Virus record (IMG/VR): IMGVR_UViG_3300028833_002727 | Direction: 5' to 3' (one strand) | Origin: a virus | Taxonomy: Duplodnaviria > Heunggongvirae > Uroviricota > Caudoviricetes | Length of the DNA stretch: 64,000 nucleotides | In this document: positions 1-64,000 of the stretch, one piece after another | Numbering within the stretch: the stretch's first letter is position 1 | Layout: every line of letters starts with the position of its first letter | Notes under the pieces: generated by a model | Told to the model about the DNA's origin: nothing | What the model saw: the letters and a program-made list of their open reading frames with translations, nothing else | Databases searched by the model: none | Program-made: the position numbers and the translations under genes

Positions 1-3000
1 ATATCGAGTACATACAAACGTTAGAGAAGATAAATTCTTAAACGTAAATATTAACCAAGATATTGAACAAATAGAAATCCTTAGTTTGAAACTTGATGTA
101 GAAAATTTTTATAAATTACATACATCAAGTTATGGTTGTTTAGTTGGGCGTGTTTTAGCAAACCAAGGTGTAGGTATTCCTAATGTCAAAATATCTGTGT
201 TTATACCAGTAGAGTCTGCTGATTTACAGAACCCAATATATAGATACCTTTATCCATACACGAACACAAAGACAAAAAACCAAGATGGTATCAGATATAA
301 TTTATTACCAGACGTAGTTTCAGATAAGTGTCACCAAGATGTAGGTACTTTTCCAAATAAACGATTGGTATTAGATGATGTAAATGTCATTGAAGTGTTT
401 GATAAATATTACAAATATACTACAGTTACGAATGATGCTGGTGATTATATGATATTCGGTTTACCTGTCGGATTAAATACTATTCATAGTGAACTTGATT
501 TATCTGACATAGGTATGTTATCACAGAAACCGCGTGATTTGTATTATAAAGGTTATGGTAAAACTCTTTTTGAAAACTCTTCACAATTTAAAAATGATAC
601 AAATCTTGATTATTTAACACAGATTATAGTTCAGGATACACCCGTACAGGTGTACCCGTTCTGGGGTGATGATGACACTGAAAATTATGATGGTGTTGAC
701 AAACAAGTAAAAATCACCCGTAATGATATTGATATTAACTATAAATTTGAACCAACGTGTATATTTATTGGTTCACTTGTTGCTGATGACAAATCAAATG
801 GTTTTAGTAAAAAATGTATTCCAACTGAACGTTCAGGCAAAATGGATAGATTAACAACTGGTACTGGTACAATTGAAATGATACGTAAAACACCAGATAA
901 CCAAGTTGAAAGTTTCTCTATTCAGGGTAATGATTTGATAGATGGTAATGGTACATGGTGTTATCAAATACCAATGAATTTGGATTATGTAAAAACTGAT
1001 GAATATGGTAGATTAGTTGCGGCGGAAGATGAAACAACAGGTATTCCAACTAGAGCTCGTGTGCGTTTTAGAATTTCTCTTGCAGACTATGAAAGTGATT
1101 CAGCAAACGCGCATTTACCAAAAGTTTTAGTTCCTAACAATCCTACTATGGATGAATGCGTATTAACCACAAACAACTACACATTACCTGATGGCACAAT
1201 AATGAAGAGTATGCACCAAGGACCAGATTATAACTTTGGTACATATACAAGAGAAAGTTCTTTTAGGGACTTGTTGTGGAATAATGTATATACAGTAAAA
1301 CAACATATACCTAGAATACAAAATATTATTGTTGAAGGTAGACATGTGGATAGAAATAAAAATTTCAGTGGAATTAAAGCAGTTAACGTAAATGGTAGTA
1401 ATAACCCAATACCTTATAACAATTTACGTGTAAATTTAACATTCTTATTTGTATTCCAATGTATTATTTTTAAAGCATTAGTATTGATAGTAACAATATT
1501 AAATAAAATTATATACTTCATACAAGTAGTTTTAAATGGGCTAACATGTAAAAAAGGTTTCAAAAAGAAAGTCGATCGTATTACTTGTTGTGATTGTGAA
1601 TGTGGCGGACAATGTAACGCCAAACTATTATACATTACTTTTGATGGAAGTATGTGTCCAAGTATGGAAGGTTATCAAATGGCTCTTGGCGCACACGAAA
1701 CACACGATGCAACAGGTGGTACTAAAAATGTTAATGCTCAAGAATTAGTATATAAAACTTGTATGGCTGGAACAAGTACTGGTGCAGAATTAGAAGGCAG
1801 ATTTGAAGAAACTGAATCAAAAGGTACGGACGGTATGTATGGTGATAATCCTAAAATGGACACTAAAACTACAGGTACAGTAAAGAGAGCAACTAACGAT
1901 TTTGATCCACTTTCAGCAGAAGCAAAATATAGTAGTGAACAACCACCAGATTTTTATGAGACACCAAACACTGGAACAACAAATGAAACCCCAAAGACAG
2001 GCCTCGGGTGGGTATCAAAAAATATGGTATCAGCAAGATCTCAATACTTTGTTAAATGTGTTGAATTACAGTTTGCAATGGAATATGAAGTAATTCAGTT
2101 TGATTTTTATAATGACTGGATTAACGGGTTAATATATCTACCAAGATGGTTTGCTGAGTTAAAACGTAGAAAACGTGTTGATTATGTTAACGCTTGTAAT
2201 GAAAATTATGGTGGACAGCGCGAGTTAGTTCAACAATGTGCTGTATATTATCGTGGTGATGGTAGTTTAAATAGTAATGGACAATGTGTTGGCCCACGCA
2301 AAAAAGAGTTTAATTGCCACAGAAGAAGTGGAAGAAGATCTGTTCATGTATTTAATGGCGTAGATTACTATCATGATGTTATGGGTAGAACACATAAAAT
2401 ACCACAGGGCGGTATAATACAAACCATAAAAAATCACATTGATGATAGGTATTTGTATTATTTACGCCCATGTAAAATAATGAGACAACTCGGAACAACT
2501 GGGGCTACGGTTAAGGCAAATTTATTTGCTACAGATATTGTATTATTGGGTAGTGTAAATGATTGTAGTATTTTCGGTATACCAAAAGCGACAGGATATT
2601 CATCTAGTACATTTATCATGCCACCACCAACTGGACAAATTGTTAGTGATAGTCAGGAGATGAGTATATATTATAAAAAAGATATTCAATTTGATGCTGG
2701 AGATGACGATTTTTTCATTACTCAAAATAGGAGATTACCAAATGACACGACATATGAAGCAACACAGCATGAGTTGTCTGGAATAGATTGGGGATATAAT
2801 CCATTTAATCTTGATGAGTCAGAAAATAACTCAACACAAAACGTGCAAAATCAACAAGGCGGACATTTCCTTGAAATTGGTTGTGTGGCTGCTGATGTTA
2901 CTCCAAAAAGTTGTATCAATTTACAACGTATATGTGAATTAGGATCAGAAATGTCACAATCACATTTCTATAGTAACAATGCTGTTGACGGCTCTGGTAC

Positions 3001-3535
3001 AGTGACAGGATATTTTGTTGGTGCCAAAGGTATTATATCTGGTAGGGAAATAAATAGTGAAGACATGCGCACAAAGTTTGCCGCACTTAATTCTCAACAA
3101 TTGGCAACAATACCAACTTCAATCAATATGAGAAAACTAAGGGTTGAGGGTCTTACACCATATAATTTTAATGGAACATTAAAAGGTTGGGAACAAATAG
3201 GTAGTTTTTTAAATAATAGCGGTGAAAATGAATCTGCATCATATACAAAATTTAGATTTTTTAGAGATTCAAATGATTATGTTTCATGTTGCAATAGAGC
3301 AAAAACATATAGTAATTCTTATTTAGGGTCTAGATTTTTAATAACAGATGGTACTCTTTTTACTATGCCAATGTATGAAAACTCATTTTATTTCTATTTT
3401 GGATTAAAAGACGGAAACACAGCAATTGACAGATTATATACAGAATATTTCAGTGAATGTACAAATAACGAAAATATTGAAGTAGATACTTCTCTTGTAT
3501 TAGGACAAAAGGTTGATGAATTCGTTGAAAAATGA
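1..3535 (+). CDS. Large structural protein, 5'-truncated at the window edge. The frame is open from nt 2, and the listed TTG at 86 is internal.
   Basis: Frame 2 has no stop from nt 2 to 3535. It lies in the tail/structural module upstream of the tail fibre. It has an AT-rich low-complexity hydrophobic insert at ~1430-1560. Confidence 0.5.
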   Translation, partial: YRVHTNVREDKFLNVNINQDIEQIEILSLKLDVENFYKLHTSSYGCLVGRVLANQGVGIPNVKISVFIPVESADLQNPIYRYLYPYTNTKTKNQDGIRYNLLPDVVSDKCHQDVGTFPNKRLVLDDVNVIEVFDKYYKYTTVTNDAGDYMIFGLPVGLNTIHSELDLSDIGMLSQKPRDLYYKGYGKTLFENSSQFKNDTNLDYLTQIIVQDTPVQVYPFWGDDDTENYDGVDKQVKITRNDIDINYKFEPTCIFIGSLVADDKSNGFSKKCIPTERSGKMDRLTTGTGTIEMIRKTPDNQVESFSIQGNDLIDGNGTWCYQIPMNLDYVKTDEYGRLVAAEDETTGIPTRARVRFRISLADYESDSANAHLPKVLVPNNPTMDECVLTTNNYTLPDGTIMKSMHQGPDYNFGTYTRESSFRDLLWNNVYTVKQHIPRIQNIIVEGRHVDRNKNFSGIKAVNVNGSNNPIPYNNLRVNLTFLFVFQCIIFKALVLIVTILNKIIYFIQVVLNGLTCKKGFKKKVDRITCCDCECGGQCNAKLLYITFDGSMCPSMEGYQMALGAHETHDATGGTKNVNAQELVYKTCMAGTSTGAELEGRFEETESKGTDGMYGDNPKMDTKTTGTVKRATNDFDPLSAEAKYSSEQPPDFYETPNTGTTNETPKTGLGWVSKNMVSARSQYFVKCVELQFAMEYEVIQFDFYNDWINGLIYLPRWFAELKRRKRVDYVNACNENYGGQRELVQQCAVYYRGDGSLNSNGQCVGPRKKEFNCHRRSGRRSVHVFNGVDYYHDVMGRTHKIPQGGIIQTIKNHIDDRYLYYLRPCKIMRQLGTTGATVKANLFATDIVLLGSVNDCSIFGIPKATGYSSSTFIMPPPTGQIVSDSQEMSIYYKKDIQFDAGDDDFFITQNRRLPNDTTYEATQHELSGIDWGYNPFNLDESENNSTQNVQNQQGGHFLEIGCVAADVTPKSCINLQRICELGSEMSQSHFYSNNAVDGSGTVTGYFVGAKGIISGREINSEDMRTKFAALNSQQLATIPTSINMRKLRVEGLTPYNFNGTLKGWEQIGSFLNNSGENESASYTKFRFFRDSNDYVSCCNRAKTYSNSYLGSRFLITDGTLFTMPMYENSFYFYFGLKDGNTAIDRLYTEYFSECTNNENIEVDTSLVLGQKVDEFVEK

Positions 3536-3549
3536 TAATATAATAATAT

Positions 3550-6312
3550 ATGGAAAATATTAAATTAACATTAAATAAAAATAAAAGTTTTTCAAGTGTA
3601 GATAAAATACAAAATCTACACTTGGATTTAGAATCTGAGGAAAAACTATTACCTGTAAGTGATTTACAAGGTAAGATAGACGCGTATGAACAATACTTAA
3701 AAGAAAAGGATGCGTGCAATACATATCGCTTCATTTTCACAATACGTCCTTATTGTTCAAATATTTTATTTAATCATATAACCGAAGTAGGATTACAAAA
3801 CCCATGGGTAAATTCCAAAATCCCATATCATGCATTATTTTTACACGAAGACAAAGCATACAATTTTGAATGTCATAATTTGTCAGACCCAAAATATTCT
3901 GATACAAAGAATGAGGCAGGAGTTAACGCACCAATAACAAGAGATACTGGATATTCAGATCAGTTGGATTATTATTGCGGTATAGACATTTTTAATAATC
4001 ATAATTTAAGAAGAAAAGAATTTGTTTGTATAAACCAACTAAAAGATGGTGAAACTAGGGACAAGGAATTTTTTAATACATTATTTGATTATGTAAGATC
4101 AGAGTCAGGCGCTAGAATTGATGGTTTTACATACAATATAAATAACCCTAGCGAGACAAGTTCGTTACATTTGTATACCAAAGATAGTGTATATTCATTC
4201 ACTGATGCCATTGCTAAAAATTTAGATGAAGAAAATGGTTGGGTTGGTTTTAAAAATGTTACAATTCTTGATACGTTTAAGACATCTGTGAAGGATAACC
4301 AAAAAATATATAAAATGTTGAAAAATTATCAACCATGTACATTTGTTGATATGTATCCAACAAGAAAACATTTTTCTTTCGTACCATTTATTAACAAAAA
4401 TCCAATTCGAACCGAAAAAAATTGGGAATACTTATTGACGTATCCATATAAAAATGTGTATGATAATCCATTAGTATATGATAATATGAGAAAAATTTAT
4501 GGTATTAGGTGTGACTTGGAATTACCTGAAAACATGGGAACAGATAGTGGTGAAATAAGTTTAAAACAGTTATTAGGTTTAGATGATGATAATCCCGTTA
4601 ATGTTCCACTAAACATTACATTTTCTTCTCATTTAAAACATAACTTAACTCAAAATGATAAAATCAATTTGCATATTTTCAATGGCAACGCGAAAGTATT
4701 TACAAGTAGTAATGTAAATATTGTGTCAACTGGTTATAATGGTTATGATAGCGAACATTATTTTTCTGTAGCGTTAAATGATGTTATAACTGACATGACA
4801 TTAGCACTTAATGTATACCCAGAAGGAATAATTGGTTTTAGATTTGAAAAAATTAGTGTTGGTAGACCTTGTAGATATTATCTTCGTAAATTTAGGAAAT
4901 TACCTAATTTTGATGGTATACAGGTAGATACAGCTAATGAAATAGCCAATGAAGAAACTATTAAAGAAGCACTACAAAACAACGAATTTTCATCTTCATT
5001 GAATAAATTAGGGTTTAGTAAAACAATATATGGTGATGATATTTCACAAATTATATATGATGATGTGAAAATTGAAGGCTTACGAGATAATTTAGGAAGA
5101 GAGTTATCAGTCATTTATTTAACAATCATTAAAACTAATTATGGGCATGATGATTGGTATAAAATAAGTAATGTGGATACTTATTTTCCGGTTAATAATA
5201 TTGAATATTCACATTGTTTTGGTAAAGTATCATCAGGATTCGATTTACAACCAACCGTGATAGATAAGGACGAGTATAATATTCATAGGCAGCACAACAT
5301 AACCACTACAGTAACGCCTAGGTCAAAAACGCTAATTAACAATATACAGGCTTCTAGTGCAAAATTAGAAGATGATATATCAGTGCGCAGTGATACTTTT
5401 CTTGAAAACTTTGATTTATTTGGGGACATTATTGAATTAAACGAAGCAACATTAGAAGAGACGGTTTTGGAAACAGTACAACATAGATTTAACACCGCAC
5501 AACGCGAGTTTGATGAAATCGTGGGTGATGATACAACTTCAAACCCCTTTTCTAAATTAACGATTGACACCATTGAACACGACGATTATGATAACGCTGC
5601 CGGATTTAAAGGTAAAACTGAAAACATAATGTGTGCAGGTTATTGGGCAAATATTGCACCAGAAGGATATTATTATCAAGCGCATTACCCAATAAGGATA
5701 AAACAATATGACACAATAGTTAATACTGGTTATCACACACAAGTTAAATTTACTGGTGTAACAGGTAAAACAATTACAACAGATGTAAACTATTATTTAG
5801 AGTTAAATGACGAATTATATTTGTTTAAGAAAGATGATAAAACCAATACAAAATATATCGCACATGTAGATAAAGTTGAAGGCGACGATTTTACAAAAAT
5901 TACATTATCAGTTCCAACTGATGCAACTGGTAGTCTTAGTGACTACATCATATTCAAACCTAATGTGTTAAAACCAGATGGGGCATATGATTTTGGTGAC
6001 ATTGAACCAAGTTCATATAGAGAAAAAAGTGGTAGATATGTATGGAGAGAGTTGTTACCATCATCAAAAATACCAAGAGATAGTGAACTATATGACTCTA
6101 TTTTTACTAATGGTGCAATATATCACTACAAAGACATCAATTTTTATGTAAAAAGACAAGATCCATACGGTGAATATGGTTTGCATCCATTATATAATAA
6201 AGATGAGGCTAGTGATACATGTATTAAACCATTTGATTTAGAATTCGATGGAAATGAAACAGATATTACATATGGTGACTACTTTGAACCTGGAGAGAAT
6301 AATGTTTGTTAA
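3550..6312 (+). CDS. Hypothetical virion structural protein (920 aa)
   Basis: Long ORF in the co-directional structural block. No recognisable motif. Confidence 0.4.
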   Translation: MENIKLTLNKNKSFSSVDKIQNLHLDLESEEKLLPVSDLQGKIDAYEQYLKEKDACNTYRFIFTIRPYCSNILFNHITEVGLQNPWVNSKIPYHALFLHEDKAYNFECHNLSDPKYSDTKNEAGVNAPITRDTGYSDQLDYYCGIDIFNNHNLRRKEFVCINQLKDGETRDKEFFNTLFDYVRSESGARIDGFTYNINNPSETSSLHLYTKDSVYSFTDAIAKNLDEENGWVGFKNVTILDTFKTSVKDNQKIYKMLKNYQPCTFVDMYPTRKHFSFVPFINKNPIRTEKNWEYLLTYPYKNVYDNPLVYDNMRKIYGIRCDLELPENMGTDSGEISLKQLLGLDDDNPVNVPLNITFSSHLKHNLTQNDKINLHIFNGNAKVFTSSNVNIVSTGYNGYDSEHYFSVALNDVITDMTLALNVYPEGIIGFRFEKISVGRPCRYYLRKFRKLPNFDGIQVDTANEIANEETIKEALQNNEFSSSLNKLGFSKTIYGDDISQIIYDDVKIEGLRDNLGRELSVIYLTIIKTNYGHDDWYKISNVDTYFPVNNIEYSHCFGKVSSGFDLQPTVIDKDEYNIHRQHNITTTVTPRSKTLINNIQASSAKLEDDISVRSDTFLENFDLFGDIIELNEATLEETVLETVQHRFNTAQREFDEIVGDDTTSNPFSKLTIDTIEHDDYDNAAGFKGKTENIMCAGYWANIAPEGYYYQAHYPIRIKQYDTIVNTGYHTQVKFTGVTGKTITTDVNYYLELNDELYLFKKDDKTNTKYIAHVDKVEGDDFTKITLSVPTDATGSLSDYIIFKPNVLKPDGAYDFGDIEPSSYREKSGRYVWRELLPSSKIPRDSELYDSIFTNGAIYHYKDINFYVKRQDPYGEYGLHPLYNKDEASDTCIKPFDLEFDGNETDITYGDYFEPGENNVC

Positions 6313-6327
6313 AAAAATTTATAGATT

Positions 6328-7560
6328 ATGGAACGAAGAACAATAGACGTTGATAGTATAACTAATAGTGAGAATGGTGTTAATTTCGAAATACCATTAT
6401 CTAATGATTTTGCAGTTGGGCTTCAACAAAACGATTCATTGAATAATTCTTATCTAGATGAAGTTAAAGAAAATAGTATCAATAAAGTAGTTAATTATGA
6501 GAAATATTTGTTTTATCCGGCATATCTAACAACAACTTTAAAATTTACTGGGGGTTATTTTATAGATAACAAAGGCGTACTACGACTAGGTTATCAACCT
6601 AAAATTGATGACTTAGATGACTATGTACGTGATGTTAACAAAATAACTTTCCACCTATATCTTAAACACCGTGAACATGATAGTAATAATGATTACGGTT
6701 CATGGAATAGTTCAGATGAATATTATTGGAATAGATGGGACGGAGAAACTGAATCTGATGGCAAGAAAAAAACAAGTAATAAATTATCGACTAAAAAAAA
6801 TGGCGATTTACTTGGTTGTTTAGGTTTTAACGACGAAGATGTACTTTATCAAAAAAACGCACTAAAAAAATCATTTTTACGTATATCAATATATGATTCA
6901 CCATATAGACAGACACAAAAATTGTTATATTATGCTACACTGTTTTTTGACACTAATGAATTATATAACAAATATAATTATCTAGCAAACACTTATACAA
7001 TTAAGGATGGACAACAAAGGGTATATCAAATTGAAGATAGAACTACCATGCCGATTACGCATGATGATGAGAAACTTACTGCTACTTTTACTTGTACTAG
7101 TAAAGACGATACCAGCGCCTGTAGTGATGGTTTTTATTTGTATCTGTTTAACACAATTGTAGATAGTAATAAAGCAACTCAACTATATATGAAAGTTGAA
7201 TTTAATAACGCAAAATATGGTAAGACAGTTGTATTAACAAATCCAAGGGTAAGAAAGGGAACCGATATTACTCTTAACGATCAATTAACATTAGATTATA
7301 ATAATGGTAACAATGATTTTCCAACTGATTATGAGGTGACAAGTGGTAGTGGAGATAACTCATATGTTGATATTGCAAAACTTTACGATGATTTATATAT
7401 ACCAATTTTTGTTAGGTATAATAGCAAAAAAAATAGATATGAATGGTATATTGCAAGTAATGAACAATGTGGATTATCATTAAAAACAAACCCAGACGAA
7501 GAACCAGGAAATATTAACATTTATTTATTTGAACCTAGAATAAACAAATTAAAACCATAA
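6328..7560 (+). CDS. Hypothetical structural protein (410 aa)
   Basis: ORF tightly packed in the structural operon. Confidence 0.4.
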   Translation: MERRTIDVDSITNSENGVNFEIPLSNDFAVGLQQNDSLNNSYLDEVKENSINKVVNYEKYLFYPAYLTTTLKFTGGYFIDNKGVLRLGYQPKIDDLDDYVRDVNKITFHLYLKHREHDSNNDYGSWNSSDEYYWNRWDGETESDGKKKTSNKLSTKKNGDLLGCLGFNDEDVLYQKNALKKSFLRISIYDSPYRQTQKLLYYATLFFDTNELYNKYNYLANTYTIKDGQQRVYQIEDRTTMPITHDDEKLTATFTCTSKDDTSACSDGFYLYLFNTIVDSNKATQLYMKVEFNNAKYGKTVVLTNPRVRKGTDITLNDQLTLDYNNGNNDFPTDYEVTSGSGDNSYVDIAKLYDDLYIPIFVRYNSKKNRYEWYIASNEQCGLSLKTNPDEEPGNINIYLFEPRINKLKP

Positions 7561-7571
7561 ACAACTTTAAT

Positions 7572-9485
7572 ATGGACAAAATACATAAAATAATAAACCT
7601 TGAACAAGCAAAAAATAGAACACCAAATCCAATACAACATTATGTTATTGATTATGAAGAACATACTTGTAATCCACAAGATTATGATACGTTTGGCGGG
7701 TATTGTTTAGACATTTTGGTACCAAAAACCGCCGAGATTTGTGTACCTTTGATTTCTTGGGCACACGATTTAGATGATATTTATCATTTTGAGGAAGTTG
7801 AAGTGACTGCATTTGATATTCTTAGTGAAAATGTTGTTCGTCCAAATTGTGAGTTTGGTAATTGTAATCCAGAGGATGTAACAATAGCATATTGGGTTCG
7901 TTATAAAAATTTAATGGCAATGTACCATTGGTTGTTAAATGTGTTTATACCGTCCATTAGTTTTTACCAAAAATGTACAAATGGATATAAATCAATTAAG
8001 GTTAATGACAGAAAAGACATTTTCAAAACTGATATTGAGATATTTAGTGAACTACCAACAAACGATGAATTTGAACCTGGAACAATTATAGGGGTAACAT
8101 CTATGTATGGCGAGTTTATTTCAAAATTCAAAAGTGTTGAAACATGTAAAGATTTTTTACTTTTCATGGAAAGATTGTTGAGTGAAGGTATATTTTCACC
8201 AATTTCAGGAACAACACCATATATTGATGTTGAATTATCAATTACAAGTAATAATACTGATCTTGGTATAATGTCGCCTGTATGTGAAGAATGGATACCG
8301 AATAAAAAATATCACCTTGGAGATGTTGTTTTATATAATGGTATAACATATATATTGGGTAAATGTGATGAAACGAAATATGATAAAATTGAATTAACTG
8401 GTGAACTATTAAACAGTATTTTGGAAATATTGAAAGATGAGTCTCAAGACATTTATAACGTTGTAACTTCATCCTCAGACATACCTGAAGAAACATTTAG
8501 GTTAAAAGTTATTAGTTACGACAATAAACCTCATGTATATAAGCAATGTTTATTGAAGCAAACAACTGCTGGAATAGTGACATGGTATTTAGTTTCTCCA
8601 TATGACGACGGATTTTATAGTAGGTATTCAAAAACAACTAAGTTTACTAGCGAAACTGGAAAAACAAATTGGACAATATATAGAAAAAACTATAATGTGT
8701 CTGACTCGACTTCATATACTGGAATTACCGAATCTAAGTTAATATCGCTAAAACGTAAAATTACTTCAGTTGATGATTTTGGTGAGATATTACCTTTTAT
8801 AATAAAAGATAATGACCCCAATAACACTCACGGTGAAATACCGTACATGTCTGGAATAACTAATGAACGTTTGTATGAGGATGGTACATTTAGGGCTGAT
8901 GATTTGCGTATAGTTTCAATTAGTCCGGTTAATACTGATGTTCCAAGTAGTTGGACTAATATTACAAGTGATTCAATTACTAGTGATAAATTTAACGATA
9001 GTGGATTTATTAAGTTCATATACACGATTGGCTGTGAATTAGGGAATACTAAACTTGTGCGCCCATACACTGGAGTAGAATATGTAGATGTTTGGAAATA
9101 CACCAAACAACAAATGACTGTTCGTATACAAGGAAGGAATTATACTTTTGATTATATTTTAATTACACCAATTGACAGTAATGAACCGATAAATAATCTT
9201 GATATTACCAATAAAACTCCTATATTATCAAAAATATCATATCACGGTGCAGAATTAAAATATCTTGATTATTTACTAGCCCCATATATTAAAGAAGAAG
9301 AATTATTGGGCGTACAAGACATTAACACTGTTGAATATGATATGCACACTGGAAAATATGTTAACACTGTTAATGGATACATCAAGCGAGGTACTGCTGG
9401 CGCATTAGAAAGACATCAGATTTTGGGTGAAGTAAAAACATTCAATGATTTAGAAAATTACAGGAATAATTTTTTCCAAATCTAA
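7572..9485 (+). CDS. Hypothetical structural protein (637 aa)
   Basis: Long ORF placed in the structural operon. Confidence 0.4.
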   Translation: MDKIHKIINLEQAKNRTPNPIQHYVIDYEEHTCNPQDYDTFGGYCLDILVPKTAEICVPLISWAHDLDDIYHFEEVEVTAFDILSENVVRPNCEFGNCNPEDVTIAYWVRYKNLMAMYHWLLNVFIPSISFYQKCTNGYKSIKVNDRKDIFKTDIEIFSELPTNDEFEPGTIIGVTSMYGEFISKFKSVETCKDFLLFMERLLSEGIFSPISGTTPYIDVELSITSNNTDLGIMSPVCEEWIPNKKYHLGDVVLYNGITYILGKCDETKYDKIELTGELLNSILEILKDESQDIYNVVTSSSDIPEETFRLKVISYDNKPHVYKQCLLKQTTAGIVTWYLVSPYDDGFYSRYSKTTKFTSETGKTNWTIYRKNYNVSDSTSYTGITESKLISLKRKITSVDDFGEILPFIIKDNDPNNTHGEIPYMSGITNERLYEDGTFRADDLRIVSISPVNTDVPSSWTNITSDSITSDKFNDSGFIKFIYTIGCELGNTKLVRPYTGVEYVDVWKYTKQQMTVRIQGRNYTFDYILITPIDSNEPINNLDITNKTPILSKISYHGAELKYLDYLLAPYIKEEELLGVQDINTVEYDMHTGKYVNTVNGYIKRGTAGALERHQILGEVKTFNDLENYRNNFFQI

Positions 9486-9532
9486 ATCAAAAAAGATAAT
9501 AAAAATAGTATTTATAGTTAAAAGATTGCACA

Positions 9533-10462
9533 ATGATTACAAACGGAACATACGGAACAAAAAAACCCGCATTTATCACATCAGATGATGTAGATATATT
9601 CTATTTTTATCGTCCTACTAGAAGCACTGATTCTATGGAATTTTCAACGGGTTTTCAAATGTTAGATTCATCTTTATTGATGTCCACTACTTATGTGGAT
9701 GATGATGATAATGTATCTAATTTGCCTGGTATGTATAATTTAAAACTACCAGTTGATAAATTTGGCTCACCAGGTATTTATACGATTTACATTAAACCAA
9801 AAGAAATTGAAGCAACCATATCAGATATTGGCGTGTTAACAGCATACCCAAATATTAGAGGTGTTGTATTGAACTCTAGCAATATAAATGCTACAAATTC
9901 ACAAATTTTTAATAATGGTGGGTTAATTGGTTATAGAATTGATTATTATGATAACGATGTAAATGGGCAATTAACACAACAGGACATGTATAGGATTATA
10001 ACATCAAATAATAGATGTGAACCAGTTTCACAGAATTTTAATGATGTTAATGGAAAAGGTATTAAGTATAGATTAAATAATTCAAGTAATTTAATTTTCT
10101 GTACCGTTACACCATCTATAGGTATGTCTTTTAACCCTAACGATTTACCAAGTTTAGGTACTACGGGACAAAAAATTAAACTTGTTAACACAAAATTCAA
10201 TCCGATTTCTTTGGAAATTGAAATGGTTGAACGTGATGTTCAAGATATTGCAACAATGTTAGAAGGCGACCAGATTAGAAACCTTGATAATGCAATTATT
10301 ACAACATTCAATAAAGATGGTGAAATTTATCACCAAGCAGAATATGGTAATATTGTTGACACCGCAACTGGTACACATACAGACTTTAAATTTGCAAAAG
10401 ATAGAACTAATTTTGATGCTAGTGAAAAGCAAAAAATGGACGAAATTAAAGAACAGATATAA
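9533..10462 (+). CDS. Hypothetical structural protein (309 aa)
   Basis: ORF whose stop overlaps the next start (ATAATTATG). Confidence 0.4.
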   Translation: MITNGTYGTKKPAFITSDDVDIFYFYRPTRSTDSMEFSTGFQMLDSSLLMSTTYVDDDDNVSNLPGMYNLKLPVDKFGSPGIYTIYIKPKEIEATISDIGVLTAYPNIRGVVLNSSNINATNSQIFNNGGLIGYRIDYYDNDVNGQLTQQDMYRIITSNNRCEPVSQNFNDVNGKGIKYRLNNSSNLIFCTVTPSIGMSFNPNDLPSLGTTGQKIKLVNTKFNPISLEIEMVERDVQDIATMLEGDQIRNLDNAIITTFNKDGEIYHQAEYGNIVDTATGTHTDFKFAKDRTNFDASEKQKMDEIKEQI

Positions 10463-10464
10463 TT

Positions 10465-13440
10465 ATGTCAAATAACCGCTACATAATAACAAAAAGTAAC
10501 TATACTCTCAAAGAAAAACATAAGGAGTTAAATAACGGAAAGTTTATTTACGAGAGAGATTACATGGTAACTACCAATCTTGGCGGTTACGATAGTGGTG
10601 CGATACCTTATGGTGAAAGTAACTTCAAATTTGTTCATAGACAGAATGATAATGTAACAAGAAGTTTTAACAACGGACATTGGTTAACTGATGATAAAGG
10701 AAATTCTGTATGGACACTCGATAATATACCAAATAAACCTAAAAAACAGGAAAGTGAGATTAACATAAAAACTAATCAAAATTCTTTGCGAGATTTTGTT
10801 TATTATGGTAGTTGCGTTGAGTTGATTAAGTGTTCGCTTGAGAATATTGTGAAATATTATCCTGGCGAACTATATGTAACAAATGAAAAATTTGTTTATG
10901 AAGTAACTGAAAGTGGGAGAACACAAACTAAAGTACTTGGAGAAGAAGCATTTTCAAATCCTGTTGTTGTATATAATCCGTTCGGAATAAACCTAACAGA
11001 TAAAACACTATCAAGTGATATTAAACAAAGTCCAGATTATTATGATTTAAGATATTTTGCTGATTCACTTCATAAATACAATTTACTTCACGATGATGTT
11101 TCTGAATGTTTTGATAATTGGGAAGTTAGAACTAAAAATAAGAAATGTTACAAGAATGGTGAACTAATTAGTAATATTATTCTGAAGTATAACACATACA
11201 ACTCATTGGTGATTAACGAATACTACTATGAAGGTACTACAATTCTAATTACTGATGGAGGATGCACAGGTTATCATATACGCCCTATTGAAAGGGTTAT
11301 AACAGATGTATTCACAACCAAATTTACTGATTTTGAACGTTTCTTATTGAATAGAGAAAGTAATCCTTTATATACAATAAGCATTGACACACCTAGGGAA
11401 ACAGACTATGGCATCGCAGTATCAAGAACAACGTTCACGTTGCCAACCGCGTATGGATGGAACATTGATGTAGATTCACCTGATTATTCAAGTTATATTA
11501 ACAAGTTGTCTGATGTAGCATTATTCTACGATGAACACTATTCAAATAACCTGTGGGAGAATATTGTACACGAATCAATAAAGAATATGGATGTGCAAAT
11601 GAGTAATCCATCTCACGATGAGGATGTTGACGATTATAGACTTGGTATTAGTAATATACATGGTTTAATGCTTGCATACGCACGTCAATTTGATGATATA
11701 AAACTATACATCGGAAATATTAAATCATCAAACACTGTAACATATGATGAAAACAACAACATTCCGGATTATTTCTTAACAGATGTGTTGGAATTGGCTG
11801 GTTGGGAAGTTAAGAGTATAATTACTGATTTGGATGAGAATGCAAGTGTAAGTGGTTTATTCCCAGGTTTAGATAAAGAATATACTACCGAAAATTTAAA
11901 TACAACATTCATGCGTAATTTGAAATTAAATTCAAAAGATATATTCTCAAGAAAGGGAAATAGACACGCAATTGAAATGTTGTTAGCATTATTTGGCTTG
12001 TCATCTTATGAATTTGGTAGAAATTACTATAATTGTTTACCAGAAACTAGTAAAATAACTTCTGGAGGTAAACATTTAGATTGGGAAAGTTTAAGTGAGG
12101 AAGACAAGGCTAAATTCTATGATTACAAGTTCGACGAATATGTTGTAGTTGCCAAAAACAAAAATGGTGAAGACGATATTGTAAATGAAAATGAATTACT
12201 TTGTGTTGAGGAAATAAATCAACAAATAAAAGGTGATGCGGTTACTTCAATTGTTAGTGGGACACATGAAGAATCAATTGAAATGCTTAACTCATTAGTT
12301 GGTTTACCTGTTAGAATGGTTTATGTTACATCTAACGTTAGCGGTACAACTGGTGAAACACAAACATTGAAATATATCATCCCATGGTTTGATAAAACTG
12401 TTGAATACGATGGTAAGACATATTTCCAAATGTATGGTGGTTGGGATTTTATAGAAACTGATAACCCATACTATATGGAAACATTAAAATATCTAAATAT
12501 CGTTGGTAATATCAGCCAACTTAAACAGGTTTTACAAAAAGATTTAACGGATGGAACAATTTACTATGTAACAGATATTTCTGATTATAAAAAATACTAT
12601 CCGTCACACACTGAACAACCTTCACATTATTTCTATATTGGAGATATAACAAAATCATATAAATATGCTGATGTAGGAAACGATGGGTGGGAAATAATAC
12701 CACAATCAGATATTGCTAATCCGCCAATCCGACACGGTATACAGGTATATCAATTAGAGAGTATTATTAACGATTATAGAGGTAATAACCCACACGTCGG
12801 TTTTGGTAAATATGACTCAGGTGATAAATACCTTGAAAGATTAGCCCATGTATTTGATGGTGCATTCGATGAAGGATTGGTTAATGACTGCATATACACT
12901 TGTGGGGGAGATGAAGTTGACATTGACGATATTAGAGAAATGGGTTTCGAGTTAAGCGATAAACTTGTAGACAACGTGAAATGCTGGTATTTTGTTGATA
13001 ATGTAGCAGAAAATAATATTCTTGAGGTACGTAAAAGATATGTAACAGTTGAAGATGATATTGACGGTACAACATATGAGATACCTGATGGTTATGAAGA
13101 AGTACCATACAAAGATAAAATACATGTTGGTAAATCTGCACAAAACAATGGCGATATTCATAACACAAGTGAACTAGAAACATTTAACTTTGAAACACAA
13201 AAAACAGACAGCAATGATGAGGCTGCTGCTAACTCAATTATTAACGTGAAAAACATTAGTATTGAGTTTAACAAATACAAATATAATAACGATGATTTTG
13301 AAACATACTTACATGATGTAATCATGTTCTATTTAAACCAGTTAATACCAACAACAAGTATGTTAACTGTTAAATACTTTAGAGATGATGAATTTGCAAC
13401 ATGTTACACAACACCAGTTATTACTGGGGTATCAAAATAA
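10465..13440 (+). CDS. Hypothetical large structural protein (991 aa)
   Basis: Long ORF in the structural block. Confidence 0.4.
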   Translation: MSNNRYIITKSNYTLKEKHKELNNGKFIYERDYMVTTNLGGYDSGAIPYGESNFKFVHRQNDNVTRSFNNGHWLTDDKGNSVWTLDNIPNKPKKQESEINIKTNQNSLRDFVYYGSCVELIKCSLENIVKYYPGELYVTNEKFVYEVTESGRTQTKVLGEEAFSNPVVVYNPFGINLTDKTLSSDIKQSPDYYDLRYFADSLHKYNLLHDDVSECFDNWEVRTKNKKCYKNGELISNIILKYNTYNSLVINEYYYEGTTILITDGGCTGYHIRPIERVITDVFTTKFTDFERFLLNRESNPLYTISIDTPRETDYGIAVSRTTFTLPTAYGWNIDVDSPDYSSYINKLSDVALFYDEHYSNNLWENIVHESIKNMDVQMSNPSHDEDVDDYRLGISNIHGLMLAYARQFDDIKLYIGNIKSSNTVTYDENNNIPDYFLTDVLELAGWEVKSIITDLDENASVSGLFPGLDKEYTTENLNTTFMRNLKLNSKDIFSRKGNRHAIEMLLALFGLSSYEFGRNYYNCLPETSKITSGGKHLDWESLSEEDKAKFYDYKFDEYVVVAKNKNGEDDIVNENELLCVEEINQQIKGDAVTSIVSGTHEESIEMLNSLVGLPVRMVYVTSNVSGTTGETQTLKYIIPWFDKTVEYDGKTYFQMYGGWDFIETDNPYYMETLKYLNIVGNISQLKQVLQKDLTDGTIYYVTDISDYKKYYPSHTEQPSHYFYIGDITKSYKYADVGNDGWEIIPQSDIANPPIRHGIQVYQLESIINDYRGNNPHVGFGKYDSGDKYLERLAHVFDGAFDEGLVNDCIYTCGGDEVDIDDIREMGFELSDKLVDNVKCWYFVDNVAENNILEVRKRYVTVEDDIDGTTYEIPDGYEEVPYKDKIHVGKSAQNNGDIHNTSELETFNFETQKTDSNDEAAANSIINVKNISIEFNKYKYNNDDFETYLHDVIMFYLNQLIPTTSMLTVKYFRDDEFATCYTTPVITGVSK

Positions 13441-13465
13441 AACAATATAACAACTTTACACAACA

Positions 13466-16400
13466 ATGGGAATAAAAAACGTTTTTAAATGGCGAGTTAC
13501 TTCAACTAAATATCTTTATCTTACAGATGAGGAAAATAAAAATCCATTTATTCTAGATAAAAAAACTGGTGACAGAATTTATCCATTACCAGTAAGCGGT
13601 AGCACTGTAACAGGTATTACCGTTGTTACTGGTATGACATTAGATGAAGGTTTAATCAGCCAAACAGTAGCACAAATAAAAAATGAAACGGATTATTCAA
13701 GAAAATATAATAGAATGGTTGAATTAGCGGCTTACGATGAGAACGCTAGTGGTTTAACATTTTTGGATTATACAAAATATTTTAATCTTGACGGTGATGA
13801 GTGTATTGAAGAGGCGGTAGCACCTAAATGTGAAGGCTATGAGCCAGTATTTAATGTTTCAGCGTATACACTAGAGAATGGTACTGATGTGAAGTATAGT
13901 TTTTATGCCGATAAAAACGAATCTGACAAAACATTGCGCTATAATTTGAAGCTTGGTATCCCAAGAGGTGAAAAAGGTGAAAAAGGTAATGATGGTGCTG
14001 GTTGTAAAGGTGAACCAGGCGATCCTGGTTTACCAGCAATATTTGATGATATTACTGCAAGAATTGAGTCATTAGAACCAGATGAGCAACCAACAATCAA
14101 TCTTTTTAGTGCATCAACAACGGCTAATACTTATCAGTTACAATTTGATTTTGGTGTACCAAGAGGTGAGGCTGGTGAACCAGGTGTTGAAGGACCACAA
14201 GGTGATGATGGTATACCAGCCAGACTTGGCAGTGTCGACATAGAAAGTGAAACTTTGGCTCCAGGTGAAGAGGCTTATGTACAAATAAAAGATGGTACAT
14301 ATGAAGTAAATAGGGTTTATGATAGTTATGAAGGGCGTGAATTTTACAATACAACATTCACACTTCAATTTGGTTTACCACAAGGTATACAAGGTTTACA
14401 AGGTATTCCAGGAGAAAATGCCGAGATTAGAGAAGTAACAGCTAAAGTTATAGAAACGCTTGAGCCAGGATATTGGTATCCTAGTGAAAGTGATCCTAAC
14501 AGAACATGGATTAAAAATGATGCTGAAGCAGGTGTTGATGTTAATCCTGTTGGCGGTGGTAATGTAGTTGATTTACATTTCTGGTTTAAAATACCAAGAG
14601 GTGATAAAGGTGATCCTGGTAAGGATGGTGAACCAGGTGGAGGTGGCGGATGGATGTATAATTTCATGGATCCACAATTCATACCAACACCTGGACTAGA
14701 AGAACCAATTGGTGATTTTGATGTACATTATTATCCATTATTAGGCAAAGCAGACGTAATTTTGCAAATTTACTACCCAGAAGATTGGGGTGGCGGCGGA
14801 AAAAAATGTCGTGGTTATGTTTGGACAGAATTCACATCAGAAGGTGGATATATGCGTTTAATTAATTCATTTGCTGAAGGTGACATTGAAACCGCAGAAG
14901 GCACGAATAACCAACCAATTGCTACTGGTTATAGAAGTCACGCAGAAGGTAAGCGTACTAAAGCAATTGGACAGGCTTCTCATGCTGAAGGTATTGGAAT
15001 AGTACCAGAACAACCTGAACTTGAAAATATTATTGGTGGATTAAAAAACGATTGTCATAATGATAATATAATTGTTATGCCAAAACAACAATTTGTTGAT
15101 GCTGATGTTGATTGGGATGATTTGTATGATGAATTTTTCATCGGAGCAACATTTTCAATACCTAGCGATATACCAATAAACGCAAATGCATTACCATCTG
15201 GCGTAACTGAGGCTCAATTTAGAAATAGTATATTAACAATAACATCATGTGATTTGAATTCCTATAATGCTGAAAATAATTATTTTTCACTTGATAATGT
15301 TAGCGTTAGTTTTGATGTTGATGGACAAACATATCAAATAGATAGTAGAACATTTGAAAGTAATAGTAATGGTATTTTACAAACTGTTGGTGGTGAATCA
15401 GGTGTTGGTATCAATGAATATGTAGATTGGAATAATCCAATAACGATTCATATTAACAATGTAGGCCCAATTTCAATTCCAAATGCTATTGGTGTAGCTT
15501 CTCATACAGAAGGTAATGGATGCCAAACAAATGGTGATTATTCTCACGCTGAAGGTAATGAAACACGTACAGTTGGTGTTGCGTCAGATGCCGAAGGTGC
15601 ATACACAAAAGCTAATGGGAATTATTCACATGCTGGCGGATTTGGTACTATTGCTGAAGGTACCGCTTCATATGCTGGTGGATATAATAATAGAGAAGAT
15701 GATGACAGTACCATTATGGCGAGTGGTAATGGTTCACATGCCGAAGGTTATGCTAGTGGTGGTACAATTCAAACAGGAGGCGATGGTGCATATGCCCGTG
15801 GTTATACAGAAGGTAGTGGTAGTACAATTCAAGCAATTGGTGATGGTTCACACGCTGAAGGTTATATAGTTAGAGGTTCGAATGTAACAGCACATGGAAC
15901 AAACAGCCTTGCTTTTGGTAGTATTTGGGATGAGAATAGTCAAATATTATCGTCTGGCGATACATCTGTTGCGATAGGTAATATTGCTGGAAATAACTCA
16001 TCTATTGAAGCAAGTGGCAATGGTGCATGTGCTATTGGAAGTGTAGAGGGTAGTGGTGGTACAATTGAAGCAAGTGGCAATGGCGCATGTGCTATTGGAA
16101 GTGTAGAGGGTAGTGGTGGTACAATTGAAGCAAGTAATAATGGTTCACATGCCGAAGGTTATGCAAATGGTGGTACAATTCAAACAGGCGGTGATGGTTC
16201 ACATGCCGAAGGTTATGCAAATGGTGGTACAATTCAAACAGGCGGTGATGGTGCATGTGCTATTGGAAGTGTAGAGGGTAGTGGTAGTACAATTCAAGCA
16301 AGTAGTAATGGTGCACATGCTAGTGGATATGCGCGTAATGGTGGTACCATTGAAGCAACTGATTATGGTGCACACGCGGAAGGCTATGCGGAAGGTAGTG

Positions 16401-18286
16401 GTAGTATAATTCAAACAGGCGGTAATGGTGCATATGCCCGTGGTTATGCGGAAGGTAGTGGTAGTATAATTCAAGCAAGTAGTAATAGTGCACATGCTAG
16501 TGGATATGCGCATGGTTATACAGATGATGTTGCTATAATTAATGCGGGTGGTGTTGGTTCACATGCCGAAGGTTATGCAAATGGTGGTACAATTCAAACA
16601 GGTGGTGATGGCGCATATGCCAGTGGTTGTGCGGAAGGTAGTGGTAGTATAATTCAAGCAAGTAGTAATGGTGCACATGCTAGTGGATATGCGCGTAATG
16701 GTGGTATCATTGAAGCAACTGATTATAGTTCATTTGCTAGTGGATACGCATATAACGATGATAATTACAGTGGAAATACTAGTGCGATTCAAGCAAGTAG
16801 TGAAGCTTCTCATGCTAGTGGATATGCGCGTAATGGATCTATAATTCATGCAGATAATGCAGGTTCACATGCTGAAGGTTATGCAGGAGGGAATTCTACA
16901 ATTCAAGCAAGTAGTAGTGGTTCACACGCCGAAGGTTATGCATCTAGTGGTGGTACAATTGAAGCAAGTAGTAGTGGTTCACACGCCGAAGGTTATGCAT
17001 ATAGTGGTGGTACAATTGAAGCAACTGATTATGGTGCACACGCGGAAGGATGCTCGACTGAGAATGGTAAAATTAAAGCAAATAACAAAGGTGCGCATGC
17101 AGAAGGCTATGCATCTAGTGGTGGTACAATTGAAGCGAGTGGTAATGGTGCACATGCTGAAGGATGTAACACAATAGCAAGTGGTTTTGCTTCTCATGCG
17201 GAAGGTATAGGTTATCCAGGTGAAAGACACGATGTAAATAATTGTGTTTTAAGTAGTTGGAAAATCTTTGGTTTAGGCTCTAACTGTGATTCGAATATAT
17301 TTATAGATGAAAAATTTGAAAAAGAAGAAATTTATATCATTGGAAGTAAATTTGAATATGATGGTACAATTTATACAGTGACGAGTGCTAACTCTAATTA
17401 TCAACAGGAAAATACACATACAATTTTCACTAACGTGAATGTAAAGGCTGAAGGTGGGAATGAAATAGATATTTCAGTATTACTAGGTGGTGAGGATAAT
17501 AGACGGGACGGCATAGTATTGAGTGGAGTAACAATGGCTGAAAAAGAAAATGCAATTGGCGCTGCTTCTCATACAGAAAACAATTTAACTGTTGCTGAAG
17601 GTGATTATTCACACGCTGAAGGTAATGAAACACGTGCATTTGGTGTTGGTTCACATGCCGAAGGTTGTTTTAGTGAAGCTACTGGCGATTATTCACATGC
17701 TGCTGGACTTGGTACTGTAGCTAATAACGATCACATGACTGCTATTGGTAAATTCAATCAATATACTGGCTTAACACCTGATGTTTTATTTGTAATTGGT
17801 AATGGTACGGATAATGAAAACAGAAGTAACGTTTTATTAGTTGATGGCAATACTAGAAAAATAACATTGTCACAGGGTGGTGGTATTAAACTTCCAAGTG
17901 GCGGTAGCAGTACTCTTGTTTGGAACACAACAGGCGGTACAACCGAAATAAGTGGTACTACTTACTCAAGTTCAGATATACGTAAAAAAGATATTTTAGA
18001 AGAAATATCAATAGATAAAGCGTATGAATTGGTTAATAAGTGTCAAACTATTTTCTATACTTGGAAAGATGATGAAACTAAAAAGAAAGAAATTGGTTTA
18101 ATTGCACAGGAAGTACAACAATATTTTCCAGAATTAGTTTCAGAAGATAAAGATGGTTATTTAACACTTGATTATTCAAAATTAACTGTTATACTATTAG
18201 TAGTAATACGTGATTTAACACAGAAAGTAAGTAAGATAGATAAGTTAGAAGAAAAAATAAATCAACTTGAAGAAAAAATACAGTAA
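13466..18286 (+). CDS. Tail fibre/spike protein. It has collagen-like G-X-Y runs, tandem SHAEG (Phage_fiber_2-type) repeats and a C-terminal peptidase-S74 intramolecular chaperone domain.
   Basis: Collagen-like triplets: GEKGEKGNDGAGCKGEPGDPGLP, PRGEAGEPGVEGPQGDDGIP, PRGDKGDPGKDGEPGG. There are dozens of G-x-HAEGYA-x-GGTIQTGGDG repeats. The C-terminus SSDIRKKDILEEI...GLIAQEVQQYFPELV...DGYLTLDYSKL plus a coiled coil matches the endosialidase-chaperone (S74) consensus. Confidence 0.8.
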   Translation: MGIKNVFKWRVTSTKYLYLTDEENKNPFILDKKTGDRIYPLPVSGSTVTGITVVTGMTLDEGLISQTVAQIKNETDYSRKYNRMVELAAYDENASGLTFLDYTKYFNLDGDECIEEAVAPKCEGYEPVFNVSAYTLENGTDVKYSFYADKNESDKTLRYNLKLGIPRGEKGEKGNDGAGCKGEPGDPGLPAIFDDITARIESLEPDEQPTINLFSASTTANTYQLQFDFGVPRGEAGEPGVEGPQGDDGIPARLGSVDIESETLAPGEEAYVQIKDGTYEVNRVYDSYEGREFYNTTFTLQFGLPQGIQGLQGIPGENAEIREVTAKVIETLEPGYWYPSESDPNRTWIKNDAEAGVDVNPVGGGNVVDLHFWFKIPRGDKGDPGKDGEPGGGGGWMYNFMDPQFIPTPGLEEPIGDFDVHYYPLLGKADVILQIYYPEDWGGGGKKCRGYVWTEFTSEGGYMRLINSFAEGDIETAEGTNNQPIATGYRSHAEGKRTKAIGQASHAEGIGIVPEQPELENIIGGLKNDCHNDNIIVMPKQQFVDADVDWDDLYDEFFIGATFSIPSDIPINANALPSGVTEAQFRNSILTITSCDLNSYNAENNYFSLDNVSVSFDVDGQTYQIDSRTFESNSNGILQTVGGESGVGINEYVDWNNPITIHINNVGPISIPNAIGVASHTEGNGCQTNGDYSHAEGNETRTVGVASDAEGAYTKANGNYSHAGGFGTIAEGTASYAGGYNNREDDDSTIMASGNGSHAEGYASGGTIQTGGDGAYARGYTEGSGSTIQAIGDGSHAEGYIVRGSNVTAHGTNSLAFGSIWDENSQILSSGDTSVAIGNIAGNNSSIEASGNGACAIGSVEGSGGTIEASGNGACAIGSVEGSGGTIEASNNGSHAEGYANGGTIQTGGDGSHAEGYANGGTIQTGGDGACAIGSVEGSGSTIQASSNGAHASGYARNGGTIEATDYGAHAEGYAEGSGSIIQTGGNGAYARGYAEGSGSIIQASSNSAHASGYAHGYTDDVAIINAGGVGSHAEGYANGGTIQTGGDGAYASGCAEGSGSIIQASSNGAHASGYARNGGIIEATDYSSFASGYAYNDDNYSGNTSAIQASSEASHASGYARNGSIIHADNAGSHAEGYAGGNSTIQASSSGSHAEGYASSGGTIEASSSGSHAEGYAYSGGTIEATDYGAHAEGCSTENGKIKANNKGAHAEGYASSGGTIEASGNGAHAEGCNTIASGFASHAEGIGYPGERHDVNNCVLSSWKIFGLGSNCDSNIFIDEKFEKEEIYIIGSKFEYDGTIYTVTSANSNYQQENTHTIFTNVNVKAEGGNEIDISVLLGGEDNRRDGIVLSGVTMAEKENAIGAASHTENNLTVAEGDYSHAEGNETRAFGVGSHAEGCFSEATGDYSHAAGLGTVANNDHMTAIGKFNQYTGLTPDVLFVIGNGTDNENRSNVLLVDGNTRKITLSQGGGIKLPSGGSSTLVWNTTGGTTEISGTTYSSSDIRKKDILEEISIDKAYELVNKCQTIFYTWKDDETKKKEIGLIAQEVQQYFPELVSEDKDGYLTLDYSKLTVILLVVIRDLTQKVSKIDKLEEKINQLEEKIQ
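15480..17220 (+). repeat. Tandem near-identical 60-90 bp DNA repeats inside the tail fibre gene, encoding the SHAEG repeats
   Basis: 16008-16067 and 16068-16127 are near-identical. The units recur through 15.5-17.2 kb. Confidence 0.7.
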
Positions 18287-18287
18287 T

Positions 18288-19082
18288 ATGGCACAAACAT
18301 ATTTAACATCAAAAGGTACGCCTATTAAAATTTCACATTTTCCTGGATGGACAAGATATAAATACAAATATCTAATAGATAGATTTTCAAAAACAAAAAT
18401 TAAACCACTTCCAGAAAAAATACAACTTATTACATGTATGGATGATGATAGTGTTTCGTATAACAAATCACCACTTATTAATCAGTTGAATTCTAATGGT
18501 ATTCCATTTATAAACGCTGCTGAGCATAAAGATGTATATCCTTGGGTTAACAATAAAAAAATTAAGTTGATTTATGACGCTTTACAAAATGTAACAAGCG
18601 AGTATTGTTTGATTTTAGATGGTATAGACGTTACAATAAATCAAGATTTAGATGACATTATTGACATTTACAAAACGTATGATAAAAAAATTGTATTTAA
18701 TGCAACACCTTGGGCACATCCAAAAGTAATAATAGATATGGTTGAAGATAGAAAAATACGTTACGGAAAATATTGTTTTTTAAACGCTGGATGTTGCATC
18801 GGAGAAACTGAATCATTGCGTTCATTTTACAAAGAAGCACTTGATATATTTAATGAAACACCACAAGATAACCCATATTGGAGTAGTGAACAATATTTCA
18901 TAAGAAAAGTTTTCGCAAATCATATGGATACAGTATTTTTTGATTATGATTGTAAAATATTTCAAATATGGCATAAAACGAAAGTTGGCTTACCTCAAAT
19001 AAATAGAAAAAACGGGCATATAACATATCAAATTATTGATGATGAGGAAAATAACGTTGAGAAAGAAGAAAATAATGTATAA
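18288..19082 (+). CDS. Hypothetical protein (possible glycosyltransferase-like; weak)
   Basis: ATG at 18288 immediately after the fibre stop. An ILDGIDV acidic motif is the only hint. Confidence 0.35.
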   Translation: MAQTYLTSKGTPIKISHFPGWTRYKYKYLIDRFSKTKIKPLPEKIQLITCMDDDSVSYNKSPLINQLNSNGIPFINAAEHKDVYPWVNNKKIKLIYDALQNVTSEYCLILDGIDVTINQDLDDIIDIYKTYDKKIVFNATPWAHPKVIIDMVEDRKIRYGKYCFLNAGCCIGETESLRSFYKEALDIFNETPQDNPYWSSEQYFIRKVFANHMDTVFFDYDCKIFQIWHKTKVGLPQINRKNGHITYQIIDDEENNVEKEENNV

Positions 19083-20170
19083 TGATATATTTTGCTAAAC
19101 CAAATGGTGTTGGTAACGGTACGACTATAGAACAAGCAGGTGAATTCACTGAAATAGTGAATAACCTGCGTTCTGGTGATGTTTTATATCTTTTAGGCGG
19201 AATTTATCAATACAGTAAACAAATAACGTTAACATTGAATGGAACACCAACAAATGAGATTTTAATTACAGCCGATGACAAAGAAAATTTACCGGTATTT
19301 GATTTCAAATATCAACCATATGGTAGTAATTCAGATAGTGATTGTAATGGTATTAGATTTTTTGGTGAATATGTAAACATAGATGGGTTAATTGTTAGAT
19401 ATGCTGGTTACAAAGGTATTAGAAGCGAATTAAGTAATTCAACTTTACAGAATATTGAAGTTTACGGTTGTTGTGACTCAGGAATACAAATGTGTTCAGG
19501 AGGAAATAATACATTAATTAATTGTGTCTCACATGATAATTTTGGTTATATGACAGTAGATTATGGTGTAATAAAATTTGGATATAATTCTGATGGAATA
19601 TCTGATAAACTACACTATGGATTGCCAAATAAATTTATAAACTGTAAATCATTTAACAATACTGACGATGGGTTTGATTTTTTTGGAAGATGTACTGAAA
19701 CTTTCACTTATTTAGAGAACTGTGAAAGCTGTAACAATGGTATATCAATGTTTGATATGACAAATTATCCGCGTTATGAGATTGATAAAGAATGGTTTGA
19801 ACAATTTAAAAAAGAAGAAATATATAACACAATTAACGGAAATATTCCTATTGATTTAGAACATTATCCAGCGTTTGGTAATGGTAACGGATTTAAATTA
19901 AGTGGTAAGAGAAGATTTCATTGTGTGGAGTTACATAATTGCGTGGCGAACGGTAATAAAATGAAAGGGTTTGATCAGAATCACAATAGTGGTAAAATGA
20001 AATTATATGATTGTTATGCTGAAAATAATTTACTATTCGATTATGGTTTTCGTGATAATGAAGTCGGTGAAGTATATTTCAAAAATTGCGTAAGTAAGAA
20101 TAATAATGTTAGCATTAAATCAAAACACTTTGAAACAATAAATTGCTCATGGAACATAATAGATAACTAA
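19082..20170 (+). CDS. Right-handed beta-helix (pectate-lyase-fold) protein. It is a putative tail-associated polysaccharide depolymerase.
   Basis: The N-terminus KPNGVGNGTTIEQAGEF...SGDVLYLLGGIY matches the start of pectate-lyase-superfamily proteins. Repeated N/C-rich turns (NCVSHDNFG, NCKSFNNTDDGFDFFG). It follows the tail fibre. Confidence 0.55.
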   Translation: MIYFAKPNGVGNGTTIEQAGEFTEIVNNLRSGDVLYLLGGIYQYSKQITLTLNGTPTNEILITADDKENLPVFDFKYQPYGSNSDSDCNGIRFFGEYVNIDGLIVRYAGYKGIRSELSNSTLQNIEVYGCCDSGIQMCSGGNNTLINCVSHDNFGYMTVDYGVIKFGYNSDGISDKLHYGLPNKFINCKSFNNTDDGFDFFGRCTETFTYLENCESCNNGISMFDMTNYPRYEIDKEWFEQFKKEEIYNTINGNIPIDLEHYPAFGNGNGFKLSGKRRFHCVELHNCVANGNKMKGFDQNHNSGKMKLYDCYAENNLLFDYGFRDNEVGEVYFKNCVSKNNNVSIKSKHFETINCSWNIIDN

Positions 20171-20218
20171 AAAGTACATTGATACAACAAAAATAGAGCG
20201 GAAAACTCCGCTCTATTT

Positions 20219-21508
20219 TTATACCTTAGTGTTTATATAATAAACTTGTTCTAATCCGAATCTTGTATGCCAAATAAACACTTCATGTTTTTTTGTTGCT
20301 CCGACGTATCTATTTTCCGCGTGCCAAGCATCAGTTGAACATGGACTACCTATACGTCTTGTAATCATACCTCCTTCATCATCTACAGTAACTTCTTTAT
20401 GTAAATGTCCAAGGTGTAACTCTCTGAACTTATGTGAGCCCCATTCAGAATAGAACTCAGCAGGTATTGATTTTATTATTTGTGCTAACTTAGCATCTCC
20501 GTGATTATAGAAAATTGCACAATCGCCAAATGAATAACATTGGGTTTGTTTGTAATTTTCAATAAAATTCACAGTTTTATCATCAAAAAAACGCTGTTGT
20601 AATGCAAAATATAAATAAGTTTCCATAGCCCTGGCGTGATTTCCTGCACAAAGCATAATATCCACTGTATTAAAATATTTTTTCAATGTTAGGATAAATG
20701 ATAAATACATTTTCAATCCTTCATCAAACAGTTTAATATAGCCATGCGAGTTCTGTTGAGGGATTTTGTGTACACTTGTGCAGCAATCACTTTCTGAGTT
20801 GAAAAAATCACTACCAACAACAAGTAAACACTTTCCACATTTCTCAATTGATTGTTTTCTTATAATATTTTCACAAATATCATAGAAACGCTTTTTAGCA
20901 ATTTCCAATGTGTATTCTTCACCAGTTTGGATAGTGTCAGCTATTTTACCAAGGTGTAACTCAATTGGAGGTATCTCCATGAGTTTTTGATTTTTCAACC
21001 CGGTTATATCTTTAACACTTTTTATTGTTATAGGTTGGATTTCACGTTGGAAAACCTTTTTTGCAGTCTCTAAATAGTTTTCATAAGATAAAACTTTTGG
21101 TTCGAGACGATATTGAAGACTATATCTTGGTGCACCGCCAGCACCACCATCCCATTGTGAAATTCTCCAGGAAACAAGTTCCCACTCCTTATCACTGTAG
21201 CCTAAATAATTAAGGATTTTAGACTTATCACCGCCAAGGGCGAATACATTATCCAGAACAGTCTTGGTAGCATCAATCGAACCATCTTTATTGTGTGCTT
21301 CATAGTCTCTGCTAATTGAACAACCTGTTTGTTGTGTTGTATTGTTACTATTGTTTTGTCTGTTACAAACTCGTTTAACACGTTTCCTAATAGCGTCAAC
21401 ACTGAGCATTTGATTGAATTGTTTATAGAAATCCTCAATCAATTCTCTCCAAGACTCACCATTAGTGTGGCGTACTCCAGCTTGTAAGTAAAAATCTTCT
21501 TGTGTCAT
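20219..21508 (-). CDS. Calcineurin-like metallophosphoesterase domain protein
   Basis: GNHARAME (GNHE-type) and LHLGHLH (GH.H) metallophosphatase motifs. Confidence 0.55.
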   Translation of the reverse strand: MTQEDFYLQAGVRHTNGESWRELIEDFYKQFNQMLSVDAIRKRVKRVCNRQNNSNNTTQQTGCSISRDYEAHNKDGSIDATKTVLDNVFALGGDKSKILNYLGYSDKEWELVSWRISQWDGGAGGAPRYSLQYRLEPKVLSYENYLETAKKVFQREIQPITIKSVKDITGLKNQKLMEIPPIELHLGKIADTIQTGEEYTLEIAKKRFYDICENIIRKQSIEKCGKCLLVVGSDFFNSESDCCTSVHKIPQQNSHGYIKLFDEGLKMYLSFILTLKKYFNTVDIMLCAGNHARAMETYLYFALQQRFFDDKTVNFIENYKQTQCYSFGDCAIFYNHGDAKLAQIIKSIPAEFYSEWGSHKFRELHLGHLHKEVTVDDEGGMITRRIGSPCSTDAWHAENRYVGATKKHEVFIWHTRFGLEQVYYINTKV

Positions 21509-21581
21509 TAAATTACAAATTTTTCACTTGCATTATTATTATTAGTAGCCGCCATCAGACTCACAGCCAGCAGAAGTGAAG

Positions 21582-22331
21582 TTAGATGGACATTGGACCT
21601 TCACAACATGGCGTGTCATCGTCATAGTTATATGCTGATCCATCGCAGCACACGTCCTCAGTTTCACAGCAATCGCCTTCGTCACAGCAATCACCTTCGT
21701 CACAGATTTCGTAATCCTCATCACCATCAGAATACAAATCGTTAAGGTTACGCTCATTCGGCAATTGTAAATAATTTTTTACGAAGTCGTAAACTAACAT
21801 ATTCGTAAATACGTCAATAAAGCCAATTCCGAAGCCGTCATTATTGTCACAGAGTTCATCAAATTTCTTTGATTTCTCTTCATCATTAAATAATTTCCAC
21901 AATGTGGTTTCCTCTTCCGGGAACAACTCGTTTAGTTTACCCTCATATTTTTTGAATTCATCATGCAACTCGGATACGTCACGTGTACGTTCGAATAGAC
22001 TTTCAAGACGTGTTGTCTCAAAGTAAGTTGTGAACTCATAAGCAGGAATATTCATTTCCACATTATAGTCAATTGTTGCTTTCTTCGCTAAAATAATCAT
22101 CATTGATGTACATACACACGGTACACAAGTTTTTTCAGACTCTTCATTATAAGTGTCCTTGTAGAAAGAGTAGATAATGTTATCCATACTCAACGCAGCA
22201 AAAGCGGCATTTCTGTATTTAGAGTCAATTACTTCTTTCCAACGCTCTTCAGGTGTGTAGTCTCTTTTTGTTTTAGCAAACTCACTCCACATTTGTGAAA
22301 GTTTTTCTTTTGGATACTCGTCAAAAAACAT
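21582..22331 (-). CDS. Hypothetical protein with an acidic Cys-rich C-terminus
   Basis: ORF. The C-terminus is CDEGDCCDEGDCCETEDVCCDGS. Confidence 0.4.
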   Translation of the reverse strand: MFFDEYPKEKLSQMWSEFAKTKRDYTPEERWKEVIDSKYRNAAFAALSMDNIIYSFYKDTYNEESEKTCVPCVCTSMMIILAKKATIDYNVEMNIPAYEFTTYFETTRLESLFERTRDVSELHDEFKKYEGKLNELFPEEETTLWKLFNDEEKSKKFDELCDNNDGFGIGFIDVFTNMLVYDFVKNYLQLPNERNLNDLYSDGDEDYEICDEGDCCDEGDCCETEDVCCDGSAYNYDDDTPCCEGPMSI

Positions 22332-22344
22332 AATTTTTCAAATT

Positions 22345-23133
22345 TTATTTGTTAATACTATTATTTATTCTATTGTTTATTAAATTACAATATTCTTCGT
22401 TTATTTCTATACCAACGTATTTCCTGTTTAGTTTTTTAGCAGCCAATGCGGTTGTTCCAGAACCCATGAATGGGTCTAACACTAAATCACCTTCGTTACT
22501 CCAAGATTTGATATGTTCTTCTATTAGGTTTTGTGGGAATACAGCAGGATGCCCACTTTTATTTTGTGCAATAGCAAAATCCCACACATTTTCCTTAATC
22601 TTCTCCTTGTTAATATTGAACTCTTTATAAGTTCTCCCATTTTCTCCGCCCATGTTTTTGGTTGTTGAATGATATTCTTTCCCAGCGCATTTACATGGAA
22701 CCATTATCGGATTGAATGTTTTTGGCTTTCCTTTCGATAATACAAACATGTATTCGAACACATCAGTATATCGTGGTTGTTTTACAACAGGCATAGGATT
22801 GGTTTTTCTCCATATCATAACATCATTTACAATGAAGCCAATTTCCTGAAAATAAAGCGCTTGCCTAAATGATACTAATGATTTTCCTCCGTTTTCCGTT
22901 TTATCGTTCACAATCCATACGATAACACCGCCATTTTTTGTTACCCTATATAACTCATCAGCTATTTTTCTGAATTTATCATCATTCCAAGTTTCATTTG
23001 ATAATGTATTACCATAATGACGAAGATCAGAATATGGAGGAGATGTAATGGTTAAATCAATGGTATTATCTGGTATTTTTTCTTTTAATACGTTTTCAGC
23101 ATCACCAAGATATATTTCGTTTTCAATCATCAT
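22345..23133 (-). CDS. DNA methyltransferase, beta class (N6-adenine or N4-cytosine)
   Basis: Motif IV TSPPY precedes motif I DPFMGSGTT (beta permutation). The SPPY form is often N4C. Confidence 0.85.
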   Translation of the reverse strand: MMIENEIYLGDAENVLKEKIPDNTIDLTITSPPYSDLRHYGNTLSNETWNDDKFRKIADELYRVTKNGGVIVWIVNDKTENGGKSLVSFRQALYFQEIGFIVNDVMIWRKTNPMPVVKQPRYTDVFEYMFVLSKGKPKTFNPIMVPCKCAGKEYHSTTKNMGGENGRTYKEFNINKEKIKENVWDFAIAQNKSGHPAVFPQNLIEEHIKSWSNEGDLVLDPFMGSGTTALAAKKLNRKYVGIEINEEYCNLINNRINNSINK

Positions 23134-23401
23134 ATATTGCCATTATATTCTCTCTCATAAACCCAAAAAATGTATATGAACCGTTTTTGGTATATATTTT
23201 AGTTGTGTATCCTTTTTCATCTGTATCGACTTTGATTATTTCATCCATTTCAATTTCGGATGTTGAATTGCACTCAATAAATCTTCCGCAACTATCTCCA
23301 GGACGTAAATTTTTAAATTCATTCCATTTTTGACACACCGCAATGGACGTTAAGGATAATGCCACAAAAACAAAAATACCGAAAATTATACCTGTTATCA
23401 T
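23123..23401 (-). CDS. Small membrane protein
   Basis: N-terminal hydrophobic helix. Overlaps the upstream stop. Confidence 0.35.
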   Translation of the reverse strand: MITGIIFGIFVFVALSLTSIAVCQKWNEFKNLRPGDSCGRFIECNSTSEIEMDEIIKVDTDEKGYTTKIYTKNGSYTFFGFMRENIMAIYDD

Positions 23402-23426
23402 AATTAAAACTGTTATTTTGCGTGAA

Positions 23427-24011
23427 TTAGTCGATAAGATCAGAGAAGTCAGTTACCCCAATCTGGATGAAATATACAATTAAAAAATTAATCAGACGAA
23501 TAACCATGTGATTATGAATAGTTGTACACTCTTTAATATCACTACAAATACCATTCAGAGAATCAATAACATTATTATTGCGTTCACCTTTCAAAAAACC
23601 ATCAAACGAAAAATCAATACACCCGCAATATCTTTTCTCATGGAAATTACGGTTGATGTAGTTACTTTTTACAATTTCTAGGATATGATTTACTTTTTCT
23701 TCGAATGTTTTATCATTATTCTCATCTACACTGATTAAATAAAGTATACAATACCCAAGTAAATCGTATAAATCGTTTTTACGTAATTCACGACTGTTTT
23801 TAATACGTGATAATTTATCATCCAAGCGAATGCATATACTATCAGTTGCATCACCTTTATAAAAAACATTGATTGGTGCTAATGCTGAATTACCATATCG
23901 TTTATTTTTCTCAATTAAAACACTCTTGATGGATGCAACAACTTTATAACATGCTTCCACGTTAATTTCCAATGCTGGCTCAGCAGGCCAGTCTAAATCT
24001 TGTAATCCCAT
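23427..24011 (-). CDS. Putative MazG-like all-alpha nucleotide pyrophosphohydrolase
   Basis: KNKRYGNSALAPINVFYKG...IRLDDKLSRIKN...DLYDLLGYCILYL resembles MazG-like phage NTP-PPases. Confidence 0.35.
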   Translation of the reverse strand: MGLQDLDWPAEPALEINVEACYKVVASIKSVLIEKNKRYGNSALAPINVFYKGDATDSICIRLDDKLSRIKNSRELRKNDLYDLLGYCILYLISVDENNDKTFEEKVNHILEIVKSNYINRNFHEKRYCGCIDFSFDGFLKGERNNNVIDSLNGICSDIKECTTIHNHMVIRLINFLIVYFIQIGVTDFSDLID

Positions 24012-24067
24012 ATAAATTCTTATTTTAATTTTCCTAAATATACAGAAAAAAACTTATAAGTACAAAA

Positions 24068-24095
24068 AAAAAGAGGCTTCGAAACCTCTTTTTAT
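24068..24095. terminator. Bidirectional rho-independent terminator
   Basis: Hairpin AAGAGGCTTCGAAACCTCTT flanked by an A-run and a T-run. Confidence 0.6.
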
Positions 24096-24099
24096 TTTT

Positions 24100-24615
24100 T
24101 TAGAACCATAAATTTTTCCAATTCTTAAACATTTCCCCAAACTCTCCGAACATATCTCGGTTCGCATAGAACGTTTCACGTAAACTTTTGGTTACATCGT
24201 CAATTGCCTGGTTGATGTCGGTTTTGTGGTTAGCGTACTCCTCTTTGGTAATTTCCTTACCATCCTTTAACAACTCGTCAATTTGGAGAGCAGTATAAGT
24301 TTTGAACTCAGTCTCAGCCTCACGTACTTTGTATGTGGCGGTATATTCAAGGAATACACGATTCATTACAACACCTACAACTTTGTACGCCTTGTTACCA
24401 ACGAGGTAATATTTACCAAGTACGTCGTGTTGCTTGCGGAGAAGTGCTTTATCAGCCTCTTTTGCAGCCTCGCGTTTCTCTGTTTCACGAGCCTCTTCAC
24501 GAGCGGCAAGTTCTTCCTCGATTTGTTTACGTAAACCTTCAGCTTCTTTCAAGCCAGTTAATGCATTCAAACGCTCTTGTAATTCAGCGTCAGTTAATTG
24601 TTTAATTTCCTTCAT
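24100..24615 (-). CDS. Hypothetical coiled-coil protein
   Basis: ORF with an E/K-rich N-terminal helix. Confidence 0.4.
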   Translation of the reverse strand: MKEIKQLTDAELQERLNALTGLKEAEGLRKQIEEELAAREEARETEKREAAKEADKALLRKQHDVLGKYYLVGNKAYKVVGVVMNRVFLEYTATYKVREAETEFKTYTALQIDELLKDGKEITKEEYANHKTDINQAIDDVTKSLRETFYANRDMFGEFGEMFKNWKNLWF

Positions 24616-24705
24616 TTTTGTATATGTTTTTAAGTTAAGTTTATTTTTTCTTTCATTTTTATTAGCAATTTGTGTGCCATTTGAAATTTCATGACATTTT
24701 GTCAG

Positions 24706-25209
24706 TTATAACGTCACAACACTGCCAATTATCTTACCATTTTCAAATTTTTTGACAATAAATTTGTCACCCTCTTTGGCATTATCAAGATATACAACGA
24801 TACTTGTTTGTGTTTTATCGGTTAGTTTACATAAGTATGCCCCCTCGCTATATGTTTGAACAACAACACCAGTCATACCCAACAAAGTATCCTTGGTATA
24901 GAGTTCTTGTTCTTGGTTTAATTGTTGAGGAATATACAACGGCTCACGCCAAGTAATCACCATCAACAAAAATCCGAGCGGCAAACCGATAAGAAATATA
25001 AGTACCAAAGTTGATAATAGTGTTGGTGCATCACCCCACAAGTGAAGATTATACTCACTAATTGCTACATACGTCCATGAAGCACTTGTGGTAAATGAGA
25101 GAAGCATACTTACGAGTATGTTCACGTATTTGTTAGTAATATCCACTAATCCATATAATACCAACAGTGTGGATGCAAACAATGCAACTATGTAATTTAT
25201 CGGTATCAT
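24706..25209 (-). CDS. NfeD-like membrane protein (TM helices plus a C-terminal OB-fold-like barrel)
   Basis: 3-4 N-terminal TM helices. A C-terminal GMTGVVVQTYSEGAYLCKLTD...KEGDKFIVKKFENGKIIGSVV beta-rich tail typical of short NfeD (YuaF-like). Confidence 0.4.
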   Translation of the reverse strand: MIPINYIVALFASTLLVLYGLVDITNKYVNILVSMLLSFTTSASWTYVAISEYNLHLWGDAPTLLSTLVLIFLIGLPLGFLLMVITWREPLYIPQQLNQEQELYTKDTLLGMTGVVVQTYSEGAYLCKLTDKTQTSIVVYLDNAKEGDKFIVKKFENGKIIGSVVTL

Positions 25210-25210
25210 A

Positions 25211-25519
25211 TTAGAATTCTACTTTTGGAATATACTTCTCAGTATTCTTATTTTTACCAATGGAACGTACGTTGTTAACAATAAGTCGATAATCAGTATC
25301 ACCAAACTTAAAATTAACACCAAGACACACGTTTGATGAGTTGAAAAGATATGTTTTATTTGGGTGATGACTATCATTCAGAAAATCATATTTCTTCATG
25401 AGGACATCATATATCTCATTATCAGTAGGAAAACTATCAAACTCAACAAAATCGTAACCAACTGGACGAGACATATTGGTTGTGTAGTTCATTAAATGTA
25501 AATCAAATGCGTATATCAT
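25211..25519 (-). CDS. Hypothetical protein
   Basis: ORF in the co-directional early block. Confidence 0.35.
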   Translation of the reverse strand: MIYAFDLHLMNYTTNMSRPVGYDFVEFDSFPTDNEIYDVLMKKYDFLNDSHHPNKTYLFNSSNVCLGVNFKFGDTDYRLIVNNVRSIGKNKNTEKYIPKVEF

Positions 25520-25523
25520 ATTT

Positions 25524-25844
25524 TTATGTGTATAAGTTCATTTTATCTGGTTTTTTATCTTCCACGACAGGGCGTAAACCTGTAAAATATAGGTAATACG
25601 TATTATCACCTACGGTAAAGTTTACGCAACAATAATGACGCCCATGTTTTGTATCTTTACCACCAGGTGTTGCGCGAGAAAGCCCTTTTTCCTCTATGAA
25701 ATCCTCTTGTAAAAATGATAATTCTTCTATTATTTTTTTTCCTACTTCGAACGGTTCTGGATATTTATCATTTTCAAAGAAAAATTCTCCATATGGCATA
25801 AGATGCCCATTTGTTTCATACCACAAATCGCAAACATATTTCAT
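25524..25844 (-). CDS. Hypothetical protein
   Basis: ORF. Confidence 0.35.
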   Translation of the reverse strand: MKYVCDLWYETNGHLMPYGEFFFENDKYPEPFEVGKKIIEELSFLQEDFIEEKGLSRATPGGKDTKHGRHYCCVNFTVGDNTYYLYFTGLRPVVEDKKPDKMNLYT

Positions 25845-25849
25845 ATTGT

Positions 25850-26470
25850 TTATTTTTTTACAGTATCACAACACTTTGGGAAGTATAACAGAGTAATACC
25901 GTCCTTGTGGATGTCGATACCAGGATATTCTTTGCGGAAACTATCCATATTGAAACCAGTTGATAAGAAATGGTAGCCATTTTTAGTCGGCACCTCAATT
26001 CTTATTTTTTCTGGCACGTCAAATGGAGGTAATGAGTTGATATATGCTCTGATCTCATCACGTTTGTCGGCGTACTCACCGTCTAAGTCGATAAGATATA
26101 AAGCATCAAAGCCTTTTTGTTTTCCACATTCACCGCAAGCGGAGTTAAAACGGCTTGCCAATTCATGCCAGTTTTCTTTACGAATAGACTCAGTGATAAG
26201 CGCAATTGTTTTGAGTGCAACAGATTGTGCATCAAGACAGTTCATCTTGATATACGCACGAGCACGGTTCTTTTCACATTTTTCGATAATGTGTTTCTTG
26301 TACTTATCAAAATCCTTTTTACTGTAGATATAGAAACTCTCTACAGGAATTGAGTATGAACTCAACTCTGGGTTCTCTTTTTTGCGTCTCAAAATCTGTA
26401 CGAAGTAGAAACTTCTTTTATTCTTTTGGAAACGTAGGTTTTTTCTTATTAAATCAAAATTGTCTACCAT
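25850..26470 (-). CDS. Hypothetical protein
   Basis: ORF. It contains a CGECGK motif. Confidence 0.4.
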   Translation of the reverse strand: MVDNFDLIRKNLRFQKNKRSFYFVQILRRKKENPELSSYSIPVESFYIYSKKDFDKYKKHIIEKCEKNRARAYIKMNCLDAQSVALKTIALITESIRKENWHELASRFNSACGECGKQKGFDALYLIDLDGEYADKRDEIRAYINSLPPFDVPEKIRIEVPTKNGYHFLSTGFNMDSFRKEYPGIDIHKDGITLLYFPKCCDTVKK

Positions 26471-26640
26471 AGTTTTTTTTTGTTTTTTTTATCTCCAGTC
26501 CCAATGGCAGTCCAAACATTCAAATCTGTCTACGAACATACCTGCATGGCAATGCACATGTGTTGAACCACAGTTTGGACATATCCACGGATTATCTGGA
26601 TGTAGTTTTTTATTCTCAACTTCTTCTATATCGTCCATAA

Positions 26641-26961
26641 TCAGAATTGTGAAATTTTGTTATATTCCTTGAATGTCATTTTTTGCTCATTATCAAGTTC
26701 AATGGATTCCACTTTACCTTTTGGGCTACGTGTAATACTGATAACTTTCGCGCTGTTTACTGGTACGTAGTTACCGTATTCAAACCACCACTCCATTTCG
26801 GTGAATACATAGTCACCGACTTTAAGGTTATTAAAAGCGGCGCGATTGAGTACCCATTTGATTGGCAGGAATACCAATTGGAAAATGAAATAAATTCCAA
26901 TCCAAACTCCAAAAACGATTGCTCCCATAACGAGAGAAGATGTAATTGATAGTAATGTCAT
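26641..26961 (-). CDS. Small membrane protein
   Basis: Two N-terminal TM helices. Confidence 0.35.
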   Translation of the reverse strand: MTLLSITSSLVMGAIVFGVWIGIYFIFQLVFLPIKWVLNRAAFNNLKVGDYVFTEMEWWFEYGNYVPVNSAKVISITRSPKGKVESIELDNEQKMTFKEYNKISQF

Positions 26962-27003
26962 ATTTGTGTTTGTTTTTTAATGTTGCTTTAAATATACATT
27001 ATT

Positions 27004-27663
27004 TTATAGATATATTTTATTAAGGAATATATACTTAGCAGCCTCTTTGCGTGCCTCTTCTTCACTATTCCACTTTTGATTTCCTCGACTATCAACAATG
27101 TCTACATTACCAACTTTCGCATAGAAATGAGAACCACCAGGCCATTGAATGATACGAACATCATCTATAGTGGCTAAGTGTTGTGCAGGGAAAACAAACT
27201 CATCGGAGAAACGTTGTTCACATATCTCGTAATATTCTTCGCTATAACCAAACTGCTGAACACCATTGGCAAGATAACACTCGCCATATTTCATTAGTGT
27301 CTCTATACGCGTTTTATACGCATCTAACAGCATTTGGTTGGTAGTCTCGAACATTGATAATGGACGAGGTTCACCATGATATATACTATCTATGTAACGA
27401 ATTGCTCCTTCAATATCATTATCCGCGTGCTTCAGGAAAAAATCCAAATGAACATCTTTATCCTTGCAATTAAGAAAACGGCCCAAAGCGGTGCTAAATT
27501 TTTCAGAGAAAGAATTGTACCCACCTTGAAGTATCGGACGTAAAATTCGATCAGTATGCAATGTAACATCATTCAATGTTTTTGCACGAAAATACCAGAC
27601 AGTATCTTCTTTACCGTCTCGTTTACTTTTTAACCTTACAAATTCGTACTTACATTGTTCCAT
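27004..27663 (-). CDS. Hypothetical protein
   Basis: ORF. Confidence 0.4.
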   Translation of the reverse strand: MEQCKYEFVRLKSKRDGKEDTVWYFRAKTLNDVTLHTDRILRPILQGGYNSFSEKFSTALGRFLNCKDKDVHLDFFLKHADNDIEGAIRYIDSIYHGEPRPLSMFETTNQMLLDAYKTRIETLMKYGECYLANGVQQFGYSEEYYEICEQRFSDEFVFPAQHLATIDDVRIIQWPGGSHFYAKVGNVDIVDSRGNQKWNSEEEARKEAAKYIFLNKIYL

Positions 27664-27668
27664 ATGTT

Positions 27669-27983
27669 TTATTTTTTAATTTTTCCGTGTTTGGTAGTAT
27701 ATACACCACGATAACCACCATTTTCCAGTGTATCTCTGTCAATCTCTTTTGCTGTTAATACAAACGAGCCATCTGTTGGTTCAGCCCAATCATCTTTCAT
27801 TGGTATATTGAGTGATGTATAGGCTTCATCAAATTCAGATATGTCTTTATGTGCCAACGTATCTCGAATTATCTGCTTTTCTTTTGCACGTATACTACGA
27901 CGTTTCATGCGATAGAATTTTCTGTTGTCGCCAGTGCAAATACCAAATTTTCTTACTTTTGAATAACTTTTACTCATATTCAT
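27669..27983 (-). CDS. Hypothetical basic protein
   Basis: ORF. First gene of the minus-strand block. Confidence 0.35.
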   Translation of the reverse strand: MNMSKSYSKVRKFGICTGDNRKFYRMKRRSIRAKEKQIIRDTLAHKDISEFDEAYTSLNIPMKDDWAEPTDGSFVLTAKEIDRDTLENGGYRGVYTTKHGKIKK

Positions 27984-28268
27984 TCATTTTATAAATCTGC
28001 TGCAAAGGTAATACATTTTTTTCAAATAACCAAATAAAGTTGAAATTATTTTAAAAAGTCCTATGACCCGGAGGTTACCGGACGTAGCTATCCCGGGAAG
28101 CTTTAATCTAATAATAAAAGAAATAAATAAAGAAAACTACAAAAAGAAATATAAAGGAACGTGCGTTATGTGCATATGTATGATGGATTAGAATTTTTTT
28201 CTTTTTTTAATTTTATCAAGAAAAAAATGTATATTTGTTATGAAATTTGAATTAAATCATAAAGCAAC

Positions 28269-28739
28269 ATGAAAAACGAAAAAGATTTTAGAGATTTACT
28301 AACTATCAAACCGAAAGGATCAGAGGGTTTGAAAAACAGATTAAAAGTATGGATGAAATGGGATTCAAATGATGCAGATTATATAGAACGCACGGATATA
28401 ATGGATCCTCAACAATTATTTGGTAATAAAAAGTTAATTTATTGTTTGGCTTATATTACAACACCTTACGATTTCAAAGGGCACGATTGGAATGATGACG
28501 TATTTGAACATCATATTCCAGATAATAGAGATATAGAAGATTTGGAAGAAATTTTAGCGGACAATGATTTTATGGTTTATTCCGATTGGGGTTCATGCCA
28601 TTCATGTGAAGGTATTGAAATTACATATTATGACGAAAATGAAACACCATTTGAAATAACTTTTGATGATATTCACAAAGAGTTCGAAAAAATGACATAT
28701 GGGGAAATTTGTGAGAAAATAAATTCATTGCAAGAATAA
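28269..28739 (+). CDS. Hypothetical protein
   Basis: ORF. A TATATTTG -7-like box lies at 28230-28237. Confidence 0.4.
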   Translation: MKNEKDFRDLLTIKPKGSEGLKNRLKVWMKWDSNDADYIERTDIMDPQQLFGNKKLIYCLAYITTPYDFKGHDWNDDVFEHHIPDNRDIEDLEEILADNDFMVYSDWGSCHSCEGIEITYYDENETPFEITFDDIHKEFEKMTYGEICEKINSLQE

Positions 28740-28790
28740 AAATTTGTATATTTGAGATAACAAACTGAAAAAATAAGTTAAAATTTAATA

Positions 28791-29807
28791 TTGAGAAACA
28801 TGAGTAAATTAAAGGAAAGTCAAATTGAAGAGGTAAAAGAAGCTGTTGAAGTTGTTGCTCCAAATGAACCAGTTACTCTAACTGAAGATGAGGAACGTGT
28901 GGATCAGAAGGAAATCAACGTAATTGGTAAGCAGTGGAGTTTAATTGAGGGACAGTACATTGTTCCTGTATCTGACACATTCGAACACCTTGAACCAGGT
29001 TATTACTCAATCGGACAAGATATGAAGATTGGTTTGTATTTTGTCAAAGAGAAAGTAAATTTGGATAAGTTGTATCGTATGCCGAACAAAGCAACTGACA
29101 TCATCATGGATGACATTAGCAAGTTCTGGACTTTAAGAGACAGATACAAAAAGTATCATCACGTATTCAAACGTAACTATTTGTTATATTCAGCACCTGG
29201 TACTGGTAAGACATCTCTTATCAACCTTATGTGTCAGGATTTGATTAGCAAGTATAACGGTTTGGTATTTGGTTTAACAAGCGAAGGTGATATTGCAGCC
29301 TTTGTTGACGTAGTACGCCGTGTACGTAAAATTGATGGTGACACACCAATTATCGCGGTAATTGAGGATATTGATAACTTCATCGGAAACGAACATCAAC
29401 GCTCATCCCTTGATACACAACTATTGAACATCCTCGACGGTAACTACAAAATGTCAGATGTTGTAATTATTGCAACCACTAACTATATTGAACGTGTACA
29501 GGCGCGTTATAAGAACCGTCCATCTCGTTTCAATCGTGTAGTTGAATTCCCATTACCAAATGCTGAAAGTCGTAAGATGTATATCGAGAATACTATCTTA
29601 CCTGAAGATATGGATATGTTCAACATCGACGAATGGGTTGAAAAGACTGAGGGTTATACAATCGACCACATCAAGGAACTTATTCAACAGTTCTTCGTTC
29701 TTGGTGAGAGTGAAGAAAACGCATTCGCAAGTGTTGATGCTATGGTTAACAACAACAACCGCCTCCGTAACAAGGATAGTGTAAACCAAAGCAAATTGGG
29801 CTTCTAA
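28791..29807 (+). CDS. AAA+ ATPase
   Basis: Walker A SAPGTGKTSL, Walker B IIAVIEDID, sensor-1 ATTN. Confidence 0.8.
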   Translation: MRNMSKLKESQIEEVKEAVEVVAPNEPVTLTEDEERVDQKEINVIGKQWSLIEGQYIVPVSDTFEHLEPGYYSIGQDMKIGLYFVKEKVNLDKLYRMPNKATDIIMDDISKFWTLRDRYKKYHHVFKRNYLLYSAPGTGKTSLINLMCQDLISKYNGLVFGLTSEGDIAAFVDVVRRVRKIDGDTPIIAVIEDIDNFIGNEHQRSSLDTQLLNILDGNYKMSDVVIIATTNYIERVQARYKNRPSRFNRVVEFPLPNAESRKMYIENTILPEDMDMFNIDEWVEKTEGYTIDHIKELIQQFFVLGESEENAFASVDAMVNNNNRLRNKDSVNQSKLGF

Positions 29808-29883
29808 AATGATTTGAACTTTGGGGTAGCAATACCCCTTAGTTTAAATTAGTAAATAACAAAGTAAAAATAATATCAAGATT

Positions 29884-30417
29884 ATGAGAAATGTACATTA
29901 TGAATTTAGCGGTGACAACACAATCACTGGTACTGTAGTTTCTAAAGGAGAAACATTTACAGCAGAGGCTAAATTATGTCCTGGTGACAAATACTCAGAG
30001 GAACTTGGTAAGTTAATCGTAAAATATCGTCTCGAAATCAAGCAACGTAGACGTGATTTACGTAATACTGAAGAAGTTATCGAGAGATTGAAGGAAATTT
30101 ATGCCGACGAACACAACAACAAAGATTTCAGTGAAATCTCAAAGCACTGGATGCGTTTCATTCAAGATGCTTCTGAGGAACGTAAATCACAACTCGAAAA
30201 CATTGCATTCGCTAAAACTGCATTAGAGGTTTTAAGCCAAGGTGACGGTAAGGTTGAAACAATGATTCGTAAAATTGTTAAGAAACACTATTCAGACGAA
30301 CGCACAATCGGTTTGTTAATCGCATTGGTTAACATGGTACGTGGTGAAGTTAATAGTGAAGTATTAACTGGCGGTGAAAACAATATTGATTACGTCAAAC
30401 ACGTAAAGAAAGTTTAA
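29884..30417 (+). CDS. Hypothetical protein
   Basis: ORF. Confidence 0.4.
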   Translation: MRNVHYEFSGDNTITGTVVSKGETFTAEAKLCPGDKYSEELGKLIVKYRLEIKQRRRDLRNTEEVIERLKEIYADEHNNKDFSEISKHWMRFIQDASEERKSQLENIAFAKTALEVLSQGDGKVETMIRKIVKKHYSDERTIGLLIALVNMVRGEVNSEVLTGGENNIDYVKHVKKV

Positions 30418-30437
30418 TCACTAAACAAAATTTAATT

Positions 30438-31238
30438 ATGGGAAAAGTTAAAAAAGACAGTTTAGGTGACAGAATGAAAAGATACGAGGGTGTAAGCAAA
30501 AACACTCTTGTATCTCGTATGCCAGTAATTCTTAGATTGGATGGCTGTCACTTCCACACATTTACAAAAGGTTTTCAAAAACCATTTGATGATGTTTTAA
30601 TGAAATCAATGAAAGACACTATGAAGTATCTTTGTGAGAACATTCAGGGCTGTGTATTTGGTTACACTCAATCTGATGAAATCACATTGGTATTAGTGGA
30701 TTATCAGAACATCAATTCATCACCGTGGTTTGATAACGAGGTACAAAAAATGTGCTCTGTTGCATCATCTATGGCTGGTATGTTCTTTGCACGTACGTTT
30801 GCATACAACGTACTAATGTCAGAACTCAATGAAGATGATAAACTATTCAAGGTTTATAACAATGCAATTAACCGTGGTGCTTACTTCGATTGTAGAGCAT
30901 TTAACGTTCCACAGAGCGATGTTTGTAACTGTGTTCTATGGCGCCAGCAAGACGCAACAAGAAACTCAATACAAGCATTAGCACAAGCTAACTTTTCTCA
31001 AAAACAACTACATGGCTTGAGTTGTGATAAACTTCAAGATAAACTGTTTGTTGAGAAAGGCATTAACTGGAACAATTTGTCAACTGACAAGAAACGTGGT
31101 TCTGCATGTATTAAGCAGAAGTATTCATTCACTAACCAACATGGGGAGGAAACAATCAGAATGCGTTGGATTGTTGATGATGATATGCCTATTCTCACAC
31201 AAGATAGGGATTATATTGAGAAACTAATTTATTTTTAA
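30438..31238 (+). CDS. Thg1-like protein (tRNA-His guanylyltransferase family 3'-5' nucleotidyltransferase)
   Basis: VILRLDGCHFHTF, KPFDDVLMKSM and FGYTQSDEITLVL align with the Thg1 signatures VVVRLDGRNFHRF, KPND...LM and YGQSDEYSFVF. Confidence 0.8.
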   Translation: MGKVKKDSLGDRMKRYEGVSKNTLVSRMPVILRLDGCHFHTFTKGFQKPFDDVLMKSMKDTMKYLCENIQGCVFGYTQSDEITLVLVDYQNINSSPWFDNEVQKMCSVASSMAGMFFARTFAYNVLMSELNEDDKLFKVYNNAINRGAYFDCRAFNVPQSDVCNCVLWRQQDATRNSIQALAQANFSQKQLHGLSCDKLQDKLFVEKGINWNNLSTDKKRGSACIKQKYSFTNQHGEETIRMRWIVDDDMPILTQDRDYIEKLIYF

Positions 31239-31259
31239 CAATTTAACAAAATACAATTT

Positions 31260-32765
31260 ATGGAATTAAGTTCAATTATTACTATTTGTGTGGTTGTAGT
31301 CTTATTATTGGTGCTCGTTGCACTATCATACGTTAAGACTAGTCCTAACCAAGCCTTGGTTATCTCTGGATGGCCTAAAAAGAAACCTAAGTTTTTAATC
31401 GGTACTGGTGGGCTTCGTATCCCAGGTTTGCAGAAAATTGACAAACTTTACCTTGGACAATTATCTGTAGATATTAAGACTGATACATCAGTTCCAACGT
31501 CTGACTTTATCAATGTAGATGTAGATGCAGTAGCGAAAGTTCGTATCGACCCTAATCACATTGATATTGCAGCAGCAAACTTCCTTGGTAAATCACGTGA
31601 AGACATTGCACGAGAAATTAGAGACTCATTGCAAGGTAACATGCGTGAAATCATTGGTACACAAGACTTACGTTCTTTGAACAATGATAGAGATGGCTTC
31701 TCTAACCAAATTCAAGAAAAGGCTGCGCCAGATATGGCGAAACTTGGTATTGAGATTCTTTCATGTAACATTCAATCAATTACCGATAAGGAAGGATTGA
31801 TTCACGCACTTGGTGCTGACAACACATGTAAGATTACTAAGGATGCTTCTATCAACAAAGCAAATGCGGAACGTGACGTTGCAATCGCTAAGGCTCAAGC
31901 AGAGAAAGAGGCTAATGATGCTCGTGTCGCTTCTCAAACACAAATTGCTGAAAAGAATACTGAATTAGCAGTTCGTCAGGCTGAATTGAAACGCCAGGCT
32001 GATACCCAAAAGGCTATTGCCGACGCTGCTTATGAGATTCAAAAGCAAGAACAAGCAAAGGATATTAACGTGAAGACTGTTGAGGCAGAAACTGCTCGTG
32101 AAATACGTGCGCAAGAGCAACAACGTCAAATTAACAAACTTACAGTTGAAGCACAAGTTGAGCGTGCAAAACAAGAGCAACTTTTGAGAGAGCAAGAGAT
32201 TGCCATCCAGGAGAAAACTCTTCAAGCACAAATTAACAAGAAAGCAGATGCTGAGAAGTATCAGAAAGAGGTTGATGCAGCAGCCGTATTGGAGCAACGC
32301 AAACGTGAAGCAGAGGCTAAACGTTATGAGGCTGAACAAGAGGCAGCAGCAGTAAAAGCAAAAGCAGAGGCTGATTTATTCGCACAACAACAAAAAGCGG
32401 CAGGTATTGAGGCTGTAGGTAAGGCAGAAGCGGCAGCAATTAAGGCTAAAGGTGAAGCCGAGGCAGCAGCAATGGATAAAAAGGCTGAAGCGTTCAAGAA
32501 GTATGGACCAGCCGCTCTTGCAGAAATGGCATTCAACAAACTTCCTGAAGTTGCACGTGAAGTTGCACAACCAATTTCATCAATTAAGGATGTACACGTA
32601 TACGGTACTACAGGCTGTGAGGCTTCTGGTGTCGCAGGTAACGTTCCAGTTTTGATGAAACAAACTATGGATGTAATGCAAGAGGCAACTGGTGTAGATT
32701 TGCGTCAAATCATGCAAGACAACTCAAAAGTTGTTGCAGCAGGTGCTGAGGTAAAACATAAATAA
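31260..32765 (+). CDS. SPFH/band-7 flotillin-like protein
   Basis: N-terminal TM helix, an SPFH core, then a long EA-rich coiled coil (AEAKRYEAEQEAAAVKAKAEA...). Confidence 0.75.
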   Translation: MELSSIITICVVVVLLLVLVALSYVKTSPNQALVISGWPKKKPKFLIGTGGLRIPGLQKIDKLYLGQLSVDIKTDTSVPTSDFINVDVDAVAKVRIDPNHIDIAAANFLGKSREDIAREIRDSLQGNMREIIGTQDLRSLNNDRDGFSNQIQEKAAPDMAKLGIEILSCNIQSITDKEGLIHALGADNTCKITKDASINKANAERDVAIAKAQAEKEANDARVASQTQIAEKNTELAVRQAELKRQADTQKAIADAAYEIQKQEQAKDINVKTVEAETAREIRAQEQQRQINKLTVEAQVERAKQEQLLREQEIAIQEKTLQAQINKKADAEKYQKEVDAAAVLEQRKREAEAKRYEAEQEAAAVKAKAEADLFAQQQKAAGIEAVGKAEAAAIKAKGEAEAAAMDKKAEAFKKYGPAALAEMAFNKLPEVAREVAQPISSIKDVHVYGTTGCEASGVAGNVPVLMKQTMDVMQEATGVDLRQIMQDNSKVVAAGAEVKHK

Positions 32766-32858
32766 AACTTTACCCTTCATATATTAGAAAATAAACTGGT
32801 AATTTTCACGGATTATCAGTTTATTTTTGTATATTTACAGTGTAAAACAAAAACAAAC

Positions 32859-33401
32859 ATGAGAAAGATAGGTTTAAATGATAATGTGTGTATTAGACTA
32901 ACAGAAGTTGGCGCTAATGAAATAAACAGAGTTCACAAAGAGTTAATCGAAAACGTATTGAGATTAGGCGGTGCTGATATATCCAGGATTTATAGAACCA
33001 ACTATGTACCAAATGAAATTGTTGAAATGCAATTAAGTGATGTGTTTAATACTTTCAAAAATTTGAATTTTAACACTGGTGGTGAAATACCATTTACCTT
33101 ACATATAGTAGATTACTATGAGGAGTTACCTCAACAAATCAAACTTGATTCAACTGGAGAGATATATGATTTGTTTATTGAATATAACCCTGGTGGTACT
33201 GAAGGTTTCTTTGTTGGATATGATAAACCAAAAAAATACCATATTTGTGAAGATTTCAAACCGCTTATAGTAAATGGAATTGAATTAAACGCTTATGGTT
33301 ACACATTCCATGAAGCATGTGAGAAATTATACAATATATTAAGAAATAGAGATTTATCATGGGAAGTAATTCACATTAGAAAACAATTAAATATTAGTTA
33401 G
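32859..33401 (+). CDS. Hypothetical protein
   Basis: ORF. Confidence 0.4.
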   Translation: MRKIGLNDNVCIRLTEVGANEINRVHKELIENVLRLGGADISRIYRTNYVPNEIVEMQLSDVFNTFKNLNFNTGGEIPFTLHIVDYYEELPQQIKLDSTGEIYDLFIEYNPGGTEGFFVGYDKPKKYHICEDFKPLIVNGIELNAYGYTFHEACEKLYNILRNRDLSWEVIHIRKQLNIS

Positions 33402-33402
33402 T

Positions 33403-33597
33403 ATGGAACAAGTAAAGTACATTAAATTACATGGTACTGTCAACGATTTAGGTTTGATTTTAAGAGCCTATGACATTGTTATAGTAAAAGACAATAGAAT
33501 AAACAGAGAGGTTACGTTTATACTTGATGGAAAATTACACACATTTTTGGTAACGGACAGTATAGACTACATTTTTGATGAACTAACGAAAAAATAA
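33403..33597 (+). CDS. Small hypothetical protein
   Basis: ORF overlapping the upstream stop. Confidence 0.3.
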   Translation: MEQVKYIKLHGTVNDLGLILRAYDIVIVKDNRINREVTFILDGKLHTFLVTDSIDYIFDELTKK

Positions 33598-33609
33598 ATT
33601 TATATAGAC

Positions 33610-34104
33610 ATGGCAAAATATTCAAAAGATTTAGATTCAAAATTTGTAACGAGAGTTAGACAAATTAGTACGGAGTTTCCTATGCTTGGTGAGGTTAAAA
33701 TTGAACCAATTCGCTTAATTAAGGGTAATACGTATGGAGAAGTAATGAAAGCAAACGAGTTAACTCAATTATTCACTGGTGAAGAAAATGTAGTTGCAGT
33801 TGCGCTTTATGAAGAATTGTTTGACAAATTGGATGAAAATGTTCAAAACATTCTGATCCGCAATTTGCTTGAACAAATTAACGTTGAGGAATCAAAAGAT
33901 GGTATGAGTATCAAAGTTAAGATTGAGAAACCACAATTAAACCTTGGACTTGAAACATACCATTTGTACGGTGACATCGCAACCCAAGCATTAGAGGGTG
34001 TTCTACTTATTTTAGATCAGATGGCAGAACAGGAAAGAGAAATGAAAGAGTTGGCAAAACAAGAAAAAGCACGTAACAAAAAAAGTAAGAAAAAAGGATT
34101 CTAA
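33610..34104 (+). CDS. Hypothetical protein
   Basis: ORF. Confidence 0.4.
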   Translation: MAKYSKDLDSKFVTRVRQISTEFPMLGEVKIEPIRLIKGNTYGEVMKANELTQLFTGEENVVAVALYEELFDKLDENVQNILIRNLLEQINVEESKDGMSIKVKIEKPQLNLGLETYHLYGDIATQALEGVLLILDQMAEQEREMKELAKQEKARNKKSKKKGF

Positions 34105-34106
34105 TT

Positions 34107-34658
34107 ATGATATTTGGTATTAAAACAAGAAGAGAGTTAAAACAAGAGGTGTTAGACTTGGAAGACAGAATTTACAGAGCAAACAGTAAATTACTTGCTT
34201 TTTCTGATAAAAGCAATCGCGATGACGCAAAAATTAAGTTTTATGAAGACATCTTCAATCATTTGATTTTTGAAAATGGTAGCACGGACATTCCAGAAGG
34301 TTCGATATTATTAGAACTAAAGGAATTTAGCCTTATTGGTAAAACCGAAGAGGCAATCGAAGCACTTGAAGGTGTAAAGGAAGAAACTGAGACGCCAAAG
34401 TATAATGCGACATTATATTGTAATGAGGATGCACCATATATGTATCTTTCTAAAAAACTTACAGAAGGTTATAAATACTTTGCCGCTAATTTCTCAAAAG
34501 GTAGCATTCAGTTCTATTTGAACAATGATGGTAAAGGTATTGAGATTGATAGTAATAACCGAGTAAGAAATAAGTTAATTCTCCAACTTTTACAGGAGTT
34601 ATACGGGTTCATTGACGGAAAAAATTCATTATTTTTCGAAAAAATTCAAATTTTTTGA
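34107..34658 (+). CDS. Hypothetical protein
   Basis: ORF. Confidence 0.4.
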   Translation: MIFGIKTRRELKQEVLDLEDRIYRANSKLLAFSDKSNRDDAKIKFYEDIFNHLIFENGSTDIPEGSILLELKEFSLIGKTEEAIEALEGVKEETETPKYNATLYCNEDAPYMYLSKKLTEGYKYFAANFSKGSIQFYLNNDGKGIEIDSNNRVRNKLILQLLQELYGFIDGKNSLFFEKIQIF

Positions 34659-34959
34659 TATTTTTTAAATTATTCGTATATTTATTGTAGAAGAAATTAA
34701 AAAAGTAGACAAAAACACGTTACAACAAAATGATTAACAATTACACAAATATTATTAGTGCTGCCACATCTAGTTTATCAAACTTAGATGAACAACATTC
34801 ATGTGATCCAGCCAATAATGTCGCGTTGTAGGAGTTAATCGGAGATATAACTAAAAAAATAGACGAGTGTTTAGAAAGTGATTTTCCTCCTCCTACAATC
34901 AAAAGTAGCGTGGAGGTTTTTTAGTGCTTAAAAAGATTTTTTGCATTTTTTTCGTAAAA

Positions 34960-34995
34960 TATTTGGTTATTTGAAAAAAAAGCAGTATCTTTGCA
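34960..34995 (+). promoter_or_regulatory. Bacteroidetes sigma-A-type promoter. It is copy 1 of a 5-copy ~40-nt repeat.
   Basis: TTTG at 34962-34965 and TAtcTTTG at 34986-34993. The wider sequence AAATATTTGGTTATTTGAAAAAAAAGCAGTATCTTTGCACCAG is shared. Confidence 0.6.
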
Positions 34996-35080
34996 CCAGA
35001 AATTGAATGTCACGGATAAAAAGTTACGCGAAAGCACTTGACTTTTTGAAAAGATCAGTGATATTGAAATTAGAAACAAT

Positions 35081-35192
35081 GGGCTATTAGTTTAATGGAG
35101 TACGACGCGTCTATTAAAGAAGTTTAACTTCGACTCGTACGCTAGAATGCCAGGCAGTCCTGTTGAATGAGGTTCGATTCCTTGATAGTCCG
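35081..35192 (+). ncRNA. tRNA-like element A (112 nt). It has a 7-bp acceptor, a canonical T-arm and an unresolved core with an extra long hairpin.
   Basis: GGGCTAT pairs ATAGTCC. The T-arm is TGAGG-TTCGATT-CCTTG. The element lies ~70 nt downstream of promoter copy 1. Confidence 0.35.
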
Positions 35193-35217
35193 CAAAAAAA
35201 AATAAAAAAAATGCAAA

Positions 35218-35255
35218 AATATTTGGTTATTTGAAAAAATTGCCGTATCTTTGCA
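35218..35255 (+). promoter_or_regulatory. Promoter repeat copy 2
   Basis: TTTG at 35222-35225 and TAtcTTTG at 35246-35253. Confidence 0.55.
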
Positions 35256-35628
35256 CCAGATTTCAGTAATGAAGTCTACAAGTGGATAAGATTGAAACAA
35301 CGAAACATAGTCGACAGTTTCTATGTGGGGAGTGTTGGAAGAACAATAAATCCACACCAATGTGTTCTTTGACGTATTGATTGACTATAGAAAAAAGACA
35401 TGGAACGGTTGGGAATACCTCTCAACCACCAGATGCACCTGTTCCACGTTGTGAAACGCATTTGGGTTCGTCCTTTTATCTATTATATATATTATAAGGT
35501 GTAAGACTTGGCGAAATGTTGGGAATGAAAAGAAGCATTGATGAGTGTATATAATGATAATTGAAATAAACATTAAGGAATATATAACTGTAATTAAACC
35601 TTATAAAAAACTTAGTTCAGTTCAACTT

Positions 35629-36397
35629 GGCGCTGTGGTGGAATTGGTAGACACGAGGGACTTAATTCGTAATTGATTGATTATCAATACATTACAATTT
35701 GAGTGATACGGCACGAAAGTCCGTATTAGAACCTACCTAATTCGGTAGAAGTCCGTTGAGTATGTGTAGTATCACTTGTTGATGCAATAATAATGCGACA
35801 CTCATGTGTCACAGAGGCGGTTGAGAACCCGCCCGCATACAAATCCCATAGCATAAACAAAGATATGTGTGAGGGTGCTAAACAATAATGTATACGGAAA
35901 ATACCGAGCCAATATGCTATGCAAGGATGCTTCTGTTATAATAATCCATATCACTGTGGATGTTCGACGTTCACTCGTCGTGGAAAACAGTTTTAGACGT
36001 AAAAAGCGAAGTATAGTGATAGTGCGTAGAGACTTTACAGTAGGAACCTAAGTTAGAATTGTTATGTTAGAACGAAACTCGCGATCAATTGAGGGTATGT
36101 GTATTGCCGTTGATGATTGGTAACCATCTGATGCTTCGAGCATAAAAACGCCATGTTGCATGGAACGCACACAAATAGTAGAGGAGAGTGGCATAACAAC
36201 TTGCAAGATTCTAATATGGTTTAGAGCAAGTCCAGACTACAACAAACAACAAAACGGGTTTGACTCCCTTAGTAGGCTAACGACCCGCTGAACGAGAAAT
36301 CGTTATACGATGCTGTTGTTTGGCTATGGCAACATAGAGTAGTATGAAAATCCCTTGCCCAGTGATGGGCGTGCCGGTTCGAGTCCGGCCAGCGCTA
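35629..36397 (+). tRNA. tRNA-Leu(UAA) interrupted by an intron. Exons are 35629-35663 and 36347-36397.
   Basis: The 5' exon is GGCGCTG-TG-GTG-GAATTGGTAGA-CAC-G-AGGGA-CTT. The 3' exon is AAAA-TCCCT-TGCCCAGTGATGGGCG(long variable arm)-GCCGG-TTCGAGT-CCGGC-CAGCGCT-A73. The intron sits between U34 and A35. Confidence 0.7.
35664..36346 (+). ncRNA. Putative group I intron (~683 nt, no ORF) in tRNA-Leu(UAA)
   Basis: It lies at the canonical cyanobacterial/plastid trnL(UAA) position. The 5' exon ends in U and the intron ends in G. An IGS-like AAGTCC (35716-35721) is complementary to the exon GGACTT. A P7-like CAGACTA lies at ~36228. Confidence 0.5.
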
Positions 36398-36540
36398 CAA
36401 ACCTCCTTTCGTTAAAAACTCCTGGGTTTTCAGAGTTTCCAAATCTGGTTAGCAGAAGCCCTTTCTTTTTTTAAAAAATTAACAAAAAAATGTAATACTT
36501 TTCGAACTTTACAAGTATTTATTATAAAAGAAAGTAAATT

Positions 36541-37122
36541 ATGGATAGTATTAGATTTTGTAAAAAACATGGCGAATGTGAACACGTGTTAAGTTCTGGT
36601 AAGTGGCGTTGTAAAAAATGCCGTAGTGAAGCGGTACAAAAACGTAGAGATAAGATTAAACTAATGTCTATTGAATATAAGGGTGGAAAATGTGAAATAT
36701 GCGGATATGACAAATGTATAGATGCATTAGAATTTCATCATTTAAATCCAAATGAAAAAGATTTTGGTATTGCCGAAAAAGGGTACACACGTTCATTTGA
36801 TAAAGTAAAAGAAGAGTTAGATAAATGTATTTTAGTTTGTGCGAATTGTCACAGAGAAATACACCATAAAGATAAAAAAAGAAATGTTTATGAATTGTTA
36901 AATGAAATTCACAATAAACAAGAAAAAGCAATTACGTCTAAAAAAGAAAGAAAACAAATACCAACCATAGATGAATTTATATCAGTATTTAAAATGTATT
37001 TAAACTTTACACAAGTTGGAAAATATTTTGGTGTCACAGATAATTCTGTGAGGAAATGGTGTAAAAAATATGGTTTACCAATCCATACTAAAGAATTGTG
37101 TAGGTATATACATAACATGTAA
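36541..37122 (+). CDS. HNH homing endonuclease with a C-terminal HTH-like module
   Basis: GKCEICGY...EFHHLNPNEKD...CANCHREIHH. Conserved leader AAGTATTTATTATAAAAG upstream. The stop overlaps the tRNA-Asn start. Confidence 0.75.
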   Translation: MDSIRFCKKHGECEHVLSSGKWRCKKCRSEAVQKRRDKIKLMSIEYKGGKCEICGYDKCIDALEFHHLNPNEKDFGIAEKGYTRSFDKVKEELDKCILVCANCHREIHHKDKKRNVYELLNEIHNKQEKAITSKKERKQIPTIDEFISVFKMYLNFTQVGKYFGVTDNSVRKWCKKYGLPIHTKELCRYIHNM

Positions 37123-37199
37123 CCGTAGTCAAGTGGCCAACGACAGCAGACTGTTAATCTGCCCCGAAAGGTTCCCAGGTTCGAATCCTGGCGGTTGCG
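37119..37199 (+). tRNA. tRNA-Asn(GUU), atypical 12-nt variable region
   Basis: Acceptor GTAACCG/CGGTTGC. Anticodon arm GCAGA-CTGTTAA-TCTGC. T-arm CCAGG-TTCGAAT-CCTGG. Confidence 0.55.
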
Positions 37200-37730
37200 C
37201 AAAAATCCAACACACCATTCCGTAAGTGGTTGAGGTTGATGTCTTTGTAGAGTATAGCGGTTACGGACGTGATTTTCTACATCTGGCTAAAGGCAATAAT
37301 ATAGTGAAACCTGGTTATCACGGCGCCTAGAGTGCGCAATTCGGGTTCAAATCCTGGCTATTGACAATAAGAGAGGCATACAGCAAAACAAAAAACTATT
37401 TTTTTAAAAACATTGAATTTGGGTTTCAAAAACGTTATAAAAAAGTGCCTCTTGTACTCAAGTATATATAGCCGCCACCCCCAAGTACAAGGGGCACACC
37501 AGACTTACATGGTTATCTCTTTTCCTGGAGAGATTGTAAAATAGGGCATTAGGAGCGAGTTAGTTGGATCAGAACTTATCTGATTAGAGAATTGCCCGCA
37601 GTCTGCGAACGTAAATAAGCAGTAATGGTAGATATGGGGAGCACTGAATTACGTAATAGATGTTTCATGAAACTATCTAAAAGTGACAAGCAAGCCACTT
37701 TAGCGTGTGATAAAACCGCACAGGGCGCCG

Positions 37731-38966
37731 ATAGTTGAGGGACAACAACTTTAAAAACCTCTATGGAGAAGTACAATTCATGGCAAAGTATAGACGGGGT
37801 TGAGGTGGTGCGCACTGTACTATAAAAAGAGTAAGGATAAGGAAAATGCGTAGCCTCACTTATAGTTGAAGGAAAACAACTTTAAAAAAGACAATAACCT
37901 ATGAATAATTAGGTGAGTTAAACCAGCTACACAAATGCTGTATGTGATAGTGATAAAATGCAGCCATGGAGGCTAACAAAAAGATTGCAAACTTTTTGAA
38001 TGCATTAATAACTTCCATGATTAAATAGTTGAAGGAAAACAACTTTAAAAACCAATATTAAACCACGAAAAAGACTAGAAGTTACAGCGTTGCTCCATTT
38101 TAGCCGAGGACGAAGCCGTGTGGGTCACTATTGAAATGAAGACTCTTTCCGGTGGGGAGAGTGATATTACTTTCACTAATGGAGGTGGGAGTGATAGGAT
38201 AGGCCAAAAACAGCACTATGTGGTTTATATTTAAAGTATTGCGCTGGTGATGAGAAGATACCAGTACCACAGGCCGTAGAAAGCAAAGAGAAATAATTGC
38301 GCAATAAAACTCTTGGGCGTACTACTGATAAGCGAAGATAAAGGTTAAAACTAGGCTGCTTCGGATACTTCAATATAGTTGAAGGAAAACAACTTAAATG
38401 AACCAAATTTAACTCCTATCGTCTAGTGGTTTAGGACATGCCGCGGTAAAGACATTGGTTCGAATCCAATTGGGAGTTCTTTGTGAAGAAAAACGGCTTA
38501 TAAAAAGCAACTTAGAAAAGTCGAGGAACTTCTGTTTATGCAATTTGACATTACGTCACCAGTCGATATTCGATGAGGCTCTGAATAGGTCGCACCTTAT
38601 AAGTAGGGGAATTGAGTACATAAACAGCGGGAGAAAGGTAAACTCGTGGGCTGGTTCGCTCTCCCAAATTTATAGTTGAAGGAAAACAACTCTAAAAACC
38701 CATACAGATGGAGTGAGAGATACTCGATTCGGTTGAAGGTGTCCTGCCGATAACAACGAGACATATCCTAAACATCGGGATAATTTTGATGTTCGGTTAG
38801 TTAGATACCGCTTGATAGGTGTACAATGTCAAGTTGCTAATCGTTAATAGGCCGACAGGTAATCTGTTCTTATTACGCGAGTTGCCTGAGTTCGAACACG
38901 CTTCTTCCGAACAGAACAGAAAAGTATCTTTTAATTATAGTTGAAGGAAACAACTTAAAAAATCCC
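37731..38966 (+). repeat. Six copies of the hairpin motif TAGTTGAAGGAAAACAACTTTAAAAA in an ORF-free structured region
   Basis: Copies at 37731-37759, 37861-37890, 38025-38053, 38375-38400, 38671-38700 and 38937-38966. The stem is AGTTG/CAACT with an 8-nt loop. Spacing is irregular (127-347 nt). Confidence 0.7.
38410..38477 (+). pseudogene. tRNA-like (Glu/Val-type body) with a disrupted anticodon arm
   Basis: Acceptor ACTCCTA/TGGGAGT. D-arm GTCTAGTGGTTTAGGAC. T-arm ATTGG-TTCGAAT-CCAAT. No foldable anticodon stem. Confidence 0.4.
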
Positions 38967-39470
38967 AATAATGGTGATGAAAAGGTAGCACTTATATGCC
39001 TCGTAAGCATATGGTTATACAATTCCGGATTAAAGTATGACTTATTGACTTCAATTCAATCGTCACCGAAATTACATATAAGTTGGCAGACTTATATAAT
39101 GTCCTTTTGGACAACCTTATCGGTTAATGATACTACTCCGATGAATGATGTAAAAAATGGGCTTACTTAACATCTGCCCCCGAATAGTTTCAATGCACAC
39201 TGCCAATTTGCATTGTTAGGAAAGTCGGTGTTCGTTCAGAAATCTCCTGATATACGACTCTAACTCGATTATATCAGTGTGAAGTATCTTTTAGTATAGT
39301 GAAGCAATCCTACTCAGTGGAAAGTGAGGGTGTGAGTTCCCATATCCAAGAAACAGAAAAAAATCAGAACACATGGAAAATCATAATTTTCTTAAAAAGA
39401 GGCTTAGGATGTGAATTGGAACCGTTAAGCAAATGTATGATTTGACTATCAGGAATAGACTGATACTTTT

Positions 39471-39542
39471 GCCCCGTTCGTCTAGTGGCCCAGGACATCG
39501 CCCTTTCACGGCGGAAACTCGGATTCGAATTCCGGACGGGGT
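39471..39542 (+). tRNA. tRNA-Glu(UUC)
   Basis: GCCCCGT...GTCTAGTGGCCCAGGAC-A-TCGCC-CTTTCAC-GGCGG...TTCGAAT...ACGGGGT. Confidence 0.85.
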
Positions 39543-40829
39543 ACAACAAAAGATTACTTATTACTGATCTTCTACTATAAATTTTATAAGTGTTAGGATT
39601 GGAAGTGTCCATACTTAATGAGTGGTTGCCCACCGGATCTATTAACGCCCATTGGTAACAGATGGAAACGCAACTTAGTCGGATAAATGGAAAAAGAAAC
39701 TTTAAGTTCAATTTTATGTGAGTGTAACTGAAAAGGAATTGCATAAAATATATTTACCTTTGGTGTAAAAACACGCTTATATAATTTTTTTACGTATATT
39801 TAAAACGAAGAGAGACGTACAGCAAAACTCACACTTTATTGGAAAACAGCAAATTTTCTACCAAAAGCAAATTGTCTCTTGTAAATGCTTGAATACTTTT
39901 CATAAGCAACATATACGGAAGACGTACAGCAAAGCATTTTTAGGATAACACTTTTAATGTTAAATTCTTGTCTTCTGAACTACAGTTGGCAACTGACTTA
40001 TAGTTGCGGAGAAAATCGGGATGATAACCCGTTGACTGTTGTGTGTTTTCAACATGACGTGAACACTCGCTGAGGTTAGAATTTTTCCGCATAGGCTAAT
40101 CACCAGAAATTCAAATTTTTCAACTCCACCATTTCATTGGTGGACAAAGACACGAAACCCTAACACGGTACTAAATTCGTGACTGCCAGGTTATAAGGTT
40201 GCTCCTGACAAAAATAGTTCTTAGGTGAACGGTATGCCAATAAGCTTTTAATTAGCGCCTGAAGCAGACTTTCTTCGGTGGGTGAAAGTCAAACCTGGGT
40301 CGCGCCAGGATTGGTAGCAAATAATAACTTATGTGCCTGAATAAGCGGTAGACTGCTGCTAAAGGACGTATTGTTGTACTGAAAAGTACGCGGTGCGGTT
40401 AACGGGCATTACGAAGCATAAAGTTGAATTAGCCACGGTTGGCCAACCGTGAGTGACGTAAGAACAGGACAAATCGTGTTTTATGACTGAGGTCTGTATC
40501 CTGTTGGAGGTAATCATTCCTCCCACCCATTCAAACTAAGAGAGTTGCTAACTCTTAGGGGTGTGACTGAATAATGTGCGTAGTGTTTGGTTTTATAGGT
40601 AGTCAGGAATCCTATCATTTGTTATTACCTTTTATGTCTTATGTTGTATTATTCTTTTTTGTGAGATATAAACAACTGTCCCAAGACATTAGACTTGTGA
40701 AAGGCTGTAGTGTTTGTTTTATTAGTTTTCTGTCAAAGTGCAGTAACCTTGACGTCAGGACAAAACATGAAAACTAATTTTTATCGTGGCAGAGTGAAAC
40801 GGATATGTCGATAAGCATTTCGGCAGACA

Positions 40830-40881
40830 TCATCAGAGGCTCATAACCTCTGGATAGTGGGTTCGACTCCCGCAGCCGCAA
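40830..40881 (+). other. Partial tRNA-like: anticodon arm (CAU), T-arm and 3' acceptor strand without a matching 5' half
   Basis: AGAGG-CTCATAA-CCTCT, GGATA, GTGGG-TTCGACT-CCCGC, AGCCGCA-A. No complementary TGCGGCT upstream. Confidence 0.3.
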
Positions 40882-40887
40882 CAATAT

Positions 40888-40961
40888 GATAGCGTAGCTC
40901 AACTGGTTAGAGTGCTGGCCTGTCACGCCAGTGGTTGCGGGTTCGAGTCCCGTCGCTATCG
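40888..40961 (+). tRNA. tRNA-Asp(GUC)
   Basis: GATAGCG/CGCTATC acceptor. CTGGC-CTGTCAC-GCCAG anticodon arm. Confidence 0.85.
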
Positions 40962-40998
40962 CTAAAGATAGACGTACAGCGAACAACTAACTCATTTG

Positions 40999-41082
40999 GG
41001 AACTATGGGTCGTGGGTTCGAGTCCCGCCCGCCCGACTAAATAACACAAATCGGGCGGTAGCTCAGTTGGCAGAGCAATAGT
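40999..41082 (+). other. Permuted tRNA locus 1. The 3' half (41002-41036) lies upstream of the 5' half (41052-41082).
   Basis: The 3' half is ACTAT-GGGTC-GTGGG-TTCGAGT-CCCGC-CCGCCCG-A. A 15-nt spacer follows. The 5' half is CGGGCGG-TA-GCTC-AGTTGGCA-GAGC-A-ATAGT. The acceptor strands are perfectly complementary and the anticodon-stem halves ATAGT/ACTAT are complementary. Leader ATAGAC is complementary to trailer GTCTAT. Confidence 0.45.
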
Positions 41083-41489
41083 AGAGAAAAAAATGTCTAT
41101 TGTAATTTTATGTTGTGTTATTTTCTTTTTGTAAATATGAACAACAGTGAGTAAACACTATAACATCTGGCGGAGAGGTGTGGATTTGTTCCACGTTTCC
41201 AGCGCGGTAACGCTCTAAAATTCCAGTAGCCCGTAGGTGAGCGGGTGAAGAGACTGTGGAGGGAAGAGGCAACGAACCCTGTGAAACAGTAATATCATAA
41301 GCCAAATTTCGGTTGGTAGATAATCACCTTCCAGTATTGATGCAAACTTTGTAATAGGGTGAAACAATGTTACATCGGGCAACCCCGTTTGCGTTTCTAA
41401 GCGGCTAGGATGTAGGTTGACACTTGGTAATACGAGTGGGGCTACGGACACCGACAAGGCTTTTTGGTTGCTCATCAATACTTTTTAAT

Positions 41490-41564
41490 GGGGGATTAGC
41501 TCAGTCTGGCTAGAGCACCTGCTTTGCAAGCAGGGGGTCGTGGATTCGAATTCCACATCCTCCA
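41490..41564 (+). tRNA. tRNA-Ala(UGC)
   Basis: GGGGGAT...CCTGC-TTTGCAA-GCAGG...GTGGA-TTCGAAT-TCCAC-ATCCTCC-A. Confidence 0.85.
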
Positions 41565-41637
41565 CTTTTGTAAAAAAAAAGTTCGAAATAAGTATTTTTC
41601 CACACTAATGAAGTATTTATATATAAACAATAAAAAT

Positions 41638-42552
41638 ATGTATATAGATATTTCAACAGAAGAAAAAAAACAAGAATTTATACTACTTTTAAGTAGGTTT
41701 AAACGGAAAGGGGATATATTCAAATATTATCAAGTATCAGACAACACAAAAAATACAAGATATTTAAACAATATATTACAAACATTAGGTATAAACAATG
41801 AGTTTTTTTCCAAAAAAAGAAAAGAAAAGAAATTTTGTTTAAAGTGTGGTAAAGAATTAAAATATGGACAACATAAATTTTGTAGTAACAGTTGTTCGGC
41901 ATCTTACAACAATAAAAATAGAGAATATAGTGACGAAGTAAAACAAAAAATACGTGTTGGTGTTTTATTGTCTATGGGTATAACAGATATTGAAACATAT
42001 AGAAATACCAGCACAGAAAAAAAATGTGGGTACTGTGGTAGAATGTTCACTACAGCAAAAAAACATCAAAAATTTTGTTGTCAAGAATGTTCAAGAAGAA
42101 ACAGAAGATTACAAGAAATAAAAAATAAGGACGAAAGGGATATATATAAAAGTCAAACTAAATTCAATTTTAGTTTAAATGCTTATCCAGATGAGTTTGA
42201 TTTTTCCTTAATCAAAGAAAATGGTTGGTATCAAGCGACAAATCATGGTGATAACTTACGTGGCATTAGCAGAGATCATATGTTTTCAGTAGATGAAGGA
42301 TATAAACAAAATATAGACCCGTATTTAATTTCTCATCCAGCAAATTGTAAATTGATGAAACATGAAGACAACTTTAAAAAGAAAACAGAATGTTCAATAA
42401 CACTTAATGAACTAAAACAAAGAGTTAATGATTGGAATAAAAAATACGGAGTATATGAAAATAAAATAGATTATACAAAATTAGAAAAATTTAAGGAAAT
42501 GCAGGGTTCGAATCCCGCATCCTCCACAACTAATAATAATGTTAAACAATAA
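41638..42552 (+). CDS. HNH homing endonuclease with N-terminal CxxC zinc-finger repeats
   Basis: GISRDHMFSVDEGY...NCKLMKHEDN HNH motif. The start is placed after the conserved leader GAAGTATTTATATATAAAC. The 3' end of the ORF overlaps a degenerate copy of the tRNA-Ala 3' end. Confidence 0.7.
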   Translation: MYIDISTEEKKQEFILLLSRFKRKGDIFKYYQVSDNTKNTRYLNNILQTLGINNEFFSKKRKEKKFCLKCGKELKYGQHKFCSNSCSASYNNKNREYSDEVKQKIRVGVLLSMGITDIETYRNTSTEKKCGYCGRMFTTAKKHQKFCCQECSRRNRRLQEIKNKDERDIYKSQTKFNFSLNAYPDEFDFSLIKENGWYQATNHGDNLRGISRDHMFSVDEGYKQNIDPYLISHPANCKLMKHEDNFKKKTECSITLNELKQRVNDWNKKYGVYENKIDYTKLEKFKEMQGSNPASSTTNNNVKQ

Positions 42553-42682
42553 AAAACGAAACAACTATGAAAAATCACATTCATTGGTAGATTCGTAGAA
42601 GTCGTTCTCCTAATGTGTTTTTGTTAATCTAAGGAGGTAACAAAAATCAAAATTAAATTAACAAAAAATAAACACATTAAAA

Positions 42683-43090
42683 ATGGAGAATAAAACTATG
42701 AAAACTACAGAACAAATCAATCAAATTAAAACATTAAAACGCTTAATTGCGGAAATGGTAGCAGAACACAAGGCTACTAAATTAAACGAAGGACGCTACG
42801 GTAAATTCCGTAACGAAAGAGAACGCCTATTCATTGCATATACGGCTTACTATATGCTTCGTCATGGCATCGAAGACTTTGATGCATACATCGAGTCAGT
42901 AATGAACAAATTAAAACCAGAAAAACAAAATAAGGAGTATCCTTACCAGTTCTTCGGTGTTGAATTAGAGTCATTACCTCGTTGGAATAGATGGGGAAGC
43001 GTTAAGAATGCAGTAACCCATTGCATCGAATGCTTGGACAAAGTTATTGCTAAGGAGCAAGAAAATGCAGTTGAAGATGGAAACGAGTAA
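42683..43090 (+). CDS. Hypothetical protein
   Basis: ORF with a GGAG ribosome-binding site. Confidence 0.4.
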   Translation: MENKTMKTTEQINQIKTLKRLIAEMVAEHKATKLNEGRYGKFRNERERLFIAYTAYYMLRHGIEDFDAYIESVMNKLKPEKQNKEYPYQFFGVELESLPRWNRWGSVKNAVTHCIECLDKVIAKEQENAVEDGNE

Positions 43091-43376
43091 CCGCCTTTAC
43101 ATCCTCGTAAGTGAGGATTTAGCACCAATCTACGGCGCTGTACAGGGCGGGCACGCAATAGCGCAGTGGATGTTGGAACATTCCGACAATCTCTACTGGA
43201 AAAACGAAACTGTTGTGTATTTAAGTTGTAATGTTGAAAAGATGAAGTATCTACTTGAATGGGATGATATATCCATATTCAGAGAACCTGATCTTAATAA
43301 CAAACTTACAGCAATCGCAGTAGTTGGTAATCCAAGAAATGAACGAATGTTCAAGAAATTGAGACTTCTTCAATGA
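43065..43376 (+). CDS. Pth2-like peptidyl-tRNA hydrolase (start uncertain: 43047, 43065 or 43077)
   Basis: YILVSEDLAPIYGAVQGGHAIAQW resembles the PTH2 GKxAAQxxHAA core. The C-terminal KKLRLLQ resembles the PTH2 tail. Confidence 0.5.
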   Translation: MQLKMETSNRLYILVSEDLAPIYGAVQGGHAIAQWMLEHSDNLYWKNETVVYLSCNVEKMKYLLEWDDISIFREPDLNNKLTAIAVVGNPRNERMFKKLRLLQ

Positions 43377-43418
43377 ATGTCATAAAAAATTTGGGCGTTG
43401 AAATATACGCCTGAATAT

Positions 43419-43490
43419 GACCTATTAGTTCAACGATAGAACGGTACCCTCTAAAAGTATGCGTCGCGGGTTTGACTCCTGCATAGGTCA
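43419..43490 (+). tRNA. Putative amber-suppressor tRNA(CUA)
   Basis: Acceptor GACCTAT/ATAGGTC. D-stem GTTC/GAAC. Anticodon arm GTACC-CTCTAAA-AGTAT with U33 and A37 in place and a C31-A39 mismatch. T-arm GCGGG-TTTGACT-CCTGC. Confidence 0.45.
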
Positions 43491-43655
43491 CAAATGTTTA
43501 TATGTAGTAGTTACATGTTTAGAACGATCAACAAAACACAACATATGAAAGCATATGGGATAAAATGGATTCTGCTATTACACCGCAGTTCATAAGTATG
43601 TTTACCGTGGAGAATCGGGAATCGGTAATGTAACTATTAACTTGTAATCATAGTT

Positions 43656-43740
43656 GCCACATTGGGACAGTTGGTCGACTCCGCTTGACTTGTAATCAAG
43701 ATGCTTATGCGCGCCGTCGGTTCGAATCCGGCATGTGGCT
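43656..43740 (+). tRNA. tRNA with anticodon UGU (Thr) but an 85-nt type-II-like body (15-nt variable region)
   Basis: GCCACAT/ATGTGGC. CTTGA-CTTGTAA-TCAAG. GTCGG-TTCGAAT-CCGGC. Confidence 0.5.
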
Positions 43741-44461
43741 CTAAATAAGGTTGACGGTAGATGTCATTAAATCATTCTACAGAACTAAATTTACTGAGTT
43801 CAGTACTCCTCACGGGGAGTTCAAAGTAAAAAGGGGTGCCGAGTCCTCTTGAGCCTTATGACAGTTTACGTTCAATATTCAGAGGGGAGTAGCTTTGAGC
43901 GAAATTAAAACATCTGACCCTTATTTGGTAGTTGGACGTTATCCTATATTGTCCGTCTGATGTTCATGCGCAGAACAGTCATTCGTAAAAATCGTAATCG
44001 AACACCTCTTTAGTTCGAAATGAAGGGTTGTGGTAAATCTAATGCTTAGTGTTACGGATAAGATAGCAACGCAGTATGCTAACAAGACTATGCTGCTCAT
44101 TTTTTGGACGCGGTTGTTTTATGGTTAAAAAACATCCTAGCCTCTTCGGAGGTTGAACCAATAGTATCACCCAACTCGCAGAGTTAGGACGCTAAACCAG
44201 TGGCGCGCCAAAGATATTCGTCAGGCGCTGAGCCTTTCGCCAGAAGGCAGTGGTGATATTTTTAATAGTCGCTCATCCGACTTATTTTCCTGGTTTTGTA
44301 TAAATCAGGTGGTGGCCAAGCCGTGGGTTTTTTACCAAATACCCTGCATCGTTTTTTGGGTTGGAGTTAAGCATTGGCAAGATTGTGATGCTCATTAGTG
44401 AATTCGGTTAAAGTCCGAAAGCTTCATCCCCCTTACAAAACGGTGTGAACTAATAAATTTT

Positions 44462-44532
44462 TGCCTTCTAGTATATCGGTATTACACCTGACTCTGACTC
44501 AGAAGAGCGGGGTTCGATTCCTCGGAGGGCGA
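44462..44532 (+). tRNA. tRNA-Gln(CUG), weak stems
   Basis: TGCCTTC/GAGGGCG with two G-U pairs. Anticodon loop CTCTGAC. T-arm CGGGG-TTCGATT-CCTCG. Confidence 0.45.
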
Positions 44533-44726
44533 CAAAGATAACATCAAGAAACGACGATACCAAAGTGGTTAGGATAGCGATGTAAGACGTGATACTCTAT
44601 ATGGTATTGAGAATGGGAGTAGTAAGCGTTATCCGTGGTGTTATCTAACATTGTCCCATAGTGTAACTGGCTAACACCTGATAAATTATGGGATGTTTTT
44701 ATGAAAAATCATAATTTTCAATATAT

Positions 44727-44812
44727 TGCCTCTTGGTGTAACTGGCTAGCACGTCAGATTTTGATTCTGGAGGGTCCGAAAGGCATTGGGGGTTCGAATC
44801 CCTCAGAGGCAA
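44727..44812 (+). tRNA. tRNA with anticodon UUG (Gln) and a long 18-nt variable region (86 nt)
   Basis: TGCCTCT/AGAGGCA. GTGT-AACTGGCTA-GCAC. TCAGA-TTTTGAT-TCTGG. GGGGG-TTCGAAT-CCCTC. Confidence 0.5.
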
Positions 44813-45120
44813 CAATAGTAGAACGTATAGTTTAATGATAGCGCGCTAAAACATGTAGAACAACGGCGTAGTAAGTCGTAGGTATAGGTTTGATTCCTTT
44901 TGCGCTCTGAATCAGTCACTGATGTTGTCAAGACTCGTTCTTGGCTGGGATATAAAAGCATTACACTGGTAAAATTTTTCTGAAAAAAACACAAAATATC
45001 ATATAAAAGTTGTATATTTAACTTGAAGAGAGACTTACAGCACAATTTAAGATTTCCACAATCTAAACCAAACGTCTCTTGACAAAAAATAAATACAATC
45101 AAAAAAAACAATCACAAGTA

Positions 45121-45651
45121 ATGCCTAAAAAGGGATTAGTAATTAACTTAATTGGCGGGCCTGGTAGTGGTAAGTCAACCACAATGGCTGGAGTTTTCTA
45201 TAAACTCAAAAAAAACGGTGTAAATTGCGAGATTGCTACGGAGTTTACCAAAGAAAAAGTCTGGGAAGAAGATTATAGGATGCTGGACGATCAGTTGTAC
45301 ATCATTGCTAAACAATTCCACAGAATTAGTCGTTTAATCGGAAAAGTAGATGTAGTGATTATGGATACATCATTGCTAAGTTCCGTAATATACGATAAAA
45401 GCGGTAGTCAAAACCTGAAAGGCTTGTGTATTGAGTGTTTCAATCAGTTTGATAACATGGTATTCTTCATCGACAGAAGTGACATCAAGTATCATACAGA
45501 GGGAAGAGTAGAGTCACAAGAAAAAGCAAAGGAAATTGACGAAAGTTACAAAAAACTCATGGAAGAGAATAATATACCATACACAGTTGTAACTAATGAA
45601 AATTGTGTTGATGTTATTTTCCGACAATTGAAAGAAAAAGGATATATTTAA
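45121..45651 (+). CDS. P-loop NTPase/kinase (AAA_28/NadR-RNK-like or nucleotide/polynucleotide kinase-like)
   Basis: Walker A INLIGGPGSGKST and Walker-B-like VVIMDTSLLS. The ATG at 45121 is preferred over the TTG at 45079. Confidence 0.5.
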   Translation: MPKKGLVINLIGGPGSGKSTTMAGVFYKLKKNGVNCEIATEFTKEKVWEEDYRMLDDQLYIIAKQFHRISRLIGKVDVVIMDTSLLSSVIYDKSGSQNLKGLCIECFNQFDNMVFFIDRSDIKYHTEGRVESQEKAKEIDESYKKLMEENNIPYTVVTNENCVDVIFRQLKEKGYI

Positions 45652-45757
45652 GGAGTTCTGCCTTAAATGTTCAAAAATAACCTATAAGAGAGACTTACAG
45701 CAAATTTCTACTTTATTTCTGCGTTAATTAGAAAAAAAAAGAATGTCTCTTGTATTT

Positions 45758-45848
45758 GGAGGGTTGGCAGAGTTGGTCGATTGCGTCGGTCTTGAAAACC
45801 GAAGATCCCGTAAGGGGTCCGGGGGTTCGAATCCCTCACCCTCCGCCA
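45758..45848 (+). tRNA. tRNA-Ser(UGA) with encoded CCA
   Basis: GGAGGGT/ACCCTCC. TCGGT-CTTGAAA-ACCGA. Long variable arm. GGGGG-TTCGAAT-CCCTC. G73 then CCA. Confidence 0.85.
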
Positions 45849-46163
45849 AAATATGTATAAGTCGACTATCGGGTTAGAGATGATATGAAGCGCAGTGAGA
45901 GACTGCAACTAAACGGGTTCGACTCCCGCTTGGGCACAATTGCAATAGGAATCATTCTTATACTTAACTAAGCCTATTCCTGCTCGTAGGTATCCGAGTG
46001 AGCAGAGGGGGTCGAGCTGCTGACAGCCATACGTATAAGTAGCAGGTACTTCTTACCTTAAAGAGGCTTTTCTCTGGGTTCAGGGGCGATTTATTTGTTG
46101 TTCGTGAACAATAAATAGCATGTTGGATGCTTCAGGTGGAGGGATACCACCATCAATTTTTAT

Positions 46164-46238
46164 CTGGGTATAGTTCAGTCCGGCTAGAACACTACATTTG
46201 GGATGTAGGGGTCGCAGGTTCGAATCCTGCTATCCAGA
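46164..46238 (+). tRNA. tRNA-Pro(UGG)
   Basis: CTGGGTA/TATCCAG. CTACA-TTTGGGA-TGTAG. GCAGG-TTCGAAT-CCTGC. Confidence 0.8.
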
Positions 46239-46255
46239 CAATGTAAAAATTGAAT

Positions 46256-46906
46256 ATGGGAAAAAGTAGACCTTATACGTGGAAATGTGATGTTTGTGGT
46301 GAAGTTTTTAAAACTAGAAAATTATTATATTCCCATTGGAATGAAAAACCAGAACACCATATTATTAAAACATCTGCAACTTATAAAGGTGAATATTATT
46401 GTAAATATTGTAATAAATTTTGTGATCAGTTAAATTCGTTACATTTACATGAAAAACATTGTATTTTAAATCCAAATCGCATTGATGGCGCATCAAAAGG
46501 TAGAACAATGACAGATGAGTTTAAGAAAAAACAATCTGAAAGAATGAAAGAACGCCATAAAAATGGGACAGCTGTTTCATTAGCACATCTAAGAAGTAAA
46601 GAAAAACCGTCATATCCAGAGCAGTGGCTAATGGAAGTAATAAAAAATGAAAATATTAATTCAGAGTATATTAGAGAATATAAATTTCACACATTTTCTT
46701 TAGATTTTTATTGGGAGAAAAAGAAAAAAGTTATTGAAATGGATGGTAGATTTCATAAAATTTCTGAATATCAAAAAGATTGTGATAAAAGGAAAGACGA
46801 ACAACTTAAAAAAGATGGAATAGATGAAATGAGAATTGATTGGGAATATTGTTATAAACATCCAAAAGAAGTAATTAAAAAAATAAAAGATTTTATTGGA
46901 GAGTAA
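46256..46906 (+). CDS. Homing-endonuclease-like protein with two C2H2 zinc fingers and a C-terminal DUF559/Vsr-like PD-(D/E)xK domain
   Basis: C2H2 fingers CDVCGEVFKTRKLLYSHWNEKPEHH and CKYCNKFCDQLNSLHLHEKH. LDFYWEKKKKVIEMDGRFH...DEMRIDWEY is Vsr-like. The stop overlaps the tRNA-Ser(GCU) start. Confidence 0.55.
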   Translation: MGKSRPYTWKCDVCGEVFKTRKLLYSHWNEKPEHHIIKTSATYKGEYYCKYCNKFCDQLNSLHLHEKHCILNPNRIDGASKGRTMTDEFKKKQSERMKERHKNGTAVSLAHLRSKEKPSYPEQWLMEVIKNENINSEYIREYKFHTFSLDFYWEKKKKVIEMDGRFHKISEYQKDCDKRKDEQLKKDGIDEMRIDWEYCYKHPKEVIKKIKDFIGE

Positions 46907-46985
46907 TGCTTGATGGTGATAGCGGCAACCTGCTAAGTTGTGCGCACCTGAAAAATGGTGTCTGGTTCGATTCCAGTGCTCTCCG
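46898..46985 (+). tRNA. tRNA-Ser(GCU)
   Basis: GGAGAGT/GCTCTCC. GCAAC-CTGCTAA-GTTGT. Long variable arm CACC...GGTG. TTCGATT T-loop. Confidence 0.8.
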
Positions 46986-48079
46986 CCTTTTCAAAGAGCC
47001 AATTTGAAGAGTGTTTCTTAATGATTATTTATCGTTAAAATAATCATGTGACTCCATTGTTTCAAAATGAATCAATTCGTGGCTGGCTACGGTTACCAGA
47101 ACCCTTTTCACTTGCAGGTTAAAGTATATGTTTGTGGGTAGAACAAAAAACCCTCATTTTGGTATACTTTGTTGGCTCAAAGTATACTTTCTAAAAAACA
47201 GTGGCTTGGCTGCATACCATAAGAACTGCTCCGAGTCCGATTTTATAAATGTCTAAGAAAGGTATCGGTACGAGTGGGGAGAGCCATGAGCACAATGACT
47301 GCTATACGCTGCACAACGTCACCGGACGATAAGCACTGAGCCTAACGGTACACACTAAGGATAATAGTCGAGTACTATCAACTCTCTAATGGTGTGTGAA
47401 GCTCTTATGCGTTGCTCGAAGAATAGACAATTTGCAATGTGGCGCATAAGGTTATAGCCAGATACCAATGAAAGTACCGAAGACATTTTTACTCTAATCT
47501 CAAACCTTGGGGTCTTGTTTTATTTCTGAATCCCCATGCATATAGTAATTATCGGATGTCGACTGAAAGAGATTACGATTATGGTTCGTCCCTGAGATTA
47601 CGTTATAGTTACAATTATTCGTTCACACTTATCGAAGGCTTACCTAGGGTTTTTGGGTAAAAGTGAATTCATAGAGAGCCGAATTGTAATTTTTATACAA
47701 CACCGAATCCATTCATGTGATATTCGATATAACTGAGAACTAATCACGTTTTCCTGAATGGCGTTGCTACTCAATGGTATGGAGGCATACTGAGTACCGT
47801 AGGCGTTACGAAAACATAGCCTGGCTTTCATTTTTAAGGTGTTGTTACTTTTACAGAGGATGCGAAACATCTAAGTCATAGGCGTACGCTGCTGAGATTA
47901 CATCAATGATTGCAGATTCAACTAAACGATTAGTAGCACCTGATGAGTAGGCGTCGTAACTCATCTTAACTGTTTTTTAGTCAATCAATATGTCCACGTC
48001 TTTCGGGACGTTAAATGTTGTTTACCAATGGTAAGGAACAATGGTTTCCAACGCTGAACCAGTTAATCAGCGTTTAGAT

Positions 48080-48151
48080 GGGTTTGTTAGTTTAACGGTA
48101 GAATGAGACGTTGTGGCCGTCAAGACAATGGTTCGACTCCATTACAGACCC
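48080..48151 (+). tRNA. tRNA-His(GUG) with a genomically encoded G-1 (48080) and C73
   Basis: G-GGTTTGT/ACAGACC-C. AGACG-TTGTGGC-CGTCA. AATGG-TTCGACT-CCATT. Confidence 0.65.
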
Positions 48152-48292
48152 CCCACTATAAAAATAATAAATAATAAATGGTGTTAATTATTTTGTGAAC
48201 CTTAAAATTTTAAAGAAAAAAAAACAAAAAAAATGAGTTCGAAACGTTATTTTTTCACTTTTAAAAATATTTATATATAAACATATATTGAT

Positions 48293-49057
48293 ATGAAAGT
48301 AAGTGATTTAAAAAAAGAAGAAGTAATTCACGCGTTACAACAAAGTAAAACAAAATTAGATTTTTTACATATTTTTGGTTATAAAAATAATGGAAGTGGT
48401 TATCGTTTTGTTGAAAATGTTATTAAATATTTTAAAATTAATATATACGATTATTTAGATAAAAAAATCACAGAAGACGAATATAATAAACACCCATCGT
48501 GCTGTAAATATTGCGGTAAAAAATTGAATTATAGTAAACGTAACAACAAATTCTGTTCGAAATCATGTTCTGCTTCGTATAATAATTCAACTAGGGTTCA
48601 TTCTATAACCTCAAGATTAAAAACTTCAAAAGCATTATCAGGGGAGAATGCAACGAAAGAAATTAAAGAATGTAAATTGTGCGGTAGAACATTTATAGGT
48701 GATAAAGATTTTTGTTCTGGTAAATGTAGAAAAACATTCGAAAATAATGATAAACTTGATAGATGGTTGAATGGCGAAAATTTTTTACGTGGAGCAACAC
48801 AAGTGCCTACTTTTGTGCGTAAATATTTAATGAATAAATATAATTGTCAATGTCAAAGATGTGGGTGGGGAGAAGAAAATCCATACACACATACGGTACA
48901 ATTAGAAATACATCATATTGATGGTGATTGCACAAATAATAAAAAAGAAAATTTACAATTATTATGCCCGAATTGTCATTCACTGACTGAAAATTTTGGT
49001 TCATTGAATAAAATGTCACATAGATTTCATAGGAAAAGAGTGACATTACAAAATTAA
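48293..49057 (+). CDS. HNH homing endonuclease
   Basis: CQCQRCGW...LEIHHIDGDCTNNKKENLQLLCPNCH. Conserved leader upstream. A tRNA follows 5 nt downstream. Confidence 0.8.
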   Translation: MKVSDLKKEEVIHALQQSKTKLDFLHIFGYKNNGSGYRFVENVIKYFKINIYDYLDKKITEDEYNKHPSCCKYCGKKLNYSKRNNKFCSKSCSASYNNSTRVHSITSRLKTSKALSGENATKEIKECKLCGRTFIGDKDFCSGKCRKTFENNDKLDRWLNGENFLRGATQVPTFVRKYLMNKYNCQCQRCGWGEENPYTHTVQLEIHHIDGDCTNNKKENLQLLCPNCHSLTENFGSLNKMSHRFHRKRVTLQN

Positions 49058-49061
49058 ATAA

Positions 49062-49136
49062 CGGCTCGTAGCTCAGCCTGGTTAGAGCACCACACTGATA
49101 ATGTGGGGGTCGCAGGTTCAAATCCTGCCGAGCCGA
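49062..49136 (+). tRNA. tRNA-Ile(GAU)
   Basis: CGGCTCG/CGAGCCG. CCACA-CTGATAA-TGTGG. GCAGG-TTCAAAT-CCTGC. Confidence 0.85.
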
Positions 49137-49146
49137 CAAAATATAT

Positions 49147-49220
49147 GACAAGGTGCCTGAGTGGACTAAAGGGGCGCTCTGCAAAAGCGTTGTTCGTCGG
49201 TTCGAATCCGACCCTTGTCT
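49147..49220 (+). tRNA. tRNA-Cys(GCA)
   Basis: GACAAGG/CCTTGTC. GCGCT-CTGCAAA-AGCGT. GTCGG-TTCGAAT-CCGAC. Confidence 0.85.
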
Positions 49221-49394
49221 CAAAAAAAAATGTAACTTTTTGAAAATAACAGATATTTATTATAAAAAGGAAATAAAATGGGTAAATACGGAAAAGATAT
49301 GAAGAAGTTTGTCGGCTATTTTGGTAAATGGCTTAATCTATTTTCGTGTTCACAAGTTAAAAGGTGATACTTTATTTGGATCAGAGATATTCAA

Positions 49395-49433
49395 ACCTTG
49401 ATACTGTGAACAAACGCGTATCAAGGTTTTTTT
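49395..49433 (+). terminator. Rho-independent terminator
   Basis: ACCTTGATA...TATCAAGGT stem followed by TTTTTTT. Confidence 0.55.
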
Positions 49434-49440
49434 ATTGCAA

Positions 49441-49478
49441 AATATTTGGTTATTTGAAATAAAAGTAGTATCTTTGCA
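49441..49478 (+). promoter_or_regulatory. Promoter repeat copy 3
   Basis: TTTG at 49445-49448 and TAtcTTTG at 49469-49476. Confidence 0.55.
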
Positions 49479-49490
49479 TCGTGAAATAAT

Positions 49491-49575
49491 GACCTCGTAG
49501 CTCAGCTGGTTTGCGTATGCTTAGAGCACCTGCCTTTTAAGCAGGGGGTCGTGGGTTCGAATCCCACCGGGGTCA
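49491..49575 (+). tRNA. tRNA-Lys(UUU) variant with a ~10-nt insertion in the D-loop (85 nt). It is a possible pseudogene or variant.
   Basis: GACCTCG/CGGGGTC. D-loop AGCTGGTTTGCGTATGCTTA. CCTGC-CTTTTAA-GCAGG. GTGGG-TTCGAAT-CCCAC. Confidence 0.5.
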
Positions 49576-49738
49576 CAAGAATCAATTCGGTGGATGGTAA
49601 CATGTACATTGGGCGGTTGTACACTATGTGTCGACGGGAGTGCATGACTTGGTTCTTTTTTTGAAAATTAAAATAAAAAACGTATATTTATAAACGAAGA
49701 GAGACTTACAGCAAAACAACATTATCTATCAATCCATG

Positions 49739-49825
49739 TTAAGGAAGGGGTCGCGGGTTCAAGTCCCGTCATCGTCTCAAAAAAAAAATGTATGACGATG
49801 TAGCTCAGTTGGTTAGAGCACTTAA
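49739..49825 (+). other. Permuted tRNA locus 2. The 3' half (49739-49777) lies upstream of the 5' half (49794-49825).
   Basis: The 3' half is TTAAG-(9 nt)-GCGGG-TTCAAGT-CCCGT-CATCGTC-T. A 16-nt spacer follows. The 5' half is GACGATG-TA-GCTC-AGTTGGTTA-GAGC-A-CTTAA. The acceptor and anticodon-stem halves are complementary. It sits inside a unit bounded by AGAGAC...GTCTCT. Confidence 0.45.
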
Positions 49826-49962
49826 AAATAGAAACCGTCTCTTGTATTTTTTGAAAAACAAAACAAACAAACAGAAACAATGATGAAGACTAAGAAACAT
49901 ATGAAGAAAACGTAATATCGGTGACAAATTGTGTCACTGGTTACTATTCAACGTGCCCGTGG

Positions 49963-50026
49963 CGCAATTGGCTAGCGCAACAGACTTTTAATCTGTGGGT
50001 TGCGAGTTCGAGTCTCGTCGGGCACA
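49963..50026 (+). tRNA. tRNA-Lys(UUU)
   Basis: GTGCCCG/CGGGCAC. GCGC-AATTGGCTA-GCGC. ACAGA-CTTTTAA-TCTGT. GCGAG-TTCGAGT-CTCGT. Confidence 0.8.
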
Positions 50027-50111
50027 CACATAAATGTTTTTTAGAAAAAAATAATTAAATTGCAGTACTTTTTCAAACCCAGAAGTATTTATTATATATA
50101 AAAAGATAAAT

Positions 50112-50804
50112 ATGGGTATGAGAACAAACAAAACAAAAGAAGATTTTATAGAAGCAGCAAAACATAGTTTTAGTATTGCTGGAATGTGTAGATTTCTTGG
50201 TTGGAAACCATCTGGAAGTTATAATGTGATTAAGAAATATATCCGCGAATACGATATTGATACATCACATTTTACAGGAAAGAAATGCGTTGGAAGAGTT
50301 GCATCTAACAAATTGAGTGCAATTGAGTATTCGAAAAGTTATTATTGTAAAAGTGCAACTTTACTGAAAAAACTTATTGAAGAAGGTTTGAAAGAACACA
50401 AATGTGAAAAATGTGGTAGAACAGAGTGGGAAGGTGATAAAATACCACTAGAACTACATCATATTGATGGAAATCATTATAATAATGTTTTTGATAACCT
50501 AATCGCGTTATGTCCAAATTGTCATGCACAAACAAATGGATATAAGGGGAGGAAAAAAAGATTTTGTTCTGAGTGTGGAAAAGAGATAACAAGATATAGT
50601 AAAACAGGGCTATGTAATGTATGTAATCATACAATAAATCAACGAAAAGTTGATTGGCCTACAAAAGAAGAATTAGAATTGTTACTGGAAACAAATAGTA
50701 TGGAAGCAATAGGAAGGCTTTACAGTGTTTCTGGCACAACAGTTAAAAAATGGAAAAACAAATATAATATAAAAATGAATAAGCGTAACAAGAATATTAA
50801 GTAG
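50112..50804 (+). CDS. HNH homing endonuclease with a C-terminal HTH-like module
   Basis: HKCEKCGRTEWEG...LELHHIDGNHYNN...LCPNCHAQT. Conserved leader AGAAGTATTTATTATATATAAAA upstream. Confidence 0.8.
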   Translation: MGMRTNKTKEDFIEAAKHSFSIAGMCRFLGWKPSGSYNVIKKYIREYDIDTSHFTGKKCVGRVASNKLSAIEYSKSYYCKSATLLKKLIEEGLKEHKCEKCGRTEWEGDKIPLELHHIDGNHYNNVFDNLIALCPNCHAQTNGYKGRKKRFCSECGKEITRYSKTGLCNVCNHTINQRKVDWPTKEELELLLETNSMEAIGRLYSVSGTTVKKWKNKYNIKMNKRNKNIK

Positions 50805-50916
50805 TAATGGTGTAAATCTTAATGATTGCACCAATTAAGGCCTGCAAGCATTAAGGTGATGCACGAAACTCTTAATTTCGGGAAGAGGGGTCAGTACCCT
50901 CGCGGGCCACACATAT

Positions 50917-51095
50917 TGCGGGGTAGAGCAGAGGCAGCTCGTCAGGCTCATATAATGTGATAAGCATTAACAATCTTATCGAGACTATTGTTTAAAGTTC
51001 CGTATTATAATCGGACTGGAAATCAGCTGTAAGTGGGTTCGAAACCCATCAATAGTCCAACCTGAAGGTCGGTGGTTCGAGTCCACCCCCCGCAA
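50917..51095 (+). tRNA. tRNA(CAU) (Met or Ile2) carrying a ~107-nt insertion/intron in the anticodon loop (50954-51060)
   Basis: TGCGGGG/CCCCGCA acceptor. GAGC-AGAGGCA-GCTC D-arm. TCAGG-CTCATAA-[107 nt]-CCTGA. AGGTC. GGTGG-TTCGAGT-CCACC. The insertion carries its own hairpins. Confidence 0.5.
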
Positions 51096-51251
51096 CACTT
51101 TTGATGGTTTGAATTAGGAAATCACACGCAGAGCGCGAGGTGTCATGGAGCGCACTCTACCGTTCGAGATGGAGTACACGGCGTTTTTTCACGGAAAGTA
51201 TCCAATCCTAGGATTTTTGTTTACTGGAAGTGGTTGTACGGAACAACATTT

Positions 51252-51351
51252 GCCGAGATAGTGCAGTGGTTAGCATGTCGAATCAATACTGACGTGAAAA
51301 CGTTATAGGGGTTGCTCTTCGAAGACTGAGGTTCGATTCCTTGTTTTGGCT
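51252..51351 (+). ncRNA. tRNA-like element C (100 nt), same T-arm as element A
   Basis: GCCGAGA/TTTTGGC with two G-U pairs. GTGC-AGTGGTTA-GCAT. A 5-7 bp stem with the 9-nt loop AATCAATAC. A 31-nt variable region. TGAGG-TTCGATT-CCTTG. Confidence 0.35.
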
Positions 51352-51583
51352 CAAAAAAAAATGAAAAAAAAGTTGATAAATGTTCACTTTTTAAAATAAT
51401 AAGGTATATTTATTATAGAAACAAAACAAAAAACATGGGAAGTAATTAAAATATGAAGTTGTATCTTGGACATATGGTGTATGGGTTTGGCTACCGTTTT
51501 GGTTGGCTAGGTGACTCTGTGTGTTCATAGGTAGAGGTTTTTTGAAACATGTTTGAAAACTATATATAAAGCCATGAGGCAAA

Positions 51584-51625
51584 ACCTTGAAAGATGAACA
51601 CAACCAAATCTTCCAAGGTTTTTTC
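51584..51625 (+). terminator. Putative rho-independent terminator
   Basis: ACCTTG...CAAGGT stem then TTTTTT. Confidence 0.4.
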
Positions 51626-51757
51626 ATTATATAGGAGTGTAGTACAATGGCTAGTATGGCGGTGTAATGTAATAAAAATCGAACTAAATCATATTTTTTT
51701 GGATAAAAATTATACTTTTTTTCGAACTAAGAAGTATTTATATAAAAACAAAAAAAT

Positions 51758-52696
51758 ATGGAAGAAAACGATTTTATTGAAAAACTACGTAAAAATGGAG
51801 ATAAATGCCGCAATATGTACGAATTATGCCTTAAACTTGGGATTACTAGTATTGGTGGTGAGACATATCGTGAAATTAGAAGTATTGCTGAAGAAAATAA
51901 TATTACTTTAGTTTTTAATGGTTTATCAAAAAAGATAACACAAAAAAATCAAGAAAAAAAACTTGAAGAATTATTGTGTGATGATAGTGTTATAACTAGT
52001 AATAAGTTGAAAATGAAAATAATTGAGAATGGGTTAAAGCCATATAGATGTGAATGCTGTGGAAATACTGAATGGAACGGAAAACCAATACCGCTTGAAT
52101 TACACCACATTAATGGAAAACATAATGACAATCGTATAGAAAACCTTCAATTACTATGTCCAAATTGTCATGCACAAACAGATAACTATTGTGGAAAAAA
52201 TACTGGTAATAAAAAGAAATTAAGAAAGATAGTAAAGGTTAACAAAACAACTGGTAATTTATCTTATGTTAATAAACAATATTTGATTAATCTATTATAT
52301 TTACATCCAATTAAAGAGGTTGCAAAACAGTTGGAAATTAATGAGTATCGTTTAAAATATTGGTTAAAGAAATTAGAAATACATGTATCAAATAAGTGGA
52401 GGGAAGATTTACATAAAAATAACCCTGAAATATTTGGAATATGTGAATATTGTGGAAAACGATTTATAAAAAAAACATTAGAACAAAAATTTTGTAATCA
52501 AGAATGTAGTAAATTGTCAACTAGAAAAATAGAGATAACAAAGGAAAAACTGATACATAGTTTAAAAGAAAACAAAAGTTTTGTACAAACAGGAAAGATG
52601 TTTGGTGTAAGTGATAAATGTGTTATTAAATGGTGTGCAAGATTTGGTATACCAAATAGAAAAAAGGAAATGATAGAATACATTAAACGTATATAA
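51758..52696 (+). CDS. HNH homing endonuclease with a C-terminal HTH-like module
   Basis: YRCECCGNTEWNG...LELHHINGKHNDN...LCPNCHAQT. Leader AAGAAGTATTTATATAAAAAC. tRNA-Trp follows 5 nt after the stop. Confidence 0.8.
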   Translation: MEENDFIEKLRKNGDKCRNMYELCLKLGITSIGGETYREIRSIAEENNITLVFNGLSKKITQKNQEKKLEELLCDDSVITSNKLKMKIIENGLKPYRCECCGNTEWNGKPIPLELHHINGKHNDNRIENLQLLCPNCHAQTDNYCGKNTGNKKKLRKIVKVNKTTGNLSYVNKQYLINLLYLHPIKEVAKQLEINEYRLKYWLKKLEIHVSNKWREDLHKNNPEIFGICEYCGKRFIKKTLEQKFCNQECSKLSTRKIEITKEKLIHSLKENKSFVQTGKMFGVSDKCVIKWCARFGIPNRKKEMIEYIKRI

Positions 52697-52700
52697 ACAC

Positions 52701-52772
52701 AGGAGTGTGGTGTAATGGCAAACATAAACGGCTCCAACCCGTTAGATGTGGGTTCGATTCCTGCCACTCCTG
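52701..52772 (+). tRNA. tRNA-Trp(CCA)
   Basis: AGGAGTG/CACTCCT. AACGG-CTCCAAC-CCGTT. GTGGG-TTCGATT-CCTGC. Confidence 0.8.
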
Positions 52773-52797
52773 CAAAAAAATTAAAAAAAAGTGCAAA

Positions 52798-52835
52798 AAT
52801 ATTTGGTTATTTGAAAAAAAAGCAGTATCTTTGCA
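52798..52835 (+). promoter_or_regulatory. Promoter repeat copy 4. It is near-identical to copy 1, including ~40 nt of downstream leader.
   Basis: TTTG at 52802-52805 and TAtcTTTG at 52826-52833. Shared ...GCACCAGAAATTGAA...AGATCAGTGATA. Confidence 0.6.
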
Positions 52836-52978
52836 CCAGAAATTGAAAACAAGCGAACATTGAAATAAGATCAGTGATAAAAATAGTTAGTAACTAAGAC
52901 TTGGGTTAAACTCCCATGTTGGCGGTGACTGCATCGAGATAGTGTGAAAATGATAGCACGAGTTATTAACTATAAAAT

Positions 52979-53051
52979 GGTGCAGTAGCTCAGTTGGTAG
53001 AGCAGCAGACTGAAGATCTGCGTGTCGGCGGTTCGATTCCGTCCTGCACCA
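52979..53051 (+). tRNA. tRNA-Phe(GAA)
   Basis: GGTGCAG/CTGCACC. GCAGA-CTGAAGA-TCTGC. GGCGG-TTCGATT-CCGTC. Confidence 0.85.
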
Positions 53052-53172
53052 CAAAAATACCGAGGCGTTGGTGGGCGTTACACAAGTTAAACCAATTTAG
53101 CGGGTCTCTGTGTAATACTGGATATTCTGGATAATATAGGCCGATTCAGGAATATGTGTAGGTATTTTTTAA

Positions 53173-53254
53173 TGGGAGTGTTCCTAATGCGGTAGTTAGG
53201 ACCAGACTGTAAATCTGGCGCTTCGGCTTCGGGGGTTCGAATCCCTCCACTCCC
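53173..53254 (+). tRNA. tRNA-Tyr(GUA)
   Basis: GGGAGTG/CACTCCC. CCAGA-CTGTAAA-TCTGG. Long variable arm. GGGGG-TTCGAAT-CCCTC. Confidence 0.8.
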
Positions 53255-53460
53255 ACAAAAATCCAAGATACTTACTGCAATAAGGTGAGGTGGCGTTTTA
53301 CTGACATTTGCAGATGGAGGTAATTCGTAAAGATGAATTTGGTGTATGGCGGCACATTGGGTGGCTAAACCCAAAGGAGAGCAACAGCGACGGTTGTTGT
53401 ACGTCAATTGACGCCTAATGGTTGCGTGTCAATTGGTAGGTTCGATTCCTCATTTTCAAC

Positions 53461-53631
53461 AAAAGACTGTGTAGGTAGGGGTTTGTAGCGCTAACTGCAA
53501 ATCAACCGCCGACAATGGCACAGAAAGAAAGCACATGGATGCGGTATTGGGGCATAACGTCCCCTTTATCTCAACCACCTTTAGCGGGGTAAAGTGTGTT
53601 AGTATGGAATGTTGGTTCAATTCCAACCACA
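53461..53631 (+). tRNA. tRNA-like with a ~97-nt insertion in the anticodon loop. Candidate anticodon GCA (Cys). D-arm unresolved.
   Basis: Perfect acceptor GACTGTG/CACAGTC. GCTAA-CTGCAAA-[~97 nt]-TTAGT. GTTGG-TTCAATT-CCAAC. Confidence 0.35.
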
Positions 53632-53841
53632 GTCTCCCATAGTTTGGTAGTATCTTATACGCGTTAAAAAACTACCCGGTGATGTATTATCCCACAGCCG
53701 AATTATTAAGTTGCCACTTAATAAAATTGTTGGGAAAAAGATGGTTGTAAGCCCCGGCAAGGGTGAGGCACCTGGCGTTTCGAGATAGAAATGGAGATAT
53801 TTTTGCCGATTTATCGAAGTGAAGAAATCCGATTCGTAAAG

Positions 53842-53923
53842 AATGTAGTGGCGGAACTGGTAGACGCGGGGCCATGAGACGGCCCTGTCGAAAGACGTGC
53901 AGGTTCGAATCCTGTCTATGTGC
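53842..53923 (+). tRNA. tRNA-Leu(GAG), type II
   Basis: TG-GCG-GAACTGGTAGA-CGC-G-GGGCC-ATGAGAC-GGCCC. Variable arm GTC-GAAA-GAC. GCAGG-TTCGAAT-CCTGT. The acceptor has one mismatch. Confidence 0.55.
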
Positions 53924-53938
53924 TAAATTTATTAAAAA

Positions 53939-54163
53939 ATGGAAGTAGTTAAAATTGGTAATCCAAACATACGCGTGTGCGATTGTTGTCATACTGAATT
54001 AAAATATGATAAGTATGATTTGCAATGGACACACACAGAAGAAGATTATTACTATATCAAATGTCCTATTTGCGGTGCTATCGTATGGATACCTGGTGAT
54101 GAGAGGCATCATCAAATGTTCAAAGAAGCCTGGGATGAACGTAGGGCAAAAGAGAATAAGTAA
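53939..54163 (+). CDS. Small zinc-ribbon protein
   Basis: CDCCH...CPICG motifs. Confidence 0.4.
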   Translation: MEVVKIGNPNIRVCDCCHTELKYDKYDLQWTHTEEDYYYIKCPICGAIVWIPGDERHHQMFKEAWDERRAKENK

Positions 54164-54169
54164 TTATTT

Positions 54170-54245
54170 GCAGGAATAGCTCAGTTGGTATTAGAGCGCT
54201 GCCTTGCCAAGGCAGAGGTCGCGAGTTCGAATCTCGTTTCCTGCT
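54170..54245 (+). tRNA. tRNA-Gly(GCC)
   Basis: GCAGGAA/TTCCTGC. CTGCC-TTGCCAA-GGCAG. GCGAG-TTCGAAT-CTCGT. Confidence 0.85.
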
Positions 54246-54564
54246 CAAAGAAACAGTTCAGGCAACGAATTGAATGGGGTGTGTAAAGGATATACGTACA
54301 AGAGTTCTTTTTGAAAGAAGTCCTTTATACTATGAAACTCGATTGAAGGCAAGAGATATGAGGATATGGCCATTCATTACGTTTCGGTGAATTTTTGGGG
54401 TTTCCCATTCGTAGGTATGACGAACCTATTCCGTGAGGGGCCGTAAGGTACAACGCAACATGACAGGTATAAGGAAATCGTATGTTAAAACGATGAACGT
54501 GTAAGGTGCCTCCGATAAGCGCTTAGTCAAGTCCGTAGTTCGCAAATTGACTGTTTCTGTTTTT

Positions 54565-54650
54565 GCAGGTGTCGCCTAGTGGACGATGGCGCCGGATTTC
54601 CAATCCGGAGTGGCGAAAGCCCCACGAGAGTTCGAATCTCTTCACCTGCT
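54565..54650 (+). tRNA. tRNA with anticodon UCC (Gly codons) on a type-II body (3-bp D-stem, 17-nt variable arm)
   Basis: GCAGGTG/CACCTGC. GCC-TAGTGGACGAT-GGC. CCGGA-TTTCCAA-TCCGG. GAGAG-TTCGAAT-CTCTT. Confidence 0.5.
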
Positions 54651-54669
54651 CATAAAATTTAAAAATAAC

Positions 54670-55002
54670 ATGGAATATACGTACAAAGGAAAAGAGGATA
54701 GAGCAACTGCTGAAAAATTGAAACAAGGTGAAACTTGTTGGGTATTAGGCATTGGTAATTCAATGACTCCAGTACTAAAAAACAAACAAGCGGTAATTTG
54801 TGCCCCAGTTACAGAGGAAACTGTGTTGAAAAAGAAAGATATTGTGCTTGCCAAAGCAAGAGGACATTATTACTTACATTTCATACATGGTATCAAGGGA
54901 AATGGTGAAGAATTCCTGATCGGTAACAATCATGGGCATATGAATGGATGGGTAAGTAGAAATTGCGTATTCGGAAAAGTAGTAGAAATACTACCTGAAT
55001 AA
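54670..55002 (+). CDS. S24 (LexA/UmuD-like) peptidase domain protein
   Basis: VLGIGNSMTPVLKN (Ser in GNSM) and DIVLAKARG (Lys). Confidence 0.45.
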   Translation: MEYTYKGKEDRATAEKLKQGETCWVLGIGNSMTPVLKNKQAVICAPVTEETVLKKKDIVLAKARGHYYLHFIHGIKGNGEEFLIGNNHGHMNGWVSRNCVFGKVVEILPE

Positions 55003-55007
55003 TAAAT

Positions 55008-55089
55008 GCGTCTGTGGCGGAATGGGTAGACGCGCCAGACCTAGGATCTGGTCCCGCAAGGGGTGTGGGTTCGAGTCCCACCAGACGCA
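55008..55089 (+). tRNA. tRNA-Leu(UAG), type II, unusual C at position 33
   Basis: GCGTCTG/CAGACGC. GCG-GAATGGGTAGA-CGC. CCAGA-CCTAGGA-TCTGG. Variable arm CCC-GCAA-GGG. GTGGG-TTCGAGT-CCCAC. A73. Confidence 0.6.
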
Positions 55090-55268
55090 CAACAATCAAG
55101 GGGGCGATGTAGTTCGTTATTATCGAGAACAAGCATGAACAGTGAAGCCTTGACGTAAAGTACCACATATAGAGTATAGGTGAAAACGAGTAACTGATTA
55201 ACTTATGTAGGAGTACACAGAGATGTGAAGAAGGTAACTAGGTGGAGCACGTAAGATTCCACCCCTGT

Positions 55269-55345
55269 GGCGAGATAGCTCAACGGGCTAGAGCGCGGCA
55301 CTCATAATGCCGAGGTTATGGGTTCGAGTCCCGTTCTCGCTACCA
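55269..55345 (+). tRNA. tRNA-Met(CAU) with encoded CCA
   Basis: GGCGAGA/TCTCGCT. CGGCA-CTCATAA-TGCCG. ATGGG-TTCGAGT-CCCGT. A-CCA. Confidence 0.8.
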
Positions 55346-55366
55346 AAAATTTTATGTATATTTATT

Positions 55367-55501
55367 ATGGATAATCCATGTATAAATTGTTCTGAAATCT
55401 ATAGAAAACGTCCAAGATGCAAAAGGTTGAAATGTCCTATGTATTTTGAACATTTGAAAGAAGATGAGGAATTTAAAAAATACGTCGAAGGGCATCCTTA
55501 A
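55367..55501 (+). CDS. Small Cys-rich protein (44 aa)
   Basis: MDNPCINCSEIYRKRPRCKRLKCP. The start is placed after the tRNA. Confidence 0.3.
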   Translation: MDNPCINCSEIYRKRPRCKRLKCPMYFEHLKEDEEFKKYVEGHP

Positions 55502-55784
55502 TTATTGGAATTATAGTCGAATTGCGCACCGACTCTAAATATAGATGTGCTCCAGATATTGCGTGGCATTGCTGGAAGGTTATTGCGAATAGTCTTAACC
55601 TAACGCCTGAACAGATTGGACTAAAACCGCGTCAAATAAAACGAGAGGATAGCACCTTGTTTGGAAACGAAAAGACACGCCACTCGCAGGGATGGCCTCC
55701 TGTAAAATGATTGTTTAGAAATTGGTTGTTGCCGCCGTCCTAAAGTTTCAGAAAGTAAGGAAACTATGGAAAATGGTAACATAC

Positions 55785-55858
55785 GGGTCTGTCGTCTAGT
55801 GGTTTAGGACATCTCCCTTACAAGGAGAAGATCGCTGGTTCGACTCCAGCCAGACCCA
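55785..55858 (+). tRNA. tRNA-Val(UAC)
   Basis: GGGTCTG/CAGACCC. TCTCC-CTTACAA-GGAGA. GCTGG-TTCGACT-CCAGC. Confidence 0.85.
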
Positions 55859-56081
55859 CTCGCGAATTGGTGTAATAAACATAGGAACCTATCGGAAAAT
55901 TGTTGTATGAAAAACGACAACATGGTCCAAGGTGAAGATAACGCTGGTGCACACGTTATTGGATCTGATGGTTGATAGAGTGTACGTACACAGCACAGCC
56001 TCGTACATTGCGGGAAGATTACGTGGAAGTCGTAGTTCGCAACCAACAAAACAAAAAAAGTTGAGAAATCAATTTAATTTT

Positions 56082-56155
56082 GCCCCGTTAGCTCAGCTGA
56101 ATAGAGCGTCCGGCTACGAACCGGAAGGTCGCAGGTTTGAGTCCTGCACGGGGTA
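56082..56155 (+). tRNA. tRNA-Arg(ACG)
   Basis: GCCCCGT/ACGGGGT. TCCGG-CTACGAA-CCGGA. GCAGG-TTTGAGT-CCTGC. Confidence 0.85.
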
Positions 56156-56372
56156 CAAATAATTACGCAATCCATCGCGCCCATTCGATAGAAGTAAGTG
56201 GTGAGGAAGTTCAGGACACTCATTTGGGAGTGAAAGTCTAAGTATAGGTGGTTACCCAAATTATTGCCTCCAGGGTAAGACGAATAGTTAAATGATGGAT
56301 ATAGGTACAGAATCCTGGCTATTACGTAATTATTTTATTACAACAATAATAATAAACAAAAAAACAAAAGAC

Positions 56373-56699
56373 ATGAAGAAATTTTTTAATTTACTATTAG
56401 TGATGTTTTTTGTAGTTGGTTTGACATCATGTGCATCTACTAGTAGAATAAGCAACAAATGGGTTAGTGATTCTAGAGTAGAAATTGTAAATGAGCAAAC
56501 TGTGATTTTTAGGGATGTGGTTAAAATTGAGATATTTTCAAACAACCCAACACAAATTACTTATGTGTATGATTTGGATCATAGTACAAACGTGAAAGTT
56601 GCAAGAGGCTCATTCAATGTTGAATTAAAACGTGGTGATTATTTAATTCAATCAAACCGTAAAATCACAAAAACATTGTACGATGTTATTATAGAGTAA
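56373..56699 (+). CDS. Lipoprotein (Bacteroidetes-type lipobox)
   Basis: MKKFFNLLLVMFFVVGLTSC signal peptide with the L-T-S-C lipobox. Confidence 0.55.
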   Translation: MKKFFNLLLVMFFVVGLTSCASTSRISNKWVSDSRVEIVNEQTVIFRDVVKIEIFSNNPTQITYVYDLDHSTNVKVARGSFNVELKRGDYLIQSNRKITKTLYDVIIE

Positions 56700-56707
56700 T
56701 AACATTC

Positions 56708-56778
56708 AACATAATAGCTCAATGGTATAGAGCAATTTCGTATGAAATGATTGCGGGTTCGAATCCCGCCTTATGTTC
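56708..56778 (+). pseudogene. tRNA-like with an aberrant anticodon arm (4-nt loop)
   Basis: AACATAA/TTATGTT acceptor. GCTC-AATGGTATA-GAGC. GCGGG-TTCGAAT-CCCGC. No canonical anticodon loop. Confidence 0.35.
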
Positions 56779-56791
56779 AATATTATTAAAC

Positions 56792-56865
56792 GCCGCTATC
56801 GTCTAAGTGGTTTAGGACTTTACCCTCTCAAGGTAAGAATGGGGGTTCGAGGCCCCCTGGCGGTA
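56792..56865 (+). tRNA. tRNA-Glu(CUC)
   Basis: GCCGCTA/TGGCGGT with G-U pairs. TTACC-CTCTCAA-GGTAA. GGGGG-TTCGAGG-CCCCC. Confidence 0.7.
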
Positions 56866-57022
56866 CTAACATTTAAATTATAACAATATGGTAAATGTTG
56901 AAAAATTGTATGCAATTGCAAAGCCAAGAGACGAAAAGGCACACAGAAAATTTATGTTGAGGTACAAATATAGATTTTTTATACATATTTGGCAAGATTT
57001 GCAATTGTTTTGGTACAAACTT

Positions 57023-57094
57023 GCAGGTATAGCACAACGGCTAGTGCACTAGTTTCCCATACTGGGGATGCCAGTTCGATTCTGGTTACTTGCT
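57023..57094 (+). tRNA. tRNA-Gly(CCC)
   Basis: GCAGGTA/TACTTGC. CTAGT-TTCCCAT-ACTGG. GCCAG-TTCGATT-CTGGT. Confidence 0.65.
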
Positions 57095-57209
57095 CAACGT
57101 TGCAGGTTCTTATTGGAATGAAAGTGTGGAAAATCCACTGCTAATAAGATGAAATAAACTTGAATACGAGACTGCAAATGACTCAGACAATGCGGCTGAG
57201 TCACAAAAT

Positions 57210-57291
57210 GCACGAGTGGTGGAATTGGTAGACACGCTAGACCAAGGATCTAGTCCCTTCGGGGGTGTGGGTTCGAGTCCCACCTCGTGTA
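57210..57291 (+). tRNA. tRNA-Leu(AAG), type II, C at position 33
   Basis: GCACGAG/CTCGTGT. GTG-GAATTGGTAGA-CAC. CTAGA-CCAAGGA-TCTAG. Long variable arm. GTGGG-TTCGAGT-CCCAC. A73. Confidence 0.55.
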
Positions 57292-57312
57292 CAAACAAAG
57301 TTTAGATGGATT

Positions 57313-57543
57313 ATGAAGAATATTGAACGAGACATTGAAGAGTTGACATGGGCTATCAAAACGTTCCAGAAATGCGTTCCAGAACAGTATAGGAGTCCAA
57401 TTAACGTACTTATTGGTAAATATTATTCAAAGCATCCATCTGATGAAATAATAACGAAAATTGTTTCTATTATTGATAAGTGTGACAAGAAAAAATACGA
57501 TACCATTGAGAAACAAGTAAAATATGTGATTGGGGAATTATAA
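57313..57543 (+). CDS. Hypothetical protein
   Basis: ORF MKNIERDIEEL... The start is placed after the tRNA. Confidence 0.35.
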   Translation: MKNIERDIEELTWAIKTFQKCVPEQYRSPINVLIGKYYSKHPSDEIITKIVSIIDKCDKKKYDTIEKQVKYVIGEL

Positions 57544-57749
57544 TGAGTGTAGAGGAAGCACAAGAGAACTGTAAAAGTGGGTGGAAATTAAATAATAACG
57601 AGAAAGTGGTTAATGCTATTATCAACCGCATTAACAAATGTGATGGGAATTGTCCATGCTTGAATGATAGCGTCGATAAACATTGTCCATGTTCAAACTA
57701 CAGAGAGAAAGATTATTGCTGCTGTGGTTTGTATGTAAAAAAAGATTGA
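57543..57749 (+). CDS. Small Cys-rich protein
   Basis: CDGNCPCLNDSVDKHCPCSNYREKDYCCC. Confidence 0.35.
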   Translation: MSVEEAQENCKSGWKLNNNEKVVNAIINRINKCDGNCPCLNDSVDKHCPCSNYREKDYCCCGLYVKKD

Positions 57750-57931
57750 TATTCAAATAAAAACACGAATTAACGTGGTTCGTATCTGGCGAAGACTGAT
57801 AGACCGTAGGTTGCAAATGAAAGTCATCCTCCCTATGGCTGGTTTGAGATAACATCAATAAGAACATATCCCGGATAACTACCCTCTGAGTAAGGCAGCA
57901 ATAAGGGCAGAGGGATTTGAATATTTTTTAT

Positions 57932-58013
57932 GCCTCTGTGCTGGAATTGGTAGACAGGCCTGACTCAAAATCAGGTGCCGAAAGGCGTGTGGGTTCGAGT
58001 CCCACCAGAGGTA
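57932..58013 (+). tRNA. tRNA-Leu(CAA), type II
   Basis: GCCTCTG/CAGAGGT. CTG-GAATTGGTAGA-CAG. CCTGA-CTCAAAA-TCAGG. Variable arm GCC-GAAA-GGC. A73. Confidence 0.8.
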
Positions 58014-58194
58014 CACACCGAATATGTGTAGGTGTATTGTAACGTTACTAGCCCACAGTCGAGAGTCCTGGGCAATATAAAATGGACTACCAAGCCGTCT
58101 TGAGGAACTATAGGCGGAAGTTGTTTGACTTAAAAACAGGCTAAAGTTAGGTGTTTTATAAAGATTAAACACTATTCAGGTGAAATTTCTGTTG

Positions 58195-58266
58195 GGCCTG
58201 GTAGCGCAGTGGTAGCGCGTCCCCATGGTAAGGGGAAGGTCGTGGGTTCGAGTCCCACCTGGGATG
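58195..58266 (+). tRNA. tRNA-Thr(GGU)
   Basis: GGCCTGG/CTGGGAT (one mismatch). GCGC-AGTGGTA-GCGC. TCCCC-ATGGTAA-GGGGA. GTGGG-TTCGAGT-CCCAC. Confidence 0.55.
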
Positions 58267-58284
58267 CTAAAATTTAAGAAACAT

Positions 58285-58620
58285 ATGAGAAGTAAAGAAG
58301 AAATGATAGATTTGTACGAATCTATGTATGCTGATAATATGTTATGGTTTGTCCTTGGTGGTTTAGTTTCGTCTGATACGTTTGCGCCATACATGTATGA
58401 TAATAATAAAGAATTATTTAGTACATATAGAGAAAACATTCATCAATTAGAAAATTTAATAATTTATTTACCAGAAAGTAATATTCCAAACAAAGAAAAG
58501 AAAAAAGCAATAAAACTTGCTAAACGTGGGATAAAAATTTTGAAAAATGAACACAACAATATAATAGATATTAAAGAAAAACGTGGTGAATTTTTACATG
58601 GTGAATTTGAGAAAATTTAA
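58285..58620 (+). CDS. Hypothetical protein
   Basis: ORF. The start is placed after the tRNA. Confidence 0.4.
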   Translation: MRSKEEMIDLYESMYADNMLWFVLGGLVSSDTFAPYMYDNNKELFSTYRENIHQLENLIIYLPESNIPNKEKKKAIKLAKRGIKILKNEHNNIIDIKEKRGEFLHGEFEKI

Positions 58621-58631
58621 ACACAGATAAA

Positions 58632-58979
58632 ATGAAAACTTTACGATTTTTTAAACAGGATTACAAATGGTACGCTGATGTATCAAATCATACGTTAGAA
58701 GATAACGAAATGGTGTTCGGAAGTGACACCATGCTTGATATATTTGCAGGTGGTAAAGAAAGTGTAACACTTCAACTATCAGATGATTTTGAAGATGGTT
58801 ACGAGAAGCCAATGCTTGCATTACACCGCAAAGAGCATGATGATGATGGAGCATTTTATGGTGTGGAAGTGTTGACAACTATATTTCGTGGTGAATTATC
58901 AGATATATGGATTTGCAACGTGACACACGATGTATTTGGTGAACACCCAGAAGATATTTACATTTACAGTATTGAGTAA
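58632..58979 (+). CDS. Hypothetical protein
   Basis: ORF. Confidence 0.4.
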   Translation: MKTLRFFKQDYKWYADVSNHTLEDNEMVFGSDTMLDIFAGGKESVTLQLSDDFEDGYEKPMLALHRKEHDDDGAFYGVEVLTTIFRGELSDIWICNVTHDVFGEHPEDIYIYSIE

Positions 58980-59010
58980 GTGTAAGAAAAATAACACGAG
59001 TGATAAATAG

Positions 59011-59259
59011 TTGGTAAAAATGACATTAAAAGAAATAGTACAAGGCACTGCTGATTTAAGTTGCGTACTTTCTGGTGGTATTGCTGTATATATATTAACA
59101 GACGTTAACGGAAAGAAATATCAAATTGAAATTGATTTGTCAGATAGGCATGATGTTGGCGAAACTGCCACGTTTGCTCTTCACTACGATAAAGCGATTT
59201 ATTTGATGCGTTGGATTAGACGTGCTATGGAACATGATAAACTAATTGCATTAGATTAA
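59011..59259 (+). CDS. Hypothetical protein
   Basis: ORF. Confidence 0.4.
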   Translation: MVKMTLKEIVQGTADLSCVLSGGIAVYILTDVNGKKYQIEIDLSDRHDVGETATFALHYDKAIYLMRWIRRAMEHDKLIALD

Positions 59260-59623
59260 ATGGGGCTGTTTGGCTTTGACTGGAAGATTGATACGATTGT
59301 AAGCATGTAGAGAATGAGAAATCTCTTTAAAAGACTTGACAACACAATAAATGGCGAAAGAACTTACGCTCTTGCTGCTTAATCGAAGCACAGTAGATTA
59401 ACTTTTTCAGATGCAAGGCATTTGAGCAAGACATCACTCCAAGCCGAGTCTGTGGGCTTAATGGATATAGTGGTGCTGGAATACATAGAATAGATGTTAC
59501 ATGCTGTGATGTAATGTTGAAGTTTTAGCAGATAAGGTGACTTTTGATGGTTTGAGTCGTATAGTCGCTCGAAAATCTAAATCAAACTAAACATGTAGAA
59601 AGCGAAAATATTACTTGCAACAC

Positions 59624-59650
59624 ACGGGTTCGACTCCCGTCAGCTCCACC
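59624..59650 (+). other. Isolated tRNA 3' fragment (T-arm plus acceptor 3' strand plus CC)
   Basis: ACGGG-TTCGACT-CCCGT-CAGCTCC-A-CC. No complementary 5' half in the window. Confidence 0.4.
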
Positions 59651-59655
59651 TACAT

Positions 59656-59729
59656 TCTCTCATAGCTCAACTGCATAGAGCACATTTCTCCTAAAAATGG
59701 GGTTCCGAGTTGAAGTCTCGGTGGGAGAG
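59656..59729 (+). tRNA. tRNA-Arg(CCU) with a non-standard T-loop TTGAAGT
   Basis: TCTCTCA/TGGGAGA. GCTC-AACTGCATA-GAGC. CATTT-CTCCTAA-AAATG. CCGAG-TTGAAGT-CTCGG. Confidence 0.6.
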
Positions 59730-59748
59730 CAAAAATTTTTATTTTATA

Positions 59749-60359
59749 TGGCAGAAAACAAAGATTGGACTGGCAATAGTCGTTCGGTATATGGAACAAT
59801 CGGAGCAAGCAATCATACAGAAGGTGAACGCGAGGAAAATGACTATTACGCAACATCGCCGATTGCGATGGAGTTGATATTAGAGAAAGAATCATTTAAT
59901 AAAGACATTTGGGAGTGTGCAGCAGGTGGAGGACACTTATCAAAGGTATTACGCAAACATGGACACAATGTTCGTTGCAGTGATATTATAGATAGAACTG
60001 GTGACACTGAAATACTTGACTTTTTGACGTACAAAGGTACATGGGATGGTGATGTTGTTACCAATCCGCCTTACAAATACGCTCAAGAGTTTGTTGAAAA
60101 GGCATTAGAGATAGTTCCAGATGGTAACAAAGTAGCAATGTATCTTAAACTTACTTTTCTGGAAGGTAAGAAGCGTCAAAAGATGTTCAAGAAATATCCA
60201 CCTAAATACGTTTATGTTGCCGCAGGGCGTATGGGGTGTGCCAAAAATGGTGAGTTTTCTGATATGGAACATGAATATGAAGCGGGCGCAGTGGCATTTG
60301 CCTGGTTTATATGGGAAAAAGGTTACAAAGGTGAGCCAATAATAAGGTGGTTTAATTAA
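59749..60359 (+). CDS. N6-adenine DNA methyltransferase (small; motif I before motif IV)
   Basis: ECAAGGGHL (motif I) and VVTNPPY (motif IV). The start is placed downstream of the tRNA overlap. Confidence 0.7.
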
Positions 60360-60394
60360 AATCTTGGAGAAATCTGAGATTTTTTTTTTATTTT

Positions 60395-60430
60395 TTTTTG
60401 GTTATTTGAAAAAAAAGTATTACCTTTGCA
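60395..60430 (+). promoter_or_regulatory. Promoter repeat copy 5, driving the TonB-dependent receptor gene
   Basis: TTTG at 60397-60400 and TAccTTTG at 60421-60428. It shares TTTGGTTATTTGAAAAAAAAG with copies 1-4. Confidence 0.6.
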
Positions 60431-60456
60431 GCAGAATTTAAAAAACAATGTAAAAT

Positions 60457-62580
60457 ATGAAGAAAATTTTTGTCTTTCTGATCGGAATTTTGTTTTCCGT
60501 ACAAGCGTTTTCTCAGGTTAACGACACAATCAAAAACCTGACACTGGATGAGGTAACAGTTACCTCGATGTATCGTTCTAACACCACCGACATGGATGAG
60601 TTGAAGGTTGACGTTATCAACCATGTAAATGTCGGACAGGAACCGTCTCACATGTTTAAAACTATGCCGTCTATCTATGCGCGTAGCGATAACGGTACGG
60701 AGTTTGGTTATGGTTACTACTATATTCGTGGTTTGGATCAGACTCGTATTAACGTAACATTGGATGGTATGCCGTGGAATGAGGGCGAAGACTTTGGTAC
60801 TTATTTTGCAAACTCCCCGGATTTAATGGCAAGTATGCACAGTGCAAAGGTTGAGCGTGGTACAAGTTCAAAAACGAATGGTGTATCAGCAGCAGCAGGT
60901 AATGTTAACTTGGAGTCCGTAAATTTGCGCCAGGACACGCTTTCTTATGTCCAAGGTATGTACGGTGGGGATAACACCTATAAAGCCAGCGTAGTGTACA
61001 ATATGGGGCTTAAAAAGGGTTTTGGATTACACCTTAAAGCCACTACAAGCCATACGGATGGTTATCGTAGTAATAGTTGGAATAATTCACATGCGTTTAC
61101 TGCTAAATTTGGCTACTATTTCAATGATAGACACTCGATTGATGTGTTAAGCATTAACGGTTATCATAGTAACTGTCAGGGATGGATTGGCTCAACAAAA
61201 GCAGAGTTGGACAACGACGCGCGTGCCAATGGTAACACAAAAGATGAAACTGATAACTGGATTCAGACTGTTAATAAAATCCAATATAAGGGTTGGTTGA
61301 CTGACAACACACTGTTGAGTGCATCTGTATATCTCCAATATCAAACAGGTAGTTATCGTTTCGACCATGATAATTATTGCTATCATGCTATTCTTGCAAC
61401 TCCATATACAGACGATGGCGGAGTATATCATCCATATGGTGATTGGGCTGTGAATCCTGGTACAATTTATGATTACGGATTGACACATTATTTGTATGGT
61501 GGTAACGTAGTTGCACGTAGTACTGTTGGCATATTTGACATCTATGGCGGTGTAAACGCATATGGCTTCCAACGTGAGCATTTTATGGATGAGCGTAATA
61601 AATCCCATTGGAAAAATGTTCATGTTTCGGAATACTATGATAACATTGGTTATAAAACCGATATTAACGTATTCGCAGGTACAACAGCACACCTTGGTAA
61701 TTGGACACTTGGCGCGAATTTACAATACCGTCATGTTGATTTCTCTTATACAGATAAAATGAACAATGTACATTTATCTAGTGGTGACATGAAAACTAAT
61801 TGGAATTTCGTAAATGGTGGTGTTGACATTACCTATAATATCAATAAAAATCATCATATATATGCAAAATTAGCAGTATCTAATCGTGAGCCGATGCGTA
61901 GTGATATGTTCGATGGTAATGAACGTATATATCCTGATTCTTCGGGTGATATTAAATTTACTAATGAACTTAAATCAGAATTAGTACATGATGTGGAACT
62001 TGGATGGGAAGGTAAAGGTTCTATCTTTAAAGCGAACGTGAACCTCTATTACATGCATTTCAAGAATGAGTTAATTCTGAATGGTAATCTTGGTTCGAAC
62101 GGACTCCCTGGGCACGTAAATGCAGATAACAGTTTCCGTACTGGTGCAGAGGTATCGTTTGATGTTGAACCCGTAAAAGGTTTACACTTTGTAAATTCTA
62201 CATCTTATGCCTATGGAAAAGTGAACAAAGCGAATGTATGTAACAATGCTACTCACATTTTCTTCCCTGCATGGACGTTGTTCCAAGATATTCACTATGA
62301 TACGAAAGTTGGTGATGTAGCGGTTACTGTAGGCGCTAACTATGACTTGCGTAGTAAAATCTACCTTGATTTGGATAACCAATATTCGTTGCCTACCAAT
62401 ATGGCACTTAACGTATATGGTAGTCTTACATTCCGCGATAGAATTGAGTTGTCGTTGCACCTCAACAATATCACAAATCATGTGAATTACTCTTATGGTA
62501 GTGTGAATGGTAATGGTGACATTCTGTACGTACAGGAGTCTAAATTCAACTGCCTTGGTAGTGTAAAGTTCTACTTCTAA
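60457..62580 (+). CDS. TonB-dependent outer-membrane receptor
   Basis: Signal peptide. Plug-domain motif IRGLDQTRINVTLDGMPWN. Long beta-barrel region. C-terminal aromatic residue F. Confidence 0.8.
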   Translation: MKKIFVFLIGILFSVQAFSQVNDTIKNLTLDEVTVTSMYRSNTTDMDELKVDVINHVNVGQEPSHMFKTMPSIYARSDNGTEFGYGYYYIRGLDQTRINVTLDGMPWNEGEDFGTYFANSPDLMASMHSAKVERGTSSKTNGVSAAAGNVNLESVNLRQDTLSYVQGMYGGDNTYKASVVYNMGLKKGFGLHLKATTSHTDGYRSNSWNNSHAFTAKFGYYFNDRHSIDVLSINGYHSNCQGWIGSTKAELDNDARANGNTKDETDNWIQTVNKIQYKGWLTDNTLLSASVYLQYQTGSYRFDHDNYCYHAILATPYTDDGGVYHPYGDWAVNPGTIYDYGLTHYLYGGNVVARSTVGIFDIYGGVNAYGFQREHFMDERNKSHWKNVHVSEYYDNIGYKTDINVFAGTTAHLGNWTLGANLQYRHVDFSYTDKMNNVHLSSGDMKTNWNFVNGGVDITYNINKNHHIYAKLAVSNREPMRSDMFDGNERIYPDSSGDIKFTNELKSELVHDVELGWEGKGSIFKANVNLYYMHFKNELILNGNLGSNGLPGHVNADNSFRTGAEVSFDVEPVKGLHFVNSTSYAYGKVNKANVCNNATHIFFPAWTLFQDIHYDTKVGDVAVTVGANYDLRSKIYLDLDNQYSLPTNMALNVYGSLTFRDRIELSLHLNNITNHVNYSYGSVNGNGDILYVQESKFNCLGSVKFYF

Positions 62581-62590
62581 ACAGGAAAAT

Positions 62591-62848
62591 ATGAACGGAT
62601 TTGTAGAAATCTCATACAGAACTAAACAAATTATCTCGGCAAAATGTTCGGAAGATGATATGTATGTACATTGCCAATGTGGAGGTTCTGATGCGCGAGA
62701 AGCAACTGATGAAGAGGTTAAGGAAAACGCAGATTACTACGCTACTCATGGTGAATGCAAATTTCATATTTTTGAAGACACCCCCACTGGGTGTGGATAC
62801 TATAGCAGAGACTGTTTAGTTTGCGGACGACATATTGGTTTAATTTAA
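62591..62848 (+). CDS. Hypothetical Cys-rich protein
   Basis: ORF containing CQCGG and CLVCGRH. Confidence 0.35.
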   Translation: MNGFVEISYRTKQIISAKCSEDDMYVHCQCGGSDAREATDEEVKENADYYATHGECKFHIFEDTPTGCGYYSRDCLVCGRHIGLI

Positions 62849-62861
62849 AAAGTGAAATAAT

Positions 62862-63980
62862 ATGGGAAAATTTACTTCATGGGATATAGGTGTTGTTTTC
62901 GGGGGTTATTGCCCAATGCATCAAGGGCACCTCGAAGCAATCCTTAAAGCCAAAAAAGAATGCCGTAACGTATTCGTTGTGGTATGTGGATACAATAACG
63001 AACCTCGTGCGAAAGAACTTGGTTTAACACACGAAGAACGTGTTAAATTGATAACTGATTACTTCAAAGGTGATGAGGTAATCCAGGTAATCAGTGTCAA
63101 TGATGACGAGTTACATATCGACCAGAGTGAATCCGACGCAAATTGGAAAATTTGGGTACGTGCGGTTCGTGAACAAATTTTTGAGTTTGGTGAAGGTGAC
63201 GATGATGTATTCTTCTATGTTGGAGAACAACGTTACTATGACGCAATGATGCGTATTTGGAAGGGTAGTTACAATATACCTATTCTTGTTGGATTGAATG
63301 AGAATGGTGAGCGTATCAACGATATTTCCGCTACTAAGTTGCGCCAACATCCACAGAAGTATTGGAACAAAATTCTTCCTCCGTTCAAGGAAAAATTGAC
63401 GAAACGTATCCTTATCACTGGTACAGCGTCTGAGGGTAAAACCACTATGGTTAAAGACTTGGCACGTTATTTCCAGTGTCCGTACACTACCGAGTATGGG
63501 CGTGACTATATGGAAGCACGCAACATGAAGGATCCTGACTTGGGTTTCGAGGATTTCCTAAATTTCATTGTAGGACAAAACCAGTATTACTATAATGCTC
63601 TGAAATCCCCTGCTAACAATGGTATTATTATCTCTGATACTGATAACCTTGTTACTCTTATGTATGCAAGAGCATATGTAGATAATCCAGAAATGAAAAT
63701 CAACGGTAAAGATTATCTTGCATTGTACAATTGTGTAGAGCAGTGCAAAGACAATATCACGTGGGATAAGATTTTCGTTCTTCCTCCAACAAAAGGATTT
63801 GTTGATGACGGTAGCCGTTATATGGGGCAATCAAGTCTGAAAGAGCGTCAAGCCAACTTTGATAAACTTATGAAGTTGATTGAAGATTTTGGTTTGATGG
63901 ACAAAGTAGAAGTCCTCTATAGTGATTTTTCACACAATTTCCAACACGTTAAAGAATATATTGAAAGTTTGTATGTTTGA
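62862..63980 (+). CDS. NadR-like bifunctional NMN adenylyltransferase / ribosylnicotinamide kinase, without the HTH
   Basis: N-terminal (H/T)xGH nucleotidyltransferase motif GYCPMHQGH. C-terminal P-loop ITGTASEGKTT. Confidence 0.7.
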   Translation: MGKFTSWDIGVVFGGYCPMHQGHLEAILKAKKECRNVFVVVCGYNNEPRAKELGLTHEERVKLITDYFKGDEVIQVISVNDDELHIDQSESDANWKIWVRAVREQIFEFGEGDDDVFFYVGEQRYYDAMMRIWKGSYNIPILVGLNENGERINDISATKLRQHPQKYWNKILPPFKEKLTKRILITGTASEGKTTMVKDLARYFQCPYTTEYGRDYMEARNMKDPDLGFEDFLNFIVGQNQYYYNALKSPANNGIIISDTDNLVTLMYARAYVDNPEMKINGKDYLALYNCVEQCKDNITWDKIFVLPPTKGFVDDGSRYMGQSSLKERQANFDKLMKLIEDFGLMDKVEVLYSDFSHNFQHVKEYIESLYV

Positions 63981-64000
63981 GAACATGTCGAAGTGGGCAA

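Follow-up and report, generated by a model that had tools for sequence, protein, structure and literature searches.

The tRNA region of phage T4 encodes two small stable RNAs, species 1 and 2, within a polycistronic tRNA cluster. In mitochondrial polycistrons, tRNAs act as punctuation marks between mRNA and rRNA cargo and indicate the sites at which nucleases cut. The genes of the GOLLD and ROOL RNAs often lie beside tRNA genes, a context similar to that of the array reported here. Both are large structured RNAs encoded by phages or prophages (Rfam; bioRxiv 10.1101/2024.12.08.627333). Lak megaphages contain intergenic regions that stretch up to 1.5 kb and have neither genes nor tRNAs (bioRxiv 10.1101/356790; PMC6784885), and large intergenic regions are reported to count among the most strongly expressed parts of their genomes (bioRxiv 10.1101/356790).

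Here, we analysed a 64-kb stretch of viral DNA (64,000 nt, the window), whose source is a Lak-related megaphage, a giant gut or rumen phage. It carries a series of putative small RNA genes separated by a near-invariant hairpin, and no description of such a hairpin-separated RNA array was found in Rfam or in the literature searched.

The start of the tRNA/tmRNA island

The window includes the start of a tRNA/tmRNA island of ~22 kb (37119-59730) with 33 tRNAs, and the hairpin array forms the 5' end of this island on the tRNA strand. From the sequence alone, the region 37200-41100 had been described as ORF-free, GC-richer than the coding DNA and dense in hairpins. The first two properties were confirmed: no credible ORF was found in it under genetic codes 11, 15 or 4, the longest stop-to-stop frames reaching 129 (code 11), 153 (code 15, TAG=Gln) and 147 codons (code 4) in comparison to 341-650 codons in coding controls of the same size. 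The largest frames overlap tRNA genes and are read from the minus strand, and the GC content is 0.396 versus 0.333 in the coding part 1-34658. An enrichment in hairpins, in contrast, did not hold up, as the mean folding z-score of 120-nt windows (-0.54) equals that of two coding controls (-0.72 and -0.46); perfect hairpins of at least 8 bp occur at 1.28 per kb in the region versus 0.62-1.15 per kb elsewhere. The three hairpins named as examples are all present, a few bases away: at 37445-37497, where one of the 14 pairs is G-U, at 40434-40451, a palindrome of 18 nt, and at 40506-40523.

The count of two canonical tRNAs agrees with Rfam, which supports tRNA-Glu(UUC) (39471-39543, annotated as 39471-39544, + strand, 52.9 bits) and tRNA-Asp(GUC) (40888-40961, annotated as 40888-40962, + strand, 69.7 bits), both called by ARAGORN, and adds one anticodon-less tRNA-like match at 38412-38478. 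ARAGORN further calls a Ser-AGA (37294-37365), which is doubtful, and a Met (40806-40882); Rfam lists neither of the two. Pfam scans of 30 ORFs, a set that takes in most but not every one of the window's larger ORFs, identified a Thg1-like protein, an AAA ATPase, an SPFH/flotillin protein and HNH endonucleases in the neighbourhood, and HNH and DUF559 endonuclease genes are abundant in the island. Among the neighbouring ORFs, these scans gave no candidate nuclease or binding protein for the motif.

Beyond the array, the 3.9 kb contain various other RNA genes, and some of these have a promoter-like element of their own (39792-39816). Closed-stem small RNAs constitute a second repeat family, with 7 copies versus 0.46 expected and the complement of the stem present in 7/7. 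On the + strand of the region, the first of them (AGAGGC...GCCTCT, 5' ATACAGCAAA; 37368-37455) overlaps the 14-bp hairpin at 37445-37497. The second follows a promoter-like box, ACGTATATTTAAAACGAAG (together 39792-39882), which also precedes copies at 45029 and 49700 and is present in the relative L020 (L numbers designate the loci used for comparison). The third (GAAGAC...GTCTTC) lies at 39916-39978, and the fourth (40966-41100) encloses a circularly permuted tRNA-like domain (41004-41080), in which pairing read from the sequence gives the order T arm and acceptor 3' strand, loop, acceptor 5' strand, D arm. The predicted architecture of this fourth RNA is Y-RNA-like (YrlA-like), with a match to Rfam YrlA of 38.2 bits (E=1.2e-5), below the gathering score of 69.

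A structured RNA of ~320 nt (40321-40650, + strand) contains the hairpins at 40434-40451 and 40506-40523 and is common to Lak-A/B phages and the 735-kb phage LR756501 at 65-78% identity. Compensatory changes were seen in 24 of its 50 predicted pairs (11 sequences), and its similarity to manA in Rfam is sub-threshold only. A conserved long hairpin leader with an atypical tRNA-Met-like gene, called by ARAGORN only (40697-40882, + strand), has homologues in L001, L013, L033 and L003.

The hairpin motif and its units

The motif, ATAGTTG-AAGGAAAA-CAACTTTAAAAACC, is a near-invariant hairpin of ~30 nt with a 5-bp stem extendable to 8 bp, the purine loop AAGGAAAA and a single-stranded tail UUUAAAAACC. 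The six near-identical copies noticed earlier were recovered both by a covariance model (R2), which found exactly six in the 64 kb, all on the + strand between 37728 and 38966, and by a repeat finder, as the six-member family D12 with start-to-start spacings of 131, 163, 350, 297 and 265 nt. A literal pattern search with at most 3 mismatches detected 5 copies versus 0 in 100 shuffles. Copy 1 (37728-37761, 31.5 bits with R2, also in D12) has the variant loop GAGGGACAAC, copies 2 (37859-37892, 49.9 bits) and 3 (38022-38055, 48.6 bits) match the pattern exactly, and copies 4 (38372-38405, 48.1 bits) and 5 (38669-38702, 50.3 bits) are followed by copy 6 (38934-38966, 42.9 bits) with a 7-nt loop.

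The segments between the motifs turned out to be discrete units, 80-98% conserved in other phage contigs. About eight self-contained units of 95-230 nt each lie head to tail on the + strand, and in several of them a terminal stem joins the unit's own 5' and 3' ends. The array covers ~1.4 kb from motif copy 1 to the end of the last unit (37728-39075), or 37501-39075 with the first unit, U0 (37501-37727). No motif lies upstream of U0, which is 89-91% identical in L020 and 83% in L015, with the motif following it in both. U1 (37762-37858) is a singleton in unit clustering with no homologue found, while U2 (37893-38021) is 98% identical to L005 2298-2494. U3a (38056-38240), a structured RNA of ~170 nt whose closing stem joins its ends, has homologues in L012, L005/L011, L002 and L009, and 7 of its 42 predicted pairs show compensatory changes (4 sequences). 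Upstream of U3b (38244-38371), we read a degenerate motif relic from the sequence (~38228-38243, + strand); at the matching point, relatives have an intact motif 3' of U3a. U4a (38412-38478) is tRNA-like, with acceptor, D and T arms and 0 nt at the anticodon loop (Rfam tRNA, 43.6 bits), and its homologues in L001 and L028 have a motif on each side. A second relic, TTTGTGAAGAAAAACGGCTTATAAAAAGC (38480-38508, + strand), likewise read from the sequence, corresponds to an intact motif in L001. U4b (38504-38668) is 81% identical to L004 692-862, and U5 (38703-38933) has homologues in L012, L023 and L029. The last unit, U6a (38967-39075, ~105 nt), has the closing stem GGTGATGA/TCGTCACC and 8 homologues at 85-90%, which give 7 distinct sequences when aligned. 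In the array of L012, one unit matches the L1-stalk region of 23S rRNA (positions 2127-2214; 60 bits, E=7e-16); together with U4a, this suggests that array RNAs may mimic components of translation.

Units and motif are combined in several ways. In 6 aligned relatives U6a has a motif downstream, several of these lacking one upstream, and in the window the covariance model finds none downstream of it. Family A, the commonest partner unit in relatives (9/16 pairs with compensatory changes), has the motif directly upstream in 25/25 units (24 literal copies and one GAGGGA-loop variant), but directly downstream in only 3/25, plus 1-2 loop variants seen by eye. Junctions without the motif occur between a unit T and U6a in relatives and between U4a and U4b in the window, and unit clustering gave more than 30 unit families that share the same junction motif. 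The comparison of these arrangements shows the motif to be an autonomous junction element and not part of a unit.

That the region represents junk DNA or decayed coding sequence with functionless leftover repeats is hardly credible. Two motif copies are indeed decayed and the folding energies are no lower than in the coding controls, but 38 contigs carry one and the same 19-mer core next to units that diverge by 10-35%, and the units themselves are conserved with compensatory changes. No ORFs were found in the homologous segments of relatives, so that the idea of degraded protein genes there, named beforehand as a possible refutation, was not borne out; unit homologues differ by indels of 1, 2 and 4 nt. 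As far as the alignments show, conservation already contradicts this explanation.

Distribution, turnover and proposed action of the motif

Covariance-model searches gave ~175 matches to the motif in 38 related viral and metagenome loci, and its strand was that of all 136 ARAGORN tRNAs in 28/28 loci. The model found no match in LR756501 and four other huge-phage loci or in the 6-40 kb tRNA-island flank of each of Lak-A1 and Lak-B1. The repeat is non-coding and strand-restricted, and the units are conserved and some of them structured. An Rfam search of the segments and a covariation analysis, both proposed as checks with the sequence-only reading, were positive for U4a and for U3a and family A, respectively, and the covariation extends to the motif. 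In the alignment used for this count, which had been fitted to the model, pairing holds for 99.6% of 553 stem cells, with double changes in 4/5 pairs and the observed pairing value reached by 0/500 shuffles; since the stem is near-invariant (107-109 of 111 distinct copies), this covariation rests on few events. By this count the motif stem covaries, and conservation is seen in the loop and in the A-rich tail. The numbers of G-U cells (3) and of other mismatched cells (2) do not discriminate between RNA and DNA pairing. The stems GTTG/CAAC, TAAG/CTTA and TAGG/CCTA coexist within one contig (L001, L008), and the loop core AAGGA with its G-C closing pair is constant across the differing stems.

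The hairpin could in principle be a decoy or mimic of host RNA, for example a minimised CRISPR repeat acting as an RNA anti-CRISPR or borrowing a Cas nuclease, which we regard as extremely unlikely. Its sole resemblance of this kind lies in the GTTG...ACAAC ends, which resemble what we take to be the type VI-B repeats of Prevotella; this repeat sequence found no confirmation in the literature searched, and repeats of this type are about twice as long as the hairpin core (16-18 nt). Lak-type phages are reported to be targeted by Prevotella CRISPR spacers (PMC6784885). However, when 185,579 genomes of bacteria and archaea were scanned for the 18-mer core, no motif arrays and only 40 scattered single matches emerged. 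Of eight such loci compared with the covariance model, five contained the core only (18-/19-mer) and one a partial stretch, and a strong full-length match was found only in L090, a Tenericutes MAG contig.

Close relatives of the locus are rearranged at the motifs. In L005, the U2 homologue follows the U3a homologue, whereas U2 precedes U3a in the window; the order is swapped despite the near-identity of U2, and the breakpoints lie inside motifs. A conserved array-flanking segment upstream of tRNA-Glu (39290-39470, + strand) is 91% identical to L020, and the flanks in L020 are ~90% identical overall, yet the distance from U0 to this segment is 274 nt with 3 motifs in L020 and 1,539 nt with 6 motifs in the window. 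These alignments show that units differ in order and number between close relatives, i.e. that the cassette content turns over. As a near-identical 30-bp direct repeat, the module would offer a recombination point and thereby allow reordering, gain and loss of units between close relatives. Related phages thus reuse one hairpin and exchange the RNAs in the manner of cassettes.

These rearrangements in relatives of 90-98% identity, the single junction shared by so many unit families and the HNH and DUF559 endonuclease genes filling the island would also fit a purely DNA-level recombination or mobility site without any RNA role, such as an attC- or REP-like hairpin or a selfish 30-bp repeat. We consider this quite improbable. 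The hairpins of attC and IS200/IS605 elements are far longer than the 5-bp stem of the motif, and the Pfam scans of the 30 ORFs showed no integrase, transposase or RAYT-type (REP-associated transposase) gene. Moreover, neither the single orientation, that of the tRNA strand in 28/28 loci, nor the asymmetric, conserved purine loop and the A-rich tail would be required, and ordinary homologous recombination between 30-bp repeats gives the same shuffling as a by-product.

Regarding transcription signals, the three promoter-like repeat classes that occur elsewhere in the island are all absent from the array and from 37200-39790; the island's Bacteroidetes-type promoter repeat, TTTG...TAnnTTTG, is found at 34962, 35222, 49445, 52802 and 60397. 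Terminator-like sites are not enriched (5 found versus 4.9 expected). The motif lies at a fixed short distance upstream of conserved unit starts, near-fixed for family A in 25/25, and tRNA 5' ends (+1) follow 6-8 nt after the end of the motif model and 13-19 nt after the hairpin. A conserved 30-nt block at such a fixed distance also has the appearance of a dedicated phage promoter. The motif might therefore be a promoter, possibly of a hairpin type read by an RNA polymerase of the phage, like the early promoters of phage N4, each small RNA gene having its own copy and starting in the A-rich tail near ...AAACC. The extreme conservation of the block including its stem, the strictly fixed orientation and lone motif-plus-unit pairs (e.g. 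L001 3190-3327) point in the same direction. Nevertheless, we rate a promoter as unlikely: the motif is unlike the Bacteroidetes-type promoter and the two other promoter-like repeat classes, it never precedes a protein gene in the 64 kb, and U0 as well as U6a in several relatives are maintained without an upstream copy. Several complementary stems within one genome argue for pairing over base-specific recognition of double-stranded DNA, and as no terminator lies between the units, even a promoter would still need read-through and processing.

A long run of structured RNA genes without recognisable internal promoters would suit a site at which a protein is loaded onto the nascent RNA so that RNA polymerase keeps elongating through the highly structured array, in the style of the boxB hairpins in lambda nut sites or of rRNA-operon antitermination. 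The motif does resemble, by analogy, the lambdoid boxB with its 5-bp stem and purine-rich loop. Its loop, however, has 8 nt instead of forming a GNRA-like pentaloop, a boxA-like partner was not seen, known systems are not built with a site before every 100-300-nt unit, and the covariance-model search shows that most of the 22-kb island with its many tRNAs lacks the motif, which together render antitermination very unlikely.

We favour, at about an even chance, a co-transcribed array of small-RNA cassettes in which the hairpin would serve as an RNA-level separator, i.e. a processing or stability signal. According to this model, the array 37501-39075 would be transcribed within a long precursor from a promoter upstream of an HNH gene and tRNA-Asn, with the module acting as punctuation in the RNA. 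The loop and closing pair would be recognised by a sequence- and structure-specific factor, either an endoribonuclease of phage or host or an RNA-binding protein, which would cut in or beside the A-rich tail or protect the new end and so release individual small RNAs. The final processing of the tRNA-like units would fall to RNase P and RNase Z, and the module may double as a recombination point between cassettes. Both the co-transcription of the array and an action at the motif, whether cleavage or the binding of a protein, are inferred. The sequence-only reading had raised the possibility of processing sites that delimit a polycistronic array of small structured RNAs in the 3.9-kb region. 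This agrees with conserved, ORF-free and partly structured units with the motif at their junctions and on the tRNA strand, with the absence of the promoter-like repeats from the array and with the strong expression reported for large intergenic regions of Lak phages. The reading was too wide in extent, however: since the array accounts for only ~1.4 kb and the rest consists of other RNA genes, the region is not one motif-delimited polycistron.

Comparison with described systems

The locus belongs to the same lineage and the same kind of region as the Lak intergenic regions, and its 320-nt RNA (40321-40650) is shared with Lak-A and Lak-B. The Lak papers define no RNA families or repeat (bioRxiv 10.1101/356790; PMC6784885), and the hairpin motif is absent from the tRNA-island flanks of Lak-A1 and Lak-B1 searched. 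The YrlA-type Y RNAs (RF02553) are similar to the neighbouring RNA at 40966-41100, and not to the hairpin motif, in the end-closing stem and in the permuted T arm, loop-closed acceptor and D arm; the difference is a score below the gathering value, with only model positions 23-85 matching, and no Ro/Rsr gene was found among the scanned ORFs of the window. For GOLLD and ROOL, the Rfam searches below curated thresholds, which covered parts of the window and of its relatives, gave no match, and in contrast to these large RNAs, the units here are much smaller and stand in a punctuated series.

Like CRISPR arrays, whose repeat is a processing signal, the locus has a ~30-nt hairpin direct repeat, variable segments in one orientation and a content that varies between close relatives. 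In contrast, the spacing is irregular and far too long (131-350 nt), the segments are conserved structured RNAs common to phages instead of unique spacers, and neither cas genes nor a matching host repeat were found for the motif (185,579-genome scan for the repeat core). Integron cassettes with their attC sites are likewise promoterless, in one orientation, bounded by a hairpin-forming repeat and rapidly gained, lost and reordered; the cassettes here, however, are RNA genes and not ORFs, the hairpin measures 18 nt in comparison to 57-141 bp for attC, and no integrase was found (30 ORFs, Pfam).

T4-type clusters share the presence of small RNAs among phage tRNA genes on one strand, presumably cut by RNase P and other nucleases. 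T4 is not known to have a conserved repeated spacer, whereas here a near-invariant hairpin stands at the junctions, and the units here are many, heterogeneous and turning over between relatives. With mitochondrial tRNA punctuation, the array would share the principle that a small recognisable RNA structure between genes guides cutting, as proposed here; here, however, a simple hairpin would be the mark, and tRNA-like RNAs are part of the cargo.

Genomic setting of the gene-free region

The window consists of low-GC phage DNA in which 33 tRNA genes and one tmRNA, all on the + strand, form an island from 37119 to 59730 (ARAGORN); most of these tRNAs are backed by Rfam, which contributes a few atypical ones. 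Huge phages carry tens of tRNAs. The phage-encoded tmRNA lies at the 3' end of the island (59262-59650; Rfam 114 bits; tag peptide GERTYALAA). A 161-kb ENA metagenome contig matches the sequence at 99.96% identity, and ENA ERZ27257202, JGI 3300035054 and SRR7634052 also contain it. Among database phages the non-tRNA DNA of the region at 37200-41100 is common only to Prevotella Lak megaphages and the 735-kb phage LR756501. According to Pfam, upstream genes encode an AAA ATPase, a Thg1-like protein, an SPFH/flotillin protein and an HNH endonuclease, and many HNH and DUF559 endonuclease genes are scattered within the island. A TonB-dependent receptor-like protein (Plug and beta-barrel; 60457-62580), the Thg1-like protein, a tRNA-His guanylyltransferase homologue (30438-31238), and the SPFH/flotillin protein (31260-32765) are unusual cargo for a phage.

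Two tRNA genes show irregularities. A tRNA-Leu(UAA)-like 5' half (35628-35665) stops in the anticodon loop, and the corresponding T arm and acceptor 3' strand follow ~700 nt downstream (36340-36403), which suggests a large intervening sequence; an Rfam search with E up to 5 gave no group I intron match at this site. 'Enigmatic' tRNA introns have been reported for Lak phages (PMC6784885). The tRNA-Ala at 41490-41565 is intact, but ~960 nt downstream there is another T arm, with an acceptor 3' strand identical to that of the tRNA, ATCCTCCA (42498-42527). Together with the 342-aa ORF with treble-clef/zinc-ribbon matches that lies in between, the site looks like an endonuclease insertion with a duplicated tRNA 3' end. 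In the tRNA island of L001, a related contig, TAG codons stand in frame within endonuclease-like ORFs at 2040-2860 and 3950-4500, which fits TAG recoding of the kind known from Lak phages; in the window, the long ORFs read through under the standard code.

A sequence-only reading had described the region as ORF-free, GC-richer than the coding DNA and dense in hairpins. Indeed, no credible ORF was found under codes 11, 15 and 4, the frames that would open under recoding (codes 15 and 4, TAA recoded) being short or on the wrong strand, and the GC content is 0.396 compared to 0.333 in the coding part. Three individually named hairpins are also present, each within a few bases of its assigned place. 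The density itself could not be confirmed: the mean folding z-score of -0.54 is level with two coding controls (-0.72 and -0.46), and perfect hairpins are similarly frequent elsewhere in the window. Folding z-scores fail to separate the region from coding DNA, and what argues for predicted structure here is covariation only. Degraded protein genes in relatives had been named as an outcome that would overturn the RNA interpretation. The homologous arrays are equally ORF-free and indels between homologues of the segments are 1, 2 and 4 nt long, so that these units are not decayed protein genes.

A conserved hairpin repeat and its distribution

The six-copy hairpin repeat noted earlier is real and non-random. 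A covariance model detects exactly six copies in the 64 kb, all on the + strand, starting at 37728, 37859, 38022, 38372, 38669 and 38934 (start-to-start spacing 131, 163, 350, 297 and 265 nt). A repeat finder groups the copies as a six-member family, and the motif pattern with up to 3 mismatches matched five times, compared to no match in 100 shuffles. The consensus is (A/T)TAGTTG-AAGGAAAA-CAACTT(T)AAAAACC. In an alignment fitted to the model, 99.6% of 553 stem cells are paired and four of the five pairs show double, pair-preserving changes, values that none of 500 shuffles matched; G-U pairs as against other mismatches are too few to separate RNA from DNA pairing. Low-scoring variants are more informative: loop core and G-C closing pair are retained, but on quite different complementary stems (TATAAG/CTTTATA, ACAAG/CTTG, TATAGG/CCTATA, AGTAC/GTACT and AATTG/CAATT), several kinds of which occur together in one contig. 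The coexisting variants fit a hairpin with a specifically read loop, and fit base-specific recognition of double-stranded DNA poorly. Two decayed copies (38228-38243 and 38480-38508) occupy positions at which relatives have an intact motif.

At the start of U0, the first unit of the array, a hairpin at 37515-37534 exposes a UUUCCU loop complementary to AGGAAA of the motif loop; it is conserved in the related contig L020 (reverse-complement 120-139), and a loop-loop contact with the motif is conceivable. A general 'anti-motif', i.e. a hairpin loop complementary to AAGGAAAA, was dismissed, as the UUUCCU-loop hairpin present here and in L020 is inconsistent in other arrays.

The exact 19-mer core of the motif was found in 6 IMG/VR and 32 metagenome contigs, often in many copies per contig, and the covariance model yields ~175 copies over all loci. 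The motif-bearing genomes include the 498-kb contig Ga0247610_10000001 and the 380-kb IMG/VR contig of L005. In the 28 motif loci that bear tRNAs, every tRNA (136 of 136) lies on the motif strand. No copy was detected in 6-40 kb of tRNA-island flank of Lak-A1, Lak-B1, LR756501 and four other huge-phage loci that have a 320-nt RNA of the region in common. Because the motif is absent from the flanks searched in Lak-A1, Lak-B1 and LR756501, it marks a sister clade and not Lak itself. A scan of 185,579 bacterial and archaeal genomes found 40 scattered single matches to the 18-mer core and no motif arrays. The sequence was not found in the literature searched, and neither the theta-ribozyme paper nor a catalogue of phage structured RNAs describes it; the hairpin element is thus absent from Rfam and from this literature.

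Units between the hairpins and neighbouring RNA genes

BLAST and clustering resolve the segments between the motif copies into discrete units that have homologues in other contigs, and more than 30 unit families were obtained over all loci. U2 matches a segment of L005 at 98% identity and U3a matches segments in L012, L005, L002 and L009 at 82%, U4b has a homologue in L004, and U5 has homologues in L012, L023 and L029. The eight homologues of U6a match it at 85-90% identity, and the ends of this unit are closed on each other. The closing stem of the U3a fold likewise pairs the first and last bases; a covariation check, as proposed earlier, found compensatory changes at 7 of its 42 predicted pairs in only four sequences. 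The proposed Rfam search of the segments identified the tRNA-like unit U4a, and no curated family matched the motif or the other units. We used the gathering threshold for the 64 kb, E up to 5 for 34500-44000 and E up to 10 for 37366-39470: only tRNA and tmRNA reached the gathering threshold in the window, and the most permissive search added the tRNA-like unit and two chance-level matches. U4a scores 43.6 bits against the tRNA model with acceptor, D and T arms aligned and 0 nt at the anticodon loop. It lacks the 7-nt anticodon loop of the canonical cloverleaf and is not called by ARAGORN, hence it is no canonical tRNA; this anticodon-less tRNA-like RNA also occurs in L001 and L028.

In relatives, the motif is most often accompanied by family A, a three-hairpin RNA of ~95 nt with the layout CCNTTG-P1-ACAAAG-P2-CCAAGAGAG...CTCTCAAAT and ~50 copies in related loci (e.g. 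L006 7698-7804, L012 1428-1526, L001 1106-1206). Its covariation is strong (compensatory changes at 9 of 16 pairs) and it has no Rfam match. In the window the family is absent, the best match of its own covariance model with filters off being noise at 17.9 bits. Another conserved unit of relatives combines a CATGA...TCATG closing stem with a T-arm-like hairpin and a conserved GGAAGCAGGTAGTCAGACTTCC hairpin (L004 4140-4250, L012 1190-1300, L034 2630-2745, L001 2990-3130) and lies directly upstream of U6a with no motif between them. Within a motif-flanked unit, L012 3202-3289 matches bacterial 23S rRNA positions 2127-2214, the L1-stalk region (60.1 bits, E=7e-16), and by this match is a putative rRNA-fragment mimic inside a phage small-RNA array.

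The motif and the units behave as separate elements. All 25 family A units have a motif directly upstream, one of them a GAGGGA-loop variant missed by the literal test; directly downstream, the literal test finds it for 3 of 25, and one or two loop variants were added by eye. In relatives, U6a has a motif downstream, and several of them lack it upstream; in the window, U0 has no motif before it and U6a, the last unit, none after it. These differing flanks indicate that the motif is an autonomous separator and not part of any unit. Order and content of the units change quickly between relatives. In L005, U2 and U3a are swapped with breakpoints within motifs. L020 has flanks ~90% identical to 37389-37751 and 39290-39840, between which it holds 274 nt and three motifs compared to 1,539 nt and six motifs in the window. 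A role of the motif purely at the DNA level, in recombination, would account for this shuffling; since it leaves the strand rule, the asymmetric loop and the tail unexplained, we consider it quite improbable.

Other RNA genes make up the rest of the 3.9 kb. A structured RNA of ~320 nt (40321-40650) has counterparts of 65-78% identity in Lak-A, Lak-B, LR756501 and other huge-phage contigs, in most cases closely followed by a tRNA-Met. Compensatory changes support 24 of its 50 predicted pairs in eleven sequences, and two hairpins that the sequence-only reading had listed, at 40434 and 40506, are helices of this RNA. An assignment to manA (RF01745) was rejected: the RNA scores 16.3 and 24.6 bits against a threshold of 55.2, and its homologues in Lak-B1 and L050 score 18-20 bits.

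Another repeat family, AGAGAC(G/T)TACAGCAAA, is present in seven copies, all on the + strand, compared to 0.46 expected. Each copy is the 5' side of a closing stem, and the complementary side follows 51-143 nt downstream, delimiting RNAs at 37368-37455, 39808-39882, 39916-39978, 40966-41100, 45029-45079, 45689-45750 and 49700-49784, with the first four inside the region. The closing stem AGAGAC...GTCTCT varies in a pair-preserving manner (AGAGGC/GCCTCT, ATAGAC/GTCTAT, GAAGAC/GTCTTC), the interiors are variable, and three of the RNAs are preceded by a promoter-like box GTATATTTA...GAAG. This modular architecture resembles that of Y RNAs. The RNA at 40966-41100 encloses a circularly permuted tRNA-like domain (41004-41080) in the order T arm and acceptor 3' strand, 15-nt loop, acceptor 5' strand and D arm; the permuted order and the closing stem are visible in the sequence. 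Its score of 38.2 bits (E=1.2e-5) against YrlA (RF02553), with a gathering score of 69, comes from the tRNA-like domain only. Classification as YrlA or a bacterial Y RNA takes a full-length match of at least 69 bits and a gene for Ro (Rsr, TROVE-domain) in the genome; the TROVE domain had no match among the window ORFs scanned. L020 ends in a similar permuted tRNA-like element. The region is thus made up as a mosaic of different RNA genes rather than as a single uniform array.

The hairpin as a possible RNA-level signal and comparison with known elements

The proposal that the hairpins punctuate an array of small RNAs finds its best support at 37501-39075, and has to be given up for the 3.9 kb as a whole in view of the mosaic. 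For the narrower stretch, we give an even chance to the hairpin being an RNA-level separator or processing signal between small RNAs. None of the three promoter-like repeat classes of the island has a copy between 36533 and 39792, terminator-like sites are not enriched (5 found, 4.9 expected) and none coincides with a motif. Only 3-6 nt separate a unit from the following hairpin. For L001 and L028, the hairpin begins one or two bases after the discriminator of the tRNA-like units, and the next tRNA-like 5' end follows 16-19 nt past the hairpin. From the missing promoter-like repeats, the lack of terminator enrichment, the abutting units and the tRNA-like flank spacing, we infer a long precursor with a recognised hairpin. 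The array would be transcribed within this precursor, a specific factor would recognise the hairpin and its A-rich tail, thereby separating or stabilising the units, and the tRNA-like ones would be matured by RNase P and RNase Z. Long gene-free stretches of Lak phages reportedly rank among the most highly transcribed parts of their genomes (bioRxiv 10.1101/356790), which agrees with this reading, though indirectly. As a protein partner for the motif, Pfam scans of 30 window ORFs offered no candidate nuclease or RNA-binding protein beyond the Thg1-like, HNH and DUF559 proteins.

The main rival, in which the motif is a dedicated promoter, draws on its extreme sequence conservation and the short fixed distance to the unit starts, but some conserved units lack a motif, stem variants coexist and the motif is restricted to RNA arrays; we regard it as unlikely. 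Bacteroidetes sigma-ABfr promoters have TTTG at -33 and TAnnTTTG at -7, and a regex scan for TTTG...TAnnTTTG matched elsewhere in the window (five + sites) and at no motif copy; a near-identical 32-nt promoter-like sequence of this type, TTTGGTTATTTGAAAAAAAAGCAGTATCTTTG, occurs six times, at 34962, 35222, 49445, 52802 and 60397 (+) and at 28034 (-). The 5' arm TATAGTTG of the motif resembles the host-type -7 box TAnnTTTG, a likeness lost in the short-stem variants.

For Lak-type gene-free stretches, the region offers testable objects: a 30-nt hairpin conserved over dozens of phage contigs, an inventory of the discrete RNA units separated by it, and evidence that these units behave like cassettes that can be exchanged. 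Should the hairpin prove to be a signal for processing or loading, it could serve as bait for the protein that reads it, and the ends of many new phage RNAs would be predictable from sequence alone. The anticodon-less tRNA-like RNA, the L1-stalk mimic of a relative and the neighbouring Y-RNA-like RNAs hint that these phages interfere with translation or RNA quality control, or escape defences directed at tRNAs, by RNA mimics and not by proteins. A wider reading is speculative, and we hold it to be doubtful: the megaphage clade would keep a modular small-RNA cassette system, in which a dedicated hairpin, read by a putative phage or host factor, releases and shuffles more than 30 structured RNA families (anticodon-less tRNA mimics, a 23S L1-stalk mimic, Y-RNA-like RNAs) that act as decoys or modulators of host translation, RNA surveillance, or tRNA- or rRNA-targeting defence nucleases.

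Several known element classes were compared with the array. CRISPR arrays have repeats of 23-47 nt and unique spacers of similar length (about 26-72 nt); here the motif spacing is 131-350 nt, the segments between the repeats are conserved in other phages, and Pfam scans of 30 window ORFs gave no cas-like domains. A host cas-associated repeat was rejected on the single, scattered matches of the 18-mer core in bacterial and archaeal genomes, and a CRISPR-repeat mimic on the lack of motif arrays in bacterial genomes. ToxI-like RNAs of type III toxin-antitoxin systems are head-to-tail tandem repeats of ~34-36 nt upstream of a toxin gene, and Tandem Repeats Finder returned nothing over 37000-41300. 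REP, BIME and MITE elements are scattered intergenically genome-wide in both orientations; the six motif copies are confined to 1.3 kb and a single strand, the remaining 62 kb having none, and they follow the tRNA orientation in 28 of 28 loci. Intrinsic (Rho-independent) terminators have a G+C-rich stem followed by a U tract, whereas the motif stem AGUUG/CAACU is followed by UUUAAAAACC. Integron cassettes contain ORFs and are defined by attC sites of 57-141 bp and an adjacent tyrosine-recombinase integrase; the hairpin measures 18 nt, the units are ORF-free and no integrase domain was present among the scanned window ORFs. The locus is taken as a variant form of phage polycistronic small-RNA/tRNA loci. 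If the modular cassette reading is true, its architecture would in effect be integron- or CRISPR-like, but for functional RNAs.

What the first reader, a model, noticed from the sequence alone, without database searches (positions are those of the whole stretch)
39790..49852. Family of small units bounded by a conserved 5' box GTATATTTAAAACGAAGAGAGAC(T/G)TACAGCAAAAC and a 3' GTCTCTTG
- The 5' box occurs at 39792, 45013, 45670 and 49678, with degenerate copies at 37365 and 40968.
- The TATATTTA part looks like a -7 promoter box.
- The AGAGAC part is complementary to the GTCTCT found 40-150 nt downstream (39885, 45076, 45746, 49837), predicting a long-range terminal stem.
- One unit encloses permuted tRNA locus 2. 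Another unit ends directly at tRNA-Ser(UGA).
This looks like a set of discrete small-RNA genes or processing cassettes of unknown function.
Basis: seen in the sequence. Interest (0 to 1): 0.65.

Follow-up and report, generated by a model that had tools for sequence, protein, structure and literature searches.

The report
Phage Y-RNA-like small RNA family
The repeated boxes mark seven small RNA genes that share a closing stem and an ACAGCAA motif around tRNA-like inserts. The same module sits beside a Ro60-like protein gene in many unrelated phages, so these are probably the unrecognised "Y RNA" partners of that protein.

Summary
The window holds seven + strand units, not six, between 37371 and 49844. 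Each has a 7-bp stem that joins its two ends, an invariant single-stranded N-[U/C/A]ACAGCAA just after the 5' strand, a G after the 3' strand, and a variable insert. The stem covaries among the paralogs and across phages.

It is present at only three units.

Two inserts, in U4 and U7, are circularly permuted tRNA-like domains. They match the tRNA-like core of Rfam YrlA at 37-38 bits, below its threshold.

The same module lies directly beside, and on the strand of, a DUF2828/DUF7788 gene in about 30 phage loci. Their hosts span Bacteroidota, Bacillota, Pseudomonadota, Campylobacterota and Actinomycetota. An AlphaFold model of that protein matches Ro60/TROVE structures over its full length.

A relative of this phage carries the gene and a unit on one contig. 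The window itself holds no such gene.

No Rfam family covers the module, and its motif differs from the canonical CGAA Ro-binding motif. My best reading is a new variant of Y RNAs. Binding and function are inferred, not shown.

The parts
37371..37454 (+). Unit U1. Stem GAGAGGC/GCCTCTT, core A-TACAGCAAAAC. The insert has a hairpin with loop TTTGGGT. The unit starts 6 nt after tRNA-Ser(AGA), which spans 37294-37365.
   Evidence: Ortholog in L075.
39794..39802 (+). GTATATTTA promoter-like box, 7 nt upstream of U2.
   Evidence: 10 copies in the window against 2.3 expected, also upstream of protein genes. Conserved in L075-L078.
39810..39881 (+). Unit U2. Stem GAGAGAC/GTCTCTT, core G-TACAGCAAAAC, small hairpin insert.
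39917..39977 (+). Stem GGAAGAC/GTCTTCT carries two compensatory pairs. Core G-TACAGCAAAGC.
   Evidence: (fold z = -2.7)
40967..41102 (+). Unit U4. Stem GATAGAC/GTCTATT, core G-TACAGCGAAC. It encloses permuted tRNA-like locus 1 and starts 5 nt after tRNA-Asp (40888-40962).
41004..41080 (+). tRNA-like domain of U4: T arm, acceptor stem closed by a 16-18-nt loop, D arm. It is preceded by TTTGGGA, a tRNA-Pro(UGG)-like anticodon loop.
   Evidence: Rfam YrlA RF02553 model positions 23-85, 38.2 bits (gathering score 69), E = 2e-7 in the local search. Acceptor and T stems covary in orthologs.
45012..45020 (+). GTATATTTA promoter-like box, 7 nt upstream of U5.
45028..45081 (+). Unit U5. Stem GAGAGAC/GTCTCTT, core T-TACAGCACAA. 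It lies 39 nt upstream of the AAA_28 P-loop gene (45121-45651).
   Evidence: It is the only unit short enough to score with model R1 (23.5 bits).
45688..45752 (+). Unit U6. Stem GAGAGAC/GTCTCTT, core T-TACAGCAAAT, no promoter box. It ends 6 nt before tRNA-Ser(UGA), which starts at 45758.
49682..49690 (+). GTATATTTA promoter-like box, 8 nt upstream of U7.
49699..49844 (+). Unit U7. Stem GAGAGAC/GTCTCTT, core T-TACAGCAAAAC. It encloses permuted tRNA-like locus 2.
49745..49825 (+). tRNA-like domain of U7: T arm, 7-bp acceptor stem GACGATG/CATCGTC closed by a 17-18-nt A-rich loop, D arm.
   Evidence: Rfam YrlA model positions 23-87, 37.1 bits (gathering score 69), E = 5e-7 in the local search. The acceptor stem covaries in L076 and L077.

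Best explanation
The seven units are genes for small non-coding RNAs of one modular family.

Shown:
- The 5' and 3' ends of each RNA pair into a 7-bp stem.
- Immediately 3' of the 5' strand lies an invariant unpaired N-[U/C/A]ACAGCAA, and a G follows the 3' strand. I call this the 'handle'.
- The handle closes a variable insert. The insert can be a small hairpin, an anticodon-arm-like hairpin, a T arm, a circularly permuted tRNA-like domain (U4 and U7), or, in other phages, a whole tRNA.

Inferred:
- The handle is the binding site for a phage-encoded Ro60-fold protein of the DUF2828 + DUF7788/vWA type. This would parallel the way Y RNAs bind Ro60/Rsr through a conserved motif in the stem formed by their ends.
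- The variable insert then presents tRNA-like surfaces on the ribonucleoprotein. These could recruit, or act as decoys for, tRNA-binding enzymes or nucleases during infection.
- U2, U5 and U7 are probably transcribed from their own GTATATTTA promoter-like box.
- U1, U4 and U6 are probably released from tRNA co-transcripts by RNase P and RNase Z. U3, which lies 35 nt downstream of U2, is probably co-transcribed with U2.
- In this phage the protein gene should lie outside the window, about 28 kb before its start.
For: 1. The stem is real and under selection.
- All 7 window units pair 7 of 7, with compensatory changes among the paralogs.
- Across 36 units, 5 of the 7 pairs show changes on both sides.
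- In an independent MAFFT/RNAalifold alignment of 14 tRNA-like units from four host phyla, the handle stem, T arm and acceptor hairpin all covary.

2. The module is linked to the protein gene.
- A scan for the DNA motif alone found L041, with two tandem units abutting a DUF2828/DUF7788 gene.
- The same scan found L043, where a divergent homolog of the gene lies 2.4 kb downstream (tblastn 2e-25).
- In 20 loci fetched through the protein, the core occurs 77 times on the gene strand and 13 times on the other strand.
- There, 38 of 41 cores within 200 nt upstream or 1 kb downstream of the gene have the stem. In 48 unrelated loci 22 of 94 do.
- Units also flank the gene in Lak-B2, E. coli phage mio, mycobacteriophage Faith1, Listeria LMTA-34, Campylobacter CP39, Staphylococcus S-CoN_Ph4, Bacillus PK-3 and Sinorhizobium phiN3.

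3. The protein has the Ro60 fold.
- A profile of 18 homologs has Ro60 as its best PDB hit (E = 0.0015).
- The AlphaFold2 model (pLDDT 84) gives 12 top Foldseek hits that are all Ro60/TROVE/Rsr, over 416-512 (mostly about 480) columns (E from 2e-7 to 1e-5). The next hits cover only the vWA domain.
- PHROG 850 is named 'RNA-binding protein'. GenBank records call the gene 'Ro-like RNA binding protein'.

4. The inserts resemble Y RNA. U4 and U7 match the YrlA tRNA-like core, and so does L061.

5. Lineage. IMG/VR contig 3300021256_000110 carries a tail protein 87% identical to window 10465-13440. It also carries the Ro60-like gene with a unit upstream.

6. Literature.
- Y RNAs lie next to Ro60 genes on the same strand (PMC4201824).
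- A canonical phage Ro60 binds two Y-like RNAs encoded upstream of its gene (PMC12135203).
- Bas63 gp130, a Felixounavirus Ro60-like protein, counters the Ppl defence. Its RNA partner was only guessed at (10.1101/2024.10.10.617714).
Against: - No DUF2828 or Ro60-like gene lies in the 64-kb window. tblastn, an HMM search and the Pfam scans all found none. None lies in the roughly 14 kb of flanks or the 20-kb related loci either. For this phage the partner is inferred from a relative.
- The handle lacks the canonical Ro-binding motif, GNCGAAN0-1G or CGAA.
- The YrlA hits are below the gathering score and cover only the tRNA-like core.
- There is no transcript or binding data.
- Some DUF2828 loci (L054, L057, L060) show no unit within the DNA held.
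- The units used for the pair counts were selected for pairing. That count is therefore partly circular. The background rate of a chance 7-bp stem under my criterion is 23%.
Confidence: 0.7

Rival explanations
1. The units are cis-acting leader or processing cassettes. On this reading the stem plus ACAGCAA is a signal in polycistronic tRNA and mRNA precursors. It could be an operator for translational autoregulation of the Ro60-like mRNA, or a leader-trailer duplex that directs or delays RNase P/Z processing. It would not be the body of a stable trans-acting RNA.
For: - In L052 and L053 the 3' strand of the unit upstream of the gene overlaps its ATG (GTCTTATGG).
- U5 sits 39 nt upstream of the AAA_28 gene, and this arrangement is kept in relatives.
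- Some units enclose a whole tRNA or tRNA-like gene in normal order: L061 tRNA-Pro at 63.6 bits, L053 and L055 tRNA-His-like, L064. In those the handle acts as a paired leader and trailer.
- U1, U4 and U6 abut tRNAs.
Against: - Tandem arrays of 2-4 units lie downstream of the gene with no ORF to regulate.
- Five window units contain no tRNA to process.
- The architecture (end-to-end stem, conserved 5'-side motif, variable tRNA-like module) and the synteny with a Ro60-fold gene are those of Y RNAs.
- This rival is partly compatible with the best explanation, because the protein could bind both kinds of RNA.
Confidence: 0.15
2. U4 and U7 are true circularly permuted tRNA genes. On this reading the terminal stem brings the transcript ends together for cleavage and ligation. 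That makes a circular intermediate from which RNase P and Z release a functional tRNA. The other units would be decayed copies.
For: - The 3' half precedes the 5' half in U4 and U7, with 7-bp acceptor stems and good T and D arms.
- U4 carries TTTGGGA, a tRNA-Pro(UGG) anticodon loop, next to a 5-bp ACTAT/ATAGT stem. This is conserved in orthologs.
- Two related units encode CCA after the acceptor 3' strand: L045 GCCA and L070_3992 ACCA.
- The window encodes RNA end-repair candidates: Thg1, and an AAA_28 P-loop protein.
Against: - The same handle, with the same invariant ACAGCAA, closes units that have no tRNA parts (5 of 7 here) and units with unpermuted tRNAs. It is therefore not an intron or junction remnant.
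- By inspection the stem is a plain 7-bp helix with no bulge-helix-bulge.
- U7 has no canonical 7-nt anticodon loop.
- Normal tRNA-Pro(UGG) and tRNA-Trp genes already exist in the array.
- No ligase or splicing endonuclease was found in the window.
- The YrlA precedent shows that such permuted tRNA mimics exist without being tRNAs (PMC4201824).
Confidence: 0.06
3. The units are a dispersed DNA-level repeat: a miniature mobile element, a homing-endonuclease target, or a promoter/terminator cassette. The inverted ends would be terminal inverted repeats, not an RNA stem.
For: - The units are short and bounded by inverted repeats.
- They are scattered through a region rich in HNH and other homing-type endonuclease ORFs.
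- Three carry a promoter-like box.
- U7 is followed by a T run.
Against: - Pairing is kept while the sequence changes, among paralogs and across phyla (GAGAGAC, AAGGCAC, AGACCAA, TGGACGC and others). This is the signature of RNA, not of a transposase or nuclease site.
- The strand bias is strict: 77 cores against 13, and 7 units against 0 in the window.
- The conserved motif is asymmetric and unpaired.
- I saw no target-site duplications.
- The stems are too short, and T runs too irregular, for intrinsic terminators.
Confidence: 0.04

Closest known systems
Bacterial and phage YrlA-type Y RNAs (Rfam RF02553; Chen et al. 2014, PMC4201824)
   Same: - They are small RNAs encoded next to a Ro60-fold gene on the same strand, often in several copies.
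- The 5' and 3' ends form a stem with a conserved motif on the 5' side.
- A second module is a tRNA mimic with T arm, D arm and an acceptor stem closed by a loop. U4 and U7 align to YrlA model positions 23-87.
   Different: - The conserved motif is N-[U/C/A]ACAGCAA, placed after a freely covarying 7-bp stem, not GNCGAAN0-1G.
- No unit reaches the Rfam gathering score.
- The partner is the DUF2828/DUF7788 clade, not a Pfam TROVE protein. The 2014 survey covered only TROVE-annotated genomes.
- The acceptor loops are long (8-18 nt, sometimes encoding CCA).
- Many units carry no tRNA-like domain, and some carry a whole tRNA.
Thermus phage phiLo Ro60 with Yrl1 and Yrl2 (PMC12135203; PDB 9KOP, 9L5Y)
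   Same: - It is a phage-encoded Ro60-fold protein with Y-like RNA genes just upstream of its gene.
- Each RNA has an end-to-end stem flanking a loop that holds the conserved motif.
- 9KOP and 9L5Y are the best structural matches of the DUF2828 model.
   Different: - phiLo Ro60 is a canonical TROVE protein and its RNAs carry the CGAA motif.
- Sequence identity to the DUF2828 model is only about 14%.
- Binding has been shown for phiLo but not here.
Bas63 (Felixounavirus) gp130, a Ro60-like counter-defence protein (preprint 10.1101/2024.10.10.617714)
   Same: - It belongs to the same protein family as the vWFA/DUF2828 gene of phage mio, which sits directly upstream of the tRNA array.
- The authors proposed that some annotated tRNAs there might be Y RNAs.
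   Different: - No RNA partner was identified in that work.
- In mio the candidate RNAs are three unannotated units lying between the tRNAs: L080 5454, 6037 and 6124. They are not the annotated tRNAs.
Circularly permuted tRNA genes (Cyanidioschyzon merolae type) and two-piece permuted tmRNA genes
   Same: In U4 and U7 the T-arm/acceptor 3' half is encoded upstream of the acceptor 5'/D-arm half. There are weak Rfam tmRNA_permuted hits of 9.7-14.4 bits.
   Different: - There is no bulge-helix-bulge junction.
- The shared handle also occurs on units with no tRNA content.
- There is no evidence of circularisation, and no mRNA-like reading frame.

Membership tests
Y RNA / YrlA (Ro60-associated ncRNA) | Encoded within a few kb of a Ro60-fold protein gene, on the same strand | tested here: met
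   Met for the RNA family. About 30 loci have units within 200 nt upstream or 1 kb downstream of the DUF2828 gene. The protein has the Ro60 fold by Foldseek. For the window itself the gene is not within the 64 kb. A relative with an 87% identical tail protein has both on one contig.
Y RNA / YrlA (Ro60-associated ncRNA) | Stem formed by the 5' and 3' ends of the RNA | tested here: met
   A 7-bp stem is present in all 7 units. There are compensatory changes among paralogs and across phyla. The true transcript ends are unmapped.
Y RNA / YrlA (Ro60-associated ncRNA) | Canonical Ro-binding motif (GGUCCGA in animals; GNCGAAN0-1G or CGAA in bacteria and phage phiLo) in the 5' strand or bulge | tested here: not met
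   The conserved motif is N-[U/C/A]ACAGCAA. No CGAA is conserved at that position.
Y RNA / YrlA (Ro60-associated ncRNA) | tRNA-like domain (T arm, D arm, closed acceptor stem) in at least one RNA per genome | tested here: met
   U4 and U7 align to YrlA model positions 23-87. The consensus fold of 14 such units shows these arms.
Y RNA / YrlA (Ro60-associated ncRNA) | Reaches the Rfam RF02553 gathering score (69 bits) | tested here: not met
   Scores are 38.2, 37.1 and 30.3 bits, and only the central domain aligns.
Y RNA / YrlA (Ro60-associated ncRNA) | Physical binding to the Ro60 homolog | not testable with these tools
   Needs RIP/CLIP or gel-shift assays.
Circularly permuted tRNA gene | 3' half upstream of 5' half, with an intervening linker at the acceptor ends | tested here: met
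   Met in U4 and U7 only.
Circularly permuted tRNA gene | Precursor termini form a bulge-helix-bulge (or other defined splice junction) that restores a normal anticodon arm | tested here: not met
   The terminal helix is a plain 7-bp stem plus an ACAGCAA loop. It is shared with units that have no tRNA parts. U7 lacks a canonical anticodon loop.
Bacteroidota-type promoter (-7 box TAnnTTTG) | -7 element at a fixed short distance upstream of the transcript start, recurring before many genes | tested here: inconclusive
   GTATATTTA occurs 10 times against 2.3 expected. It lies in intergenic positions before genes on both strands and 7-8 nt before U2, U5 and U7. The last base is A, not G. No transcription start data exist. 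The -33 element was not examined.
Miniature inverted-repeat mobile element | Terminal inverted repeats of conserved sequence, with target-site duplications | tested here: not met
   The arms covary rather than being conserved, and the strand bias is strict. I noted no duplications in the flanks.

The most novel reading that the evidence does not exclude
The family is a modular 'tRNA display' system. One Ro60-like ring protein is loaded, through a universal ACAGCAA handle, with a set of RNAs. These RNAs present whole tRNAs, opened or permuted tRNA bodies, and isolated anticodon arms, notably UUUGGGA (Pro-like) and GUG (His-like) loops.

The resulting particles would work in one of two ways. They could act as decoys or sensors against host defences that target tRNAs or other nucleic acids, which would explain why Bas63 gp130 counters Ppl. 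Or they could act as a dedicated chaperone and repair platform for phage tRNAs, together with Thg1, RtcB and kinase-like genes.

The permuted units may be cut by RNase P and Z into two-piece, CCA-ended tRNA-like molecules held together by the handle.
Probability: 0.2. Interest if true: 0.85.

Novelty: new variant of a known kind. Interest (0 to 1): 0.72.

Why it matters
Ro60-like DUF2828/vWA genes occur in at least 707 deposited phage genomes. These include Felix O1-like coliphages, Listeria P100-like phages, Staphylococcus, Campylobacter and Bacillus phages, cluster L mycobacteriophages and Lak megaphages. The same search that gave P0001 found over 2,000 metagenomic homologs. One member has been reported to counter a bacterial defence system. 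Its RNA partner has not been identified in any paper I could search.

A simple, recognisable RNA module next to these genes gives that partner a sequence definition, which makes the system directly testable in model phages. It would extend Y RNAs to a second binding motif and a second Ro60 clade. It would explain many 'empty' gaps and dubious tiny ORFs in phage tRNA regions. It would also reinterpret 'permuted tRNA genes' in phage tRNA arrays as tRNA mimics.

Tried and rejected
The box is two fused elements.
- **Exact 16-mer scan of IMG/VR**. 51 loci matched, and about 45 were chance hits inside coding sequence. Only L041, L043 and L045 were real.
- **Covariance model R1 from handle-only pseudo-sequences.** It cannot bridge 40-130-nt inserts and recovered only U5 with significance. 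I used a core-plus-stem scan with controls instead.
- **Rfam.** Gathering and E-value modes on the window, on U4 and U7, and on L061, L079, L080, L081 and L082 found no family covering the handle.
- **Looking for the Ro60-like gene in the window.**
  - tblastn, HMM and Pfam searches of the window were all negative.
  - Near-identical contigs gave 10 kb upstream and 3.8 kb downstream, also negative.
  - Matching contig lengths in two homolog tables failed.
  - The link was finally made through a shared IMG/VR contig.
- **Thg1 look-up by exact sequence:** not on record.
- **AAA_28 protein in IMG/VR:** no relatives.
- **A second ACAGCAAA inside the U2 hairpin loop** is not conserved in orthologs, so I dismissed it.
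- **An inner helix directly stacked on the handle** is not consistent between units.
- **Supplementary tables of Chen et al. 2014** are not held.

Full report
**1. What is in the window**

The window comes from a large phage. A near-identical 161-kb metagenomic contig exists. The window holds tail genes, a Thg1-like gene at 30438-31238 and a TonB-dependent receptor-like gene. Positions 37-60 kb form a + strand array of 33 tRNAs and a tmRNA, interspersed with HNH-type endonuclease ORFs and long non-coding stretches.

The motif is real. TACAGC with the shared upstream context occurs seven times, always on the + strand. Each copy is preceded by a 7-nt segment and one base. A perfect complement of that segment follows 38-130 nt downstream, and then a G. 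The unit coordinates are:
- U1 37371-37454
- U2 39810-39881
- U3 39917-39977
- U4 40967-41102
- U5 45028-45081
- U6 45688-45752
- U7 49699-49844

On the - strand none of 7 similar cores has a stem. A relaxed scan gave only shuffle-level noise beyond these seven. The minimum-energy fold of every unit contains the terminal stem.

**2.

- The 35-nt '5' box' matches only once within three mismatches, because it joins two elements.
- GTATATTTA occurs 10 times in the window (2.3 expected). It also lies in front of ordinary genes on both strands, and precedes only U2, U5 and U7 by 7-8 nt. It is a general promoter-like box and not part of the RNA module.
- The two 'degenerate' copies, U1 and U4, are complete units. 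Their stems carry compensatory changes: GAGAGGC/GCCTCTT and GATAGAC/GTCTATT. U3 has GGAAGAC/GTCTTCT.
- Both 'permuted tRNA' loci sit inside units (U4 and U7).

**3. Rfam**

No Rfam 15 family matches the shared module. The inserts of U4 and U7 match the tRNA-like core of YrlA (RF02553) at 38.2 and 37.1 bits. That core is a short stem, T arm, acceptor stem closed by a loop, and D arm, covering model positions 23-87. The gathering score is 69. The YrlA terminal region, which holds the Ro-binding site, does not align.

**4. Relatives found through the DNA motif**

An exact-pattern scan of IMG/VR gave mostly chance hits in coding sequence. Three loci were genuine:
- L043: units next to tRNAs.
- L045: a unit with a permuted tRNA-like insert that even encodes GCCA after the acceptor 3' strand.
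- L041: two tandem units, the second overlapping the start codon of a 430-aa ORF.

That ORF is a DUF2828 + DUF7788 protein.

**5. Linkage to the protein gene**

Using that protein as a query gave 23 viral loci at 41-100% identity. Almost all carry one to four units immediately upstream, or in tandem immediately downstream, of the gene and on its strand.

I then selected candidates by the 8-nt core alone, in 20 loci totalling 235 kb:
- The core occurs 77 times on the gene strand and 13 times on the other strand.
- 38 of 41 cores within 200 nt upstream or 1 kb downstream of the gene have a 7-bp closing stem.
- In 48 unrelated loci (463 kb) only 22 of 94 cores do.

L043 was found by DNA alone. 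It has a divergent homolog of the gene 2.4 kb downstream of its units (tblastn 2e-25).

The protein is found by tblastn in 707 deposited phage genomes. I fetched nine of them. Eight show clear units beside the gene:
- Prevotella megaphage Lak-B2
- E. coli phage mio, a Felixounavirus. Its three units lie between annotated tRNAs just downstream of the 'vWFA protein'.
- Mycobacteriophage Faith1. Its three units fill the 369-nt gap after its 'Ro-like RNA binding protein'.
- Listeria phage LMTA-34
- Campylobacter phage CP39
- Staphylococcus phage S-CoN_Ph4
- Bacillus phage PK-3
- Sinorhizobium phage phiN3

Vibrio phage K567 is doubtful. Rfam finds nothing on the units in the four of these loci I scanned (Lak-B2, mio, Faith1, LMTA-34).

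**6. Consensus and covariation**

Across all these phages the invariant parts are ACAGC (usually ACAGCAA), the C-G pair that closes the stem next to the motif, and the G after the 3' strand. The other stem positions change freely while staying paired. Examples are GAGAGAC, GGAAGTC, AAGGCAC, AATGCTC, AGACCAA, TGGACGC and AGGAATC.

In 36 aligned handles, 5 of 7 pairs show changes on both sides. That count is partly circular, because the units were selected for pairing. An alignment made without reference to structure avoids this. It holds 14 tRNA-like units from phages of Bacteroidota, Bacillota, E. coli and Mycobacterium. It recovers the handle stem, T arm and acceptor hairpin, with compensatory changes in 15 of 19 predicted pairs.

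Close relatives of the window phage (L075-L078) keep every unit. In the orthologs of U4 and U7 the acceptor and T stems are wholly replaced by complementary alternatives, while the handle and the TTTGGGA element stay fixed.

**7. Inserts**

The inserts fall into recurring types:
- small hairpins;
- hairpins with a 7-nt anticodon-like loop;
- T arms alone;
- permuted tRNA-like domains;
- whole tRNA or tRNA-like sequences in normal order. Examples are L061 tRNA-Pro(UGG) at 63.6 bits, the L053 and L055 tRNA-His(GUG)-like inserts, and L064.

TTGGG, the core of the tRNA-Pro(UGG)-type loop UUUGGGA, occurs in 12 of 48 units against 1.6 expected. Sixteen of 48 units have a GTTCRANTC T loop.

**8. The protein has the Ro60 fold**

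- A profile of 18 homologs has Ro60 as its best PDB hits, over the whole vWA domain (9nen E = 0.0015; 1yvp E = 0.011).
- PHROG 850 is annotated 'RNA-binding protein'.
- An AlphaFold2 model has mean pLDDT 84.4 and pTM 0.77.
- Its 12 top Foldseek matches in the PDB are all Ro60/TROVE proteins. They are Thermus phage phiLo Ro60, human and Xenopus Ro60, and D. radiodurans Rsr. They align over 416-512 (mostly about 480) columns with E from 2e-7 to 1e-5.
- Every later hit covers only the roughly 200-residue vWA domain.

**9. What is already known**

- Y RNAs are encoded beside Ro60 genes on the same strand. They pair their ends into a stem carrying the Ro-binding motif. In bacteria they carry a tRNA-like module.
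- The bacterial motif is GNCGAAN0-1G. The survey that defined YrlA covered only TROVE-annotated genomes, including mycobacteriophages such as ET08 (PMC4201824).
- A canonical phage Ro60 (phiLo) binds two Y-like RNAs with a CGAA motif encoded upstream of its gene (PMC12135203).
- For the DUF2828 clade, a 2024 preprint noted that Bas63 gp130 resembles Ro60, lies upstream of the tRNA stretch and counters the Ppl defence. It only suggested that some annotated tRNAs might be Y RNAs.
- Full-text searches for DUF2828, for 'Ro-like' with tRNA-like, and for Ro60 with phage found no description of the ACAGCAA module.

**10. Does this phage have the protein?**

Not within the window, by tblastn, HMM and Pfam. 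Not within the flanks I could reach either.

IMG/VR contig 3300021256_000110 (63.6 kb) encodes a tail protein 87% identical to window 10465-13440 (L094). About 38 kb upstream on the same strand it encodes the Ro60-like gene with a unit in front (L056). By synteny the gene should lie about 28 kb before the window start. In larger phages the gene and the units can evidently be apart. L054, from a 356-kb contig, has the gene next to a Thg1 homolog and no unit in the 13 kb held.

**11. Interpretation**

Shown:
- a structured, strand-specific, covarying RNA module;
- its physical linkage to a Ro60-fold gene across five host phyla;
- tRNA-derived inserts.

Inferred:
- the handle binds the protein;
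- the RNAs are stable and act in trans;
- U2, U5 and U7 start at their own promoter, and the other units are released from co-transcripts (by tRNA processing for U1, U4 and U6);
- the particle acts on, or mimics, tRNAs.

The cis-regulatory and processing-cassette reading keeps some weight. Some units overlap the gene's start codon or wrap a whole tRNA. The true permuted-tRNA-gene reading and the DNA-repeat reading are poorly supported.

**12. Verdict**

This is a real and widespread RNA family, and I found no prior description of it. It works like Y RNA. It fails two membership tests for YrlA proper: the binding motif and the Rfam score. I classify it as a new variant of a known kind.

Noticed in passing
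window 37732-38692 (copies at 37732, 37863, 38026, 38376, 38673; a looser copy near 38938): A second repeat family. The box TAGTTGAAGGAAAACAACTT is a small AGTTG/CAACT hairpin. It occurs 5 times within 3 mismatches against 0.01 expected. It punctuates GC-richer non-coding segments of about 130-350 nt between tRNAs. It may mark the boundaries of another set of unknown structured RNAs.
   Followed up: partly
window about 41217-41322; L056 about 2950-3060; L075 about 10560-10660: A conserved non-coding element of about 105 nt (TAGCCCGTAGGTGAGCGGGTG...GATAATCACCT) is nearly identical in the window, in L056 and in L075. In L056 it lies just upstream of the unit and the Ro60-like gene. In L075 it lies just upstream of the U6 ortholog. 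It has no Rfam match.
   Followed up: partly
window 56159-56333: A sub-threshold match to archaeal RNase P RNA: RF00373, 44.4 bits against a gathering score of 84, E = 9e-10. The alignment spans model positions 1-288 but only 175 nt of sequence. It could be a minimal RNase P-like RNA inside the tRNA array.
   Followed up: no
window 41490-42530: tRNA-Ala (41490-41565) is followed by a zinc-ribbon endonuclease-like ORF (homologous to HNH-type ORFs; up to 42552). Inside the end of that ORF is a second copy of a tRNA 3' end (ggttcgaatcccgcatcctccaca, about 42507-42530). This looks like a homing-endonuclease insertion with a partial target duplication. L045 shows a tRNA split by an ORF-containing insert in the anticodon loop.
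   Followed up: no
window 30438-31238; L054 4485-5042; L053 7309-7378; L055 7419-7490: The phage encodes a Thg1-like tRNA-His guanylyltransferase (Pfam 1.5e-30). In L054 a Thg1 homolog lies just upstream of the Ro60-like gene. In L053 and L055 the unit right after that gene has a tRNA-His(GUG)-like insert. This hints at a functional link between Thg1, His-type mimics and the Ro60-like protein.
   Followed up: partly
units in the window (U1 about 37425, U4 about 40999) and 10 units in other loci: TTGGG, the core of the loop sequence UUUGGGA (the tRNA-Pro(UGG) anticodon loop), recurs in 12 of 48 units against 1.6 expected. A true tRNA-Pro is the first tRNA after the gene in phage mio. One also lies inside a unit in L061.
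   Followed up: partly
L082 2003-2554 (Listeria phage LMTA-34): A sub-threshold ROOL RNA match (82.7 bits against a gathering score of 99.1, E = 3.5e-15) lies 1 kb upstream of the Ro60-like gene. An RtcB 'tRNA-splicing ligase' gene lies 1.3 kb downstream.
   Followed up: no
L091 4201-4290 and 4420-4548; L080 6109-6339: Tiny annotated 'hypothetical protein' CDSs overlap the RNA units in Staphylococcus phage S-CoN_Ph4 and, on the opposite strand, in E. coli phage mio. They are probably annotation artefacts.
   Followed up: no
window 59262-59651: A full-length phage-encoded tmRNA (114 bits; tag GERTYALAA) lies at the end of the tRNA array. The ORF just upstream (59011-59259) is homologous to the ORF that precedes the unit and the Ro60-like gene in L055.
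   Followed up: no
window 40537-40625: A weak manA RNA match (RF01745, 24.6 bits against a gathering score of 55.2, E = 0.01) lies in the long non-coding stretch between U3 and tRNA-Met.
   Followed up: no

What the first reader, a model, noticed from the sequence alone, without database searches (positions are those of the whole stretch)
40999..49852. Two circularly permuted tRNA loci: the 3' half sits upstream of its complementary 5' half, framed by leader/trailer inverted repeats
There are two such loci, at 41002-41082 and 49739-49825.
- In each, a canonical 3' tRNA half (anticodon-stem 3' strand, variable region, T-arm, acceptor 3' strand, discriminator) is followed after 15-16 nt by a 5' half (acceptor 5' strand, D-arm, anticodon-stem 5' strand).
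- The acceptor strands are perfectly complementary: CGGGCGG/CCGCCCG and GACGATG/CATCGTC.
- The anticodon-stem halves are also complementary: ATAGT/ACTAT and CTTAA/TTAAG.
- The sequence before the 3' half (ATAGAC or AGAGAC) is complementary to the sequence after the 5' half (GTCTAT or GTCTCT). This would extend the anticodon helix across the transcript ends. The architecture matches permuted or split pre-tRNAs described in a red alga and some archaea.
I know of no description of this arrangement in phages or bacteria. The alternative is decayed tandem intron-containing tRNAs, but no matching partner halves occur nearby.
Basis: seen in the sequence. Interest (0 to 1): 0.85.

Follow-up and report, generated by a model that had tools for sequence, protein, structure and literature searches.

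The report
Phage Y-RNA-like tRNA mimics
The two "permuted tRNAs" are real, but they are most likely small non-coding RNAs of the Y-RNA type: a tRNA look-alike whose acceptor end is closed by a loop, attached to a conserved stem that in related phages sits next to a Ro60-like protein gene, rather than genes for working tRNAs.

Summary
At 40965-41103 and 49697-49845 (+) a T arm, a 7-bp loop-closed acceptor stem and a D arm follow in that order, enclosed by an anticodon-type stem and a terminal stem.

The interpretation, pre-tRNAs re-joined into working tRNAs, is not supported. This is the published architecture of YrlA-type Y RNAs, which their authors describe as resembling circularly permuted tRNAs.
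- Both loci hit Rfam YrlA below threshold (38 and 37 bits; cut-off 69).
- A covariance model built only from other phages hits them end to end (105.5 and 90.0 bits).
- All five helices covary in 110 distinct relatives.
- In 35 of 98 related loci a Ro60-fold gene lies nearby, always on the same strand (34 DUF2828/DUF7788, 1 TROVE). An AlphaFold model of DUF2828 matches Ro60 structures.
- Five shorter units in the window share the terminal stem and CAGCAA motif but lack the tRNA part.

Differences from described YrlA:
- the motif is CAGCRAA, not GNCGAA;
- the partner type is DUF2828;
- an anticodon-loop relic is kept (Pro-UGG-like in locus 1, Asn-GUU-like in locus 2);
- no Ro-like gene lies within the window.

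I rate it a new variant of a known kind. RNA expression, Ro-like binding and processing are untested here.

The parts
40965..41103 (+). Y-RNA-like unit 1 with a complete tRNA-like module (whole predicted RNA). It starts a few nt after tRNA-Asp (40888-40962).
   Evidence: Model R2, built without any window sequence, scores 105.5 bits, E 3e-21, model positions 1-131/131. Rfam YrlA gives 38.2 bits on 41004-41080. The MFE fold shows all helices.
40967..40975 (+). Unit 1, terminal stem 5' strand GATAGACGT. It pairs with 41093-41101.
   Evidence: Sequence. Helix 1 is 88.9% paired with changes on both sides at all 9 pairs across the family.
40977..40983 (+). Unit 1, conserved motif CAGCGAA (family consensus ACAGCAAA). 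It lies in the internal loop just 3' of the terminal-stem strand and contains CGAA.
   Evidence: C, A, G, C and two of the A's are invariant in alignments A2 and A3.
40995..41001 (+). Unit 1, anticodon-loop relic TTTGGGA. It is identical to the anticodon loop of the phage's own tRNA-Pro(UGG) at 46164-46239.
   Evidence: ARAGORN on the re-permuted sequence. Comparison with tRNA-Pro.
41002..41082 (+). Unit 1, tRNA-like module: ACTAT, variable loop GGGTC, T arm 41012-41028, acceptor 3' strand 41029-41035 plus A73, 15-nt loop, acceptor 5' strand 41052-41058, D arm 41061-41076, ATAGT 41078-41082.
41093..41101 (+). Unit 1, terminal stem 3' strand ATGTCTATT, followed by GT. It is preceded by an A-rich strand at 41083-41092.
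49697..49845 (+). Y-RNA-like unit 2 with a tRNA-like module (whole predicted RNA). A sigma-70-like site TTGAAA-16-TATATT at 49661-49688 lies just upstream.
   Evidence: R2 scores 90.0 bits, E 1e-17, end to end. R1 scores 72 bits. Rfam YrlA gives 37.1 bits. Promoter scan; promoter-like sites are not above chance overall.
49699..49705 (+). Unit 2, terminal stem 5' strand GAGAGAC (pairs with 49837-49843), followed by TTA and the motif CAGCAAA at 49709-49715.
49736..49742 (+). Unit 2, anticodon-loop relic ATGTTAA. It matches the loop CTGTTAA of the phage tRNA-Asn(GUU) at 6 of 7 positions.
49743..49823 (+). Unit 2, tRNA-like module: GGAAG, variable loop GGGTC, T arm 49753-49769, acceptor 3' strand 49770-49776 plus T73, 16-nt loop, acceptor 5' strand 49794-49800, D arm 49803-49819, A, CTT.
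49837..49843 (+). Unit 2, terminal stem 3' strand GTCTCTT, followed by GT and a T run.
37369..37455 (+). Short unit with no tRNA module: AGAGGCAT-ACAGCAAAAC...AAAAAA-GTGCCTCT-TGT.
   Evidence: R2 32.3 bits, E 1e-4..
39808..39882 (+). Short unit: AGAGACG-TACAGCAAAAC...TGTCTCT-TGT.
   Evidence: R2 24.9 bits, E 0.004..
39915..39978 (+). Short unit: CGGAAGAC-GTACAGCAAAG...GTCTTCTG.
   Evidence: R2 20.3 bits, E 0.05, which is weak. Fold z-score -2.9..
45026..45082 (+). Short unit with a variant motif: AGAGAGAC-TTACAGCACAA...GTCTCTT.
   Evidence: R2 21.1 bits, E 0.03, which is weak. Sequence.
45686..45753 (+). Short unit: GAGAGAC-TTACAGCAAAT...GTCTCTT-GT.
   Evidence: R2 31.2 bits, E 2e-4..

Best explanation
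Both loci encode small structured non-coding RNAs of the Y-RNA class, YrlA-like. Each has two modules.

Module 1 is a terminal helix made by the 5' and 3' ends. Next to it is an asymmetric internal loop carrying the conserved 5' motif (N)ACAGCRAA and an A-rich 3' strand.

Module 2 is a tRNA mimic, a circular permutation of a whole tRNA. It runs: anticodon-loop relic, anticodon-stem 3' strand, variable loop, T arm, 7-bp acceptor stem closed by a 15-16-nt loop, D arm, anticodon-stem 5' strand.

By analogy with Ro60/Y-RNA particles, module 1 would dock on a ring-shaped Ro60-fold protein. In related phages this is the DUF2828/DUF7788 family. Here it would be encoded elsewhere in this >200-kb genome, or supplied by the host. 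Module 2 would act as a handle or decoy for tRNA-binding factors such as RNase P, the CCA-adding enzyme, modification enzymes, PNPase, or tRNA-targeting defence nucleases.

Shown here: the structure, its conservation and covariation, membership of a large phage RNA family, the linkage of that family to Ro60-fold genes, and the Ro60-like fold of DUF2828.

Inferred: expression, binding to the Ro-like protein, any processing, and the biological role.
For: 1. Architecture. Rfam YrlA matches both loci over its tRNA-like core at E 3e-7 and 5e-7 in local searches.

2. Family membership. Model R2, built from 87 sequences of other phages only, hits both loci end to end at 105.5 and 90.0 bits.

3. Covariation over 110 distinct sequences:
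- 92.3% of cells are paired, against 59% in shuffles and 36-45% when partners are slid.
- The covariation score is 0.78, against 0.19 (shuffles) and 0.10-0.14 (slid).
- 29 of 30 pairs change on both sides.

4. The terminal stem is in register in 64 of 98 distinct pattern hits, against 2-14 in shifted controls.

5. Gene linkage. Of 98 related loci, 35 hold a Ro-like gene in the few kb available. The nearest RNA is on the same strand in 35 of 35. The median gap is 379 nt.

6. Cultured examples:
- Klebsiella phage KP13-26 has five tandem units right after its DUF2828 gene.
- Mycobacteriophage BigCheese has a unit right after its 'Ro-like RNA binding protein'.
- Felixounavirus, Aeh1 and Listeria LMTA-34 also carry units.
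- IMG/VR locus L069 has a unit immediately upstream of a Pfam TROVE gene.

7. DUF2828 has a Ro60 fold. An AlphaFold model (pLDDT 80) has its 12 best PDB matches all in Ro60, with 1YVR at E 8e-9 and TM 0.57.

8. Five short units in the window keep module 1 without module 2. This mirrors the YrlA/YrlB pairing.

9. Literature:
- YrlA is described as resembling a circularly permuted tRNA with a closed acceptor stem (10.1101/312249).
- Y RNAs were found in 22 phages (PMC4201824).
- Three very abundant short RNAs lie upstream of the Rsr-like gene of Listeria phage CKA15 (PMC12282133). A phage of the same genus has three CAGCAA units at that position.
- Bas63 gp130 is Ro60-like, lies upstream of the tRNA stretch and counters the Ppl defence system (10.1101/2024.10.10.617714).
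Against: - No Ro-like, TROVE or DUF2828 gene exists in the window or in the flanks I could reach, from about -6.4 kb to +67.8 kb. The rest of the genome could not be read.
- Both loci stay below the Rfam YrlA gathering score (38.2 and 37.1 bits against 69).
- The published Ro-binding motif GNCGAAN0-1G is only approximated in locus 1 (AGCGAAC) and is absent in locus 2 (AGCAAAA).
- Unlike described YrlA, both loci keep a 7-nt anticodon-loop relic. Locus 1 also keeps the tRNA-Pro identity set: C1:G72, A73, G35, G36 and G37. That is more tRNA than a simple handle would seem to need.
- About 20% of family members encode CCA after the discriminator.
- There is no direct evidence here that these RNAs are made, or that DUF2828 proteins bind them.
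Confidence: 0.75

Rival explanations
1. These are true permuted tRNA genes. The transcript is cut at the leader/trailer module and its ends are ligated, for example by RtcB or an Rnl ligase. RNase P and 3' processing then open the acceptor loop. The products would be functional tRNA-Pro(UGG) and a second tRNA, Asn(GUU)-like.
For: - After in-silico re-permutation, ARAGORN finds a canonical tRNA-Pro(UGG) in locus 1. Its loop UUUGGGA is identical to that of the phage's own tRNA-Pro, and it has C1:G72 and A73.
- Locus 2 has the loop AUGUUAA, against CUGUUAA in the phage tRNA-Asn.
- Both have a 7-bp acceptor stem with a discriminator base.
- 22 of 110 family members encode N-CCA exactly after the acceptor strand.
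- The family shows an anticodon-loop signature: U33 58%, R37 92%, A38 78%.
- RNA ligase genes lie near the Ro-like gene in some phages: RtcB in LMTA-34 and an RNA ligase in L223.
- The YrlA authors themselves raised this possibility.
Against: - There is no bulge-helix-bulge motif. The sequences next to the anticodon stem (AGAG.. and ..CUCA|UUUGGGA) cannot pair.
- No splicing endonuclease is known in bacteria (established knowledge), and none was seen among the window ORFs.
- The permutation break point varies between family members, from about 26/27 to 31/32. A single precise excision mechanism would be hard to fit to that.
- Five window units and many units elsewhere carry the same terminal module with no tRNA body.
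- The phage already has tRNA-Pro(UGG) and tRNA-Asn(GUU), and tRNAs for all 20 amino acids.
- U33 is kept in only 58% of members.
Confidence: 0.08
2. The RNAs are tRNA mimics that act without any Ro-like partner in this phage. They could be decoys or competitive inhibitors for host tRNA-targeting defence nucleases. [quoted passage not shown]
For: - No Ro-like gene lies within about 74 kb around the loci.
- The units are scattered among 35 or more tRNA genes rather than clustered beside a protein gene.
- Anticodon-loop relics are retained.
- Encoded CCA is enriched in the family.
- The phage carries a tmRNA, a Thg1-like enzyme and an RNase P-like RNA, so it invests heavily in tRNA biology.
Against: - The conserved terminal module is the part shared with units that lie beside Ro-like genes in other phages. 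It is conserved in sequence (CAGCAA, AG...CT-TGT), which argues for a specific protein partner.
- The genome is larger than 200 kb and most of it was not examined.
Confidence: 0.12
3. These are remnants of tandem tRNA genes (T arm of one, D arm of the next), or of intron-split tRNAs, with no function. Alternatively they are an assembly artefact.
For: - The loci lie in a dense tRNA array with HNH endonuclease genes and several tRNAs carrying long insertions.
- Chen et al. warn that dimeric tRNAs can mimic YrlA hits.
Against: - The acceptor strands pair 7/7 in both loci and covary across 110 relatives, 92% paired.
- No partner halves exist elsewhere in the window.
- True tandem tRNAs in the same scans were recognisable and differ.
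- The loci are identical in separate assemblies.
Confidence: 0.02
4. These are two-piece (permuted) tmRNA-like genes.
For: - The gene order is the same: T arm, acceptor 3' strand, spacer, acceptor 5' strand.
- There is a weak Rfam tmRNA_permuted hit of 16.9 bits, E 0.09.
Against: - The hit is far below the gathering score of 47.
- A full D arm is present.
- There is no tag reading frame and there are no pseudoknots.
- A standard one-piece tmRNA is already present at 59262-59650.
Confidence: 0.01

Closest known systems
YrlA (Y RNA-like A; Rfam RF02553) of Salmonella Typhimurium, Mycobacterium smegmatis and about 250 bacteria and 22 phages (Chen et al. 2014, PMC4201824; Wang et al. 2018, 10.1101/312249)
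   Same: - The order is T arm, loop-closed acceptor-like stem, D arm, enclosed by an anticodon-type stem.
- The 5' and 3' ends pair into a terminal stem next to a conserved motif in an internal loop.
- At family level, the RNA is encoded beside a Ro60-fold gene on the same strand.
- The acceptor stem has 7 bp, as in M. smegmatis YrlA, which RNase P cuts and which then receives CCA.
- Shorter companion RNAs without the tRNA module occur, like YrlB.
   Different: - The motif is (N)ACAGCRAA rather than GNCGAAN0-1G.
- The usual partner is DUF2828/DUF7788 rather than Pfam TROVE.
- A 7-nt anticodon-loop relic is retained, whereas YrlA is described as lacking the anticodon loop.
- The Rfam score is below gathering.
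- In this window the units are scattered through a tRNA array with no Ro-like gene nearby.
Yrl1 and Yrl2 of Thermus phage phiLo with phiRo60 (PMC12135203)
   Same: - These are phage-encoded Y-like RNAs.
[quoted passage not shown]
- They lie upstream of a phage Ro60 gene.
   Different: - No tRNA-like domain is mentioned in the passages I read for phiLo.
- The partner protein there is a canonical TROVE protein.
Abundant unannotated RNAs upstream of the Rsr-like gene CKA15_055 in Listeria phage CKA15 (PMC12282133), and the Ro60-like gp130 of coliphage Bas63 (10.1101/2024.10.10.617714)
   Same: - These are probably the same RNA/protein family.
- LMTA-34, of the same genus as CKA15, has three CAGCAA units exactly there.
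- Felixounavirus phages have units after the DUF2828 gene.
   Different: - Those papers only suggest Y RNAs. No structure, motif or family was defined.
- Identity of the units with the reported transcripts is my inference.
Permuted tRNA genes of Cyanidioschyzon merolae and other algae or archaea (Soma et al. 2007, as cited)
   Same: - The 3' half lies upstream of the 5' half.
- The acceptor stem is initially closed.
- The leader and trailer pair.
   Different: - Those genes use a bulge-helix-bulge motif, a splicing endonuclease and a circular intermediate.
- None of these is evident here.
- Here the leader/trailer module is itself conserved and also occurs without any tRNA body.
Two-piece (permuted) tmRNA of alpha-proteobacteria and cyanobacteria
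   Same: It is a circularly permuted tRNA-like domain in bacteria or phages. One example sits in locus L069.
   Different: tmRNA has a tag ORF, pseudoknots and no D stem. The loci here have none of these features.

Membership tests
YrlA / Y RNA-like (RF02553; Chen 2014 criteria) | tRNA-like module in the order T arm, closed acceptor-like stem-loop, D arm, enclosed by a stem made from 5' and 3' parts | tested here: met
   cmscan alignments to model positions 23-85 and 23-87. MFE folds. Covariation.
YrlA / Y RNA-like (RF02553; Chen 2014 criteria) | Score at or above the Rfam gathering threshold of 69 bits | tested here: not met
   The loci score 38.2 and 37.1 bits. The TROVE-adjacent unit in L069 (33.5 bits) and KP13-26 unit 3 (40.1 bits) also fail. 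The model appears too narrow for phage members.
YrlA / Y RNA-like (RF02553; Chen 2014 criteria) | GNCGAAN0-1G (CGAA) motif near the 5' end, in the region that binds Ro60 | tested here: not met
   Locus 1 has AGCGAAC, so CGAA is present but the flanking G's are not. Locus 2 has AGCAAAA. The family consensus is ACAGCAAA.
YrlA / Y RNA-like (RF02553; Chen 2014 criteria) | Encoded next to a Ro60 orthologue on the same strand | tested here: not met
   No TROVE or DUF2828 gene lies in the window or reachable flanks. At family level the criterion is met: 35 of 98 loci hold such a gene, always on the same strand, at a median of 379 nt. The rest of this genome was not readable.
YrlA / Y RNA-like (RF02553; Chen 2014 criteria) | Physical association with Ro60/Rsr; modification by TruB/DusA; RNase P cleavage | not testable with these tools
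   This needs immunoprecipitation and biochemistry.
Phage 'CAGCAA-type' Y-like RNA family (defined here, models R1 and R2) | End-to-end match to a covariance model built without the window sequences: terminal stem, ACAGCAAA, tRNA-like module, A-rich strand, 3' strand, TGT | tested here: met
   R2 scores 105.5 bits (E 3e-21) and 90.0 bits (E 1e-17), both over positions 1-131/131.
Permuted tRNA genes (C. merolae type) | The 3' half lies upstream of the 5' half of one tRNA, and re-joining gives a canonical cloverleaf with an anticodon loop | tested here: met
   ARAGORN with an intron allowed on the re-permuted sequences gives tRNA-Pro(UGG) for locus 1. Locus 2 gives a less canonical result: Trp(CCA) by ARAGORN, Asn(GUU)-like by my model.
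Permuted tRNA genes (C. merolae type) | Bulge-helix-bulge motif formed by leader and trailer at the junction | tested here: not met
   Read from the sequence. The nucleotides flanking the anticodon stem cannot form helix, 3-nt bulge, 4-bp helix, 3-nt bulge. Instead there is a large asymmetric internal loop (about 28 and 12 nt in locus 1).
Permuted tRNA genes (C. merolae type) | tRNA splicing endonuclease and ligase available; circular intermediate and mature joined tRNA detectable | not testable with these tools
   No endonuclease or ligase domain was seen in window ORFs of 120 aa or more. The host and the rest of the genome are unknown, and there are no RNA data.
Two-piece tmRNA | Match to the permuted tmRNA model, with a tag reading frame | tested here: not met
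   tmRNA_permuted scores 16.9 bits against a gathering score of 47. No tag ORF is present. A standard tmRNA lies at 59262-59650.

The most novel reading that the evidence does not exclude
The CAGCAA-type units are not just handles. They would be a bacterial/phage counterpart of permuted or split tRNAs. [quoted passage not shown] Locus 1 would be Pro-UGG with C1:G72 and A73.

They could be used either in translation or as bait that traps host anticodon nucleases or other tRNA-targeting defences. The variable break point, the anticodon-loop signature across the family and the 20% encoded CCA are not explained by the plain 'handle' model.
Probability: 0.1. Interest if true: 0.9.

Novelty: new variant of a known kind. 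Interest (0 to 1): 0.55.

Why it matters
What the tRNA-like domain of bacterial Y RNAs is for has been open since 2014.

This work shows that a large family of such RNAs is spread through big phages and that curated models do not capture it. I saw more than 100 distinct sequences in IMG/VR. I also saw homologues in phages infecting Klebsiella, E. coli, Mycobacterium, Listeria and Aeromonas.

The family is tied to a Ro60-fold protein family, DUF2828. That family is encoded in at least 711 cultured-phage records. One member, Bas63 gp130, has a reported anti-defence phenotype.

This gives tractable systems for asking what the Ro-like/Y-RNA particle does during infection. Candidate phages are FelixO1-like phages, P100 and mycobacteriophages.

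It also warns annotators that these units can be mistaken for odd or pseudo-tRNAs. One example is the 122-nt 'tRNA-Val' annotated in phage Aeh1.

For the window itself, it turns an apparent first case of permuted tRNAs in a phage into a member of a recognisable RNA class.

Tried and rejected
1. An IMG/VR scan with the window-specific leader motif (AGACNTACAGC...GGGTCGNGGGTTC) gave one hit, L001. It has no T arm and no tRNA, so it is a chance match.
2. megablast of 25 kb of the window against cultured phages found nothing, so no close cultured relative exists.
3. phmmer of the KP13-26 DUF2828 protein against PDB sequences found nothing relevant. A profile search gave phage Ro60 only at E 0.08. 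The fold comparison was needed to settle this.
4. I searched for a Ro-like gene in this phage without success.
   - Pfam on every window ORF of 120 aa or more found none.
   - tblastn with four Ro-like queries found none.
   - hhalign of the 429-aa orphan ORF against the DUF2828 profile gave probability 0.5%.
   - Walking along the 161-kb and 43.6-kb ENA contigs was impossible, because only window proteins can be looked up.
   - I guessed that P0049 came from the same genome because its contig is 161,363 bp. That was wrong; it is a different sample and phage.
5. MAFFT alignments of the whole units (A2, A3) left the 3' strands unaligned. I therefore seeded a model from seven sequences with equal tails (A4) and let Infernal realign the rest.
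6. My first rigid test of a local hairpin against a trans anticodon stem was too simple. The family shows mixed solutions, which I interpreted later.
7. I searched the literature for 'permuted tRNA' with bacteriophage, and for DUF2828. Nothing relevant turned up. Burroughs & Aravind 2016 and the Sim et al. 2020 review were not held.

Full report
**1. What is in the sequence**

The window carries a dense array on the + strand between about 35 and 60 kb. It holds 33 ARAGORN tRNAs plus a tmRNA, and several more tRNA hits by Rfam. HNH endonuclease genes are interspersed. The window has no close relative among cultured phages. It belongs to a genome of more than 200 kb, assembled as ENA ERZ27257202 contigs of 161 kb and 43.6 kb.

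ARAGORN calls nothing at the two reported places. Each locus has a T arm, then a 7-nt acceptor 3' strand and a discriminator, then a 15-16-nt spacer, then the perfectly complementary acceptor 5' strand, U8-A9 and a D arm. The whole is bracketed by a short anticodon-type stem. Further out lies a 7-9-bp stem made by the leader and the trailer.

No partner halves exist elsewhere in the window. Locus 1 is identical in the ENA contig k141_1846247. Locus 2 is identical in ENA k141_1545242 and in a Logan assembly.

**2. First clue to identity**

A permissive Rfam scan matched both loci to RF02553, YrlA ('Y RNA-like'). The match covers the model's tRNA-like core, positions 23-85 and 23-87 of 114. Scores are 38.2 and 37.1 bits, E about 3e-7 and 5e-7 in local searches. 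That is below the gathering score of 69.

YrlA RNAs are the bacterial partners of the Ro60 orthologue Rsr. They consist of a stem formed by the two ends, a conserved motif, and a domain with T arm, closed acceptor-like stem and D arm (PMC4201824). [quoted passage not shown] It also compares them explicitly with the permuted pre-tRNAs of algae and archaea (10.1101/312249). Chen et al. found such RNAs in 22 phages.

**3. A large phage family**

A pattern scan of IMG/VR for a T arm followed 26-40 nt later by a D arm returned 89 loci. Twelve of them had 7/7 complementary acceptor strands and lacked flanking tRNA halves.

These loci and the two window loci share a leader signature. The 5' strand of the terminal stem is followed after 1-3 nt by CAGCRAA.

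A second scan requiring that motif returned 118 loci.
- 78 of 117 matches had at least 6/7 acceptor pairs.
- 70 also had a terminal stem in register.
- Among 98 distinct hits, 64 had a stem of at least 7 bp. When the 5' strand was taken from shifted positions, only 2-14 did.

I built a covariance model (R1) from seven sequences with an explicit structure. I collected 128 matches and counted pairs.
- 92.3% of cells are paired, against 59% in shuffles and 36-45% when partners are slid.
- The covariation score is 0.78, against 0.19 and 0.10-0.14.
- 29 of 30 pairs change on both sides.
- Every helix is supported, including the terminal stem and the closed acceptor stem.

This alignment is fitted to the model, which inflates the figures somewhat. 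The slid controls and the independent stem test point the same way.

A second model, R2, was built from 87 sequences, none from this window. It hits locus 1 at 105.5 bits (E 3e-21) and locus 2 at 90.0 bits (E 1e-17), both end to end.

**4. More units in the window**

Five shorter units carry the same ends but only a small hairpin in place of the tRNA module. The shared ends are AGAGAC-(G/T)TACAGCAAA ... A-rich ... GTCTCT-TGT. The units lie at 37369-37455, 39808-39882, 39915-39978, 45026-45082 and 45686-45753.

R2 scores them at 20-32 bits. The two best have E about 1e-4, and the weakest are marginal. This parallels the YrlA/YrlB pairs of bacteria. It also shows that the terminal module is the constant part of the family.

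**5. The protein partner, at family level**

The blastn hit that led me out of the window was Klebsiella phage KP13-26. There, five tandem CAGCAA units, two of them with tRNA modules, follow directly a 476-aa gene with Pfam DUF2828 and DUF7788 and a weak vWA_Ro60 match.

Of 98 non-window loci with a model hit, 35 contain a Ro-like gene within the few kb held. Thirty-four are DUF2828 and one, L069, is a Pfam TROVE protein. The nearest RNA is on the same strand in all 35, at a median distance of 379 nt.

The DUF2828 protein has homologues in 711 cultured-phage records. Some are annotated 'Ro-like RNA binding protein'. Model hits lie beside it in several cultured phages:
- mycobacteriophage BigCheese
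- a Felixounavirus
- Aeromonas phage Aeh1, where one unit overlaps a 122-nt 'tRNA-Val' annotation
- Listeria phage LMTA-34, which has three short units right upstream and RtcB 1.3 kb downstream

Sequence searches barely connect DUF2828 to Ro60. An AlphaFold model of a family member (pLDDT 80, pTM 0.78) has Ro60 structures as its twelve best PDB matches. These include 1YVR (E 8e-9, TM 0.57), 9KOP and 2NVO. After them come only isolated vWA domains.

Two recent papers independently noted Ro60-like proteins of this kind and guessed at Y RNAs nearby.
- Bas63 gp130 counters the Ppl defence system.
- Listeria phage CKA15 has three very abundant short transcripts upstream of its Rsr-like gene.

Neither paper defined the RNAs.

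**6. What is different from described YrlA**

(a) The conserved motif is (N)ACAGCRAA, not GNCGAAN0-1G. Locus 1 happens to contain CGAA. Locus 2 does not.

(b) Rfam's model does not reach threshold, even for the TROVE-adjacent unit.

(c) The tRNA mimic is more complete.
- The seven nucleotides before the anticodon-stem 3' strand carry an anticodon-loop signature across the family: U33 58%, R37 92%, A38 78%.
- In locus 1 they are UUUGGGA, identical to the loop of the phage's own tRNA-Pro(UGG). Together with C1:G72 and A73 this is the bacterial tRNA-Pro identity set, as I recall it.
- In locus 2 they are AUGUUAA, against CUGUUAA in the phage tRNA-Asn.

(d) The point where the tRNA circle is 'opened' varies between members, from about 26/27 to 31/32.

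(e) 22 of 110 members encode N-CCA exactly after the acceptor strand. Other offsets give 0-2. The window loci do not encode CCA.

(f) In this window the units are scattered among tRNA genes. No Ro-like gene was found from about 6 kb upstream of the window to 4 kb beyond its end.

**7. Mechanism**

Shown: a conserved, covarying two-module RNA structure, family membership, genomic coupling of the family to Ro60-fold genes, and the Ro60-like fold of DUF2828.

Inferred by analogy with Ro60/Y-RNA particles:
- The terminal stem and its internal loop dock on the Ro-like ring.
- The tRNA-like module recruits a tRNA-binding factor.

Locus 1 begins a few nt after tRNA-Asp, so tRNA processing would release its 5' end. 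Locus 2 is preceded by a sigma-70-like site, though such sites are not above chance in this region.

The biological role is unknown. Candidates are RNA quality control, tRNA repair and counter-defence.

**8. Rivals**

A true permuted tRNA gene is not excluded, because the tRNA body is complete. I put it at about 0.08. Against it:
- There is no bulge-helix-bulge motif and no known endonuclease.
- The break point varies.
- The terminal module also exists without a tRNA.
- The phage already has the corresponding tRNAs.

A partner-independent decoy role is possible, at about 0.12. Decayed tandem tRNAs, an assembly artefact and two-piece tmRNA are contradicted by the covariation, the independent assemblies and the lack of tmRNA features.

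**9. Verdict**

The loci are new members of a large phage branch of the Y-RNA/YrlA class that curated models do not capture. I found it only hinted at in the literature, so I rate it a new variant of a known kind and moderately interesting.

Noticed in passing
window 56159-56333 (+), directly after tRNA-Arg(acg) at 56082-56156: A 175-nt match to Rfam archaeal RNase P RNA (RF00373), 44.4 bits against a gathering score of 84, E 1.6e-11. It spans the model end to end and keeps the GAGGAA, AAGUC and ACAGAA blocks. The roughly 131-nt specificity-domain block is replaced by 4 nt. It looks like a minimal, S-domain-less RNase P RNA encoded by a phage. Related IMG/VR phages L046 and L085 carry full bacterial type A RNase P RNA in the same kind of array.
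   Followed up: partly
window 35081-35190; 50917-51095 (tRNA-like insert at 50984-51057); 51252-51351; 53465-53630; orphan T arm at 36373: Several tRNA-like genes have long insertions, or have acceptor strands far apart in normal order. One example is TGCGGGG at 50917 pairing with CCCCGCA after the T arm at 51071. ARAGORN missed or only partly called these. They may be intron-containing or composite tRNAs.
   Followed up: partly
window 59262-59650 and 30438-31238: The phage encodes a one-piece tmRNA with tag GERTYALAA. It also encodes a Thg1-like tRNA-His guanylyltransferase family protein, Pfam 1.5e-30. This is further investment in tRNA and translation repair.
   Followed up: no
window 60457-62580, 62862-63980 and downstream (L096): The window holds a TonB-dependent receptor gene (Plug plus beta-barrel) and a NadR-like gene (cytidylyltransferase plus AAA_28). 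Downstream lie PnuC, a nucleoside deoxyribosyltransferase and a radical SAM protein. A TonB-dependent receptor is unusual cargo for a phage.
   Followed up: no
L221 7065-7332 (Aeromonas phage Aeh1, AY266303.2, record positions about 96384-96505): The record annotates a 122-nt 'tRNA-Val (CAC)'. It overlaps two adjacent hits of the Y-like RNA model, at 34 bits each. This is probably a mis-annotated Y-like unit.
   Followed up: partly
family alignment A5 (IMG/VR loci L102-L199, L095 and the window): C1:G72 closes the acceptor stem in 26 of 110 members. It is enriched among members with a U-GGG-type loop, 10 of 14 against 16 of 96, Fisher p 6e-5. Several of these are close relatives, so the counts are not independent. 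This suggests that one sub-lineage derives from tRNA-Pro.
   Followed up: partly
L069 3913-4204 (IMGVR_UViG_3300036790_000219): A phage contig carries a two-piece (permuted) alpha-proteobacterial-type tmRNA, 134.8 bits. A tRNA array, a Y-like unit and a TROVE gene lie within 3 kb of it.
   Followed up: no
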